In this document: positions 1-64,000 of the stretch, one piece after another
Position numbering within the stretch: the stretch's first letter is position 1
Layout of the letters: every line of letters begins with the position of its first letter
Origin: Tubulanus polymorphus
Taxonomy: Eukaryota > Animalia > Nemertea
Assembly: GCF_964204645.1 (NCBI RefSeq)
Contig: NC_134032.1
Span: forward strand, 6,622,275-6,686,274
Length of the DNA stretch: 64,000 nt
Direction: 5' to 3'
Position numbers and translations under genes: made by a program
The notes under the pieces: generated by a model
Seen by the model: only the letters and a program-made list of their open reading frames with translations
Databases searched by the model: none
Told to the model about the DNA's origin: nothing

Positions 1-1030
1 AACTAGGGGTCCAGGGACACCATGCCCACTCGGGAAGTGCTTTGAAATGCTCAACAATCGAACAATTTCGATATTCAACGGGCTAACATATGACCAATGA
101 CCTTGAAACTCATCACAATCATAGAACATGTCATGAGCTACACCTTGCAACTGATTGTGGTAACAAAATAGGTGCCTAGGTGCCGATATAATAAGGAAAT
201 ACTTAGTAATCCTCACTATTCAATGCCCCTGGTGACCATTTACATAAACCAATAATCCTGAAACTCACCACAATTATAGAACATGTATTCGCTACAAGTT
301 GACAATTGATTGTGGTTAGAAAATATGCATAGATACGAATATAAATAGACAAATTGTATATGATTTAATATTCAACTCCCCCTGGTGGCAAGAACTATGA
401 TAAGGGTAACCCCAATTCCACGTGAAATGTATCTTTTGACAGTGCTAATAACAATCAAATATAAAGACCATAGTTTAAAACCTTGATATTTTCCTCAAAA
501 ATCCGTTTTCCAACTTACGAATGAGGACTGATGACACTAAGATGGCCGCCAATTGCGTGATAATTGACTGATGGCACCAATCAGATATGCTACAGATCCC
601 TCCTCATAGAATAGCTATTACAAATTTCAATGAAAAATGGTAGACCATTAGCAAGCTACAGGTCTTGGAATTTAGGCCAAAATTGTGTCTGATTGATCCA
701 ATTTTTCTCATGCCGACGGGCCCTTGGGAGGCAAAAATATATATGAAAAATCAAGATAATTGATGGAATTGTTTTCCAAATTTCCCTTTAAAACTTGAAA
801 AATGTATGAAAAGTGCTGATTTCTGTGAACAACAAAGGCTGCCAGTCAACCGTCTTGATTCAGATCGAGCCAGTTTTTGGGCTGAAGATGTAACTAGGGT
901 AGATACATGTCTAAAACAAATATCAGGACAATCGATTGAAGCATTTTCTAAACTTTCCAAAATAACTGGATTCCGTCTATGGACGGATGGACAGACGGAC
1001 GAATAAAAAGTGAACGCAATACGGGAAATC
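1..1030 (-). mobile_element. Helentron/HINE-like non-autonomous element (about 2 core units)
   Basis: Reverse complement of the family at 31187, 47339 and 53728; the 3' end ...GGACCCCTAGTT is at 1-12. Confidence 0.8.
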
Positions 1031-1074
1031 GTCAAATTATAAATCTTATTCTTTTAGATTTCTATTTGAATTTT

Positions 1075-1274
1075 CACTGGCAGGAAACAAGAGAGAATCT
1101 CTTCACCATTGCCAGTGACGAGTTGTCTAGTCATCGGTTTTATTTATACTGAAATAGATCAGTTTATTGCTTATCAATAAACAAATAATGCTGGTAGGAT
1201 ATATATCGCACAATGTCAAAAATTAGCGCCGGAAATGGCGACCGGACCTTAACTGCTTGGTGTCAGCAAATGTG
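1075..1274 (-). mobile_element. Diverged fragment of the piggyBac left end
   Basis: Reverse-complement similarity to about 15114-15320; ends in ...aaatgtg followed by TTAA (1275-1278). Confidence 0.75.
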
Positions 1275-2061
1275 TTAAAACCATGTTTGCAAACTTTTTC
1301 ACCCTTGGTCCCTCACGTTATGAATTTCCTCCAACCTGACAATGGTCTCTAGTGAGAGTCCAAAGCATCGTGTCGATTTTTGATTCCAAAATTAATTTCC
1401 TTTTTAATCTTATATAATTGTATACTTACTAAAATCAAATATTTTATAAACACACATGTTTTGGAGACTCTCTCTAATCAGAAGAAATTGCTTCTCTTGT
1501 TTAGATAAACAAATTTCGCTTTCTGGCAAAATAATTGATACCATGCTTCTCATATCTGCTGACTTTAAAAGTGGACGCGGCTGGCTTCATACCCTGTACA
1601 TTACGGGCAATTAATTCTAAAATCATGTTCAAGCTGACAATAACAGATCCAGCAGCAAGAAATTAACTGATTCTATATTTTATCGCAACTTACAAAAAAA
1701 CCCGGCCGATCATGAGAAACAAGGTGACATTATTTTTAGCCACACCTTTCAAATTTGTATACAGTGAGTTCTAATCTTAATCTCTAATGCTCACCATGTC
1801 TGAGTGAACACTATTCATACTCTTAGCTGACAAGTAAAATAGTAGTCAAAACCTTGCGCCTCAGTTAACATCGCTACAGTTGACTGCCAAGCACTCTTGA
1901 CCATTGAATAAGGCGAAGTCTAATCTATCAAGTGTCTGTATGACAGGACGGATAGAAACAGTTTAACTAACTTTAAGCTCACCACAATACAGTCATCAAG
2001 CCCGCTTAAACTCAAGGATGTGGGCACACATTATGCTAAACCTACGTTTTCCAGGCAAGCA

Positions 2062-5000
2062 TCAGGAACTTGATTCATTTTCTTCTGGGACGACTAACAA
2101 TGACTTTTGAATCAACAAAACTATTTTATCTGTAAAGAGAGAAAATAGCCAAGATATTAAGAGTCAGTGCTGGAGACCAGGGTTCATTTTGCCACTGCTG
2201 ACCCAAATTCACTGCCCATGTCATACCAAATTCACTACCAACTGCAACTTTTTAAAAAATTAGCTAATTTTCAAGCTAATTACCATATGCCATACTAATG
2301 CTATTTTCATTAGTTGGAGTCCGCCTGGGACTGGAAAAATTGGTCAGAATTGGATGAAATGTGAATTATGTGCTCTTATTTCTATAGAAATAACCCACTG
2401 GAATTTTAGTCCAAAATCCGTGAAAATCCGAATAAAACCGATCCGAATCAAGCGAGTTATACTGTACCATTAAAACTCACAAGGGCGAAGGGGAAAAATA
2501 AAAATATGAATTTTTACTATCACAGGTTTTAAAATGGGGAGAGAACATGCCAATTTCTTCGGTATTGTCATATCACGGAATTGCAGAACTTTCCAAAAAC
2601 ATGGAATTTCTTCACTTTCACTGTAAATAGTAGTTTTCCAGGGATAACCAGCATCGGCCAAGGCACCGAATCGATGCATAGGCTTAGCTTCGAATCCCAC
2701 TTTTTGCACGCAATTTCATCCGACATTATTTCATGGTACCGTTCACTGGCTGGTAGTTACCAGCTGCAGCAGCAATCAGAATCTAGTCCGAAAAGGAGAT
2801 CGGCACCGGGGCAAACATTGGTTATCAAAGTTAATTGACTTTTTGCAAATTTAGTAACCGATTATTATCAGTCTGGGGTTTGAGCACATCACTCGTCGGG
2901 CCGTAGTTTCAGTAGTACATAGTTAGTGTGGGGTCAGCAGTCAATGTTGATACATTGAAACCTCGTTCTAACAGCTGGGGAAAAAATAATAAGTTTGTAA
3001 TATCCGATAGTTCATTAGATCCGTTATCATCATTTATGCATGAAAAGAGAACACCCCCTGATGTGATGAAACACAAACCAATTGGTTTTATTGAGTAGGC
3101 CTACTATTTAAGTATAAATACTGTCAGCTAATAAATCGTTCATTGACAACTGCAAACTATGAAATAAAATATAAATGCAAACCATAAATTCAGATATGAC
3201 CTTAAACCATGGTGTGAACATTACAGGCTAACTGGTCGACTACTGGTGTATCACGTTTTTCATTTGTGTTTCTCCCCGAAGATGCGAGAACGAGGAGATG
3301 AATATGATAACATTATGCCGGTAAAAACGTCAGAACAATTTTAAGACTTCAGAGTTAGTCCCTTTTTCAATTTCTCCGATGATCTCAATCGTTTTGTAAT
3401 GCACATTTGTTGCCATCATTAAGTGAGTGTAAATATCACTGTAAACAGATAAAAAATGAGCGACTACTACAAATTGTAGCAGCCAGCAATACCTTGCATA
3501 TATCATTAATCTGTATCACTAATCTAAGATAATTCAAACAATACTGTCTCTTGGTTTAAAGCAGATAAACAAGTGTGATTGGTTATGGCTGGCGATCGTT
3601 AGAACTGATGAAAATATGTAGTAGGACTTCAAAACTTTGGTCGTTATAACCGAAAGTTCATTAGAAAAGGGGTCGTTGTTTCATGAAATTTAACCGTAAA
3701 TGAGAAGGATTTGGCCGGGGATATTTTGCTATTCATAACAAGCGATGGTTTGTTAGTTCCGAGGTCATTAAAACAAGGTTCCACTGTAGATTAATTACCC
3801 ACGTAGGTTCTCAATTTTTTCGTTTGGAAGTTTCATTAATTAGTTGAATGATGATAGTAATGAATTATCACAAAGGCCTACGGGGCACTGGTGTTGCCGG
3901 GCTGTTTATTCGGTGGTATAATTGATAGCCTCCGTTCGGTGCTGCCACCTTCATGGTCTGCATATAGTTTGAAGTCTTGGCGGGAGCAGTGTTAGTTTGT
4001 TGGCGGTCGCCTTCCAGGCAACCACTCTGTGAAATATATGTTGATGTGATTTACACTGTTCCCGCAGGTCTTTCGTTGTTGTTTAATGTTGGTTGGTGGA
4101 GTGAACCTCCGGACAGACGAGGCATATACAGGATTTACAAGAAAGCCCCGTCACATTTGGCACCCTCGATGGGATTGGGAAGGTCATCACTACACCGGAA
4201 GATACGTGGATCTACAATTTGCGTTTGGTAGTGGATGCTTTGTGTCATTCGGCGGTGGCTACGCCAGTGCACTTTGTTGATGACAAACTTGATCAACCCG
4301 TGAACGGCCTGGGTTTTGCTCGGCGTGATCTCATGGCGGCTCAAGAAGCTGATACTGATATCCGTCGTATTGTCAAGCAGATCAAGTCAGTTGGTCGTTA
4401 CGTGCCGTCTTCTCGGTTGGATCGAAAATAGCAGAAATATAACTACGCTATGAATGATGGCTTGTTATGTCGTCGTGTTGTCGAGGACGAATCGGAAATT
4501 TTTAAAGTTGTTTTGCCGTCTGCTGAGATCTCTTTTGTTTGCAAGATGTTGCATGATGACCTAGGTCATCCGGGTCGCGATAAAACGTTGGGTATGATTC
4601 GTGAGAGATTTTTCTGGCCGGGGATGTATTCAGATATTGACCGATACGTTAAAAGTTGTTCGTGTTGTGTTACCAATAAAGCTCCTACTCCTTCACAACA
4701 GGCTACTTTAGTTCCTATCACAGCGTCTGAGCCTTTGGAGGTGGTGTGTCTCGATTTCTTAACTTTGGACAAAAGCAAAGGTGGTTTTGAGAACGTTTTA
4801 GTCATCACTGACCATTTCACTAAGTATGCTTTAGCTGTTCCGACACGGAACCAGACTGTACGAACAACCGCCCGTGTTCTATTCAATTCTTTCATTTCAA
4901 AGTTTGGAATCCCTAAGAGGATTCACTCTGATCAAGGTGCGAACTTTGAAAGCGGTCTCATAAAGGAATTATGTTCGATTTTCGGCATCAAGAAATCGCG

Positions 5001-8000
5001 CACTACGCCGTATCATCCCATGGGAAACGGTGCTTGTGAGCGCTTTAATTCAACTTTAATTCAACGTTTGGGTCTTTTGGAACCTGCAAAGAAAATTGCA
5101 TGGAAAGATCATTTGTCTTCGGTTCTGTTTGTGTACAATTGTACGCCTCACGAGTCCACTGGTTTTTCACCTTATCGCTTAATGTTTGGCAGGACTCCGA
5201 TTTTGCCTGTAGACGAGGTTTATCAATTAAGCAAGCCTTCACGGCAATATACAGCTACTCGAGTTTAATTCTTTATGGGCTCAGGCCAAAGTAAAGTTAG
5301 CGAAGTCAGCCGAGAATTCAAAGAAATACTATAATTCCAGGGTTCGTGGTATTTCGGTCGCCGTGGGTGACTTCGTTTTGGTGAAACGTGTAGGCATTAA
5401 GGGACGCGATAAACTCGGGGACAAGTGGGAAGAAAATCCATATGTGATTGTATCCCAGCCTAATACGGAAATACCAGTCTACGTGGTTAGAGACACTGTG
5501 TCTGGTAAGACGAGGACGCTTCATCGGAACTTGCTGTTGTTCCTTTCAGTTCCGCTGCATCCAAATCGCAGCTCTGAGGTTGTTGGAGTTGGGAAACATG
5601 GTTCCGGGATTAGGAGAGATAAGACTAGTTCAGTTGAGCCTGTGGAGTTGGTCAGCAGCACGAGTTGTGATGAGACCGATGAGTTTATCTTGTTCGATCG
5701 GGGAGCTTCTCAGGGGACTTTTCCTCTTAATGAGGAATTGTCTGGTATCCCTCGTTCATTAACAGTGGACACCTCCGACGACGAATCTACTTTATCTGTA
5801 GTCGCATTGGACGTGAGTCCGGAAAGTCATTCTGTCGTTGAATCACCCCCCGTTGAGAGCGTTTCTCCTAATGAGGCTTGGCCCGACGACAGTCCGCTAG
5901 GTGTTGATACGTCTCTTGTTGCGGACGTGCCTTTTGATGAGATTAGGCCGGAGGTCGATCCATCTAATGAGGTGCAATCACCAGATTTTTCCGTGCGTCC
6001 AGCCCTTGCCGATCGTCCTACAAGGGTAAGACGTATGCCTGAACGGTTTGCTGACTATCAGGTTGGCGCTTTAACGGTAGGTCCTTCGTGGCAACAGAAG
6101 CTGGATACTTTGTTATTGGCAAGCAAAGATGCTTCGATAAGCGGAAATCCGACTCTGTTGGCAGCGGTCTTGAAACTATGTGAATAAGTATTTTTAAAAT
6201 GTCATCAAATGTCCGGGTTATTGAAACATGTATATCCATTATTTATCCAGTATATCCATTATTTTGCGTTGTGCGTTTTAATTCATTTTGGCTTTTTTTT
6301 TTCTTGTCTCTTCATTTTCGTGATGTCTATAAGATGAAGTCGTGTATTACGACAAATTCTTTGAAGCTACGTCGCTTCTTATGTGTTTATTTATCTCGAT
6401 CTGGGGACAGATTTTCTTTGGAAGGGTGGTGTAGATATGCCGGGTCTTTCAATATATATATTAATTTATGTGTGTGATGTAAGTTACATGCCTGTATGTG
6501 AAACTGGGTGTAAAGTTTGAAGTGAAATTTTTAGAATTAGTATTGTAAATGACTGTGGGAGTGGTTTGGATTTTGTTTATGTAAATTCTATTAAGTCACT
6601 ATTAATTAAGAGCTTGTAGTAGTTCTTGGTCGGTAATCTGTGCTTTGTTCTGAATGATTTCTCGCTGCGTTCCGTCCGTCTGGAAGGTAGGGAATTTTAA
6701 AAAAATATTAGATTGCTGAAACGACATCCTGTTTAAGTCACTTATTTCGGGGACGAAAGTTCTTGACGTTAAGGGAGGGTGTTGCCGGGCTGTTTATTCG
6801 GCGGTATAATTGATAGCCTCCGTTCGGTGCTGCCACCTTCATGGTCTGCATATAGTTTGAAGTCTTGGCGGGAACAGTGTTAGTTTGTTGGCGGTCCCCT
6901 TCCAGGCAACCACTCTGTGAAATATATGTTGATGTGATTTACACTGTTCCCGCAGGTAAGAAAGCTTCGTATGATTCTGACTTAATTATTTATCATGTGT
7001 AATATTTATTGGTTAGTTTGTTGGCGGTCGCCTTCCAGGCAACCACTCTGTGAAATATATGTTGATGTGATTTACACTGTTCTCGCAGGTCTTTCGTTGT
7101 TGTTTAATGTTGGTTGGTGGAGTAGACCTCCGGACAGACGAGGCATATACAGGATTTACAAGAAAGCCCCGTCACACTGGTAAGGAAAAAATACGTCCGC
7201 TGCCTTGTCTGACAAACGGTATCCCGTGGGAAAACTCGGTTACTATTCATAGTGAAAATGAAGAAATACTGTGTTTTAGGAAAATTCCGCAATTCCGTGT
7301 TACCATGATATGCAGAGATGCTAGGGCCAAAGTACCAAAATTCCGGAATTTAGAACGGGCGTTTTTGCATCGCCGGAGATGCAGTGTCACGATCGGCATC
7401 TTTCATCTGAAAATACGACGGCAGGCATTCGTTGTGCTTCACATCCCTCGCTGCCTTCTTATGCCGCGCGCTATCCGGGTGACGAAGAATATCTTTTTTC
7501 CCGCCACTACCGTATTTGACCTGGTCTTTACAAACGACGCTGTACGCCACGCCAGCTAAGTCTATCTTACGAATGTAGTTCGATAAGTAGACCCGTTACT
7601 GTCCTTACACTCTAGCCATTGCCAGTTAAATTTATTTTTTATACCGCTGTCAATTGCCTCTATATCGGCCAACTCCCAACTGACAATCTTTCCCTGCGTG
7701 CTCATTTTGCAGACCGTCCCGCAAAAAGAAAGTTACAAAGCTGCGTGCCTCAGGAAATAGCACGCGCGTGGTAATAATTAAGATGATATTTATCAAATAT
7801 TATCTTAATTATTACCACGTGCATCTTCACATTGTTGGCCGTCAGCGGGACGATGTACAACGGCCGGCGCGTAAAGATAATTGACTTTTAATTGGAAATG
7901 GCGTCACAACAGTTGCGCTCCGTCTACGCACGCACAGATACCACAACAAGCACACATATATACATTGTAGCAGATCGTCCTCGGAAACAGAGACCAAGAT

Positions 8001-11000
8001 AAAATAACACAGAAGCGACGACGAGTACAAACAAACGAACGCTTTTACTGTCCGTGCCATTACTGGTCGCCGCGAGGAATTCTCACCAAATTTCCGGAAT
8101 TGACATCGGCGATCCTAAATTTCCGGAATTCCGGATATTTCCGGAAAACTAGCATCTCTGGATATGACAAAACTGCATTTTTTTTCTGAGTGTTTTTTCT
8201 ACAAATCTTTTTGGAAGGGCTGCAGAAAAAATGAAATATAGTGAAAACTGTATTGGATTGAATTCAAATGATGGGAGAAAACTTTTTGTGCAGATAATTA
8301 GATCGAAAATAAGGACAGAAAATATAAAGAAAAAGGTTTATTTTTTGGAATTAAGAATGGAAACTTCAGCATGAGTTTTGGCAGAATTGCAGTAGATCCA
8401 TGATCCCAGATAATAAACTAGGGGTCCAGTCACACCATGCCCACTTGGGAGGTGGTTTGAAATGCTCAACAAAAAGAGAATTTCAATATTATACGCCCCT
8501 GGTAACACATTCAGATAGCAATGGCCTTAACCCTCTTGTTACTGGATTTCAACAATGTACTACTCAGACACATATATTTCTCATAATTGCAGTATGAATA
8601 GGAGTCATTTTCAAACATGACAGCTCCATTATCAAAATAGACACAGATTTTAGAAGGGATTATAACAACCTTTCAAATGATTTAAAAACGTTCTGTATAA
8701 GCTGTAGTTGGCGCACTGGGGGTTCATTATAGTTATTTGACTCACTTTCACTTCCGGGTTTTAACTCTGAATCATCTTCGGCAATATAATGACTATCAAA
8801 TGGATAAATAAAAGCTGATGCCCCCTATCAGCCCAGCAGGAGTATTTTAATCGCAATTATCAACTGAGGTCTTTGACGAGTGTATCTATTTGTGTACACA
8901 CTCATGTGTGTGATAGACTGGGACTACGTCATCAATATGCCTCGCTTTGGAATTTAAATATGGTGACTCTCATCTACCATAAATTCTGCCGATATGGGTT
9001 AATCAGGGAGAATTGGAAATTTCAACTAGCACTACGCTAAACAACAAAAGTAGAAATGAATGGCTAATTATAGTTTTATCACTGCAGTTCCCCTTTGAGA
9101 CCTATTAGGGTTACACAGTGCGACTTGCAGTAGGGACGTAAAATTCTTCTAAACTCTTGTTCCAAGTCATTACAAATGATTCTTAACCCATTAGCACTTA
9201 AGCCACCAGTAACCGCCCTGTCTATTACCGGTACTCCTCAAGCCGCATAATCCCCCCCCTCCATTTGTCGTATGCTGCACAAAAATGGTTTAAGTGGGAT
9301 TCAAACCCAATAGCTTATGATAAACTAGACATCTAAGTCCTCAAAATGCCGTAAAGAAATCAACAACCTCCTATTTCAATTTCTTAAGTATTTAGAGTAT
9401 GAACATGACAGATCTAAGCGCTCACTTCAAATCCAAGTAAGTTTCGATGTATTTCAGGGGGCCAAAAGGACACGATTTTGGTGGCCCACCTAATCAAATC
9501 TTATGTCATATGAAAGCCTTGACTATTACAGCCCCTACTACAAAATAACAAAAACTAATAGTGCACGAAAATAAACAGCAAAAGAGCTATTCGGTATCGT
9601 GATGAACTTGGATTTTCCCTTGAATTTTCTGAGGAGTAATTGACACTACATGGTGAAAGTCCTGAGAGCTAATGGGTTAATTAACTACTTGTGTACCTAG
9701 AAAATTCTGTATGCGCCCGTCTTTGCTCCACTTTTTTTCCTTCTTCATCAGCAAATAAATCGGAACGCCCGTCGTCAATATAAGCGCCATGCCGATCAGA
9801 GTTTGAAACGGTCGCGTGATCACCGGCAAAACAATCAGATATATCGACACTAAGGTGAACAATACCGGTACTATCAGCCACACCTGAAAAATATAGTACA
9901 AACACTATACAACAAACGCCATTGGTATCCTCGGCAAAACTTTTTACTGTAGAGAGGTTCAACCCTTTCAGTGATGACTCATATCCGAAAGTGCTGGTGA
10001 TAATTTGAAAACTTTAAAATATTCCATCCAGTGTGTTCAATAACATGCATACCGCTATAGTGCAACTTCATCTCTGAAAACTGTTGGCGTTAAGACATTG
10101 GCAGTGGCATTAAAAAGGATGGCAGTGGCCATGGCCTGGGACTGCATATCAATTGCTTTTATTGACTGTTTTTACAATACACTATAGGAGGAATCTATAT
10201 ATATATATATATCTAATCCATTTTTGATATATCTTATGTATCGCAAATTCAGGTTTTTTGATATATCAAAATTTCTAAATTTGTAATGTTTTTATGAAGT
10301 TCAGTAAGTAGGATACAACAGAAAGTGTAGTTTCGTTGTAATTCTTAACTTCTGCATCTACCATCTTGTGATGTGACTTTTCTATTTGGTGCTTATTCAG
10401 CCTGCTCTTTCTGGGATTCCCGAAACATTCCTCAAGTTTAAATATCAGACTCATCACCTCTCTCTTGTTATGATCAAGGTACATTGTTTTTGTCTAAACA
10501 GCTTCATTTGTTTCTACTTCTAAACTAACTCTCGTAACCTACACTTCATTCTCTTTACTTGTTCTCACTTATTGCTTCCTCCCAAGCAAAAACCGTAGAC
10601 TTATATTCCAATTTCCTACATTCCTCAAATTCCTAAGCTATGTTCTCACCCTATTCGTACCTGACTCCATTTAATGTGTTCAGGTTTGGTCTGTTTTTAG
10701 TAATGTTTAGTTTTACAATCGTTACCCCACTATACCCAACATCTAATAATATTTACCAATCACTCTTCAACTCCCTCCTGAACTAACCTTCGAGTCTTTC
10801 TATTTCAGTAATAGTAACTCCACCTGAATTCGCTTTTTTAGTAATGTTTAGTTTCACGATAGTTTCACTTACAACAATAGTTACCCCACATCTAATAATA
10901 GTTCTTATTACTTCCCCGCTAACTCCCACCTTGTAACTTGAGCCACTTTTTTCTTAGCATGCACACATCAATCGCATGCTACAGTGCACACACTACTTCG

Positions 11001-14000
11001 CTATTCTACTATTGGCTCAACAATGCGACCTACGTACCTTAATAGGTCTCTCCCAGTCCGGCTCTTTCCAGCGGTAAATGAGTAACCCAACAACTGGCAC
11101 TACTATTCCAACGCAATCGACAAATTCTAAATAGTTCAACAGTTCATAGACATTCGAACTGACCAGCATTAAAGAACTGAACAGACCCTACAACAAAAGA
11201 ATAAGAAACGAAAAATAGAACAATTTAAGCCAAGTTCTATCTACAAGTGTATAGGACTGATTGTCGAAACTAAGACAGCCACCAATTGCGTAAAAATTGG
11301 CTGATCACAATGCCAAATAGAATCTGCAGGCCTAAGTATTCAGACAATAAATGAGCTTATATTGAATTAAAAAGTTTACAGCACAGCCAGCTTTTGTCCG
11401 GTGGACACTTGTGTCCAATCATACTTCCCAAAATAACTGGATTATGTCTACCGATAGATGAACGGACAAAAAGTGAACACAATTGCTCACTGGGCTTCAA
11501 GTCCGAAGTGGGCTAAAAATTGAGGTTCTGTGTAAGGCCACAGGATGACCATCTTGACTATGAGAGTTGGTTACATTTTATACATACGTACCATGATTAA
11601 CAGGGCGGGAATTGGAGTGAAATACTTCATGTTGACCATTGAAAACACTTTTGGCAGATGACTAGATCGAGCACCAACAAATAAAATTCTAGAAAAAAAA
11701 TCAAAGACCTCAATTGTAAGTGGGCCTAGTAACAATTGTTTATAACACAGTATTAAATAGAAGACTATTCAACCCTATCAGTGCTGACTAAGTAATTCCT
11801 AGAAGTGCTGGAGATAATTTGAAAATTCTTTAAAAAATTCCACCCTTAACCGCGTCTTAACCGCAGTTTATTGTCAGTTACTAATGATGCACTGTTGTTT
11901 GACAAGTGCCGCCAACTTATCATCAATTTATATACCCATATGTCACTGCAGTGTAGATGCACTGAAAGGGTTAAGTAAACTAACTTGCTAAAAAGATACT
12001 TCACTTTACTCATGATAAGATTGGCAAATGACAATTTAAACGATCCCAATCACTCTATCCAGTTAATTTTGTGCTCTGAGTTAACATACATTTGGCAGAC
12101 AGCTAATACTCCAAAACTAATGGTTAACAAACAAAAGGTCTACGGGCCTTATACCTTCATGACGCAGTAGCAGAAGAATGATCCAGTATTCAAAGTTTTA
12201 CAAACAGTTTTACATCGTAACGATGTAACAAGTTTTAAAATAGTTAAGATGGTATAGGTTATGTGGCGATAATTTTCATTTTCTGTTAATATATCCTAAC
12301 CTGAAAAGGCAAGCCCATTTTTGCTGCCCCATAGATCACACACTACATGAAAAAATTCTTACACCTATAATCATGAAAATGCATCAAGAATCCCAGGCCA
12401 TTTCGTGCTAGAAATTCAAGATGGCTACCCTGGCGGCCATATTTGAAAGCTGGTGACCTCCATATACAATAGGCATGGACAGCTTACCTACCCTGATCCT
12501 CACACCAAATTTTGCAAAAAACCATCAAGATTTGCAGGCTGTATCGTGCAAACAAGAAATTCAAGATGGCCACCACAATGGCAGCCATATTTGATCACCA
12601 ATGACCTTTTTTACAATAGGGGCGGACATCTCGTCAGACCCAATCTTCAAGCTTATTTTCAGAAAGATTCATCACAAATTACAGGCGAATTACTGTGTCA
12701 AATTCAATTCAATTCCAGAGGGCCTGGCTTAGGCCTAATGCAATAGGAGAAAATAAAGATTCGACTTTTTGAAAAACCAGCACAGATGCCTCTTCAAATC
12801 ATATGTAATTCAGAAACTCAGTGCTTCTTAGTTTGATGTCCCTGTTTGCATAACGCACGTGGTTTATGGGATCATTCATTTATTACGTACGCAAAAAATT
12901 TGAATTTTTCAACCCCCCCTCCCCCTCTGTACGCAAAATCGGCCATTTTTTCGTATACATTAAGCATTACAGTACGCAATTGTACTGACCCCTCCCCCCT
13001 CCCCTAATGCGTACGTAATAAATGAATGACCCCTATATTATTGTTTAAATCGAAACGTCTTCAACAGCTGATATAACCGCATCCGCGCCTGTTAATCATC
13101 TTAATTGATTCATATACTAAAATGCTCACTATAAAAAAACTTTTTCCGGTGAATCAATTAGGAATTTTTCAGTAGATATCAGACACTAAGTACCGTTCTT
13201 TACAGGTTTATTTGTTGTATGTCATTAACGATCAGTTATATAATACTTTATTCATAACTTTGAAGCGGCGCGCCGGCAGCAAACGCTCAAGCAAGGTCAG
13301 TCACGTAAGCCAACGATAACACGAAACAGACCATGGTTTTTCGGGTTAAGAGCGTCTCTCCACATAAATTAGAGGGACTATAATGACAATTTGTTGACAC
13401 TAACCTTTAATAAACTTCGTATGGATACAATCAAGATAATCCACCCTATAATTCCACTATTCAATGATTGACACGCAGCTTACACATGGCGCCGCCATTC
13501 ATTACGCTAGTCATAATGTATCTCAACGAACATCAAAGTCACACTTGAATTACAAGTGTTGAATTATGAGAAACGATTGAAATCTAGCAATTTGATAGGG
13601 AAAATAGCAGCACTATAGTTCAAAAAGGTTGATAAACCAACTCCGACTGTCTAATCATTTAAAAGCTTTGCCTTCACATGGAACTATTTCTGATTTATCA
13701 CAGGTGCACTCTGCCGCCGTGATTTGCCCATTCAACGATAAAAACTTTATTAAAAAAAATATATATTAAAAAAAAGCGAAAATTCACAGTATTTATTCGT
13801 ACGACAAATCTTCATCTGAACTCCCACCATGAAGTTATGAGTAGTGACACGAAAATGACGTCATCGACTCACTACCATCTTATAACCTTCATGACTATGT
13901 CATGAAGGTAAAAATATAACTTAACGAACCTGGAAGCCATTAAGAATCCAGCATTCACGCCACCGAAAACCGATACTGCTACAAGAACTGGAATGCACCA

Positions 14001-17000
14001 AGTAGCTGCAGCCAGAATCTTACCACCGTAACTCTGAAATTGAGAAGACAATTATAGGTAAAGATCTACGGAAATGTTTTTCGATCAAAATAAAGACTCT
14101 TTTCGGCAAAGATCTCAATCGACACATTTCATTCTACATTTCCTAATGATATACACGAGGTTACGTTGCATCGAAAAAACCATTTTCTAAAATAAATATC
14201 AGCATTATCGAATAACAAACTGTGATTAGAATAAAAATGAAGTATTAGCAATATTAGGCTGTACCTTTGCCCATCAAGTCATAGATTCACAATTAAGAGT
14301 AGAACAGCCATGTTAACAGGGTGTAGAATGAATACGCTGGGACGAGTAGTACTTTAGGTGAACAACTTTATTTTAAGAGCTTTCACTACTAGCGTAGAGT
14401 AGCTTCTGATGAAGCAATTCCAGCACATGGCTAATCAGCATATCATCATCCATCCAATTTTAGAAAAAGTTATTTTACCTGAACCTTACATAATTGTCAA
14501 TGATATTTTCTGTAGTGCAAATAGAAAATTCCTGCCAAAAACCAAATCAACTAAAGATTTCCCAAAAATCGATCTCGATATACAATTCTAAATCTTAAAA
14601 CCCGGAAGTAGAACTGTAGACAATACTGCGCGATTCGCGTGAACACATTTCTGCAGCTAAGCCAATCATAGAGGAGTTATCGCTTTCTGATTAACTTTTT
14701 TGAAACTGATATTTTTGCGTTCAGTTTTTCGCGATAAAGCTCATATAAATTTTAACGAGGCACTCTTTCAAAATTCAGCTTCATAGGGGTTGGAGAATGG
14801 ATAATGCTCTAATGAATGATTTGTATGAATACATGCTCAGTTGCACAGTCAAAGGGCTTTTACTCTGGAAACCATGTCATTAAAATTCGCTTCATTTGTA
14901 TAGTAATAGGCTCAGCCTACGGCTGGCCTAATAATAATGTATGAAATTCCTTATTTAAAAAAAAAATTTCTTATTCTTGTAAAAATTCTTTATTTTTGAA
15001 AAAGTAAAATAAAGTGTCAGCTCAAAATGAACACCTTTAACCCTATAGAACGATAACCACACTCAAACGTGGTAAACGGATGATAAGATAAAAACCCACT
15101 ATCTACAGATTAACACGTTCACTGCCACCGCTAGCGGTTGAGTCCGGTCGCCATTGCCAACGCTAATTTTTTTACATTATACAGTTTATATGCTGCCAGC
15201 ACTATTGGTACATTGATAAATCATTACACTATGTATTTTAGTATAAAAAAACCGACGACGAGATAACTCGTCACTGGCAATAGTGAAGAGATTCTCTTAT
15301 TTTTCCTGTCCCCGTTGCCAGTGACGAGTTATCTCGTCATGGCTTTTTTAACAGGGATCGAACAATGTAGTAAATATAAAGCCTACTATTGTTTCTAAGG
15401 TGAATGAGACCCATATAAATCCTAGACACACATGCCCATTACAAAATGGCGTGGCTGACAGCATCGTAAGTGACTAATATGCTGATGAATTCTGCGTCGG
15501 AGCATACGACAGACTCCGACGACAATGTTGGATCCGAAAGCTCGGATGCTGGTGATGATACTGGTACCGGTAATGTCACTACTGGCAATGAATCCCAACT
15601 GGGATCATCAGTCTTGGAAGACTCAGGAGAAAGTTCAGATTCTGATGAGTCAGATGGTCCCGATGAGTCAAGTGGAGATAACTACCACAACTCATCAGGA
15701 TCCACTGAAAGTGAAGATAATTTGGTACCAGGACCCCGAGTTCGCGGCACAGGAGTCCGTACAAGAGATGGAGGAGTCCGTACAAGAGGAGGAACATTGC
15801 AAGCCCGTGGGCGCCCAAGAGGTCGAGTAAGAGGTGCGGTGAGAGGACTGAGAGGTGGGACAGTATCCCCACCCCCAGGAACTAGAGGCCCCAGAAAGCG
15901 TCTGAGAGATGGTGCCATAATCGCCCGAGCTGGTGTAACAGCTGGACGTATCTGTCGGGGTCGACTTGGTCGTCAGAATCCGGCCACCCAACGTGCTGCT
16001 CAGCCTGGTCGCCCAGCTGGACCACAAGCAAGAGTCCACCAGTGGACAAATGTGCCGGAAGATGCTCCCAATTTTGCCTTCAATCAAAATCCAGGACTCA
16101 TAAATCCCCTACTAGATGGAAAATCAAATGACTACTTTGAGATGTTTCTCAACCAAGATCTGATAGATATGATGGTCAGAGAGACAAACAGATACGCTAG
16201 AGGTGTTATCAACGTAAATCGGCCAATGAGGAGAGAATCAAGACTGAAAGCTTGGAAGTCTACCGACGCCGAAGAGATGAAGCTATTTATCGGTCTACTC
16301 ATGCATATAGGCCCAGTTACAATGCCCACATTAGAACATTATTGGAGTTAGAGTGGGCTTTACAATATTCCAATATTTGGCAAAGTTATGCCTCGTAGTC
16401 GCTTTCAATTACTTCTGCGATTCTGGCATTTTGTAGATAACAATCAGCAACACGACGATCGCTTGTATAAGATACGGCCAATTTTGGATCATTTTGCCAA
16501 TATAATGGACAATATTTACTACCCCAAAAAAGAACTAAGTAATGATGAATCAATGGTTCTTTGGCGCGGTAGGCTGGTTTTCTGCCAGTATATAAATAAC
16601 AAACGCCACACATATGGCATCAAGTTATATGAACTTTGTGAGTCACGTGGAGGACTCATTTTGAGAGTTCGTATATACAGCGGCATCCAGGTTCCAGATC
16701 CCGACAGTCTTGGACAGGCTGCTGCTGTAGTTCTTGACCTCATGGAAGGATTCCTTGACCACGGACATGTGGTTTTTACTGATAATTTTTACAACTCTGT
16801 CAGTTTGGCAAAAAAAATGACTGACAGATCAACCTATTTATGTGGTACACTGCGTTTTGATAGGAAGGAAAATCCCAAGGATGTTGTGAAGAAAAAGCTA
16901 AAAAAAGGCGAGCATCATTGGCTAAGATCGCAATCAGTTGTAGTTTCTAAATGGAAAGATAAACGGGACGTCCTTACTATTTCAAATATGCACCGTGTAG

Positions 17001-20000
17001 AAATGGTCCCAGTTACAAATCGAAACGGCAAAATTGCAAACAAGCCAAACATTGTCCGCGACTACAACAATGGAATGTCTGGAATCGATAGAGCCGATCA
17101 GATGCTCTCCTACTATACAGCCCTCAGAAAAACTGCACGGTGGTATAAAAAAATTGGCACACACATGCTTGAGATTTTCCTTCTGAATGCCTATATCTTG
17201 TATCGTGATTATTGTCAAGCTGATGACAGAATGACATTGCTGAAATTTCGTCAAGCTATCATATGTAGTCTTCTTGGTAACTTTGTTGAACCGGCACCTC
17301 ATGTAGCTCATTTCCCTATGTTTATAGAACCCACAGGCAATAAACAATACCCAACTCGTAGATGTCGTGTCTGCTATAATAACAACATTCGACGAGAAAC
17401 ACGATACATGTGTAACGCATGTCCCACTAATCCAGCCTTGTGCGTTGACCCCTGTTTTCAGATGTACCATAACCTGTAAACTGGTAAAATTGTGAACGAT
17501 CAAATGGTTAATTAAAGGAATAAAAGTTTTATTGTAAAACTAATATACAATGATCTTAGTCGTTTTATTCTCTGAAATCTGAAATTCTGAATAGAATCTG
17601 AAATTCGTGCTTCCTGGAGATTTTTCTAAAAAATTTCAAGTGTGCACCAAACTCGAGTTACCCCCATAAATTTTATATTTGTCTCTCCATACTGCCAGAC
17701 TATTATTTAGCTGGTTTCTCCCCTGTGCCAGGTCGTTTATAACGCTATGAAATGACGTTGAATCGATGACGATATAACTCGTCATGGCAAGCTGCAGTGC
17801 ACCCTCCATGACGATTATATCGTCATTGGCAGCGAACGTGTTAAAAGAATTTAAAAACAAGAATTTTTTTATTCAATCTAAAATATATATATGACACAAC
17901 GTTTCGATCTCACCCTAGAGATCATCGTCAGGTGTCACACCTTTAACCCTTTCCGTGCTGTCTGATTAATACCCTATAGTGCTTGAGAAAATGTGAAAAT
18001 TTGGGAAAATTCCACCCTAGTGTGTTGAATAACGGGAATAGCACTATAATGCATCTACACCGCGGTGCGGTGTATCATTAGTTACTAATATTTCACTATG
18101 TTTCACAGGTGCTGCCATCTTTCAAGAGAGATAATTACTAATTAAATCAATACAACGCAGCACGGTGTACTAGCAAAATCCATCACCGATTTATACACCG
18201 GACTGAAAGGGTAAACCCTCTCAAATAGGCCTAAAGATTGGAAAGACCTTTCAGCTAAAAATACCATTTTTTACTGCTATGAACCTTGAAGAATATGCCG
18301 GATTCTTAATGACTGAAGAAGGGTGGTTGAAAACAACCAAAACATTTCTTACAATTTTCAAATGAAACGATGTTGGACTTTACATCTATAGCCTAATGTA
18401 CATCTGTAAATATAATTCAAATTTTAGGTGATTCATAAATTTACTTTTAGACGGTTCATAATTTGAATTTTAGATGGTTCATGAATTGACATTAAGATGG
18501 TTCATAATTTTAATCTTAGATGGCTCATGAATTTACTTTGAGATGGTTCATAATTTGAACTGTAGATGATTGATAAATCAACTTTAAGATGGTCCATAAT
18601 TTGACTTTAGGATGGTCCTTAATTTGAATTTTAGATGGTTCATGAATTGACATTAAGATGGTTCATGATTTTAATCTTAGATGGTTCATGAATTTACTTT
18701 GAGATGGTTCATAATTTTTTACTGTAGATGATTGATAAATCAACTTTAAGATGGTCCATAATTTGACTTCAGGATGGTCCTTAATTTGAATTTTAGATAG
18801 TTCATAATTCACTTTAAAGAGCATATGCCATCAAAATAGAATATTGTGTAAAATTCATTTTCAAATGTGATTATTCACAAATATCAAATATGGAACTGGT
18901 TCGAATTTTAGTTCAGCCATTACTGAGAAATGTGACTTTTAAATCGGCAATTTCAGCACGTGCTCACTATTATTGTTTATCTTAGCAGGTGCGTGATTCT
19001 GACGCCATCTCTGACAAACGCTCGTGGCTTCCAGTCATTTTACTAGACATTTCATGCGATATTTTATCGTTTTGGAGTGATCTGAATTAATAAACTCTTA
19101 CCATTGTATAGTGTTCCTACCGTTGTATATGACATGATAATTGTATATAAGTGAGTAGCGCTGTAGGTCAGCGATTTTATCGATTATACATACTCTACGC
19201 ATACTAGCGCGCACACATACTTGTGTTGATTGTCAAAGTTAACACCATAAATAGCGCCACCCGCGGGTTGAATATGAACTATACGCATGGAGTGAAGGGT
19301 AAATAGATGACTATTCCGCTAACTATTACGGCTAATTCGTGCTCCTTTTTTCAATAAGTCACATCTCAGGTCGTTATATGTATACCAAAGTTTCTTCTGG
19401 TTAAGAAATCGCGGAAAGTACAATTTTGATGGTATTCGCCCTTTCAGATGGTTCATACGTAATTCACATTTTAGATGGTTCATAAATTCACTTACAACAG
19501 CAACTGCCGATGACAGCAGAATTTCGGTCGGCGTCAATACCGTCAGGTATGCCAGATTCGTCAATACATATATCACAGTCACTAGGCACATCGATATACC
19601 TAATGACACAGGCAACGTTCTGAAAATAAATCAAATTCATGTAATCATGTATATTCATATCGCTAATACTGGTCATAAAAATATCCCATATTTCTTTCAG
19701 TGTGACTTCACTGCAATGCTTAATGGTGTACAAAATTAATTGTTACTGATGGACTACACTAGGATACTACAAGATGGCAGCACCTGTCAAATAAAGCACA
19801 ATCTTTAAAACATTCTATGTAGCTTTAGTAACAGAAGAACAATTGAACAGTGAAATATTAGCAACCAATGATACTAAGGTCATCCCAAAATATAATGGTC
19901 TATTCGCTGCAACCCGACCGACCTGACTTCAAAGGAAAACTTTTTCAGGGATTCATTGAGATTTTATTTTTGAGAAAAATGGCCGACCGACCTACCCACT

Positions 20001-22156
20001 GCCAATACATGCGCTACATATGATTGTAGTCAAATGTGCATCATGTGAAAACATGCCTCGCCTAGTCATGTAGCCTATTTTAAGTTTTTTGCAGGAAACT
20101 GACAGTCTTCCAATAAGTTGCCAATGATTCTAGTGACTTTAAAGCTGGTAATTTCATAACGCACATATATTCAAAGTATTTTTTCATTTTGATCACAGGG
20201 ATGATGCTCCGGATGAAGCTAAACAGTAAAACTATTCTTGAAGTCTAGGCTTTTAGACAAACTTCCCGTGCACACCGCTGATTGTGACATTGTTTTGCAT
20301 GTAAAAGGTGTTAGAATTTTATTTTTCAAAAAAAATTTCTTTCTTCCTACTGACTCACCCTAAAAAGTTGAGTCGGAATAACGGCAAATAGACAATGGCC
20401 TTAGATGGCATAATGATGGAATTTTTCAAAATCTCCAGCAGTTTAGGGTATTGATTTAGCACTGAAAAGCTTAATGAATTCAGCAAATGTTATGGTCAAT
20501 GACTATAGATAAGGTTTTGCATACCTGTGAGGATCTTTCAGTTCTTCAGTTATACTATTCAAACTATCCCTGCCAAAGATAAACAATTCTAACAGATGTT
20601 ACAATTAGGAATTGGAAAATGGAAAAACACAAGGTTCTTTTCTGATCACAGCGTGTAGAATTCGAACTTTACAAGAATCATTTCTTTGGACATATGTATA
20701 TTGCTCTACTGACAGTTCCCTCTTCCTTCAAAAAGTTATTCTAAACCACTGAGGGAATTTTCTTTTTATTCTACCTCGTAAACCAAGCTATCAAAAAAGG
20801 CCTTAGGTTGAGGGAACCTGCTAATAACACTGAGTGGTGCTCAGTGGGTTGAAGGTAATAAGAAATCTCGAACCCAAGGGAGTGAAATTTAAGAAGAGAA
20901 TATTACTTACCATCCAGCATATGAATATATACCAGCATAGAATCCGAGAGCTACTTGACCCGGACTAGTCGCAGAATTACGAAAGGGTTCCTGGAAGTTA
21001 TCTACGTTTCCTAGAAAAATATGATCATTGCGGAAATTACAATAAAGTATATTTTGACCCAATATGTGGTAATTATCTTAAAGACATATTATGGTAAATA
21101 AGAAACAATAACAGTTACCTTTAAACAACATTACAATTCCGGATATGATGATGATGACCAGTGCCAGCACTTTACTGTATGTGCAAACTTCGATGACCCG
21201 CGTAGTCAATTTGATGCTGACGCAATTCAACAGAACAACGATTACTGAAAAAATCACAACCATACGTAGAGAAATTTACTGGCAAATATCACACAGTTCG
21301 AATAGTTCACAGTTATTAGTTTGTGAAATTTGCCCCAGCGATTATACAACAGGCAATCTAACTGGTGCAGTAGGTATTTCGTGCAGCAAACCTGCGTATT
21401 TAGGCTAATGCCGATACAGATTAGGTTGCAATACCTGTCGAGGAAGGATGCAAGAACTGCTGTAAATTTGAAATTATTGACGTTCTGATGAAAAATAAGA
21501 AATGTTATAGAAGCTGAAACGATGGATGGATCACACTTAGGTCAGTTGTTCAAGAGTAAGTTGAAGTGAAAATGCGAGAAAATTGACTCACCGATGACGA
21601 GAAACGCGACGATTCGCACGGCTGAATCCGGGGGCGAGACGCACGTGAAAACATCCTGCAGAACGTACTTTGCGAATATGAGCGCCGACAAGCAATTACC
21701 AGTCGGTATACGCACGATGAAATAACTCCACAACAACAAGAACGCCGGCATCTCTCCGAACATTGCCATCAGATATGTATACGCACCGCCTGATGCGGCG
21801 TACGTCGTACCCAGTTCGGCGTAGCACATAGCGCCAAGCAGCGCGTATACGCCGCACAGCACCCAGACAATTAGCGATAAACCGGGCGAGTGGCAGTAGA
21901 GTATGACACCCTGCGGGCTCAAGAAGATACCGCTACCAATTATAATACCGACGATACAGCTTACACTGCTACGTATGCCTAGCGTTCGTTTCAAATTCAC
22001 TCTAGATTGGTCACCTGGTGAATGATTGTCATCATCATCATGACTGTCGTCGCTGTGATTTTCGTAGTCATCATCGCCTGATAGTGAGAGCAACGGTATT
22101 TCACTGGTCTTATCATCGTTTGCAGACGAGGTCAGCACCGTTCGACGCACAGGCAT
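2062..22156 (-). CDS. SLC7-family L-type (heteromeric light-chain) amino-acid transporter, 10 coding exons, 521 aa
   Basis: Minus-strand exons, all GT-AG with consistent phases: 22156-21592, 21244-21119, 21010-20911, 20569-20525, 19619-19496, 14033-13930, 11688-11592, 11187-11038, 9883-9697, 2129-2062 (1566 nt incl. TGA). Motifs [76 protein letters not shown]-terminal [11 protein letters not shown] splice acceptor at 22165-22166 just upstream of the ATG implies a 5' UTR exon. Orthology (SLC7A5/7/9/11-like) cannot be resolved by eye. Confidence 0.93.
2953..3786. mobile_element. Tc1/pogo-like MITE (TA TSD)
   Basis: Degenerate CAGTGGAACCTCGTTCTAAC TIRs with TA on both flanks; inverted relative of 28075-28861. 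Confidence 0.85.
3892..7176 (+). mobile_element. Ty3/Gypsy LTR retrotransposon, internally deleted (integrase only)
   Basis: TG...CA LTRs at 3892-4155 and 6780-7176. 4-bp TSD CTGG (3888-3891 and 7177-7180). PBS TGGCACCCTCGATGGGA follows the 5' LTR; PPT AAGGGAGGG at 6771-6779. gag, PR and RT are absent. Confidence 0.95.
4219..6187 (+). pseudogene. Gypsy integrase (HHCC, DD35E, GPY/F-like), disrupted
   Basis: LHDDLGH...C..C; [19 protein letters not shown]; [15 protein letters not shown]; [12 protein letters not shown]. In-frame TAG at 4429-4431 and a frameshift near 5250-5360. Confidence 0.92.
7313..8160 (-). mobile_element. hAT-like deletion derivative with 6-bp TSD and transposase N-terminal remnant
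   Basis: TIR CAGAGATGCTAG, TSD GATATG, subterminal TCCGGA repeats. Minus strand from ATG 7705 reads MSTQGK...[16 protein letters not shown](fs)[43 protein letters not shown] (zinc-finger-like). Confidence 0.82.
8417..8525 (-). mobile_element. HINE-like 3' fragment
   Basis: AACTAGGGGTCCAG..CACCATGCCCACTTGGG matches the family 3' end. Confidence 0.7.
9187..9676. mobile_element. piggyBac-type MITE (TTAA-CCC...GGG-TTAA)
   Basis: TIR CCCATTAGC with TTAA on both sides; inverted paralog at 48742-49216. Confidence 0.82.
11420..11519 (-). mobile_element. HINE-like 5' fragment
   Basis: Reverse complement of the 5' hairpin/microsatellite region. Confidence 0.65.
11773..11970. mobile_element. Short piggyBac-type MITE (CCCTTTCAGTGC TIR)
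   Basis: Relatives at 17947-18211, about 9963-10075 (partial) and about 20425-20474 (partial, inverted). Confidence 0.7.
12867..13034. mobile_element. Small MITE
   Basis: ~26-bp TIR GGG(A/G)TCATTCATTTATTACGTACGCA. Confidence 0.8.
15114..17840 (+). mobile_element. piggyBac DNA transposon, full length
   Basis: TTAA at 15110-15113 and 17841-17844. TIR CACGTTCACTGCCA / TGGCAGCGAACGTG. Subterminal GACGAGATAACTCGTC-type palindromes at both ends. Confidence 0.96.
15446..17479 (+). pseudogene. piggyBac (PGBD4-like) transposase with two in-frame stops
   Basis: Single frame from ATG 15446 with TAA at 15467-15469 and TAG at 16349-16351. DDD triad (NDESM, TDNFY, GIDRADQ) and C-terminal Cys-rich domain RRCRVC...CNAC...LCVDPCF..YH. 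Confidence 0.93.
17892..17937 (-). ncRNA. Minimal type-I hammerhead ribozyme
   Basis: Minus strand reads UGACAC-CUGACGA-U-GAUCUC-uagggu-GAGAUC-GAAA-CG-UU-GUGUCA. Helix I and helix II are perfect, the core is CUGANGA/GAAA, and helix III is a tiny palindromic AACGUU. Confidence 0.8.
17947..18211. mobile_element. Short piggyBac-type MITE (same family as 11773-11970)
   Basis: TTAA-CCCTTTCCGTGC ... GGACTGAAAGGG-TAAA. Confidence 0.7.
18415..19493. repeat. 21-22-bp minisatellite (TTTAGATGGTTCATAATTTGAA-like), interrupted at 18818-19442
   Basis: Tandem units at 18415-18813 and 19443-19493, with a higher-order ~150-bp duplication; abuts the SLC7 exon 5 donor. Confidence 0.85.
18818..19442. mobile_element. 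Kolobok-like non-autonomous DNA transposon
   Basis: TTAA-AGAGCATATGCCATCAAAAT ... ATTTTGATGGTATTCGCCCT-TTCA: imperfect TIR, AG..CT termini, TTAA-like target. Confidence 0.6.
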
Positions 22157-24055
22157 CTCACGTCCTAAAACAATAATATACGTATAATATATATATCAGG
22201 ATCCAGATTTAACAGGGTCCCTATATTATCAGATCATTTACTCCTGGATATAAGGAGTTTTAATGGAAAGAGTTTCAAGTAGACTCCTCCTATATCAGTA
22301 CTCTTGATTCAATATTTCATAATCAGATTTCTATTCTATACACTACCTAAACATGGTTTCCGGTAACTTTTTAATAGGGTAAAAAAAAATTGCCCATGGC
22401 CCAAGTGGTTTTCCATAGCTTTATGAAGTGAAAAGATGAGCTGCTACGGGATTGTTCAATTAGTTCTATAGCCAATCTTTCAAGCCCCCAACAGAGTAAG
22501 CATATTTTCAACATACTCGAGAACATACCTATTAATGGTTACTACCGCTGCAACTATGAAACCAAGTGAAATGTGGAATAGGAGTCCAACTGGACACAAT
22601 CAGAATCCTCATTACATTTTTTTCTAAATTCTGCCGATGCGGCCATCACGATGATAGTTAGAATAACAACAAGAGTTTTTTTAGTTAAAGGCCTAGCAAA
22701 TTTTACTATTTTATTCAATGCTGTATATAATGAACTGCCCACTATGTGTAAATGATTTACTAAACGATCTTCCATCGATGTAAAATAAGCCCAGCACATA
22801 CTACGAGCATTATTATGAGCAAGCGCCCGATTTGCTCGGTGTAAACGAAATAATGGTCGTCTGTGGCAACAGGAGATTTAAATTGCTCATTGTCCAAAGG
22901 ATTTGCCTCAATATCATATTATGTTTGATAATGGGTGACAGAAAATTGCTTGTCGTAATGAAATTGCTCATCGATTGCTTGGTGTTGCTGCGTGTGCACC
23001 AACTGGAGACGCCAACACACAAGCAACTAATCAACTAGCCAATGAGTGAGCGCATAATCATAATGGAATAATTCCAAATCGGCGACTTTCGGGGCAGTGG
23101 CGCGGCCATTTTGACATTTCACATGATACAGATGTTTGCAGGCTAAGATAATCGTCTCTCCATCTCCAGTGATAGCACGCGGGAGACGCTAAGCGATCGA
23201 TTGCTCAACGGTTGCATGCTCAACGGTTGCCTGCTGAACTGGTCGCAGCAACTGGCGGCTAACAATCGACTCACTCGCTACTAAACAATGCTCAAACAAA
23301 GCGAAGTGAGTAATTTCCGGAACAAGTTGCAATTCAACTGCAATCATTTGTCCTGTGCAACAATTTGGCTCGGGCCTGGTCAGTTTTTTTGTTGGGCCAA
23401 ATTCAGCCCAGGCCAAACAGGCCCATTTGGCAGTGAACAGGTGTTCCAGGCCAAATTTTGCATGGGCCAAAAATGCTTGTATGATCGCAGCTGATGTAAA
23501 ATGACCGGACCCTAAAATGAAATGTTAGGGTATTGATAGTATGAAAAGTCTGAAATGTTACCTTTCAGAGAGAGTTCATTCAACATTTCATCTAGGCCTA
23601 TATATCCTTATAGGCTAGTCATCTTCAGGAATAATGAGTATGGAATACTAAACTAATAATCATGCCCCAACGATTCGTAGGTCCATAATGAGTCTCATCT
23701 CAATATTCACAATTGTTATTGTTACAAAAACATCTTTGCAACAGTTTTAATGGGCTGAAAAATGTTTTTACTTAGGCTGAGTTGAGAATTTTTAAAATCC
23801 ATAAGCATGTAACAGCATGACAGCTGCATGAAAAAAGTAAAGAGCTTTCGTTGTTTGCTTTATTCTGGGTGCAATCTGTCACATTACAAATTGTCAATAC
23901 ATGTACTACTAGGTAGCGTTCATTATGTACCTACACAAACTGTACCATAGCTAGAACATACTTTAATTAGACATACGTAGAGAATACCCCTCGGCCAGTG
24001 AGTGAGAGTAGTGCATAGAATGCAAAATTGTAATAGGGTACACACCTGACACTAA

Positions 24056-24248
24056 TAAGATAAAATCCCACTATTTAAAGATTAAAAGAATTTAAAAACC
24101 AGAATTTATTTATTAAATCTAAAATATTTAAAAGACACGACGTTTCGATCTCACCCTAGAGATCATCGTCGTCACACCTGACTAATCTAAAAATAGTGGG
24201 ATTTTATATTATTATCCATTCACCACGTTTGAGTGTGGTCATCGTTCT
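24056..24248. mobile_element. Second copy of the Penelope-type element, with an internal inversion
   Basis: 12-bp direct repeat ACCTGACACTAA (24044-24055 and 24249-24260). 24056-24170 runs in the same orientation as copy 1 (hammerhead core truncated, GUC site); 24183-24248 is inverted. Confidence 0.8.
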
Positions 24249-26028
24249 ACCTGACACTAAGTTTCATCTCAAAAAAGGTTTCAATATGGCAGCCATGTTC
24301 GATAACATACATGCATCAAAAACACTAGGGTTTATCCTCCTCTTTGCCTTTAATACACAAACCAAGGCATACAAAAATCAGCAAAAGCTATAGATTTAGA
24401 GCAAGAGAACGTGGTCCATAATGCCTATTTCAGACAAAAAAATTTGGTTGCTTTCGATGACCTATATATGTCTAAAATAATAGGGCTCATCTCACAATAT
24501 TAAACTAGAGTTCAAGACACCGACATAACTGTGGCGGCAATCTTGGATGACCTACACACATCAAAAACAGAAGAGTTTATCCCCCTTTTGCTTTAAATAC
24601 ACATACCAAGTGATAAGAAAGTCAGTATAAAACTTTAGACCATGTGGGAACAAGCTCCAAAATGGCTATTTCCCATACCAAATCGACTGTGGCGGACATC
24701 TTGGATGACATGTATGTCAAAGACAATAGAGCTCATCCTCCTTTTACCATAAACCATAGACCAAGTAACCAGAAAGTAGTTCAGACTAGGGAACCAAAGG
24801 TCCTGAGGCTCGGAATAGAAATGCTCGAATTAGGCAAATAATTAGGCAAGGTATGGATTGAGATTGGATACGATTAGGCCTAGAGGGAATTAGAAACGAA
24901 AAAGTGTCCTATTCGTCAACGTGCATGTTCAACCCGTCAATCTTGGTGCACTGTGTAGTTACTACACAGTGCAAGCATGTTCAACTTTGATGATATACAC
25001 GACAATGGATTTTTCCCATGACTCACTAACCCATAGCAAAACTAAATGGTTCTTGATGACGAAGTCACTGTAGTAGAACAACAGATTAACCGTGGAAGGA
25101 ATAGCCCCGACCTGTTTGAAGAAGCCATGGACATTCAATTTTCAGCGGTAGTCAGAATATGAATGCCTATAATTGACCTTACCCACCGGATTAGTACTTG
25201 TGGCATCTGTTTACTGATGGTTACTGTCGTGTCGGAGGTTCAATAATTCAATTGATTTGAATTGTATCGATTTACCCCCTCTGGCATGCGAGTTCATCCA
25301 CAATTCAATTTGAATTTTATTGACATAAAATAGTTGCCTAATCAGAAAGTATATGATGAAGATATTTGATCAACCCGGTTGATGTTAAAAGTAAAATCTT
25401 AAGAAGAATATAATTATTATTATCATTATTGTTATTGTTATCGTTATTATTATCATTATCATTGCTATATTTGCTAATGTATATTGTACTATTTGCACAC
25501 AATCATACAATGTTGTTTCCAACCAGTTGAGGCTGACAGTTGTTTTGAAGGAGATACTGACCGGCAACCAGTCTTCCAAGTAGGTTCAATAATGCGGGAA
25601 TACGGACGGACCACGTCCACGAAAATGTTTCATAATCATAAAATAATAATTATCACAAAAATGACTGGACATTTCGAAGATCACACCAGTACGTAAAAGC
25701 GTTCATAATTAAAATTAAAAGAATTCAGACAGAGAAAAGAAGAATTTCAAAGATATACTATAATTGACTAATACGCGGGATTCGAACCTATTAGTGATAG
25801 CGTCTACTTTCAACGCCCCCAGCCGCTGTATTTAACGCCGATTTACGCTGCCATTTGCAGCTTTGAAACGATATTGCGCTACTCGGTAAGGCGTTTAACT
25901 ATCTTTGATATGCGTGTCTGGGTTTTAAGAAACTTTTCGATCGGTTGTGGCCGAGCGTTTGAACTTGAATGAACTTTTCATTCCTTCGCTGTCCTGTGAG
26001 CCGACTGGTGTTTGGTGGCTGGCGCTGA

Positions 26029-26091
26029 TGACGTCAAGTGTAAGCCGTTGATGACGTCAGCTATGACATGAGCCAGCGCGGGAAATTCAAA
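26029..26091. promoter_or_regulatory. Two perfect CRE palindromes plus a CDE/E2F-CHR-like element between the divergent genes
   Basis: TGACGTCA at 26029-26036 and 26052-26059; GCGCGG-gaaa-TTCAAA at 26076-26091; the region is locally CpG-rich. Confidence 0.55.
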
Positions 26092-27210
26092 TTAAAAAGG
26101 AAAACTTAATCCTAAATAATGCAGGCCCGTGCCGAGCTTTTTTGAGGGGCAGTTCTGTTTCAAGGAATAGGCCTAGGGCACTTTATTAACTGCGAAAAGG
26201 TCTTAGAACACACATGTGAAAAGGGACACATCTAAAATATGATTTGCCCGGGTACCTGAAATAAATCATTTAAGAATGGTTCGCTTTTCATTTTCAGTCC
26301 AAAAAAACACATGGAAAAAATATCAAAATTTAGCGAAATCTTGACCAAAATTTTTTTCACCCAAATTTTTTTTCTATTCGCACTGGGTTTTGTTAACTAG
26401 GCCTAACCCCCGGCAATTGCGTTGGAACCACAGCGAGTGCTGTGGCCTAAGCCGCGGTAATAATTTACTGAATGTTTTTTTTTCTTTGACTACCACATTT
26501 TTTAAGAAATTAAGTAAAGGCGCCTCGGCAATATTTAGAACCTGTCCAAAATCGGCATTTGGTCGCACATCAATCAAAAATTGCTTCCAACGCGCCTGCT
26601 GGGACCCCTACTTGGCTAGGGCCTTTAATGATGCTCGTAGGCCTTAGGCCTACCCCATTCATTATTTGGTAAAGGTTTTGATTGGTAGGGGAGTGTCAAG
26701 ATTTGAAATCAGAATCAAAATAGATCAGAATCAAATTAGCCGACTTGCGGTCATTGTTGTTCGCCAAAATCAGCACTTTTTGAAGTTTTCAAGGGAAATT
26801 TTGAAGGCGCTTCCATCAATTTTGTTGATCTTTCACATAGGCCTGGGCTACTCTGTCTCTCTAAGCAAGGGCCTTTTTAGGATTGTTTGAGGGGTCGGAC
26901 CTGAAAATTGGAATTGGCACTTAGCCTACTTTGAAAAGGGCAGATTTTCCAATGTGAGGGCAGCAAGTACAAAACATAGGTGGTTCTTGTGGTATTTCAT
27001 TTCTTTAAAATCTCTTGGCAAAAAATATTTTTCCAGACTTTTTGAAGGGCTTGAATTTTGATGGGGTTGAACCAGTCTCCCCGCCCCCTAAATGTGCCCT
27101 TGTTAAGAAACCTTCGGCCCCAGTAGATCCATAAACCTTAGAATTTTACATTTTCATATTTTAGGATGGTATGATATAGTAGCCTTCCTTATAAATGCCA
27201 TAGTATTTTG

Positions 27211-30200
27211 ATGGAGATACTAAAATACGATCATGACAGTCTTTCTGTTGATATGTGCTCAACAAACATGCAAATGGTAAGATTTACTTGGCTTCCAAAT
27301 CAAAACCTGTCTTACTGCAGTCAGGGTGTTCTGTCATCCTGATATAATTTGCATATTTCATAATCATATAGATCTACAATGTCATATCGAACAGTTCATA
27401 ACATTTCATAGCTCTAATACATATTAATAAAAAATAATGATAATAATAATATAATATAACTTATGACTATAGTGTCAATATGTGCTTTAAGGTCGTAATC
27501 AACATGTGACATTACTCAACATGTTTTCACGATAATTAGCTATAGTCAGTGCTCATCGATAATTAATCAATGTCTCTCAAACATGTCACTAGGTGTTTGT
27601 TTGTGAGTCCTGATGTCTACAACTTGTCTGACACCTAGTTCTCACATTATACTCATGATTCTGTATATAAAGACTATGTTAAGCTATGATAATCATTCTC
27701 ATTCCGGGATGCAATAAAGATTGTACATATAAGGTTTAACTGCCTTGTTGTTCCTGATGGATGGAATCCTGTACCGCTGGTGTAAATGCTAGTTCCCCAG
27801 CCAGCTCGCCAATACAACAACCAGCCGGTTACAGTTCTATATTCATTGGCATTCAAGAGATTTTGAAAGTGCTGTTTTGGATAAATTAACTCAACAGTCA
27901 TTTGGAATACTGCAAAATTTATACATGACCACCAGTACACTGTTCAGTTACGTACCAACAATTGTTTTCATTTCTTTATTTTTTCCGATTTCAATTATTA
28001 CCATTGTTGTTATTAAGGTTTTTTGACTTTCGTCGAAAACCCTTTTGTAATTCTGTTGATTATTATTATTATTACAGTGGAACCTCGTTCTAACGAACTA
28101 ACGAACCATCGCTTGTTACGTACGAAAAACAAATCCTCATTTGCAATTAAATTTCATCGGAAACAACGACCCTTTTCTAACAAACTTTTGGTTATAACAA
28201 CCTTAGTTTTGGAGTCCTATTATATATTTTCATCTGTTCTAACGATCGTTAAGCCACGATCAATCACACTTGTTTAGTTATTGTCAGTTTCAAACCGAGA
28301 GAGACAGACTTGTTATTTATCTTAGATTAGTGATACAGATTAATGATGTGTTGCTGGCTGCTACAATTTGTAGTACGGTAGTCGGTCATTGTTTCAGCCT
28401 GTTTACAGTTATGGGCACGCGCTCAATGAAAACGTACTTCGCAAAACAATTACCATCAGAGAAATTGAAAAAGGGACTAAACGCTCTGAAGTTTTAAAAT
28501 TGTTCTGACGTTTTATCCGGCATAGCGTTGTTACATTAATTTCCTTGCTCTCGTTCCAAAGCATCCCCTGGGAGGGACTTATGCGTCCAACACATGTATT
28601 TGCCACTCAAAGTTAAGGAGAGCATATCTGAATTTGGTTTAAATTGATATTTTATTTCACAGCTTACAGTTGTCATTGAGCGATTTATTAGTTGACAGTA
28701 TTTATACTTACATAGTAGGCCTATTACAATGAAAGCAGTTGGTTTGTGTTTCATCACACCAGGGGGTGTTCCTTTACATACATAAACAATGTGAAACAGA
28801 TCTAACGAACTATCAGATTTTTATTTTTCCCCCAGCAGTTCGTTAGAACGAGGTTCCACTGTACGTATTTTCCACTTTTTTCGTCACATAAATTTCATCT
28901 ATCAGATTCGACAACTAACACATTCTAAACAAAATTTTGTACTCTGATAGTAATATAACAGTCTCTCTCTCTCTCTGCATAGATTATATGTATGTACTGT
29001 CCATCCTATTTTAAACTTAATTACTTTCTGTCAGACAGCAAACACCTGCGGAAATATGGATCTAGAGATCGGCAATCAGTATGTCCCTTCAGGTGTTCCG
29101 TACAAGGCCTACTGCATACTGCTGTACCGATAATACGTCAAAAAGAGGAATGCTCAGAGAATATTTTCAATTTTGGCCGCATGGCTTGTCAGAACACCCA
29201 TCATTGCTGCTTTGCAGCTCTGTTTTCATGTATCTATATGTTAATAATGTACATAACTTGACACTTTTTTGGTTAACAATTATCATTATAGTGTTGCTAT
29301 TAATGGACATTGTACCTAAGCAAACCTTTGATATTATGATTCTTTGTCAAATAAAGTCATATAGGCCTATACTTTTAAAGAAATGATGAAACTTACCACA
29401 ATTGGATCATGAGCATGAAACTAAGTGTATGTGTAGATATGTGAACTAAAAATGAATATGCATTCATTCATTATTTCAAATTTCAAAAGAATGCATTTTT
29501 CATTGAAATGTTAAAAATTATATCTGGGAAAAAACTGTGCTTGATCCCCTCTGCTTAAATTCCTGGATCTGCCCCTGTACATAGGCCCAGTGCAATTTTT
29601 ATTTGGCCTGTATAATATGAGGAATGATGAATGGGTATTAATTAAATCTGAAGAAATCTGGCATCGTTTCCTACTGCACACGAGCAACATCAGGTTGATC
29701 CTCGCTCGCCACGGTCAATTGTGGAGATCTCATTCTCTTTAAGTGCTTTTTTTTTTTAAGGGAGCAGATAATTGCGGCAATCAATTGCGGATCAGGTGCG
29801 GTGACTTGTCGGCAACACTAATTAAGGATCAATTTATGTGTCCAGGAATCCATTCGTTATGTATTCAACTCAATGATGAAGACACCGATGCCCTTGTTAC
29901 TCCTAAGAATTTCACCGACATGGCCGGCAAGTCGAGTCTGAAAGATTGGAAGACGGCAATACGTATCAATGGTAGACCGCTGCGGTAAGAATTGAAGATG
30001 TCTCCATCTATTTTGGGACTACAATTACCAGTTAATTGTAACCAAAATTGGGCAACTAACCTTAGACTGATCGAAAGTCTACTTTTGAAGATCCTCAGAC
30101 AATGCATGGTTTTTTTATCGAAAGAGGGGTAAATATGTGGTATTTCGATCAAAAAAGACACAATTCGCTGTACATGGATCATAAAGGTGGCCAATGCATT

Positions 30201-33200
30201 GTATTTTGATGACAAAAGGTAGTATTTTGATGAAAAAGGGCACCAACACGTGTTTCGCATCTTGATGAAAAAACATGGTATTTCGAAGAAACTGAAACAA
30301 ATGTGTTGTAGGCCTATTCCAATTTGAGGGCCAAATAGGCCTGTAGGCCTGAGGTAAATAAGAGAAATGGCAATAATTTGAAAGTATCTTTCCAGGAAGT
30401 ATATGGAGCTAGGTTATTTGGATTTCTACGAACACAATATGCGATGTACAATGCGTTGTTTCCCGCGCTCGGTGGTGAGTCGAGATGACTTGCTCGACCC
30501 CCACTCCCCACTCGCCTTAACTGGTAATCACCATCTTGAAAATAATATGCTGGACGACGAATCAGAGGGAGAGCCACCGGTCGCAAAACGAAGCAGACGC
30601 AAGCTGAGTAACCCGATGCAGACAATTAGCTTCCGGCGATATTCGCAGGCAATTCGTGATGGCGTCAACCCGTTCAGTCAACACGTAGACGATGATATAC
30701 ACCAGTTCGACATGTTCAGTCGACAACGCGACGTCAATCACAACGCGTTAAAGCGTAATGCCTCTTTTTCTTTGTCAAAAAGTCACGACGAGGACGTCGA
30801 ATTAGCGCGACAGAAACGAGTCATACGCTACGAGGAACTGACGAGTGTTCGTCTTGATAATGAGGATGAGCCTGTGGTGCCACCTAGCGATTGTACCAGG
30901 AAGTCAGATGGAGCTTTGAATTCACCCGGGGTGGCCGATGTATCTGGTAATGCCGGTTAGTTTTTCTTCTCAGGGAATCAAGTCTTGTTCAAAAAGGCCT
31001 ACCATCTCCTAGGCTGGTTCCATAGTCCAGACTTGCGCTTAGGGCCTAGTCTAAAAGTGGTGTTAGATCTTGAACCTATTCTTAAGTTGTTGGATTGGCT
31101 AAAGAATGGTTAATGGTCTTAGACTGTTCTTGAATCTAAGACACAAATATGGAAGGTCCCCTTGGCTTGCTGATTGTTCTCTCCCCTTTTTAACCCACTT
31201 GGGACTTCAGTCCCAGCGGGCTATTGCGTTCACTTTTTGTCCTCATCCGTCCGTAGACGGAATCCAGTTATTTTGGGAAGTTTTAAAGACGCCTAGATGT
31301 AATGTCTTGATATTGGGGTTAAAAATGTATCTACCCTAGACTCATCTTCAGCCCGAAATCTGCCCCTGTCAGAATCAAGATGGCCGACTGGCAGCCATTG
31401 TTGTTGCCAAAATCAGCACTTTTTACACATTTTTTAACTTTATGAGGGAAATTTTGAAGACACTTTGATCAATTACGTTGATCTTTCGTTTATATTTGAA
31501 TCCCCAAAGGGCCCATCAGCATAACAAGAATTGGGTTGATCGGACTCAAGATGGTCGTCCTATGACCTTTTTAGTGCCCAAAAATGTCAATTTCAGCCCG
31601 AATTCTGAGTCCTGTAGCTTCCTACTGTTTTGCCATTTCACAATTTTTGATTGGTATTCTTTGGAATGGGATGTTTTATACCCGAGACCGGCATTTTTCA
31701 TCAGCCAATTATGACGAAATTGGTGGCCATCTTGGTGTCATCAGTACTCATTCGTAGGTGGGAAAAAGTTTGTCCTCATTATATTGATACCTAAGCATAT
31801 TTTGTTACCACAATCGATTGAAAAGTTGTAGCTCATAACGTGTCCTATGATTTTGGTGAGTTTCAAGGTCATTGGTTTTTGTATATGGCCACCAGGGGGC
31901 GTTGAATAATGGAATATCTTAACATTTCTATATTATATTCGTACCTATGCATATTTTGTAACCACAATCAATTGGAAAGTTGTAGCTCATGACATCATCT
32001 ACTATTGTTGCGAGTTTTAAGGACATTGTTTATTCTATATGGTCACCAGGGGGCGTTGAATAGTAGAATAACTTAATATTTCCTTATTATATTGGTACCT
32101 AGGCATATTTTGTTACCATGATCAATTGCAAAGTTGTAGTTCATGACATGTTCTATGAATGTGGTAAGTTTCGAGGTCATTGGGTTTTGAATATGGTCAC
32201 CAGGGGGCGTTGAATATTGAAATTGTTAGATTGTTGAGCATTTGGAACCACTTCCCAAGTGGGCATGGTGTCCCTGGGCCCCTAGTTGTATTTGTATTTG
32301 GTCGCCAGGGGGTGTTGAATAGTCACTTAGTATTTCCATATTATATTAGTAGCTAGGCATATTTTGTTGCAACATTCAATTGCGAAATTGTTGGTCATTA
32401 GATGTTCTATGATTGTGGTGAGTTTGAGTTCATTGATTTCCGTATATGGTCACCAGGGGATGTTGAATATAAAATTGTTAGATTGTTGCAGAGTTGCCAC
32501 TTCTCCGGATTTCTCCGGAATTCCGGATTTTAAAAAAATCCAATTTCATATCCGGATTTTCGGGAGAAGTCAAATAACCACAAAAGAAAACATCGCGAAA
32601 AAAATAAAATCAATTCGGGATTCGACCCTAAACATCATAACGTGACGGCTCCGTAGAGGGTTCGAAAAAGCCGTATTGTGCTGCCACGTAGTGGCAACAA
32701 CCCCGCAGTACACGATTAAACCAAGATGACGCGATGATCGAAATCGACTGACGCTTCGTTTGTTTTTGGCTCTGGTTTATATATGAGGTGTATTTGACGG
32801 AACCAATCACTATTTGAAAAAATGATCTATAGGCGGTAATAAAAGTGAGGCCTATAACGCGTATTGCGCCAGAACGCATCTCCTGGCGTTCTAATTTTGA
32901 AAAAATTTCCGGGGGAGGCCCCCCAGACCCGCCGACTTATTTTCCGGATTTTTAGCTTCACATAAGTGGCAACTCTGTTGTTGAGCATTTGAAACCACAT
33001 CCCAAGTGGGCATGGTTTCCCTGGACCCCTAGTTTAAGTTTTTTGGGCAGTTTTGTAGAAGTTTCAATGGATTGATATTTGATTTATATATGTATCTACC
33101 ATAGACATAACTGCAGTCCAAAAACTAACCCGATCAGATTCAAGCTGGTCTTTGTATTTTTCAATTAGTCGATTTTTATGCAATCATTATTGGCCATCTT

Positions 33201-36200
33201 AAATGTCATTTGGTCCTCCTTGATTGGTGGAAAACGGTTCTTTATTCAAACCAAATGAAGACATTTTTGGGACTTTGAGTGGTCTTGCAAAAGACTTGAT
33301 GATAATTTTTTATCTGAATTTCAGTGTCCTTGGACAGTCCGTTTTTCTGGCAGTGCATTGTAGATTATGGTTTAATCGATGAGGTCTTCAAAGACATCAT
33401 CCATTCCATACGCATTTTTAAACTTCGATTGATGAATGACGCCGTCGAAAAAACAGGTACAACCTAGAACCCGGTTGCGCTGTGAAATTAAACCACTCAA
33501 CTGTGGAACTGGATTCAGAGTCAAAATGAATCAAATTAGACCCACACGACTGTGGTTCAGAGTCTAAATAAACCCACACAACTGTGGAACTGGGTCCAGA
33601 ATCAAACAAACCCACACAATGTGAATCTGCTAACATGCAAATTCTTCCTTTCTGCGCAGAAGCCGAACAATTGTCGAACATAGTCGGGGAGTTGAAGTTG
33701 ATGGATCGACTACGATACAAACTCTCAATGAAACAGAAAAAACTACGACAAGAAGGAAAATCGCTCGAACAAGAAGTTGAAAGTATGTACTGTTCAAATC
33801 CGATTCCACAGTTGTGAGTTAGAGTTAACTCAGAGTCCGTTTATTTTAAACAGATTTTTAGCTCATTTGTGACTTTCGTCCCATCGGGCTATTGCGTTCA
33901 CTTTAGGGTCCTTGTCCATCCATTCCTTCATTCGTTCATCCATCCGTAGATGGAATCCAGTTGTTTTGGAAAGTTTTGAAGACGCTTCCATGGATTGCCT
34001 TCATATGTAATTTATGCATGTATCTATCCCAGATACATCTTCAACCCAAAAATAGCCTTGATCAGAATCAAAATGGCTGACTGGGGGCCATTTTTATTCG
34101 CCAAAATTAGTACTTTTTATACATTTTTCGAAGTTTTTAAGGGAAATTTTGAAGACTCTTCTATCAATATCTGGATCTTTTACTTATATTTGTATCCCCA
34201 AGGGGTCGATCGGACGCAGTCCTGTGATCTGCCAATCTTTGTCTGAATTCTATGATTGCTTCTTAAATGGTAACTGACACTTGTTTTTTTATTTCAAAAT
34301 ATGATGTATTCTATTGATCTATACACTCATCTTCAACCGTTCTGTTAAAAAATGTTTAGTTTACGCGTAATTTGTGATTTTGTAATATAATTTGTGACCT
34401 CATTTCGTTGTGTATATCTCTTACTGTTCAGAGTTGGCTAAACCAGCAGGTGCGCGCTGCAAAGTCATTTACGGGACAGCTGAGAAATAGCGTCTATAGA
34501 AATGCGTTGAATTTTGAGGAAATGGTGTGTATTTTCTGTTATATCTTAATGCGGGCAAGATTGTTTTACAGTTTTGAAACTGGCCAGGGAGGTAGAAGGA
34601 TCTATTGTCTATTGCATCAACCTATTTCAAAGAATCAACGAGTAATTTGAATAGGCTTAATCGATCAAATTGAAGTTGCAGATTTCAATCCGCTGCTATG
34701 AAGCTATTAAAGTACACTATGCTTAAGGCTCTCAGCACTTACTTCTGCTCCATAGTTCACCTATAGTCCAGCACCACAAACATACTATACAGTGTCTTAT
34801 AAGCACTCACAGATTTTGAGCTCACTAAAGAATAGATAAATTCATATTCATTTGCTATTTACTATTTTTCATAGTCATTTAAGTAGTTTGAAAACTAACA
34901 CTTCAAAACTCTACAAAAACTTTCAATAAATTTCTACAGCCTTTACAACAAATAATATTCAAAGGAATAATGTTTTTCAATTCATATTTAACTATCAATT
35001 GTCTCACGCTGCTGAAGAGTTTAGATAGATTACATCACAAATCCTATTTTTGCGCTTAGTTTGAACAGATGTGGTCCGTTCAACAGCTAATTATAATATA
35101 TAATGATATGTAGACTTTCAAAATCAAGAGGCATTTTGTCTGAATTCGAATGCCAAATAAGTATAAAATTAAGTTGAATTGCTCTTGTAGCTTATTTCCT
35201 ATTCATTTCTATAGACATCATTTCCGAGCCGTCTCTTTAGTGACGTAGTTCTATTAATAGACACAATACATAAAATCAATTCTAACTAGATTGAAGAGAT
35301 TTGTCCAATTTTGAAATTACGTAGCCTTATTGTATACTATTATCTATCGTTTAGTGTAAAAAGTAGAAAATCTTTTAAAAAGTGTCAGTTACCCTTTATG
35401 CAGGTGTCAATGAATGACCTGAATATCCCCCCTCTCCCCTGGGTGAGGCATTCGACAGGTATACGATCAATACGATGTCCATACGATGCTACTAGCCTAT
35501 CGTACATGAATCAATTCATTATCAGTTTTTAATAGACTGCCTAACGAAACGGATTTTTGAACTTCCGTATCAATGTTGTATCTCTGTTCTGACGGAATAT
35601 TAATGAAATGAACAAACGTCGAATAAATGTCTCTCAATAAACCTAAATTCCATTGCTAGGATTCAATTGGATGAATGATGACGTCATATCTCAATCCTTA
35701 TGTGTATTAGACTGGTTGACTGTCTCATTCAATAAGCTTATGGAAGATAGAAACCGGTGACCAGTCTTGGATACAACCGCATAGTTAAAAGTTTTATGGA
35801 ATTGAATAATCGCGCCCCGTGGACATTGCCAAATCTTTATTCTTAAAATCTGTAATCTGAAATGCTTATATGAATTACCGCTTTTTGATGTGACTTGACC
35901 CTTTGACACTTGTTGTTGGTTGTTGACACTAATTAGTGTGACTCATCGATTGCGATTCTGTTCGTACTGTGACTGACTGTGAGAACATCGATTGCCTTAT
36001 ATCTCCATGTTGGCAGTTGACGTATAGATTTCGAATGCCTGGGAACACAAAAACTGACCAAAGTCTTATTGTGATAGTATGCCTGTCTGACCAGTAAGCC
36101 CTGTCTGTGAATCCTTATGGTATGCCTGTCGTATTGAAAATAGAAATAATCGAATGCCTCATCTGGGGGTTCAGGTCATTCATTGACACCTGCATTAATG

Positions 36201-39200
36201 GTTAGCTATTTTTCATTGAAATTTGTGATAGGCATTCTATGAAACGAGGTCTCCCTGGACCCCTATTCTAACTCCTGAGTCAAATCTTATCTCATTGGAA
36301 AAATCGGAGGTTTCCTGATTAATTTTTCCCAAATAAGAGAGTTTGAATTTCTTTGGCCGGTTTAACAAAACGTAATTAACCCTTGATTATGATTAAATCA
36401 CAATTATCAAGTTAGGTGTTCTGCAAATGAAATTAACTTAAATTGAAATAAGGTTAATTACCAGTACCAAAATAAATTCTCCTCTAGAGCATTGGTTAAT
36501 CATTTAATGGTGATTAGTTTCTTAGAATAACCAAAAAATTTCAGATATTTTTTATGAAATTTGGTGTTGATAATAACTGATGGAGGCAATTTCTATCTAT
36601 ATTCATTTTTTCAGATTGTCTGAATTATTTAGATTTTTTTTGCCACTTTGTAAATGATGTCAATACTGTAATCTAAATCTTATTTATTTTCAAACACCCC
36701 AAGTATTTCCATCGAGTACTGTACCCTTTCCTATGGTTTTTGCCAATATTTTCTAAATTTGGATTTATCGCCAATGGTTTTTCTATACGACCCGGCCCTG
36801 CGGTATTGCATTTAGCCACCGGCTAAATCCGCCATCTTTTTTCTTGGCGTTCTCGCAGTAGAACGCGTTGGATTTTTTCGCCGTAAAAATCTGGGAATTA
36901 GGATATTAGGGAATTTTCACTCTCGTAACGGTGAGTCCGTTCGGTTTGGGGGTTATCCCTGATTTCTTTTTTTCCGTAAGAATTTTATTTACAAATATAA
37001 TTTGATTGAATTGAATTGAATTGTTTTGATTTGTAACAGGATAATTATGCCACCCCCTCCTAAGGGTCAGCATCGTGGCGGGGAGGGATGCGGGCATTTG
37101 TTTGGCGCCTGGGACAACCACGATTCATGTGCGTCGTGCAGGCGCAAATCCGGTCAAATATGTGCAAGGAGCAATCCTTGCAATATTTGCGTCGTGTGGT
37201 CCGAGGACCTTTGGCTTCGGGCCGATAAGGCTCTTAAACTAAGAGATCGTCGTCGAGTTAGCAGGGATTCGTCGGTTTCGGCCGATGTGCCAACCGACGT
37301 TTCTAATCCTGTTTCTTATCGTAAAGCGGAGCGGTCGCCGGTCGTTCAGGTACGATCGGCTTCCCAACTCCGTTCACCGGGGAGGAACGCTGGTTCACCG
37401 GCACCGGTCTCCAGTCATTCACCGGTCTCTGGTCGTTCACCGGCACCGGTCTCCGGTCATTCACCGGTCTCTGGTCGTTCACCGGTTCGGCCGGTTCGGC
37501 TGGTTCAGACTACATGTTCGGAACCGAGCGCGCGCCGCGGTAGTCGCGAACGGCCCGCACCGGTTCGGTCGGTACCGGTCCGGTCCGGGTCGGGCATCGG
37601 TCCGGTTCGGCCACCGGTCCGGTCCAGACGTCGTCTGGTTCAAAACATCCGGTACGTTCATCGTCTGATTCTGATCGTCGCTCCGGGGATAGAGCTCGCT
37701 CTCCCACTAGATTTAGACGCCGTGAGCGTAATAAACGGGCAAGATCTCCTTCTCGCAGATCAAGGTTTGATCGCGAGAGGGACTACGATCGTTATTGTCG
37801 GAAGTTTCGCCGTCGGTCTTCTCATCGTTCGTCGACGTCGGTTAGCGATGAAAGCGATTCTTCTAGTAGGTCGCGATCCCGTTCGAGGGACCGTCACCGA
37901 AGTCGGCATGATCGTCGGGATACTGGAAAATACCTGACTCAGAAGGATTTCCATGTATTTGAGGAGAAAATTTTAAACTTGTTATCTTCGTCGCAACAAG
38001 TCGCTGCAACTTCTACAACAGGTAAGCCTATTCCTGATTGTCCGGTTAGAAGTTCGCCAGCCCACTCAGTTTTTCGGAATTCTGACTCTGAATTCCTGGA
38101 TGCTGCGGTAGGGTCTGATTTCAATGAGGATCCGGTCCCAGAGGCGGCAATTCCTTCTGGGGTCGTTCCTGTCGCAAGCAATTGTGGGTTGCCCCAGACG
38201 ATGGGGGCTTCCCTGGCTCGCAATGTATATCCGTCCCGTTCAGTTTTATCCGAACCAGCGGGGGACATGCCATTTAGAGCGATGATAAGTGAGTTCTTTG
38301 TCAAGCACGGGGCAACTCGCGCTAAGCCCACAGCAGCTCCTCTGGTCGGTGAGTCAATGGAAGCTTATCGCCCTCCGGACTCCGATCTTAACGTTTTACG
38401 GGAATCGTCAGCGGTTTCAAGAGAATGGGCTCGATTGGATACGCAATTATGGGGTGAATGTCGGCCTGGAACTTTTTCATTTCCCCCTCCAGAACGGGGT
38501 ATGAAATCTGGGAAATATTTTAGTTCAACCGATCCACCTATAGGCGCATTTCGCTCGGCGTATTACGCAACTCCAGGTGCTGTGGATCACAGTCATAACT
38601 GCCTGGATGCTGATTATACTTTGATCAGCCCGGATACTGTTACAGCACAGTCGGGTATTCGTTTGCCTAAGTCCGGTTTGGTGGCCATGACGTCAATCCT
38701 GGACAATCTTACCAGGGTTGGTTCGTTTCAAGATATGGCACTTAAGGTGTTGACGGGTGAGCTTCGCGAGACTCACGCCGCCGTTCATGCGGGCTCCGAC
38801 CCAGAGTCAGTTGCCCTAAAACTGGAGGGAATGGACCGGATTATCCAATCTTTGGCTCGGTCTGTTTCGCATGTAATTCCGTTGTCGGTTCGGGGTCAGG
38901 CTAATCTGGTGTTAGCCTCCCGTCAGTCAGTGATGGACTCCAGTGCCAAAACTCGTCTACCGGATATGGTGTCCAATGCTTTGCTGAGAGCCCCATTGGG
39001 GACGTCTTCACGTCTCTTCTCCGGTTGGTGCGCTCCGGTTTCCGCAGAGCTGAGGAAGATTCGGGAGGTTCAGGCCAAGTCCAACCCCCGAACTCCGTGG
39101 AAAAAGCGTTCTGGTCCGACGCCGGCGGCGCAAGGTTCGGCACGGACGCAAACAGGACCATCTCAAACTTCAGCGCTTTCTCAGGCGGTTTCGGATGCCG

Positions 39201-42200
39201 GTTGGAGAACTAGCGCGCAACTTCAACAATCGTGTCAAGCCTCGTCCGGTCGTAACAGTTCCGGTTCGTATCGAGGCAAGGGAAGGCTCCAAAAAGGGGC
39301 TCTTCCTTTCGGAAAAACTCGAAATGAATTCTTGGGACCAGTGGGAGGTTGTCTGCAGCAGGCAGCAACCCACTGGTCCGACCTCTTTGGAGACGGTTGG
39401 CCCTCCCGGGTCGTCTCTCGGGGCTACCGTCTCCGTTTCCTAAGGCGACCGCGCCTGATGAGGTCACCTCCCGACATGCGGCCAAAACCAGGTCAGGAGG
39501 CCTTAATCTCTCCGGCTCTCAAGGAACTGGCAGAGAAGGGAGCGATAGAACCAGTTTGCAACGAAACTTCTCCCGGCTGGTTTTCTCGAATATTCATGGT
39601 ACCAAAGGCCACAGGGGGTTAACGGACAGTGATAGATCTGTCATCCCTCAATCGGCACCTAGACATTCCAAGGTTCCGGATGACCAAGCCCAAGGACGTG
39701 ATTCAAGGGCTCCGTCCGGGTCAATGGGCGGCTTCATTGGACCTGAAGGATGCTTACTTTCAGGTTCCAATTCACCCAAAATCTCGGCGATTTCTCAGGA
39801 TAAAGTGGAAAGGCCGCCAGTTCCAATTCAGGTCTCTTCCATTTGGCCTCAGTACGGCCCCGTGGGTTTTCACCAAGTTGGTCAAGTCAGTTCAGAAGGT
39901 ACTTCAGTCAAGGGGTGTTCGACTGTTCGTTTACCTCGACGACTGGTTAATAGTCGCGAATTCGGCTCAGGAATGTCGGGAGGCAATGACCTCAGTCTTG
40001 GACTTAGTCCATCAGCTAGGGTTCCGCGTAAACAGGGAAAAATCTCAGTTGACGCCGGCCCAACAGTTCACTTATCTCGGCATGGACTTCGATCTCCGAA
40101 TCGGCAAAGTCTTTCCGTCTATGGTTCGAGTGGCCAAACTTCAAGAAGCTGTAGCGGGAGTGTCCACAACCCCGAGAACAGCTCGTTACTGGTCACGGCT
40201 TCTAGGCTCCATCAGGTCCATGGGTCTGGTGGTGCCCTTAGGCCGCCTCAGAAGCAGGCGCTTGCAACAATATTGGAAGGTCTTCTGGTCTCAGTCGAAG
40301 GGCAACTGGGAGGCCTTGATTCCCGTACCTCCAACCGATCTAAGTCCGGATCTTCAGTGGTGGGCGGCCACTACGAATCTTCGGCTCGGGGTGTCACTAG
40401 CCCCGTTAGAGGCTCAAGTTCGTGTATTCACGGATGCCAGTCACCAAGGTTGGGGGGCACATCTGGAGAACCGAGTCAAAGCCGGGAAATGGTCTCGCTA
40501 CGAGGCCACCAACCACATAAATTTCCTAGAAATGCTGGCCGTGTGGAAGGCCCTGAAGTTCTTTCACAGGAGAGTGGAGGGCCACCACGTTTGGTTAGCC
40601 ACGGACAATTCAACAGTGAGGGCTTACCTTCAGAACCAAGGGGGCACTCACTCAGAAACCCTCACAGGTCTGTCGGCCAAAATTCTTCTTTGGTGCCAGA
40701 CAAAGGGCGTGTCCCTGACTGTGGCACATTTAGCAGGGAAAAGGAACGTGATGGCCGATGCTCTGTCTCGTCGAGGTCAGGCTATTGCGACAGAATGGGT
40801 TCTCCACCAAGAAGTAGTCGATCGGGTTCGGGGCATTTTTGGCAATCCGCTGCTGGATCTGTTTGCCACCCGGTTCAATCGGAGGTGTCCTCTGTTTGTG
40901 TCCCCGTTTCCAGACGCGGAAGCGTGGGGGGTCGATGCCTTCTCTCTGGACTGGTCGGGGATGCATGCGTATGCGTTCCCGCCCACACCAGTCCTGCCGC
41001 GCCTACTGGATCAAATAGAGAGATCAGTCAATTGCAACATAGTTCTGGTAGCACCATGTTGGCCGGCTCAGAAATGGTTCCTACCACTTCTCAACCTACT
41101 GTGCGACAACCCCAGGATTCTTCCGAATTTCCCATCGCTTCTGTCTCAGGGGATCTTTCGGCATCATCCAAACAGCCAGTGGTTAAATCTGCTCGCCTGG
41201 CCATTGTCCATCGATCCTTGTCAGCTTCAGGCTTTTCAGAACAGGCTGCCTCCTTTATCGCAGGATCTAAGCGGCCATCAACAAGTACCATTTACGATGC
41301 CAAATGGAGTCATTTTGCGGATTGGTGTGCTGCAGGGGAAATTGATCCATGCTCACCCTCTGTAGCTCAATTGGCAGATTTTTTACTGCACCTATTTGTA
41401 GCAAAAGGTTTACAGGTCATAACTATTAAAGGTTACCGCTCCGCGATTTCTCATACATTGCGTGCTTCTGGATGGCCAAATGTAGCAGGGGATCATCGGA
41501 TATCCCAGCTGGTTGCTGGGTTTTCTATTTCCCGGCCTCGGGTAACAAGGACAGTTCCACCATGGGATCTGTCTGTAATTTTGAAGAAGTTAATGGAGGC
41601 TCCATTTGAACCTCTTTCGGCAGCGTCTTTTGCAAATTTGTCAAAAAAGACTGTATTTTTGCTGTTCTTGGCTTGCTCGGCCCGTCGCTCTGAGATTCAT
41701 GCGCTTTCAGTCCGACAAGGTCACATTGTCTTTGGGCCAGGGAATGAATTTGTTTCGCTGCGGCCTGCTTTGGAATTTTTGGCAAAGAACCAACGACCAG
41801 GCTCGGTTGGGCGTCAATGGCGAATTGAAGCCCTAAAACATCGAGTGGAACCGGGCATCCCGGACAGGACTTTATGTCCTGTGCGGGCGTTGTGTTTCTA
41901 TTTAGATCGCTCTGCTTCACGGAGGGGTTCACGGGAGCGGTTATTTATTCCGCTGCTGGATCACCTAAAGGGTGATATTTCGCGGGACACAGTAGCCCGA
42001 TGGGTCTCTTCAATGATCAAGGACATTTTATTGAAGGAGAATCTTTCCTCGGAGGGAGTCGTTTCTCATCAAGTGAGGTCTATGGCTACTTCCTGCGCAG
42101 CCTTTTCGGGTGCTCCGTTGGAGGAAGTCTGTCGGGCCGCCTTTTGGAATTCACCGTCGACATTCACGTCATTTTATTTACGGGATGTTTCAGGCCAGTT

Positions 42201-44989
42201 AGGCTCATTAGCTTCACTTGGTCCTGTTGTCATGGCTCAAGGTGTCCGTTCTTTCCGATCGGACCCTTTAGTGTAGAATATTTATGTAGCATTATCAGGA
42301 TCACAGGGGGTGTATCCTTGTACATAGTTTGGGCTCATATCTGCAAGTATTAATTTCGCAAAATTCTGGGGGGGGCTCCTGAGCTGGACGGACTCACTGT
42401 GGCCAACCGGTCTTCCCTGTGCTACAGTGCTCCTTCCGTGCTTGGGTAAGTGCTCTCTTTTTCCCTCTTACCTTGCGTTTGAGCGGTGGTTTTTCTATCT
42501 ACCTTTCCCACCATCCTTGTGCTAGGCTAGTCTAGCAAAAACCATAGGAAAGGGTACAGTACTCGATGGAAATATTACAATTTTTGGAACTAAAATTTGT
42601 ATTTCCGAGTAGTACTTACCCTTTCCTATGGTGGGAATCCCGCCCACCTGCCCCGCATAGCTGTTTTTTTTTTTTTGGTCTGCTATGACGAAAAAAGATG
42701 GCGGATTTCGCCGGTGGCTAAATGCAATACCGCAGGGCCGGGTCGTATAGAAAAACCATTGGCGATAAATCCAAATTTAGAAAATATTGGCAAAAACCAT
42801 AGGAAAGGGTAAGTACTACTCGGAAATACAAATTTTAGTTCCAAAAATTGTAATTTTGTCAGCACAACCGCTACATACTTAGAAGTACCGGTATTGAATT
42901 AAATCATATTCTCCATTGATAGATTTTCCCTCAGTAGAGTTCATATTTATGGAGTTATAAGTGAGTTATATAGTGTTCAAAGCATCACTGCTTGGAAATA
43001 ACCCCCAGTTTATGAGGATTGACTTTGCAAACTGGAGGATGTGTTTCTTTTTAAAAAATGTTGGTCACACTTTAAGAGACATCTTGCTAGGTTGGTCCAG
43101 AGACTTTATTACAATCTTCAACACCCAAAGCAGCTTTTCATGCGCGTTGGAAGCAATTTGATCGCCGCGGCTAATTGCCCATTTTGACAGGTTCTATAAT
43201 AATATAATGCCGTGGCGAATTTACTTCAATTTCTTCAAAAACGTGGCATTCAAAGAAAAAAACGCCATTCAGTGAATTATTGGCAGTCGCCACTGCTTTT
43301 TAGCCCACTTGGGACTTTAGTCCCAGTGGGCTATTGCGTTCACTTTTTGTCCGTCGGTTTTTGTATGTGGCCACCAGGGGGTGTTGAATAATACAATAAC
43401 TTAGTATTTCTATATTATATTTGTACCTATGTATATTTTGTTACCACAATCGATTGCAAAGTTGAAGCTCATGACATCTTCCATGATTTTGGTGAGTTTT
43501 AAGGACATTAGTTATTCTATATGGTCAACAGAGGGCGTTGAATAGTAGAATAACTAAGTATTTCCTTATTAGATTGGTACCTAGGCATATTTTGTTACCA
43601 TGATCAATTGCAAAGTTGTATTTCATGACATGTACTACGATTGTGGTGAGTTTTAACGGCATTGGGTTTTGCATATGACCGGGCCGGCTGGCTAGACCAC
43701 ACGATATGCTTGAAGTCATGATGAAGCAGACATCAGAAGAGCTATTTCTTCAACCATGGAGGCAATGCAGTTGCATTGACAATGTTCAATAAAAAATTAA
43801 ACCACTACTCAGTACAGTCGAAGACCTGTATCATCTACCCAATCGCCAAATCTCATAATTCCCCAAATTTCTTAAAACTTCGATTTCAAATTTGCAATTC
43901 CACATTTAGATTATCCCAGAAATTCTACATTAGTTTCGCAGGCGTCAAATAATTTATTAAAATTAATTTTCTTGTTTATATCCATTCTACAATGTAGCAT
44001 TTATCAAATAAGTGAAAGGTTTATTAATGGTAACATTCACAGAAATCGTAGATGCGGTCTCACCCGACGCACTGCCCTGAGTACAGGCCCGATACACAAG
44101 TTACTGTCATGGGGTCAGCAGTCAATGTTGATAGATTAATTGCCTATGTAGGTTCTCCATTTTCTCATTTGGCAGTATCGTTAATTTGTTGAGTGATGGA
44201 TAGTAATAGATTATCACATAGGCCTACCAGGTACCGGTAATGAAAACATGCGTCCGGTGCCTTGTCCAACAAGGGGTATCCCGTGGAAAAACACGGTTAC
44301 TATGTATAGTAAAAATGAAGAAATTCTGTGTTTTTGGAAAATTCCGCGATTCCGTGATTCCGCGATATGACAACACCGGCGATTGGCTGCTGAATGCTCT
44401 GCCATTTTGGTACACTTAAATTTTTCTTGCTGGTGACAAGTGGCACATGGAACAAGTTGATGAGAAACAGCCCTCAGAATATCTCATGGTTTGATAAGGG
44501 AATTTGATTTTTTGGTGTCTCCCTTTGGTGTTCATGGGATATCGCATAATTCAATCAGGGAGTTTTTGGTCAAGGTCGGGGAAATATCAAGAAATTTAGG
44601 ATTCACTGATCATGACGAACCCTCCGTACCATCGGTTAGGTTCTGAATATCTTAGAAAAACGAAAAGGCTCGCTGTGAAAAATTAACAAATGGATTTCAA
44701 ATTATTTCACAAAGATTTACCTTATGATTTCCTTTGTCTTCCAGAATTGAAACGGAAAGTCGCGATTGCCGAAGGGCGAAAGCTAAAACTCCAAAACGAC
44801 ACACAACGATTTTCGCAGCTGCTTCGCATGTCCTCGAACAAGGACGTCATCGGTCAACATTCAACTTCGACAGCCGTTAGAAACTGGTCAGTGGATGAGA
44901 CTGGCGGTGAATCCCGGAATCGTAAGGGAGGGTCGTCTATGCCATCTCTGTATTCGGGCTTCCTTAAAAATGAACCGGTGACTCCATAA
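27211..44989 (+). CDS. GMEB: GMEB-like SAND (KDWK) domain transcription factor, 6 exons, ~449 aa
   Basis: Exons 27211-27276 (first exon least certain), 29761-29984, 30396-30955, 33325-33456, 33660-33782, 44745-44989; phases join and the total is 1350 nt. SAND domain with CPGI...VTPKNF...GKSSLKDWKTAIRING, followed by the GMEB-type LDFYEH..CT.RC zinc motif, the FW..I.D.GL.DEV block and a coiled coil. Confidence 0.85.
28075..28861. mobile_element. Tc1/pogo-like MITE (TA TSD)
   Basis: Perfect 25-bp TIR CAGTGGAACCTCGTTCTAACGAACT with TA on both sides. Confidence 0.9.
31187..33034 (+). mobile_element. Helentron/HINE-like element with 154-bp core repeats and a duplicated 3' end
   Basis: T-run, then 5' hairpin A(G/A)CCCACTTGGGAC..GTCCCAG(C/T)GGGCT, (TCCG)n microsatellite, about 3 units of 154 bp, subterminal IR CCCAAGTGGGC. 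CTAGTT end at 32287 and again at 33034. Confidence 0.85.
32489..32977. mobile_element. hAT-like MITE with 6-bp TSD
   Basis: TIR CAGAGTTGCCACTT, TSD TTGTTG (empty site visible in the other HINE copies), subterminal TCCGGA repeats. Confidence 0.85.
33855..34215 (+). mobile_element. HINE-like 5' fragment
   Basis: Same 5' hairpin and microsatellite; truncated. Confidence 0.75.
35399..36194. mobile_element. Unclassified non-autonomous DNA transposon
   Basis: TIR TGCAGGTGTCAATGAATGACCTGAA, TTA on both flanks, inner inverted GAGGCATTCGA motifs. Confidence 0.78.
37047..39327 (+). pseudogene. DIRS gag-like ORF1 (frameshifted)
   Basis: N-terminal Cys/His cluster CGH.....DNHDSCASC...C....PCNIC..W and an RS-rich region. 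The frame changes within about 37544-37630 (ACCGGT-rich repeats) into the 37979 ORF. The likely native end is ...PKRGSSFRKNSK* in a third frame. Confidence 0.75.
39328..41365 (+). pseudogene. DIRS pol: reverse transcriptase, RNase H and Dam-like methyltransferase domain, with one in-frame stop
   Basis: PVGG.L, FSRIFMVPKATGG*RTVIDL (TAA at 39620-39622), LDLKDAYFQVPI, LPFGL, YLDD. RNase H motifs TDAS, INFLEM, TDN, NVMADALSR. MT motifs DLFA, YAFPP, LVAPCWP..WF. Confidence 0.92.
39349..42276 (+). CDS. DIRS tyrosine recombinase ORF (975 aa), overlapping pol in another frame
   Basis: Catalytic residues R (SARRSEI), K (FLAKNQ), HxxR (SHQVRS), W (AAFW) and Y (TFTSFYLRD) are intact. The YR-like part starts at about 41200. 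Confidence 0.93.
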   Translation: MSAAGSNPLVRPLWRRLALPGRLSGLPSPFPKATAPDEVTSRHAAKTRSGGLNLSGSQGTGREGSDRTSLQRNFSRLVFSNIHGTKGHRGLTDSDRSVIPQSAPRHSKVPDDQAQGRDSRAPSGSMGGFIGPEGCLLSGSNSPKISAISQDKVERPPVPIQVSSIWPQYGPVGFHQVGQVSSEGTSVKGCSTVRLPRRLVNSREFGSGMSGGNDLSLGLSPSARVPRKQGKISVDAGPTVHLSRHGLRSPNRQSLSVYGSSGQTSRSCSGSVHNPENSSLLVTASRLHQVHGSGGALRPPQKQALATILEGLLVSVEGQLGGLDSRTSNRSKSGSSVVGGHYESSARGVTSPVRGSSSCIHGCQSPRLGGTSGEPSQSREMVSLRGHQPHKFPRNAGRVEGPEVLSQESGGPPRLVSHGQFNSEGLPSEPRGHSLRNPHRSVGQNSSLVPDKGRVPDCGTFSREKERDGRCSVSSRSGYCDRMGSPPRSSRSGSGHFWQSAAGSVCHPVQSEVSSVCVPVSRRGSVGGRCLLSGLVGDACVCVPAHTSPAAPTGSNREISQLQHSSGSTMLAGSEMVPTTSQPTVRQPQDSSEFPIASVSGDLSASSKQPVVKSARLAIVHRSLSASGFSEQAASFIAGSKRPSTSTIYDAKWSHFADWCAAGEIDPCSPSVAQLADFLLHLFVAKGLQVITIKGYRSAISHTLRASGWPNVAGDHRISQLVAGFSISRPRVTRTVPPWDLSVILKKLMEAPFEPLSAASFANLSKKTVFLLFLACSARRSEIHALSVRQGHIVFGPGNEFVSLRPALEFLAKNQRPGSVGRQWRIEALKHRVEPGIPDRTLCPVRALCFYLDRSASRRGSRERLFIPLLDHLKGDISRDTVARWVSSMIKDILLKENLSSEGVVSHQVRSMATSCAAFSGAPLEEVCRAAFWNSPSTFTSFYLRDVSGQLGSLASLGPVVMAQGVRSFRSDPLV
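43297..43680 (+). mobile_element. HINE-like internally deleted copy
   Basis: 5' hairpin joined directly to about 2 core units. Confidence 0.78.
44110..44378. mobile_element. Partial, uninterrupted copy of the 2560-8175 MITE
   Basis: Colinear with 2930-2952 + 3789-3891 + 7181-7312 + 8167-8175. Confidence 0.75.
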
Positions 44990-47338
44990 AATCGTTTCTT
45001 TCAATTGATAAGTGGATATGCAATCGACATCGGTGAAGTTGTCACCGGATAAGTCATCATGTTTGTTGAGTTGTCTCTATATATTGTTTTGAGTGCTAAT
45101 TTGTTTTTTCCGATTGAGTAGTAGGCTAAATACAACTCAGTGTAAATTCTCATTTGGATGATCAGTCATTTTTGAGCCGCATTTCATATTTGTAATTTCA
45201 CTTTCTTATGTGTAAGTGGTCTTTTGAATTATTCATCACATTGCTGAAATTTTCTTTTTTTTAGACCAAATTTATGTTTTCATTCAATTTACTACGGTAA
45301 GGGAAAGTCTTCGTTCGGATAAATCGTCACATAACTGAAGTCGTCCCAATTCGTCTACTTGTTCCTATTCTTTATCCATTCCATATTCTATAATTCAAAT
45401 GCTTTTCTTTTGATTGACTCCACGAAAAACTATCATTCCTTCGAATCGCCGATATGCAATATTTGAGTTGAAAGACTCAAGCTTTAGAGTAATAATTTTA
45501 ATAACCTCTTTAGCGCCAGAGGCGGCTGTAGTTGTCACTAGATTCCTACTGCTGACCACAATAGTAGTGTATGATATGCATGTAATGTCTATTTCATCTT
45601 TGTTTGAGAGGACGTTGGATCAGCTCAGTCAGTTTTCGTATTACTTGTTCATAACCTCATGAAGTTCCAGCAAAGATGGGCAGTTGAACTAAAACATTTA
45701 TTTTTAATCCATTTCTCACTTTATTAAAGGATTGCCAAAAAGAGTTCATTGAATGGGGTTGCATCATAGAAGAAACACCATTTTAATTGAATCAAGATTT
45801 AACAGTCTACCTCACTTTTATTGTCAGTGTGTAATTCATCATTCTAGCTTAATCGTCATTTTTCTTTGAAAACTGATAAATGCTTTTTTATTTCCTTCTG
45901 TGGTTTATTTGTCATTCGTAAGTCATTATTTAGCTATAATCATCACTATTTTGCTGGTCCCGTAGTTCCGCTTATATGTAAAATAGCATCGGAAAAACCG
46001 ACACTGGATAAATGAATATAAAAACAGGTGCAGGGCTTTATATATTAATCAGACCAAACTTTCTTGACACACAGTCAACTATACACTATACAACTATACT
46101 ATATATTAGCAACTATACACAAAAAATTGCTAAATCACACGTGTTCATTCATTCATAGTAGAAAATTGTTGACAGTGAAAAGTTGACAGTCTTTGTCTGT
46201 GTAGCTTAAGTTCAATGAATAGCCAAACCTTGTTACAAACTCAAAACGGAGTCGTTATTACCCGGTACGTAGCAATTTTTATTTTCACCTCATTATGGGT
46301 AAACATGGGGCATTCCTAGCCCATCAGATACATCCCATGATTAAGTGGGTTCTTTGAATGAACAAAGACTGGTGATACGAGTCAGAGAGTCAAAATGCAC
46401 TTAATTCGTCAATCGGATCAATCGTTATATTTCGGTTGGTCCTTAAAGTGGTGGTTAAAGCCAGGTCGATGTTACTATGAGAACTGACTGAGCTAGGACT
46501 CCTCAAGCAAAGATAAAATAGACATAAGTATATATAGTGATAGGAAAGTGAGTGGTTGTATAACTTTCGACTTATGATCATCAACCATCTGCTACTTGCT
46601 AGATCAAACTATTCCATGTAGATGGTGGCACCACCATTAAAAGTGATCCCAATCATAGAAAACTAAAAGTAGTGTTATATATGTATTGAAACCTGTCTAC
46701 AGTGAATGCCTGTGGAACTGAGCAAGAAGTATTCATTAACTGAGGTGCTCCATGGCCAGATCTATGAAAATTGGAAGGCAGGGGTTCAGAAAAAAGAAAA
46801 GATACAATTTTCAGATAAGCAGAGACGTCAAAGGTCACTAGTGGGGTTCCAGTGGGGTGATATGGGGCAGCGCCCAGTTTCCTCCTGCGAAAGCACAACT
46901 ACAAATCAAGCCAACACCTTGAATATGTATTTCAGTAGGGAGATAAATTGAACCTTTCGATGCAGAAAAAGTGTTTGCTGTCCGTTAAAGAGAGGGCTTC
47001 ACTGTGGGGAAGTACTGATGTATGTATCTTAGATAGGAATGTTTAGTACTAGGCTGTGGGGAAGTAATAATTTATGTATCTTAGACAAGAATATTTTTCG
47101 AATCCTTGAGGATTTACTCTAGTTCCTTGTACTGTCTAATTATACATAGAGCTGTGGAAGTCAAGAGAATTAACAAATTGTCACTATGAGATATCTTGTA
47201 GTTCCGGTGCTAAAGGCCGACGGGTGGCCGCTGATTGCGAAGATAATCTTTCTATGTTTTGAAAAGTTTGCATTTAAATTTGCCATTTTTTTCTTCATAT
47301 TTTAAGAGGTACTTGAATTAAGAGTCATGTATTGGCTG

Positions 47339-48533
47339 TTTAGCCTACTTGGGACTTTAGTCCCAGCGGGCTATTGCGTTCAATTTTCGTCCGTCGTCCG
47401 TCCGTCTGTCCGTAGACGGAATCCAGTTATCTTGGGAAGTTTTGAAGACGCTTCAATGTAATGTCTTGATATTTGAGTTACACGTGTATCTACCCTAGAC
47501 ACAAATCAGCACTTTTAACACGTTTTTGAACTTTTGGAGGGAAATTTTGAAGACGCCCCTGTGATCAATTACCTGGATCATTGGTATTTATGTGAATCTC
47601 CCCAGGGCCCATCAGCATAACAAAAATTGGGTCGATTAGGCTCAAGATGGCCGTCCTATGACCCTATTAGTGCCAAAAAATGTCAATTTTGGCCCGAATT
47701 CTGAGTCCTGTAGCTTCCTACTTGTTTGCGCTTTTTCATTGCAATTGCTGATGGGTATCCTTTGGAAAGGGATGTTTTATGACAGAGACATGTATTTTTG
47801 ATCGGCCAATTATGACGCAATTGGCGGCATCTTGACATCTTGGTATCATCGGTACTCATTCGTTGGTGGGAAAAAGTTTTTCAACATTATGTTGATACCT
47901 AAGCATATTTTGTTACCACAATGAATTAGAAAAGTGTAGCGTATAATGGGTTCTATGATTGTGATAAATTTCAAGGTTATTGGTTTTTGTATATGGCCAC
48001 CAGTTTTGTATATACAATATCTTAGTATTTCTATATTATATTTGTACCAATGCATAATTTGTTACCACAATCAATTGCAGTTGTAGCTCATGACATCGTC
48101 TATGATTGTGGTGAGTTTTAAGGACATAAGTTATTCTATATGGTCACCAGGGGGTGCTGAATAGTGTAATAACTAAGTATTTCCTTATTATATTGGTACC
48201 TAGGCATATCTTGTTACCATGATCAATTGCAAAACTGTAGTTCATGACATGTTCTATGATTGTGGTGAATTTCAAGGTCATTTGGTTTTGAATATGGTCA
48301 CCAGGGTGTGCTGAATAGTAGAATAAATTTGTATTTCCGTAGTAAATTGGTAACAAGGCATATTTTGTTATCACAATCAATTACAAAATGGTAGCTGCTG
48401 ACATATTCTATGATTGTGGTGAGTTTCAAGGTCATTGGTTTTTGTATATGGTCACCAGGGGGCGTTGAATATTGAAATTGTTAGACTATTGAGCATTTGA
48501 AACCACTTCCACGGTGTCCCTGGACCCCTAGTT
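47339..48533 (+). mobile_element. HINE-like element (about 4 core units)
   Basis: Full 5' and 3' termini as in the 31187 copy. Confidence 0.85.
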
Positions 48534-48741
48534 GTGGAAAGAATTTAATTGATGTTTTAACTAATTAATATATGCATACGATAAATGTTAAGAGATTTCT
48601 GCTTTTTTAGGCAAAACCTGTTATCGTTGCTTTGCAGCTATATTCTAGAATTAGATTTTTAGCCCATGCTGGGCAAGATCAACCTTATTGGCGCTTTTGA
48701 AGATTTTTTGAAAGTTTCAAGAGAATTTTAAGATGCTTTAA

Positions 48742-49216
48742 CCCATAAGCACTGTAGTGTCAATTACTCCTCAGAAAATTCATGGGAAAATCTTAAGTTT
48801 ATTACGATACCGAATAGCTCATTTGTTGTTTATTTTCATGCACTACAAGTTAGTGTTATTTTGTAGTAAATAGCCAAGGCCTTTCTATGATATAAGATTT
48901 GATGAGGTAGGCCACCAAAATCGTGTCCTTTCCCCCCCCCCCCCCTGAAATTCATCCAAACTTACTTGGATTTGAAGTGAGCGCTCAGGTCTGTTGTCAT
49001 GTTTATACTCCTTATACTTGAGAATTTGAAATGGGAAGATGTTGATTCCTGTTTGGTATTTTGAGGACTCGGGTGTCTAATTTATCATTAGGTATTAGGT
49101 TCAAATCCCACTATAACCGTTTTTGTGCAGCAAACGATAAAACTGTCAGGACGGATTCAGGCGAGTTAAGGAGTAATAATGGCAGGGTGGATATGGGCGG
49201 CTTGAGTGGTAATGGG
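48742..49216. mobile_element. piggyBac-type MITE, paralog of 9187-9676
   Basis: TTAA flanks, CCCAT..ATGGG termini, reverse-complement similarity throughout. Confidence 0.8.
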
Positions 49217-52200
49217 TTAAAGTTGTGTTCTGTACGCAATAGGTTGTTGTGTGTGTACAGTCTTAATTGGTTCAATCTTGGAGTAATCATTTGTCAAATG
49301 ATTACTTCAAGGTTCAATCATCATCGGTTAGGTGGTCACATTACAGAATTATTTTTGAGTCCCAATTTCTATTTCTAATTCAAATTACTGAATGTACGTT
49401 ATCATTTGGAAGTCATCACATGTGGCCTCTATTTTGAGTCCCAAATTGTTTTTGCAATTCAATTTAACATGTGTAAGTCATCATTTTGATAAATATCTTC
49501 GGATGACTTATCAGCAAGCACGACTGTATGACAAGTTTTATTGGTGCAATAAGATTATGCTTTGTGATAAGTTGATGTCAATATACAGTCTTCTTTTCTC
49601 AGTTGAATGCTCTTTGAGGCAGAAAATATTTTACAAAGGCTTGGTATGAAATCGAATTTTCTTGGGATCGTCCTGAGTTGCTCAAAACTTGTTTTGGAGT
49701 TAACCAGTAGATTACTGCCATAGTGAAAATGCAACTCGTCAGTGTGGTATTTATCTGCCTGGATCCAATTTCACAGTTGTGAGTTCGAGTTAACGCTAAA
49801 CTCAAGATTCAGTTCCACAGTTGTGAGCTCGAACTAACTCTGAACTCAGTACCCAGATCCACAATTGCGAGTTAAACATGTGCTATTAAACCATGGACTC
49901 TTAAACGAATGAAATTATATTTATATAGCTAATCCGGTCCACGATGGCATTAAATATGATTCATTCTAAATTTGTCTGATTATGACCGGTTTGTTTCCTT
50001 TGTATTATGTACGAGTCAGATTTTAACCTTGAATTGTGGAACTGGACCGCGTTTGTTGACTAAACCATTGTTTCAACCAACTTTTGGACAACTGACCAGT
50101 TGTGTAGTTCATTGTTATCGCAACAAATTCAATATATATGTATAACTGTTATCGCAATATTAACTGTTAATGCATGCATAAATTCTATAGTAAAATCTAA
50201 AGATGAGTAGAAGTCTTTTATGATGCCACTTTATTGGGACGAATGAAAAACAGCGTTAAAACGAATTTGGCAGCGTTATAAAGAATGGTACATGTATTTC
50301 CATTGAATAATTTAAGTTAGATTGAGCACATTTGTTTTCTGAGCAATTTTGGCGTTAAGTAAGCAGTGACATTGTGAAGGATGGCGTTATAAAGGACTTT
50401 GAATATAATTTTGTATACATTTTATATACTTTGATAGTTAATGTTATTATGCAAACTTTATCAGAAAAATACTGTAAACGTCGCCTAACTCGGACAAACT
50501 GGGACCAGCAAATCGTTCTGAGGTAAACTTAGTCTGAGTTAGAGGATTAGAAAATATATTAGGAAGTCAGAAAATCATATCGTTTTTGTTGACGTTAGTC
50601 TAGAGTCCGATGAGTTGGTCAGGCTCAGGTTAGGCGAGGTTTCTGTCTAGCGAATTGTTAATGGGGAAATTTTGATATTCAAATATTTTTATATTAACTG
50701 ATTCATGCGATGGTTTTCTGATTATTATATTCTTTGATTAAATTTATCATTATTATTATTATTATTATTATATCATATATATTTTGTTGTGTTTGTGTTG
50801 TTTGGTTATCGATGAAATCGTGCCCGAGCCAGCTTTTAGCGCGGGACAAATGATTGTGTTTGAATTGCAACTGCTTCCGGAAATGACTCGCTTCGTTTGT
50901 TTAAGCATTGTTCAGTATCAAGTGAGTGATTTACGCGTGAATGCGCTCTCTAATTAGGCACGGGCCAAATTTAACTCGGGCCTGATCCGGGCCGGGGCTA
51001 AACCGTCTCCGTGTGATCGTGGCTCGTTCGTCGGACGTATTACGGAGGAGTTCGTCCCTGAACATTTAATGATAGTTAATTGTTCTCGGACAATACGATT
51101 CAAATGTCAGCGACGTGCTCTAGACCGGTTTCAACCAGTTTCTATATCGCTGAGATATGCAGATTTCGTACCATTCAGCCAATCACCGACGAGTATGACA
51201 AATTCCGCGTCCAATCACTGAAAGTATTCTCGGTAGGTGGACCTGGTGTTGGCAACGCCGACGCGTCATGAAATATAGTTCAATTCATTAACGAATCACC
51301 TATCTTATCTCTGATATACTTTATGCTGTGGATAATGGATTGGTTTCAAAAAGACCCGCAGTTTATTCCCCGAAAGCACGAGGGAGCGAGGGATTTTCGT
51401 CAAGATGTCTGTTGAGATGATTGTCGGTTCAATTATCATTTAAAAGTCTTTGAAATTGATGCACATTGGTCTGTCGATCTTTTTATGAACTATGACCAGC
51501 CACATCCTCACTCTAAAGTTTAAGGTAAAACAAATCGATCTGATGTATTTGTTCCTGCCTACCACTGTCTGAGGCTCCAGTCTCACCGTGGCCGGGGCAC
51601 TAGGTGAATAGATTTGCATTTATCAAAAGAGTAGTATGAACAATGTAATATTGGACCTCGAGAGCACAGGACCTTTGGTCCTCTAGTTTTATTTTCATTG
51701 GTTTCCACGCGCTGCGACGGATCATTCTTTGTTATCCAGGCTTTATTCCCATTATTGCAACGATAAATCGTACCGTTTCATCCTAGACGCTCCGCTCATT
51801 TTGAGACGAAAATTCCAACTTTTTTTAAGCGAGCTAGGTCTGTACATAGGTGTTAATATATACAATCTTTGCGCCTTTTTGCAGTAGTAGGAATCCAGCT
51901 GACTTAAGCGCCCGTAGGCATATGACTGATTGATTTTATCCGGTTCTGGCGCTACCCAGCATTTCGATAATTATTCAGCATTCGATCAAACCCGAAGAGA
52001 TAAGATGCTTAAGAACTTTGACTTTTTGACGTCTAGCGACGCAGTACTTTGACAGATTGGCCGACGGATGCTGCCCCACGGCGACTGAAATGTCGAAACA
52101 AAGCAAAATCGTTTCAACTATCAGTATGGATTTCGACGGAGTTATCAATAGGGCATACATATCCGTTTCCCTTTCATCCGCAAGGAGAATCGCCTCTGAC

Positions 52201-52240
52201 GGGGTTCCCTTATCGTTTAGATCTAAGCTGCCAACGTAGC

Positions 52241-52248
52241 TATAAATA
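52241..52248 (+). promoter_or_regulatory. TATA box of the prepropeptide gene
   Basis: TATAAATA about 30 bp upstream of a putative non-coding first exon whose donor gtaagt starts at 52343. Confidence 0.6.
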
Positions 52249-52665
52249 CACGCCACGTCGCTGAAACATTATCAACTAACCAACACTAACAAACACTTGT
52301 TCATTTGCTTGCTTCGGATTCATGCTTATACGTCCAAACAAAGTAAGTTTTAATATTTAGCTGCAGTGTATTATTTAAATGAACAGCGTATCTGGAGTAC
52401 GCGTAGTTTTTGTGTTAACAATATTTTTACAAGAACGGGCATACTTAATATGACGTTTAGAAAGGGCAACCATATACGGCGTATGCGGGCGCCCGGGAAT
52501 TTCCTATCAAAATGCTGCAACAAACCGCAATCTGTCGCTGATTCTTCATGCCAGCTTCTAACAGACAGCAGTGCCGGCCGCGAACCAGCCGCTTTTAAAA
52601 TGGTAGACTAGAGTAGGGGCCGATAAAATGATTATATATCTAATCTAGCTTATGTAATATTTTAG

Positions 52666-55600
52666 ATGCATCACCGGCCATTCGTTATATTCATCGCGTT
52701 TATCGTCGCAATGGTGACGATCGTCAAATGCGACGGACAAGCTACGGGTAATTATGTATAGACAGGTTACACGCGTGGCGTCACAGTGCGTCATTGACTC
52801 TCAAACGCAACGATGTATAAAAAAACTATGAGTTAAGGCAAGTGGCGAACACAAGTTAAAAGAGTAAGACGGCCATTTGATTTCCTTCATGACGCATGTG
52901 TGAACAATACGAGTGAGATCCGTGAACACCTTTAAGAAACGTGTGGTTCGAATTATAGCCACAAAGGGGAAAAAGTCTAAAGGTGACATCTGTTGACCAA
53001 TTTCTTAAACTTCTATTCTGATATCTTTCTTCTAGATATAATTGCGGCCGCGATATTTCAAACGCATTCACCACAAACCCTAACTTCACATGCAGCGTTG
53101 AATTTCAGGCAAGGGTCATTCGATGCGTTTGGTTCATTCTAGTTTGAACTAAAATCTCGCAAACCGTCAAAGTTTCATTCTCTTCACGCGTTTTCTTTTT
53201 TTCATGATAAAAGCCGTCGCTTTCGTGAAAGAGACCCACAATATTGAAGATTTAACGCTCTTCGTTTTTTACCGAATCCTAACTCAAACGGACCGAAATC
53301 GTTAATACACGAAAATTATCATTTCTCTAGGAAATGAAGCCTTTGCTCGCACCGGGAGACATTCTAGCACAGACGGGGATAAGAGACCGAAGTCAATTCG
53401 TAAGAAACATTTTTTCATCCACATTAACATTTTGCATTTCTACTACTTTTGCTTATTGAGTAATATCTAAAGACAAACAATCATTCCACGTGTTCGACTT
53501 TATCCTACTCTAGCCATCTTCAAGAATACTGATGTTGTCCTCATTATAATCGTTGATGAAAAATGTATAGATCAGTAGTTAACTCGACATTCTCATAGCA
53601 ATTTAAATGTACATGTAGTTCTCACTATTAATGGTAGTGAACGCTACTCAGTTGTCTGCAAGATACACCACCATCAAAAGCTCGTACTATCGATAAAATC
53701 TATGTAAAGGCGAAACAAATTGGTACCTTTTTTAGCCCATTTGGGACTTAATTAAGTCCCAGTGGGCTATTGCGTTCACCTTTCGTCCGTCGTCCGTCCA
53801 TTCGTCCGTCCGTAGACGGAATCCAGTTATTTTGGGAAGTTTTGAACACGCTTCAAGGTAATGTCTTGATATTTGGTTTATACATCTACCCTAGACACAT
53901 CGTCAGCCCAAAAACTTGCCCTCTCAGATTTAAGATGGCCGACTGGCAGCCATTGTTGCAGCATTGGCAGCCAAAAATTCAACACTTTTTACACATTTTT
54001 GAAGTTTTCGAGGGAAGTTTTGAAGACGCTTTTATCAATTACCTTGTCTTTCGGATATATTTGTATCCCTCAAGGGCCCATCATTGGGTCGATCGGATTC
54101 AAGATGGCCATCCTTTGACCTTTTTGTGCCCAAAAATGTCGATTTTGGCCTGAGTTCCTATAATTTCCTAATGGTTTGCCATTTTTCATTGCATAAAATC
54201 GGTATTCTTTGAAAAAAATATTTTATACCTGAGACAGGTATTTTTGATCAGCCAATTATGACGCAATTGGAGGCCATCTTGGTGTCATCAGTACTCATTC
54301 GTAGTAGGAAAAAAGTATTTCCAAATAATATTGATACTTTAGCGTATTTTGTTACCAGAATCAATTGGAAAGTTGTAGCTCATAACGTGTTCTATGATTG
54401 TGGTGAGTTTCAAGGTCATGAGATTTTGTATATGGCCACCAGGGGGCATTGAAAAATGCAATAACTTAGTATTTCTATATTATATTGGTGCCTATGCATA
54501 TTTTGTTACCACAATCGATTAAAAAGTTGTAGCTCATGACATGCTCAATGATTATGGTGAGTTTCAACGTCACTAGTTATTCTATATAGCCACCAGGGGC
54601 GTTTAATAGTAGAATAGCTTAGTATTTCCTTATTATATTGGTACCTAGACATGTTTTGTTACCATGATCAATTGCAAAGTTGTAGCTCATAACATGTTCT
54701 ATGAATCAAGTGATTTAAAAGGTCATTGGGCTTTGCATATGGTCACCAGGGCCGTTGAATACTAGAATAATATTTCCATATTATATTGGTAACTAGGCAT
54801 AGTCTGTTACCGTAATCAATTACAAAATCGTAGCTGCTGACATGTTCTATGATTGTGGTGAGTTTCAAGGTCATTGGTTTTATATATGGCCACCATGGGG
54901 CGTTGAACTATTCAATAACCTAGTATTTCCATATATTCGTACCTATCAATTAGAAACCACTATCAATTGGAAAGTTCTAGCTCATGACACGGTCTATAAT
55001 TGTGGTGAGATTCAAGGTCATTGGTTTTTGTATATGGCCACCAGGGGGCGTTGAACAATACAATAACAAGGTATTCCCTTATTATATTGGCACCTAGTTA
55101 TATTTTGTTACCATGATCAATTGAAACGCTGTAGCTCATGACATGTTCTATGATTATGGTTAGTTTCAAAGTCATTGGGCTTTGCATATGGTCACCAGGG
55201 GGCGTTGTACAGTAGAATAACTTAGTATTTCCATATTATAGTGGTAACTTGGCATATTTTGTTACCAAAATCAATTTCAAAATCGTAGCTGCTGACATGT
55301 TCTATAATTGTGGTGAGTTTCAAGGTCATTGAATTTTTTCAAGTTCATTGGATGGGGGTGTTGAATATAGAAATTGTTAGATTGTTGAGCATTTGAAACC
55401 ACTTCCAAGTGGGCATGGTGTCCCTGGACCCCTAGTTCTATTTTCTGCTGACCTTAAAAGTTGACGCATCTGCCTCTCTACCCTAGTGCAACTTCAAAAA
55501 TCATGTTTAACGTAACAGACTCGGCATTTAGGAGCCATAAAAGACATCCACTCTGTAGGGGAGGGGGTTTAAGTTTTTTCGACTTTTGTTGACAAGGAGA

Positions 55601-56119
55601 GTTCCTGTGATATAGATGTCCATGTTGAAAGGGGGTCACTAGTTTAGGGACATCTTTTGTGGATAAAAGTTTAAAAGTAAAATCACTCAATCCTCATATG
55701 ACTAGTTCCTGGAACTTACCAGAAAAAGTTATAATTATGATACCAGATTTAGGAATAATTGTAAAAACGTTTCTAAAAGTAAAGTTTTTTTAATGCTGCA
55801 TCAAATCTTTATCAAGTGTGAAAATTAAGGTCCACTGTCCGTCGGACAAGGGGCAAGCTGGTATGGATTTTATGTGGACTGACATAGGAGGGGGTCAGAT
55901 ATTCCATATTTTGTGTGGACGTCTTTTAATGGACAGCCCCTTGTAGAAATGAACTGATTAGAAATTTACAAAAGTGACCCGATCGATTAGGGGAAATAAG
56001 GTATCATGTTTTAGGCTAACCTTCAAAGTACTATTTGCTTTCATTTTTCTGTTTTAATTGCAGAACGCCGAAATCCAGATAACAACTGCTACCGCTTCCG
56101 CTGCACTGGGAAGAAATAG
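52666..56119 (+). CDS. Secreted prepropeptide (68 aa), predicted to yield amidated cyclic peptide NPDNNCYRFRCT-NH2
   Basis: Exons 52666-52747, 53331-53399, 56064-56119 (both introns phase 1, GT-AG) give MHHRPFVIFIAFIVAMVTIVKCDGQATGNEAFARTGRHSSTDGDKRPKSIQRRNPDNNCYRFRCTGKK*. Hydrophobic signal peptide, RR cleavage site, GKK amidation signal. TATAAATA at 52241, non-coding exon ending at 52342 (gtaagt), AATAAA at 56180. Confidence 0.8.
53728..55437 (+). mobile_element. HINE-like element (about 7 core units) in an intron of the prepropeptide gene
   Basis: Full termini; ~154-bp tandem array at about 54330-55380. Confidence 0.87.
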
Positions 56120-57299
56120 TCTCTTATGGGTCTCCTTATTGCGCATATATAGATGCATGTACATCCCAATACAAACCTCAATAAATATTTCATCGTCTAC
56201 TGATTTTTCGATTTTGTTTTGAGATGTAAAAGACCGAGTAAAATTACGAGTCTGAAATTTTTGAGTTAATGATATATTTCAACTATATCCAGTAATACGC
56301 TATAGTCTCCGCTTGCGGGAGCAATAGATTTTCTCCGAAGTACGCAAATTCTGGGCAGTCCGAATAGGGATAGGTCACGTGATGAATTGTAGCAAGAAAA
56401 TTTGTTACATTTGTCAAGCGGGGCACGTCGCGTAATAATAATTCGAGGCAATCACGACTCCGTGGCAAAGCAGATTCCGGGAACGTGATAACCAGAGGTG
56501 ATCGACCTCGGGTAAACACAGTCTTCTCTATTCATCTTCGGAAATTCTGCCAAAATATCCCGAGACAAAAGGCCAGTAACAGCTGTATAAATTAAGAAAA
56601 CCGCGGATTCTATCAACATTCGTCCCTGCTTGTGTCAAACGTTCATTCAATAGATAATGTGCAAAAATAGACAAGTTAGATTTGTTATAGAACCAAATGA
56701 GCTTAATCTGATCTGAAGGTTGTTAGATTGGCATTAATACTAAAATGAGCTTGCACTGGTCTTGAATTGTCGTTCCGCTTTAGAATTAAGATGGAAACCG
56801 GTTTTAAATCTAAGCTATGAGACAATGTCCCAGATGCCGGAGGCTACCTGCCTGATCTGTGCACGCGTACCATTTGCACCTAATCTTGGATATCTTTCGA
56901 CGACTATGTACCAAAGACAAGGAACACTTATCGCAACACGACCAGATCGCAACATCATTTACTTAATTTACAGCTTATATACTTGCAAACATTCGCGGAC
57001 ATATATACATCTATATTCTTTTCGATGGCAACATTTCGAATCATTAAATCATTTGACCTGCCCATGCCACCCGTCGATGCAAGCGCTGCGCGACTCATGC
57101 AGGGAAAGAAAAGGAACGAAAACAAAACCAGCTACAAATGTATAAAGAAGAACATATGGCGCGATGAATGAATTGTTCGATCTAACAGTCTTTCGGTGAC
57201 GAAGTTCACCAGATGCCTTAAAAGTAGCTTATTCGCATTGGTTCCTTCATTCGACGAGGCCCGCTTCGCAATAAGAGGAATTTGGAGTATTCAACGAAA

Positions 57300-60036
57300 A
57301 TGAAGATGAAGTGGTTTTATTTAGCTGTCGTTGTTGTCGCTTGTTTGGTTTCAGTAGACGAAGTTCATTCTTTAGGATGCGAAACGAGAGAAGAGACCCT
57401 CGACGGTGTTCCGGTGAAATATAGGGTTCGTATGTTTTATTTATCACATATATATATCTATAAATGTATCATGTTTTTGTCAAATTATATTTTTCGAGCT
57501 ACATACTTCAATAACGGGAGAGCGAGAGCGATACATTGAATTCGGTAGCCCAATTTAAAGAAACCCAAGAGTCGCTTGATGGAAATTGTTTACACGAACT
57601 AGAACCGAAATTTCCAATTATATGTACTTCGATTTTTAAAAAAATCTCTAAATTCGACCGACCACATCCAACTCTATTTCTACTTCAATTACTGATTTCA
57701 ATGCTAAACCCCTCTCTGCTCCTGGCATGTGTGACTGATGGATTCGTCAAAATAAGTACAGGCATATGTATAAATCAAATTGAGGGATATCATCTGTAAC
57801 TCCTGTCGATCGAAACTAACGAAAAGAACGAAAACGATAAATGTCGCAAATACGACTTTTTATTCTGAGACTGAGACTTGGCACGACGTCGATCCGACAC
57901 GATCGAGTAACAACGTAGAACTGACGATTAACTACAGAAAAACCAATACAACACTTTACATCTCTTTACATACATACAAGAACTATAACAATAAAAAAAC
58001 AATAGATCGGTTTAATTGACCGAAACATTAGGGCCCTCGAACTTTAGACAGAGTTACACAACAAGGCAAAATAAGAGGAAAATGGCGCATAAAGCGTACC
58101 AGCAATTTCCGGTACAAAAATATAAAATTAACTACCAAATAAACCAGCTAGCCCCAACTTCTGTCCTTGCAAAACTGCTTCATCGATTCTCCATACGTAT
58201 GTCTTTATTGTAGGTATGCGGAGAGAATTGCCCGGTGTTTTCAAGTGAAAACGAACTTTGTACCCCTCATCATTACGAGGAAGACGGTAAAGAGTATTTC
58301 AAAGTAAACGAAGGTGCCGGCGAGCGAGTTTGTCAATGCCCTCAGAACTATATCTGTACGGTAGGTAGAAAGTATTAGTTCGTTAGATCATACACTATTG
58401 AAAGGACTGACGATGATCGCATCCTCCCCCAGCGCAGAGTTTCGAACCTGATGTGAAATTTGCCTCAGTGATTATACAACGCGCAATCTGATCGGTGCCG
58501 CAAGTTATCATAAAGGCTGGCTTGTGTCGACAAGCAACGCGACGCCTACCGACGCAACTGGGTTTATCGCCGATAAGCGGCAACTAGCGGCCTACGAGAG
58601 GCCGCCAGTTGCTGCTCTTTCGGTTCGACATAAGCCGGCTTGCGGCGGCAACTCGACGCCCACCGACTCGTCGCAAGCCGTATCCGGCTAGTTGCCCAAT
58701 TTCTACTCCGGCCTACGGTAGGCGGACAGTTGCTTTCGATCGCAACCGACATAAGCTCATCTACGTACGACGCTACGGAACTGAGCGCAGGAGTTCCAGC
58801 TGATAAGAGACCGCATATACATAGTACAAAAGTCAGGTAAAGCTACCTGCATGCGTACCCGGTCTAGTGTCCCGTGACTAAGTCTAGCGATACATCAGGT
58901 TCGAATCCCTACCGAGGGAGGATGCGATGAACCTCCTGAAGACTGATTCCTGATTTGAAATTTCGATCTGATAGTGACAATATTGACAAATTTGACTATG
59001 TATCTTAAGAAACATTCCTTTGTTTCCATTTCATCCTTTTTTCTCATACCGTAATCTATGAGGGCTAGATAAAAGATGCCTTGTTTCTCCCCTTCCCACT
59101 GAGGTTATCAGGCAGACAGGCTGGGCTGGTGTTCTATTATCATTATTTGTCATCAAAATTTGTTGGGATTCTGCCCCAGGCAGGCAGGATTTCATTTAGA
59201 ATTTTATCAAAAACAAATCAATAAGATTTTTGCTAAATAAAAAGAGATTGAAACTTCCAAATATGGATATAAAAAAGCATATAAACACCTACTGGCAGCA
59301 TATTAATCTTTTCAAGTGATATATATCACCATATTGCCGGTAGCAAATACAAGCGAGGACAGGGAGTTGGAGTCGGCGTCCCCGTTTGTTGATACACTGA
59401 TATACTCTGTGCATAAATAACAGGTAAAATGGTTCGACCTGTCAAAAGAACAACCAAACACTTAACTCCTTCCGTGACCCTAAGTGTGAGAATGAACTTC
59501 GTAATACACATGAAATATGTTACAGAAAACCATGGACTCTAAAACGATACTCTAAAACGTTGAGTCCTTGGGAAAACCAAGACAACAATTTTGATTTTTG
59601 AGGAATCCTAAACCATCAACGGCATTGAACCTTCAGCAGTAAGTTTCTCCTTACCGAGGATTCATTAGACTGCTTTGAAGGCGCGTGTCACTCCGTTGAA
59701 TTTCCCTCAAATTAAGTTCTATTTACGCCCGGCGGGCCGGAATTTAAAAGAGTCAATGAGCCTGAAACGGTTCTTTTTCAATGTGTGACTGTAATGGACA
59801 ACGTTTCAACATTCACATTCTCCCGCGGCGAGGATTCGAACCCGATTGCTTAGCGAGACTCTACCACAGGCCACTTTATATACAAGACCGTACTTCATTA
59901 CTTATATGAAATTTTTGAAAGTGCGCAAAATACATTTTCTATTTTACAGAGGCGGATTATAGAACTACAGGAGAAGTTCGTGTGTCATCCAGAGGCAGCA
60001 GCAGTTTACGAAGATAGAATGGCACTAGATGATTAA
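57300..60036 (+). CDS. Secreted cysteine-rich protein (119 aa, 8 Cys in mature part), colipase/prokineticin-like spacing
   Basis: Exons 57300-57425, 58214-58360, 59950-60036 (phase 0, GT-AG): MKMKWFYLAVVVVACLVSVDEVHSLGCETREETLDGVPVKYR|VCGENCPVFSSENELCTPHHYEEDGKEYFKVNEGAGERVCQCPQNYICT|RRIIELQEKFVCHPEAAAVYEDRMALDD*. Signal peptide present; TATA-like tataaag at 57141. Confidence 0.78.
58416..58928. mobile_element. GC-rich MITE/foldback element in intron 2 of the Cys-rich gene
   Basis: ~40-bp imperfect TIR ATCGCATCCTCCC...TTCGAACCTGATGT; internal hairpin-rich duplicated units. Confidence 0.7.
59575..59875 (-). mobile_element. tRNA-derived SINE
   Basis: Minus-strand A-box-like GTGGCCTGTGG (59874-59864) and B box GGTTCGAATCC (59842-59832). 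No cloverleaf; the 3' boundary is approximate. Confidence 0.55.
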
Positions 60037-61706
60037 AAAGAGTTCTTACATGTAGCAGGGGTGGATCTAGGGGTTATTTTGGGGGTACCGACATCGCATT
60101 CCGCATTAAGAATGCCGCTTTTGTTACAAGATAGAGTTCTATAAAACCTGCTACAAATATGACGCTGATCCTCACAGAGATTGCGTCTTTTCGGATTTCA
60201 AATATAACATACAATGCGTGGTAGCTCCGTCATGGCTGCTTTGTCCGAATAAAACCCTCCTTTTTCTCGAGGGTTTCTTCGTGAAAAAGCATTAACCCAA
60301 AACGGTTAAGTTTGAATTGTTGTCCTTATTGAAAAGAGAAGTAAAATCTACATTCCAACCGGGTTAAAATCCGACAGTGGCGGATTTAAGGGTATATTCA
60401 AAGGTTAATTCCCCTATCTTTTTGTTCAGGTTACCCTTTTTCAAGGTAGAAATAGTTGAAACCAACAAATTTGACACTCATTCTCTCAGAAATTGTATTT
60501 TTCGGATGTATATCTTCAAGAATATTTCTAATCCCGATATTGAAACCTCCCTTGGGCGTGACTGCTCTATCCGATGTATGCCCTTTTTTTCTTTGTCACC
60601 CCCTGCTTTTCGATAATCTCCTTTGATTTTATGTTTAACTTTCTAATGGGACTCAGGACCTCGAATTCCAAAATTCCTAGACGTATCGGCCCCACTCCGC
60701 GTGGCTGCGCCACCGCGCGGGATTTACGCGAAGCAGCAAACACAAACATGGCCACTCTCTCAATTTTCAATGATAGAAATCGTGTGTGCATTTCAATTAT
60801 TTTGGCTGTTAGGGTTTTAAGGCACAATATAAGTTGATGATGTGATATGGCGATGTTAATTAATGATAATTCCGCAGTGAAGCTAGTTACGAACGGTGCC
60901 GATTGAGTGTACAGCTGCCAAAAACACTGAAATGTGCGTAGTTGCGTAACTATTTGCAGTGAATTGCAGACGAAACATGAAGCCTTAACGGCCGTTTTAA
61001 AAAAAATTATACCAATCGCAATTGTAAAATAAAAATGAGATAGAACCTAAGTTAAAATTCTGGCCATTTCTAAAATGTTATTACTAATTTTTAGTCAGTG
61101 CCGAACGTTTAGTTTTCCAACAATAATGAGGGGTGGTAGGTAGTCATGCAATTCAAGTCATCATTTATTACACGTTACTTCCGTGTTGTTGAAAATCTTG
61201 CGAGTCCTGGACCAAATCCCATTGAGCAATGTGATCTGTGTGATGGCCACAAATGCACACAGATCACACTACACTACCCATTACACACTCCAGTACCCAC
61301 AGCTTTCATATATCCATCCAAATATTTAGCGTGTCTTTCTTCCTGGATCCGCCATTGATGCAATAGGTGGCAGATCCAATTACTAATAACACGCAACACA
61401 TACATGTATTTCACTATTTTCTCCGTACCGTATTTTGCGATAACTTATCTTGTTACCACTAGTCTTAATTATCTCTGCTCGACATCTACGATGAAATAAA
61501 GGTTTTTTCCATCATTTCTGGTGTACTATTCTGCATGGAAATGTTCATAATTCTAGTCAAAACCGTGTTTTCTAGATTTAAAAAGAAACAATTTTTGGCA
61601 ATATTCTTTTCAATTTAAGAGTCAGAAATGAACCCAACTACGGTCGAGTTATCGGTCGTTATATCCAGTATAAGATTAATCACATCCTTCTCGAGATGAA
61701 ACTCAA

Positions 61707-62001
61707 CAAGGGCGGATTTAGACCGTGTCGACCGTGTCGCCCGACACGGGCGGAATTATAAAGTGCCTTTTTATTTATTCTCTGTATCAAAATTTGCCGT
61801 TGTAACCACCCGAGATACACAATAGATATTTTTCCTAAATAACCTATGTTTCTTGACTAAATACCTCTCAGAGATGCTCAGAAAGCTCTAAAATGGTAGT
61901 AAAATTTCAAAAATTTTGCTGATATGCCTTTCCGCCCTGAATTAAGAATATGCCCTTTCTATTGGTCGACATGGCCACGACATGCCCTGGATCCGCCCCT
62001 G
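61707..62001. mobile_element. CAGGGGCGGAT-type MITE with 5-bp TSD
   Basis: CAAGGGCGGAT ... ATCCGCCCCTG flanked by CTCAA on both sides. Confidence 0.7.
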
Positions 62002-63130
62002 CTCAATATTTGTTACGTATATCCGATGAATCGTTGTCCCGAGTTCGTTCTAACGAGGTTCCATCGTATATATTGTATTTAATTTATGCGTTGGTCTATT
62101 TTTTTCCAGAAACCTGTCGCTCAAGTAATGCGCGGCCCCATTGTCTTGTCTTTAGTTCATGTACCAGCCTAAGCCACTTTTATGATACACGGAATGCAAT
62201 TTTTTTTCTCGTAAATTCTGCGAAAATCAGATATCGTGCGCAAGCTGTTTTCATTCGAACGAAATCACAGGAGAGAAGTGTTATTGTTCAGTAATGAACA
62301 ATAGCCTGAACAAAAGCTCGCAGCCTTATGCGGCGCGGTGGCTGTGATCACGAAGAGGCGTCAGAATAATCTTCGTTTATCTCGTGCCCTCACAGGGTTC
62401 TTACATCAGGGGAAATCAGGGAATTCCTGGATTTATGTTGATAAGCGAAACCCACTTTTGATGATGAAAAAGTTTGTTCTAACAGTTTGGCGGTTTTAAC
62501 TAACCCCATCATCAGAGAAACGAAAACAAAATACCATTTGGGAATACTGACATTTTTCTTGTGAATCAGAGGAAAATATCTGCCTCTGTCTTTACCCTTT
62601 CATCTCCCTCTCCGTGACGTTCCACCTCTCCCTTCATTACCGTCTCCCTCTCTACTTTTTCCTCTCCGTTCTCTGGGTGCTCACTTCAGCGGACTTTTAA
62701 AGGATTTGCTTAGCCCTCATTGAAATGCAATGTATACACCACATTCATTTTTAACGAAAATCGAAATGCGATGAATAAATTCGTTTTCCAATTGAATGTT
62801 ACGATTTTTTCGAGATCGTGTAGTTTCGAGTTCTGTCGTAAATCCAACCTGAAAATAAACGAATCGATGGGTTTATAATCGGCCTTAATGTGAACCTTTA
62901 ACGCTCCTGAGGCAAGTAAGGATCCGCCGGATGTTGCTCGTAGATACTCGGCCTTCCGCATCTTTCCTACATTTCTTTCAAATGAAGTAGTTATTGATGA
63001 AAACTATACCAATCACTGAGTAGTAATATGAATTGAATAATACATCTAATAAGTTTACTAAGTCTGGCCCCATCATTGATTGACTAAATAAGGCCCACAA
63101 TTAATTGCTCTTTATTGCAAAACCACGAAT

Positions 63131-63271
63131 GGCTACATAGAAAAGGGCCATGCTAATAAAGTGAATAATGAAGAGTTGCAATCCCTTGGTAAAAGAGTAT
63201 GGTTTCTTCCCCACCATGGTGTAGTTAACCCCAATAAACCCGACACTGTCGGGGTAGTGTTTGTCGCTGCA
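63131..63271 (+). mobile_element. BEL/Pao reverse-transcriptase fragment
   Basis: GYIEKGHANKV...WFLPHHGVVNPNKPDTVGVVFVAA matches the BEL/Pao (Y/F)LPHH.V..P.K..K.RVVFDA motif. Confidence 0.8.
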
Positions 63272-63449
63272 ACTCTATTACCTCGGTGTGTCATTAAATC
63301 AGTATTGCAATTGATTCGGGAGCCTGAATATCCAGTTCGAAATTCATTGATGATGAATCTGAAAACGAAAGACTGAGTACTTGGTGACGCCATATGGCCG
63401 GATACCTGGTGTTGCAGCTCCCTAGACAAGCATTCGTTAATCAGACCCA

Positions 63450-63900
63450 CCTGCAACAGGAGCACCGAGGCAAATATCCAAATCCTCCAAAACATATACT
63501 ATATGCAAATGACATGTATATATATTCGCTTCCAAATTGTTCGAAAAGAACGAGTACGAGTTAACAACCGTAGCCTGACAATAAAATGCCGATAGAAGTG
63601 CTGACTGCAAGGGCTGCTATATAACCCTTCAAAATGGTATAACACCCACTTGAATCGCCAGTAATGTGTTCAGAACTATGTATGATGTGAATGTATCTAT
63701 CCCGGGATGTTTGATCACCAATGAAACGATTATGCGTGCAAAAAGTTTTGATAAACCCATCGCTGTTAAAGTAAATCCCGCCTGTTCCGGATATATCTCT
63801 AATAAAGCTCTAGTTCCAGATACGATGTGCACATATAGAATAGATAATCCTACATGTAACAGAAATGTATGTGTGACAGAGCTTTTCCTCACGAACCCAG
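63450..63900 (-). pseudogene. Degraded MFS / SLC16 monocarboxylate-transporter-like exon
   Basis: Hydrophobic helices ...EQAGFTLTAMGLSKLFARII... continue past a TGA/frameshift into EGYIAALAVSTSIGILLSGYGC*LVLVLFEQFG...FGGFGY..GAPVAG, resembling MCT TM7-11. Contains stops and frameshifts. Confidence 0.6.
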
Positions 63901-64000
63901 GTTACGGAGCTTTTTCTTACAATTGCTCTTAACCTGCCCTGTCGGATCTATTATAAATCGCTCGAGCCCCTGACGGCGGATCTGCATGCAGGACAAAAGA

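Follow-up and report, generated by a model that had tools for sequence, protein, structure and literature searches.

Coding intron 5 of an SLC7-type amino-acid transporter gene of Tubulanus polymorphus harbours a short unit with a minimal hammerhead ribozyme, both in the sense of the gene. This unit is likely the solo hammerhead-to-tail end, part of a pseudo-LTR (pLTR), of a Penelope-like retrotransposon. The enzyme of that element would have inserted it, a piggyBac transposon split it afterwards, and its lone ribozyme is probably inert in the SLC7 pre-mRNA. Minimal hammerheads of this kind in Penelope-like elements have been known since 2014, with thousands of copies per animal genome (PMC4209133). 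The unit in itself matters little, since it adds a further case to a motif published in that year. Its use is as a record of Penelope-like integration, in which the whole ribozyme core was retained and the copy starts a few bases ahead of that core. As far as tested, the family and the host species are without earlier description, although the supplementary alignments of the cited papers could contain this family. The features of the window, the whole stretch of 64,000 nucleotides that was analysed, are collected in Table 1.

Table 1 Features of the intron unit, its relatives and its surroundings (positions in the window)
Feature	Position	Strand	Remarks
SLC7-type amino-acid transporter gene	9680..22156	-	Pfam AA_permease_2; nine coding exons mapped within the span
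Left target site duplication (TSD) ACACCTTTAACCCT	15031..15044		3' flank in the unit's own sense
Unit, 3' part	15045..15113	-	contains the TTAA used by piggyBac
Candidate Penelope 'tail', ~36-nt terminal segment	15047-15082	-	absent from the sense arm of copy B
piggyBac-type DNA transposon inside the unit	15114..17840	+	14-bp inverted ends, TTAA duplication, Pfam transposase
A/T-rich spacer 3' of the hammerhead	17845..17891	-	varies between family copies
Minimal type I hammerhead	17892..17937	-	cut predicted at 17898/17897
Right TSD	17937..17950		exact repeat of the left TSD
Miniature piggyBac-like transposon, high-copy	17947..18211		CCCTTTC...GAAAGGG, flanks TTAA and TAAA; neighbour, outside the unit
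Copy B	24044..24260	-	12-bp TSD ACCTGACACTAA at 24044-24055 and 24249-24260
Copy C	1334..1374	+	degenerate homologue of the hammerhead with a disrupted core; 76% over 41 nt (E=0.002)

The unit and its hammerhead

Judged by the GT-AG borders, the unit lies between coding exon 5 (ending at ~19496) and coding exon 6 (starting at ~14032), in agreement with the original prediction that the ribozyme lies on the SLC7 strand in intron 5. The same prediction of a ~160-bp unit between 14-bp TSDs also held: with the piggyBac taken out 161 bp (69+92) remain, and the TSD is exact. Together with the unit's head, the first 6 nt of the right TSD make up the palindrome AGGTGT-C-ACACCT. At the other end of this TSD, the last 8 nt coincide with TTAA plus the first 4 nt of the TTAA-flanked miniature transposon, and CCCT is found again behind that transposon at 18216-18219. 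The TSD is 14 bp long whichever inserted first, the unit or the miniature transposon. An internal repeat of the element was ruled out as the source of the 14-mer: other copies diverge directly behind 17935 and the TSD of copy B differs. The empty-site joint (15044 to 17951) was absent among the joints listed (15 of 96), which is uninformative on polymorphism because both flanks are high-copy repeats.

The hammerhead core runs from C3 to A9 (17931-17925) and is followed by an extra, unpaired U at 17924, between positions 9 and 10.1. Helix II consists of 6 bp (17923-17918 with 17911-17906), with G10.1 (17923) paired to C11.1 (17906). GAAA is present and G12-A14 are intact (G12 at 17905). Helix III is reduced to the palindrome A15.1-C-G-U16.1 at 17902-17899 and has no loop. 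U17 lies at 17898, and the cut is predicted between 17898 and 17897 behind the triplet GUU. The family triplet is GUC, and the step to GUU in the intron copy is a CpG-type change. In the family helix I has 4 bp (17935-17932 with 17897-17894) and the head reads CTC-ACAC-CTGA. In the intron copy a fifth pair is made with base 17936, which is not the family base, and a sixth with the first base of the TSD, and helix I reaches 6 Watson-Crick pairs (9 counting G-U) through the insertion junction. Core, helix II and palindromic helix III of the originally predicted hammerhead thus stand, while its 'perfect' 6-bp helix I turned out to be partly accidental.

A hammerhead descriptor search, suggested together with the original prediction, matched this motif alone on both strands of the window. 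The descriptor gave 0 matches when 150 windows of 64 kb were simulated with the same dinucleotide composition, which rules out a chance motif. Rfam returned no hammerhead family at E<=10 for 14000-19000 (5 weak unrelated matches); this carries no weight against a hammerhead because the motif is without helix III. A coding frame starting in the hammerhead was ruled out, as it closes early in both the intron unit and copy B; read from the sequence, the frame opened by the helix II ATG runs for 15 codons before it closes. In Anolis Poseidon the ORF starts at the helix II ATG (PMC11167929), whereas the window unit is without a coding frame.

A dispersed family tied to Penelope-like elements

The unit is a member of a very abundant dispersed family with sharp ends. 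In one public run (X1) 1,321 contigs were found on a 246-bp stretch of copy B, and summed depth was ~260,000-317,000 over the hammerhead versus 29.9 on the unique flank, although depth is not copy number. The 5' end is sharp: behind 24170, 82 contigs of this run carry loose ends that share the consensus AGGTGTGAG followed by noise (agreement 0.47); the agreement computed for 9 shared letters plus random flank is 0.42-0.51. Loose ends behind 17935 were found in all four runs (56, 16, 23 and 20 contigs; agreement 0.40-0.44). At the 3' end, 23 contigs of run X1 have loose ends behind 24249 (agreement 0.42). Nothing is shared by the loose ends beyond ~9 nt upstream, short-read contigs being prone to break at repeat branch points and to favour unique flanks. 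Several spacer variants carrying the same hammerhead and tail occur among the run contigs. Among the variants of at least 3% listed for run X1, none falls at 24135-24170 versus 7 rows at 24100-24134, and this variant-free stretch suggests that the hammerhead motif is under selection at the family level.

The sense arm of copy B (24170-24056, minus strand) shows 90-92% identity to the intron unit and has lost both C3-U4 and the strand that forms the 5' side of helix I. An inverted 3' part (24183-24248) adjoins it in head-to-head arrangement. Further contigs contain head-to-head inversions as well, joining 15107 or 15111 to 17935 on opposite strands, with five more joints from 24164/24170. The copy B sense arm, as one example, ends ~36 nt before the terminus common to the intron unit and the inverted arm of B; run X1 contigs ending at this sense-arm terminus mostly continue into the tail.

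A homologous hammerhead was found in contig L007 from another animal, matching the window motif at 37 of 40 nt. It lies (1912-1945) in the 3' pLTR on the same strand, 216 bp behind a frame with RT and GIY-YIG domains (end 1695), and therefore ties the motif to Penelope-like elements; the Penelope-type assignment made in the original prediction is supported by this sister family. Clear likeness between L007 and the window unit is confined to the 40-nt hammerhead; the short 3' end adds a weak resemblance, GTGGG-T4-TCTT. Four of the six distinct sister loci are solo stubs and one runs into a coding frame; four start 0-15 nt ahead of the core. Copies running into a full pLTR and coding frame are present in L006 and L007, both with a TATA box and an initiator-like motif directly ahead of the hammerhead. 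Helix II has 6-7 bp in the sister loci, and two of the six carry GUU. All six share with the window hammerhead the unpaired nucleotide between 9 and 10.1 and the G10.1-C11.1 pair, both of which the search pattern required. Covariation is thin, at two pairs changed on both sides among the 6 distinct rows; 24 of 500 shuffles scored as high, and a pattern fixing helix II had been used to choose the sister rows. Searches further afield gave little: no Penelope frame among the long frames of the window (12 scanned against Pfam), 0 matches to the hammerhead patterns in viral_contigs and 0 in genome_contigs, 15 pattern matches but 0 confirmed for relatives of the L007 protein in viral_contigs, nothing meaningful in a PDB sequence search with two L007 frames, and no Pfam match at E<=0.1 for the L007 N-terminal frame.

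The window motif shares with the minimal hammerheads described in metazoan pLTRs by Cervera and De la Pena (2014, PMC4209133) the core CUGANGA, GAAA and NUH in type I order. It also shares the palindrome at 15.2-16.2 to which helix III has shrunk, and the short helix I (4-5 bp; 4 bp in the window family) combined with a long helix II. The 6 bp of helix II in the window compare with 7-8 in Schistosoma and 6 in D. virilis (PMC4209133). A point of difference is that the intron copy has U17. Head-to-head inversions, a 30-40-bp tail, junction palindromes and TSDs of 8-10 bp have been described as Penelope traits (PMC8557442, PMC3846280). The EN+ elements Anolis Poseidon (PMC11167929) and Adineta Penelope (PMC3846280; reviewed in PMC8557442) likewise combine a near-end hammerhead with head-to-head copies, a 5' junction palindrome and a short TSD. 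Their optional 30-40-bp tail may correspond to the candidate tail of the window unit, and the TATA and initiator-like motif of their pLTR have a counterpart in L006 and L007.

Proposed insertion mechanism and alternative origins

Insertion as a solo pLTR end would begin with a GIY-YIG nuclease cutting the target with a 14-nt stagger. Reverse transcription would then start at an internal 'tail' site, as was found in vitro for Anolis Poseidon (PMC11167929). The uncleaved RNA would be copied up to a point that lies a few bases upstream of the core. There the RNA itself may begin (compare the TATA box and initiator-like motif of L006 and L007), or the hairpin may stall the enzyme. The inserted unit would later be split by piggyBac, and inserted copies would then decay. 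Copies that retain the core fit the in vitro finding of uncleaved RNA serving as template. Cleavage as the event setting the 5' end of inserted copies was ruled out: since copies retain the whole core, cleavage does not set this end, depth over the core is no lower than over the spacer, and loose ends at the cut site were absent in the best 6 of 112 rows.

The original prediction saw a separate non-coding family mobilised in trans. Such a family would have a short source gene, reaching from hammerhead to tail, with its own transcription, and would be retrotransposed by the Penelope enzyme. The fixed ends, the very high abundance, the loose ends without common upstream sequence and the several spacer variants with one hammerhead and tail all fit this origin, and in-trans mobilisation via pLTR sequences and non-autonomous derivatives have been described (PMC3846280, PMC8557442, bioRxiv 10.64898/2026.07.22.740005). 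However, solo pLTR ends of an autonomous element explain the same anatomy, and the sister family has equal stubs beside copies that reach the full pLTR and coding frame. Moreover, the sister-family TATA box sits upstream of the stub, so stubs would be without a TATA box, and no tandem array occurs at the three window copies (intron unit, B and C). A dedicated family is therefore considered unlikely, though it deserves more weight than the other alternatives below. It is highly improbable that the unit is a leftover monomer of a tandem non-LTR retrozyme (for animals compare PMC7229834) replicating via circular RNA. The 161-nt size, the non-coding nature and the type I topology would suit such an origin, and retrozyme families derive from pLTRs and include solo monomers (bioRxiv 10.64898/2026.07.22.740005). 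Retrozymes are, however, defined by tandem units that each carry a hammerhead, whereas the window unit is solo and TSD-flanked with a fixed head and tail, and the six sister loci are free of tandem arrangement as well. From a circle that the ribozyme had opened, copies with permuted order or with a start at the cut site would be expected, while the observed copies start upstream of the core and end at the fixed tail.

The original prediction also implied importance of the ribozyme for the SLC7 pre-mRNA, and this case has become weak. A retained cis element that cuts the pre-mRNA, alone or with a copy in another transcript, and thereby tunes splicing or level, would profit from the sense orientation in coding intron 5, the intact core positions and the helix I lengthened by the junction. 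GUU is counted among the cleavable triplets, but it departs from the family GUC, and GUC and GUA are the fastest (PMC3138052). In fold prediction the open-core fold of the monomer reaches -19.5 versus -23.5 kcal/mol for a rod, and the double hammerhead of the dimer -39.5 versus -48.0 kcal/mol for the best dimer fold, these energies leaving out tertiary contacts and proteins. The rod pairs G5-G8 of the core, which are unpaired with a probability of 0.01-0.17, and the predicted fold thus appears to conceal the core. The monomer cannot form helix III and would need a partner and probably also the element's protein. Single minimal hammerheads were reported to be uncut in vitro and dimers to cut little (PMC4209133), and the Anolis hammerhead was reported to be cut only when protein was present (PMC11167929). 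Copy B, the nearest partner, has lost C3-U4 and sits upstream of the first coding exon, at a distance of 1.9 kb. The unit is probably without effect in the SLC7 gene, and a working cis element there is hardly to be expected.

A more speculative extension of the solo-end reading concerns the match between target and RNA. In the two window copies with a TSD, the target end and the RNA head match in a pairing-capable orientation, over 6 nt (ACACCU) in the intron unit and 7 nt (ACCUGAC) in copy B. The stubs might reproduce the beginning of the Penelope transcript in full, with reverse transcription begun at the first tail site and running off at the RNA 5' end, and the first bases of the hammerhead might be where the second DNA strand lands; this is regarded as rather doubtful. 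If true, the uncleaved hammerhead would guide integration, which would account for the junction palindromes and the head-to-head inversions, and target ends complementary to ACACCUGAC would exceed those of shuffled targets. Should the pairing of these two copies hold across hundreds, it would offer a testable role for these hammerheads.

The nested piggyBac transposon

The inverted ends of the piggyBac lie at 15114-15127 and 17827-17840, and its target TTAA at 15110-15113 is duplicated at 17841-17844. The piggyBac-free junction exists as DNA, in the sense arm of copy B and in run X1 contigs that skip from 15109 to 17841 (6) or from 15110 to 17843 (5). The transposase frame (15470-17479; Pfam DDE_Tnp_1_7, E=4e-70) is interrupted by a single stop, at 16349-16351; at 16349 the contigs of runs X1, X3 and X4 read A.

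The hammerhead-bearing unit and its host gene

Once the nested piggyBac was subtracted, the predicted ~160-bp unit between 14-bp target-site duplications (TSDs) was recovered as 161 bp (69 + 92) with ACACCTTTAACCCT at both flanks (copy A). The end of this unit had been proposed to be a hammerhead, and indeed the minus strand at 17937-17892 can be read as a hammerhead of type I in which the core is intact. A relaxed hammerhead descriptor matched only this motif in the window and gave no match in 150 simulated windows. The copy A hammerhead has an extra U ahead of helix II, a helix II of 6 bp and A-C-G-U replacing helix III; cleavage is predicted at 17898/17897. On these sequence features it is a minimal hammerhead of the Penelope type, the class to which it had been assigned.

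The SLC7-type transporter gene is read from the minus strand, the strand of the hammerhead, as the original prediction stated; judged by GT-AG borders, the unit falls within its coding intron 5. In the predicted fold of the lone copy A ribozyme, a rod pairing core positions G5-G8 reached -23.5 kcal/mol versus -19.5 for the open core; predicted dimer energies were -39.5 for the double hammerhead versus -48.0 kcal/mol for the best dimer fold. Single minimal hammerheads were uncleaved in vitro and dimers weakly cleaved (PMC4209133). An influence of the hammerhead on SLC7 seems unlikely. Several TTAA-flanked miniature transposon copies are located in SLC7 introns, and coding intron 5 also holds a tandem array (18412-18817; 23-bp unit, 161-bp higher-order period).

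The only in-frame stop of the piggyBac transposase is at 16349-16351. Contigs of three public runs (X1, X3, X4) read A at the stop site and diverge by ~2% from the window over the body; those runs thus carry a sibling piggyBac without this stop. The left end of an older relative, 80% identical to the nested piggyBac, was found at 1081-1278.

Features of the window and of the sister loci L006 and L007
Feature	Position	Strand	Remarks
TSD (14-mer)	15031-15044; 17937-17950		ACACCTTTAACCCT
Left portion of unit	15045-15113		69 bp
Right portion of unit	17845-17936		92 bp
piggyBac-type transposon	15114-17840		inverted ends CACGTTCACTGCCA; flanked by duplicated TTAA; single in-frame stop in transposase
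Copy B	24056-24170		piggyBac-free junction; head to head with inverted copy of 3' part; inside 12-bp TSD
Copy C	1334-1374		decayed
Miniature transposon family	17947-18211; 9958-10070; 11768-11974		very abundant; TTAA-flanked; ends CCCTTTC...GAAAGGG
LTR retrotransposon remnant	4105-6184		integrase; Pfam rve, Integrase_H2C2
SAND-domain gene exons	29743-30957	plus	Pfam SAND, E=1.5e-19
Retrotransposon	37020-42350		long overlapping frames; RT + RNase H; Pfam RVT_1, RT_RNaseH
TATATAAA, then TCATT	L007:1878-1912; L006:153-187		immediately before hammerhead in sister-family pseudo-LTR (pLTR)

Abundance and ends of the family

Contigs from four public runs, all on one organism and stemming from no more than two samples of one study, were compared with the interval 14700-18380; one of the runs may be the source of the window itself. 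Summed depth reached tens to hundreds of thousands over both unit halves versus 66-80 over the piggyBac body; these sums are not copy numbers. Many contigs skip piggyBac, and 1,321 contigs of run X1 fall on copy B, beside which a unique flank has a depth of 29.9. Contig joints from 15097-15113 to 17893-17894 revealed variants that share the hammerhead and tail but differ strongly in their spacers (33-40 nt), pointing to several subfamilies in this organism. Immediately left of the unit is a further high-copy repeat (14700-14935), where summed depth in run X1 peaked at 112,000; an A/T-rich run follows it.

Behind the last shared base of the copy B hammerhead, 82 contigs of run X1 continue with AGGTGTGAG and then diverge; agreement was 0.47, where 0.42-0.51 is expected for nine shared letters plus random flank. 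The family head is therefore CTC-ACAC-CTGA and the family helix I 4 bp. The perfect helix I of the original prediction stands for copy A, although its pairs 5 and 6 derive from the insertion junction. The 3' end is likewise sharp (23 contigs). These ends are read from 6 of 112 loose-end rows; since short-read contigs break within repeats, any minority of copies extending into a full element would be under-counted. No variant at or above 3% occurred at the 36 hammerhead positions retained by copy B (run X1), with seven rows in the adjacent 35 spacer bases. GUC is thus the family state and GUU of copy A a private change; it is a change at a CpG, found also in two of six sister loci.

Sister loci and a probable Penelope origin

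Seven loci, six of them distinct (L002 = L003), came from animal-like DNA among metagenome contigs in a single pattern scan. Their hammerheads are 89-95% identical to that of copy A over 38-40 nt, with a spacer unlike that of the unit. L007 holds a frame, spotted by its RT motifs, to which Pfam assigns RT and GIY-YIG domains; the frame ends at 1695, and 216 bp behind it, on the same strand, follows the L007 hammerhead (1912-1945), with 37 of 40 nt identical to copy A. Upstream of the core, L006 and L007 share a pLTR stretch of 145 bp or more; in both, TATATAAA stands 34 nt and TCATT 8 nt before the core. The remaining four loci start 0-15 nt ahead of it. The two motifs are likely a transcription start, and resemble a TATA and initiator-like pair in an Adineta pLTR (PMC3846280). 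Penelope of D. virilis, by contrast, is described with an internal TATA-less promoter (PMC2377424).

The unit is best read as a solo Penelope end piece, which would have been made without RNA cleavage and later split by piggyBac. A Penelope enzyme would cut the target, reverse transcription would start at the internal tail site, and uncleaved RNA would be copied as far as a position slightly upstream of the hammerhead, where the stop may mark the RNA start or a stall; piggyBac would subsequently have inserted at the TTAA of the unit. In Anolis, Poseidon is reported to use internal starts with extension of both target strands, cleavage being protein-dependent and dispensable for insertion (PMC11167929), and we infer that this mechanism may apply to the unit. 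Ribozyme cleavage as the setter of the copies' 5' end was ruled out, because the copies retain the core, and the tandem arrangement of retrozymes was seen at none of the window copies or sister loci. No passage that places a constant 5' start of solo copies at the border of the hammerhead turned up in a literature search not aimed at this point.

At each of the two TSD-flanked copies, the first target bases match the unit head on the opposite strand, over 6 nt (A) and 7 nt (B). This may be the known trait of palindromes at inverted junctions (PMC3846280); two cases singled out post hoc make it no more than a lead.

Other repeats of the window

One 154-bp unit recurs in four separate short arrays (31778-32223, 43359-43677, 47875-48478 and 54314-55331), as a dispersed satellite or a repeat-bearing transposon. 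The layout of the retrotransposon with RNase H is suggestive of DIRS elements.
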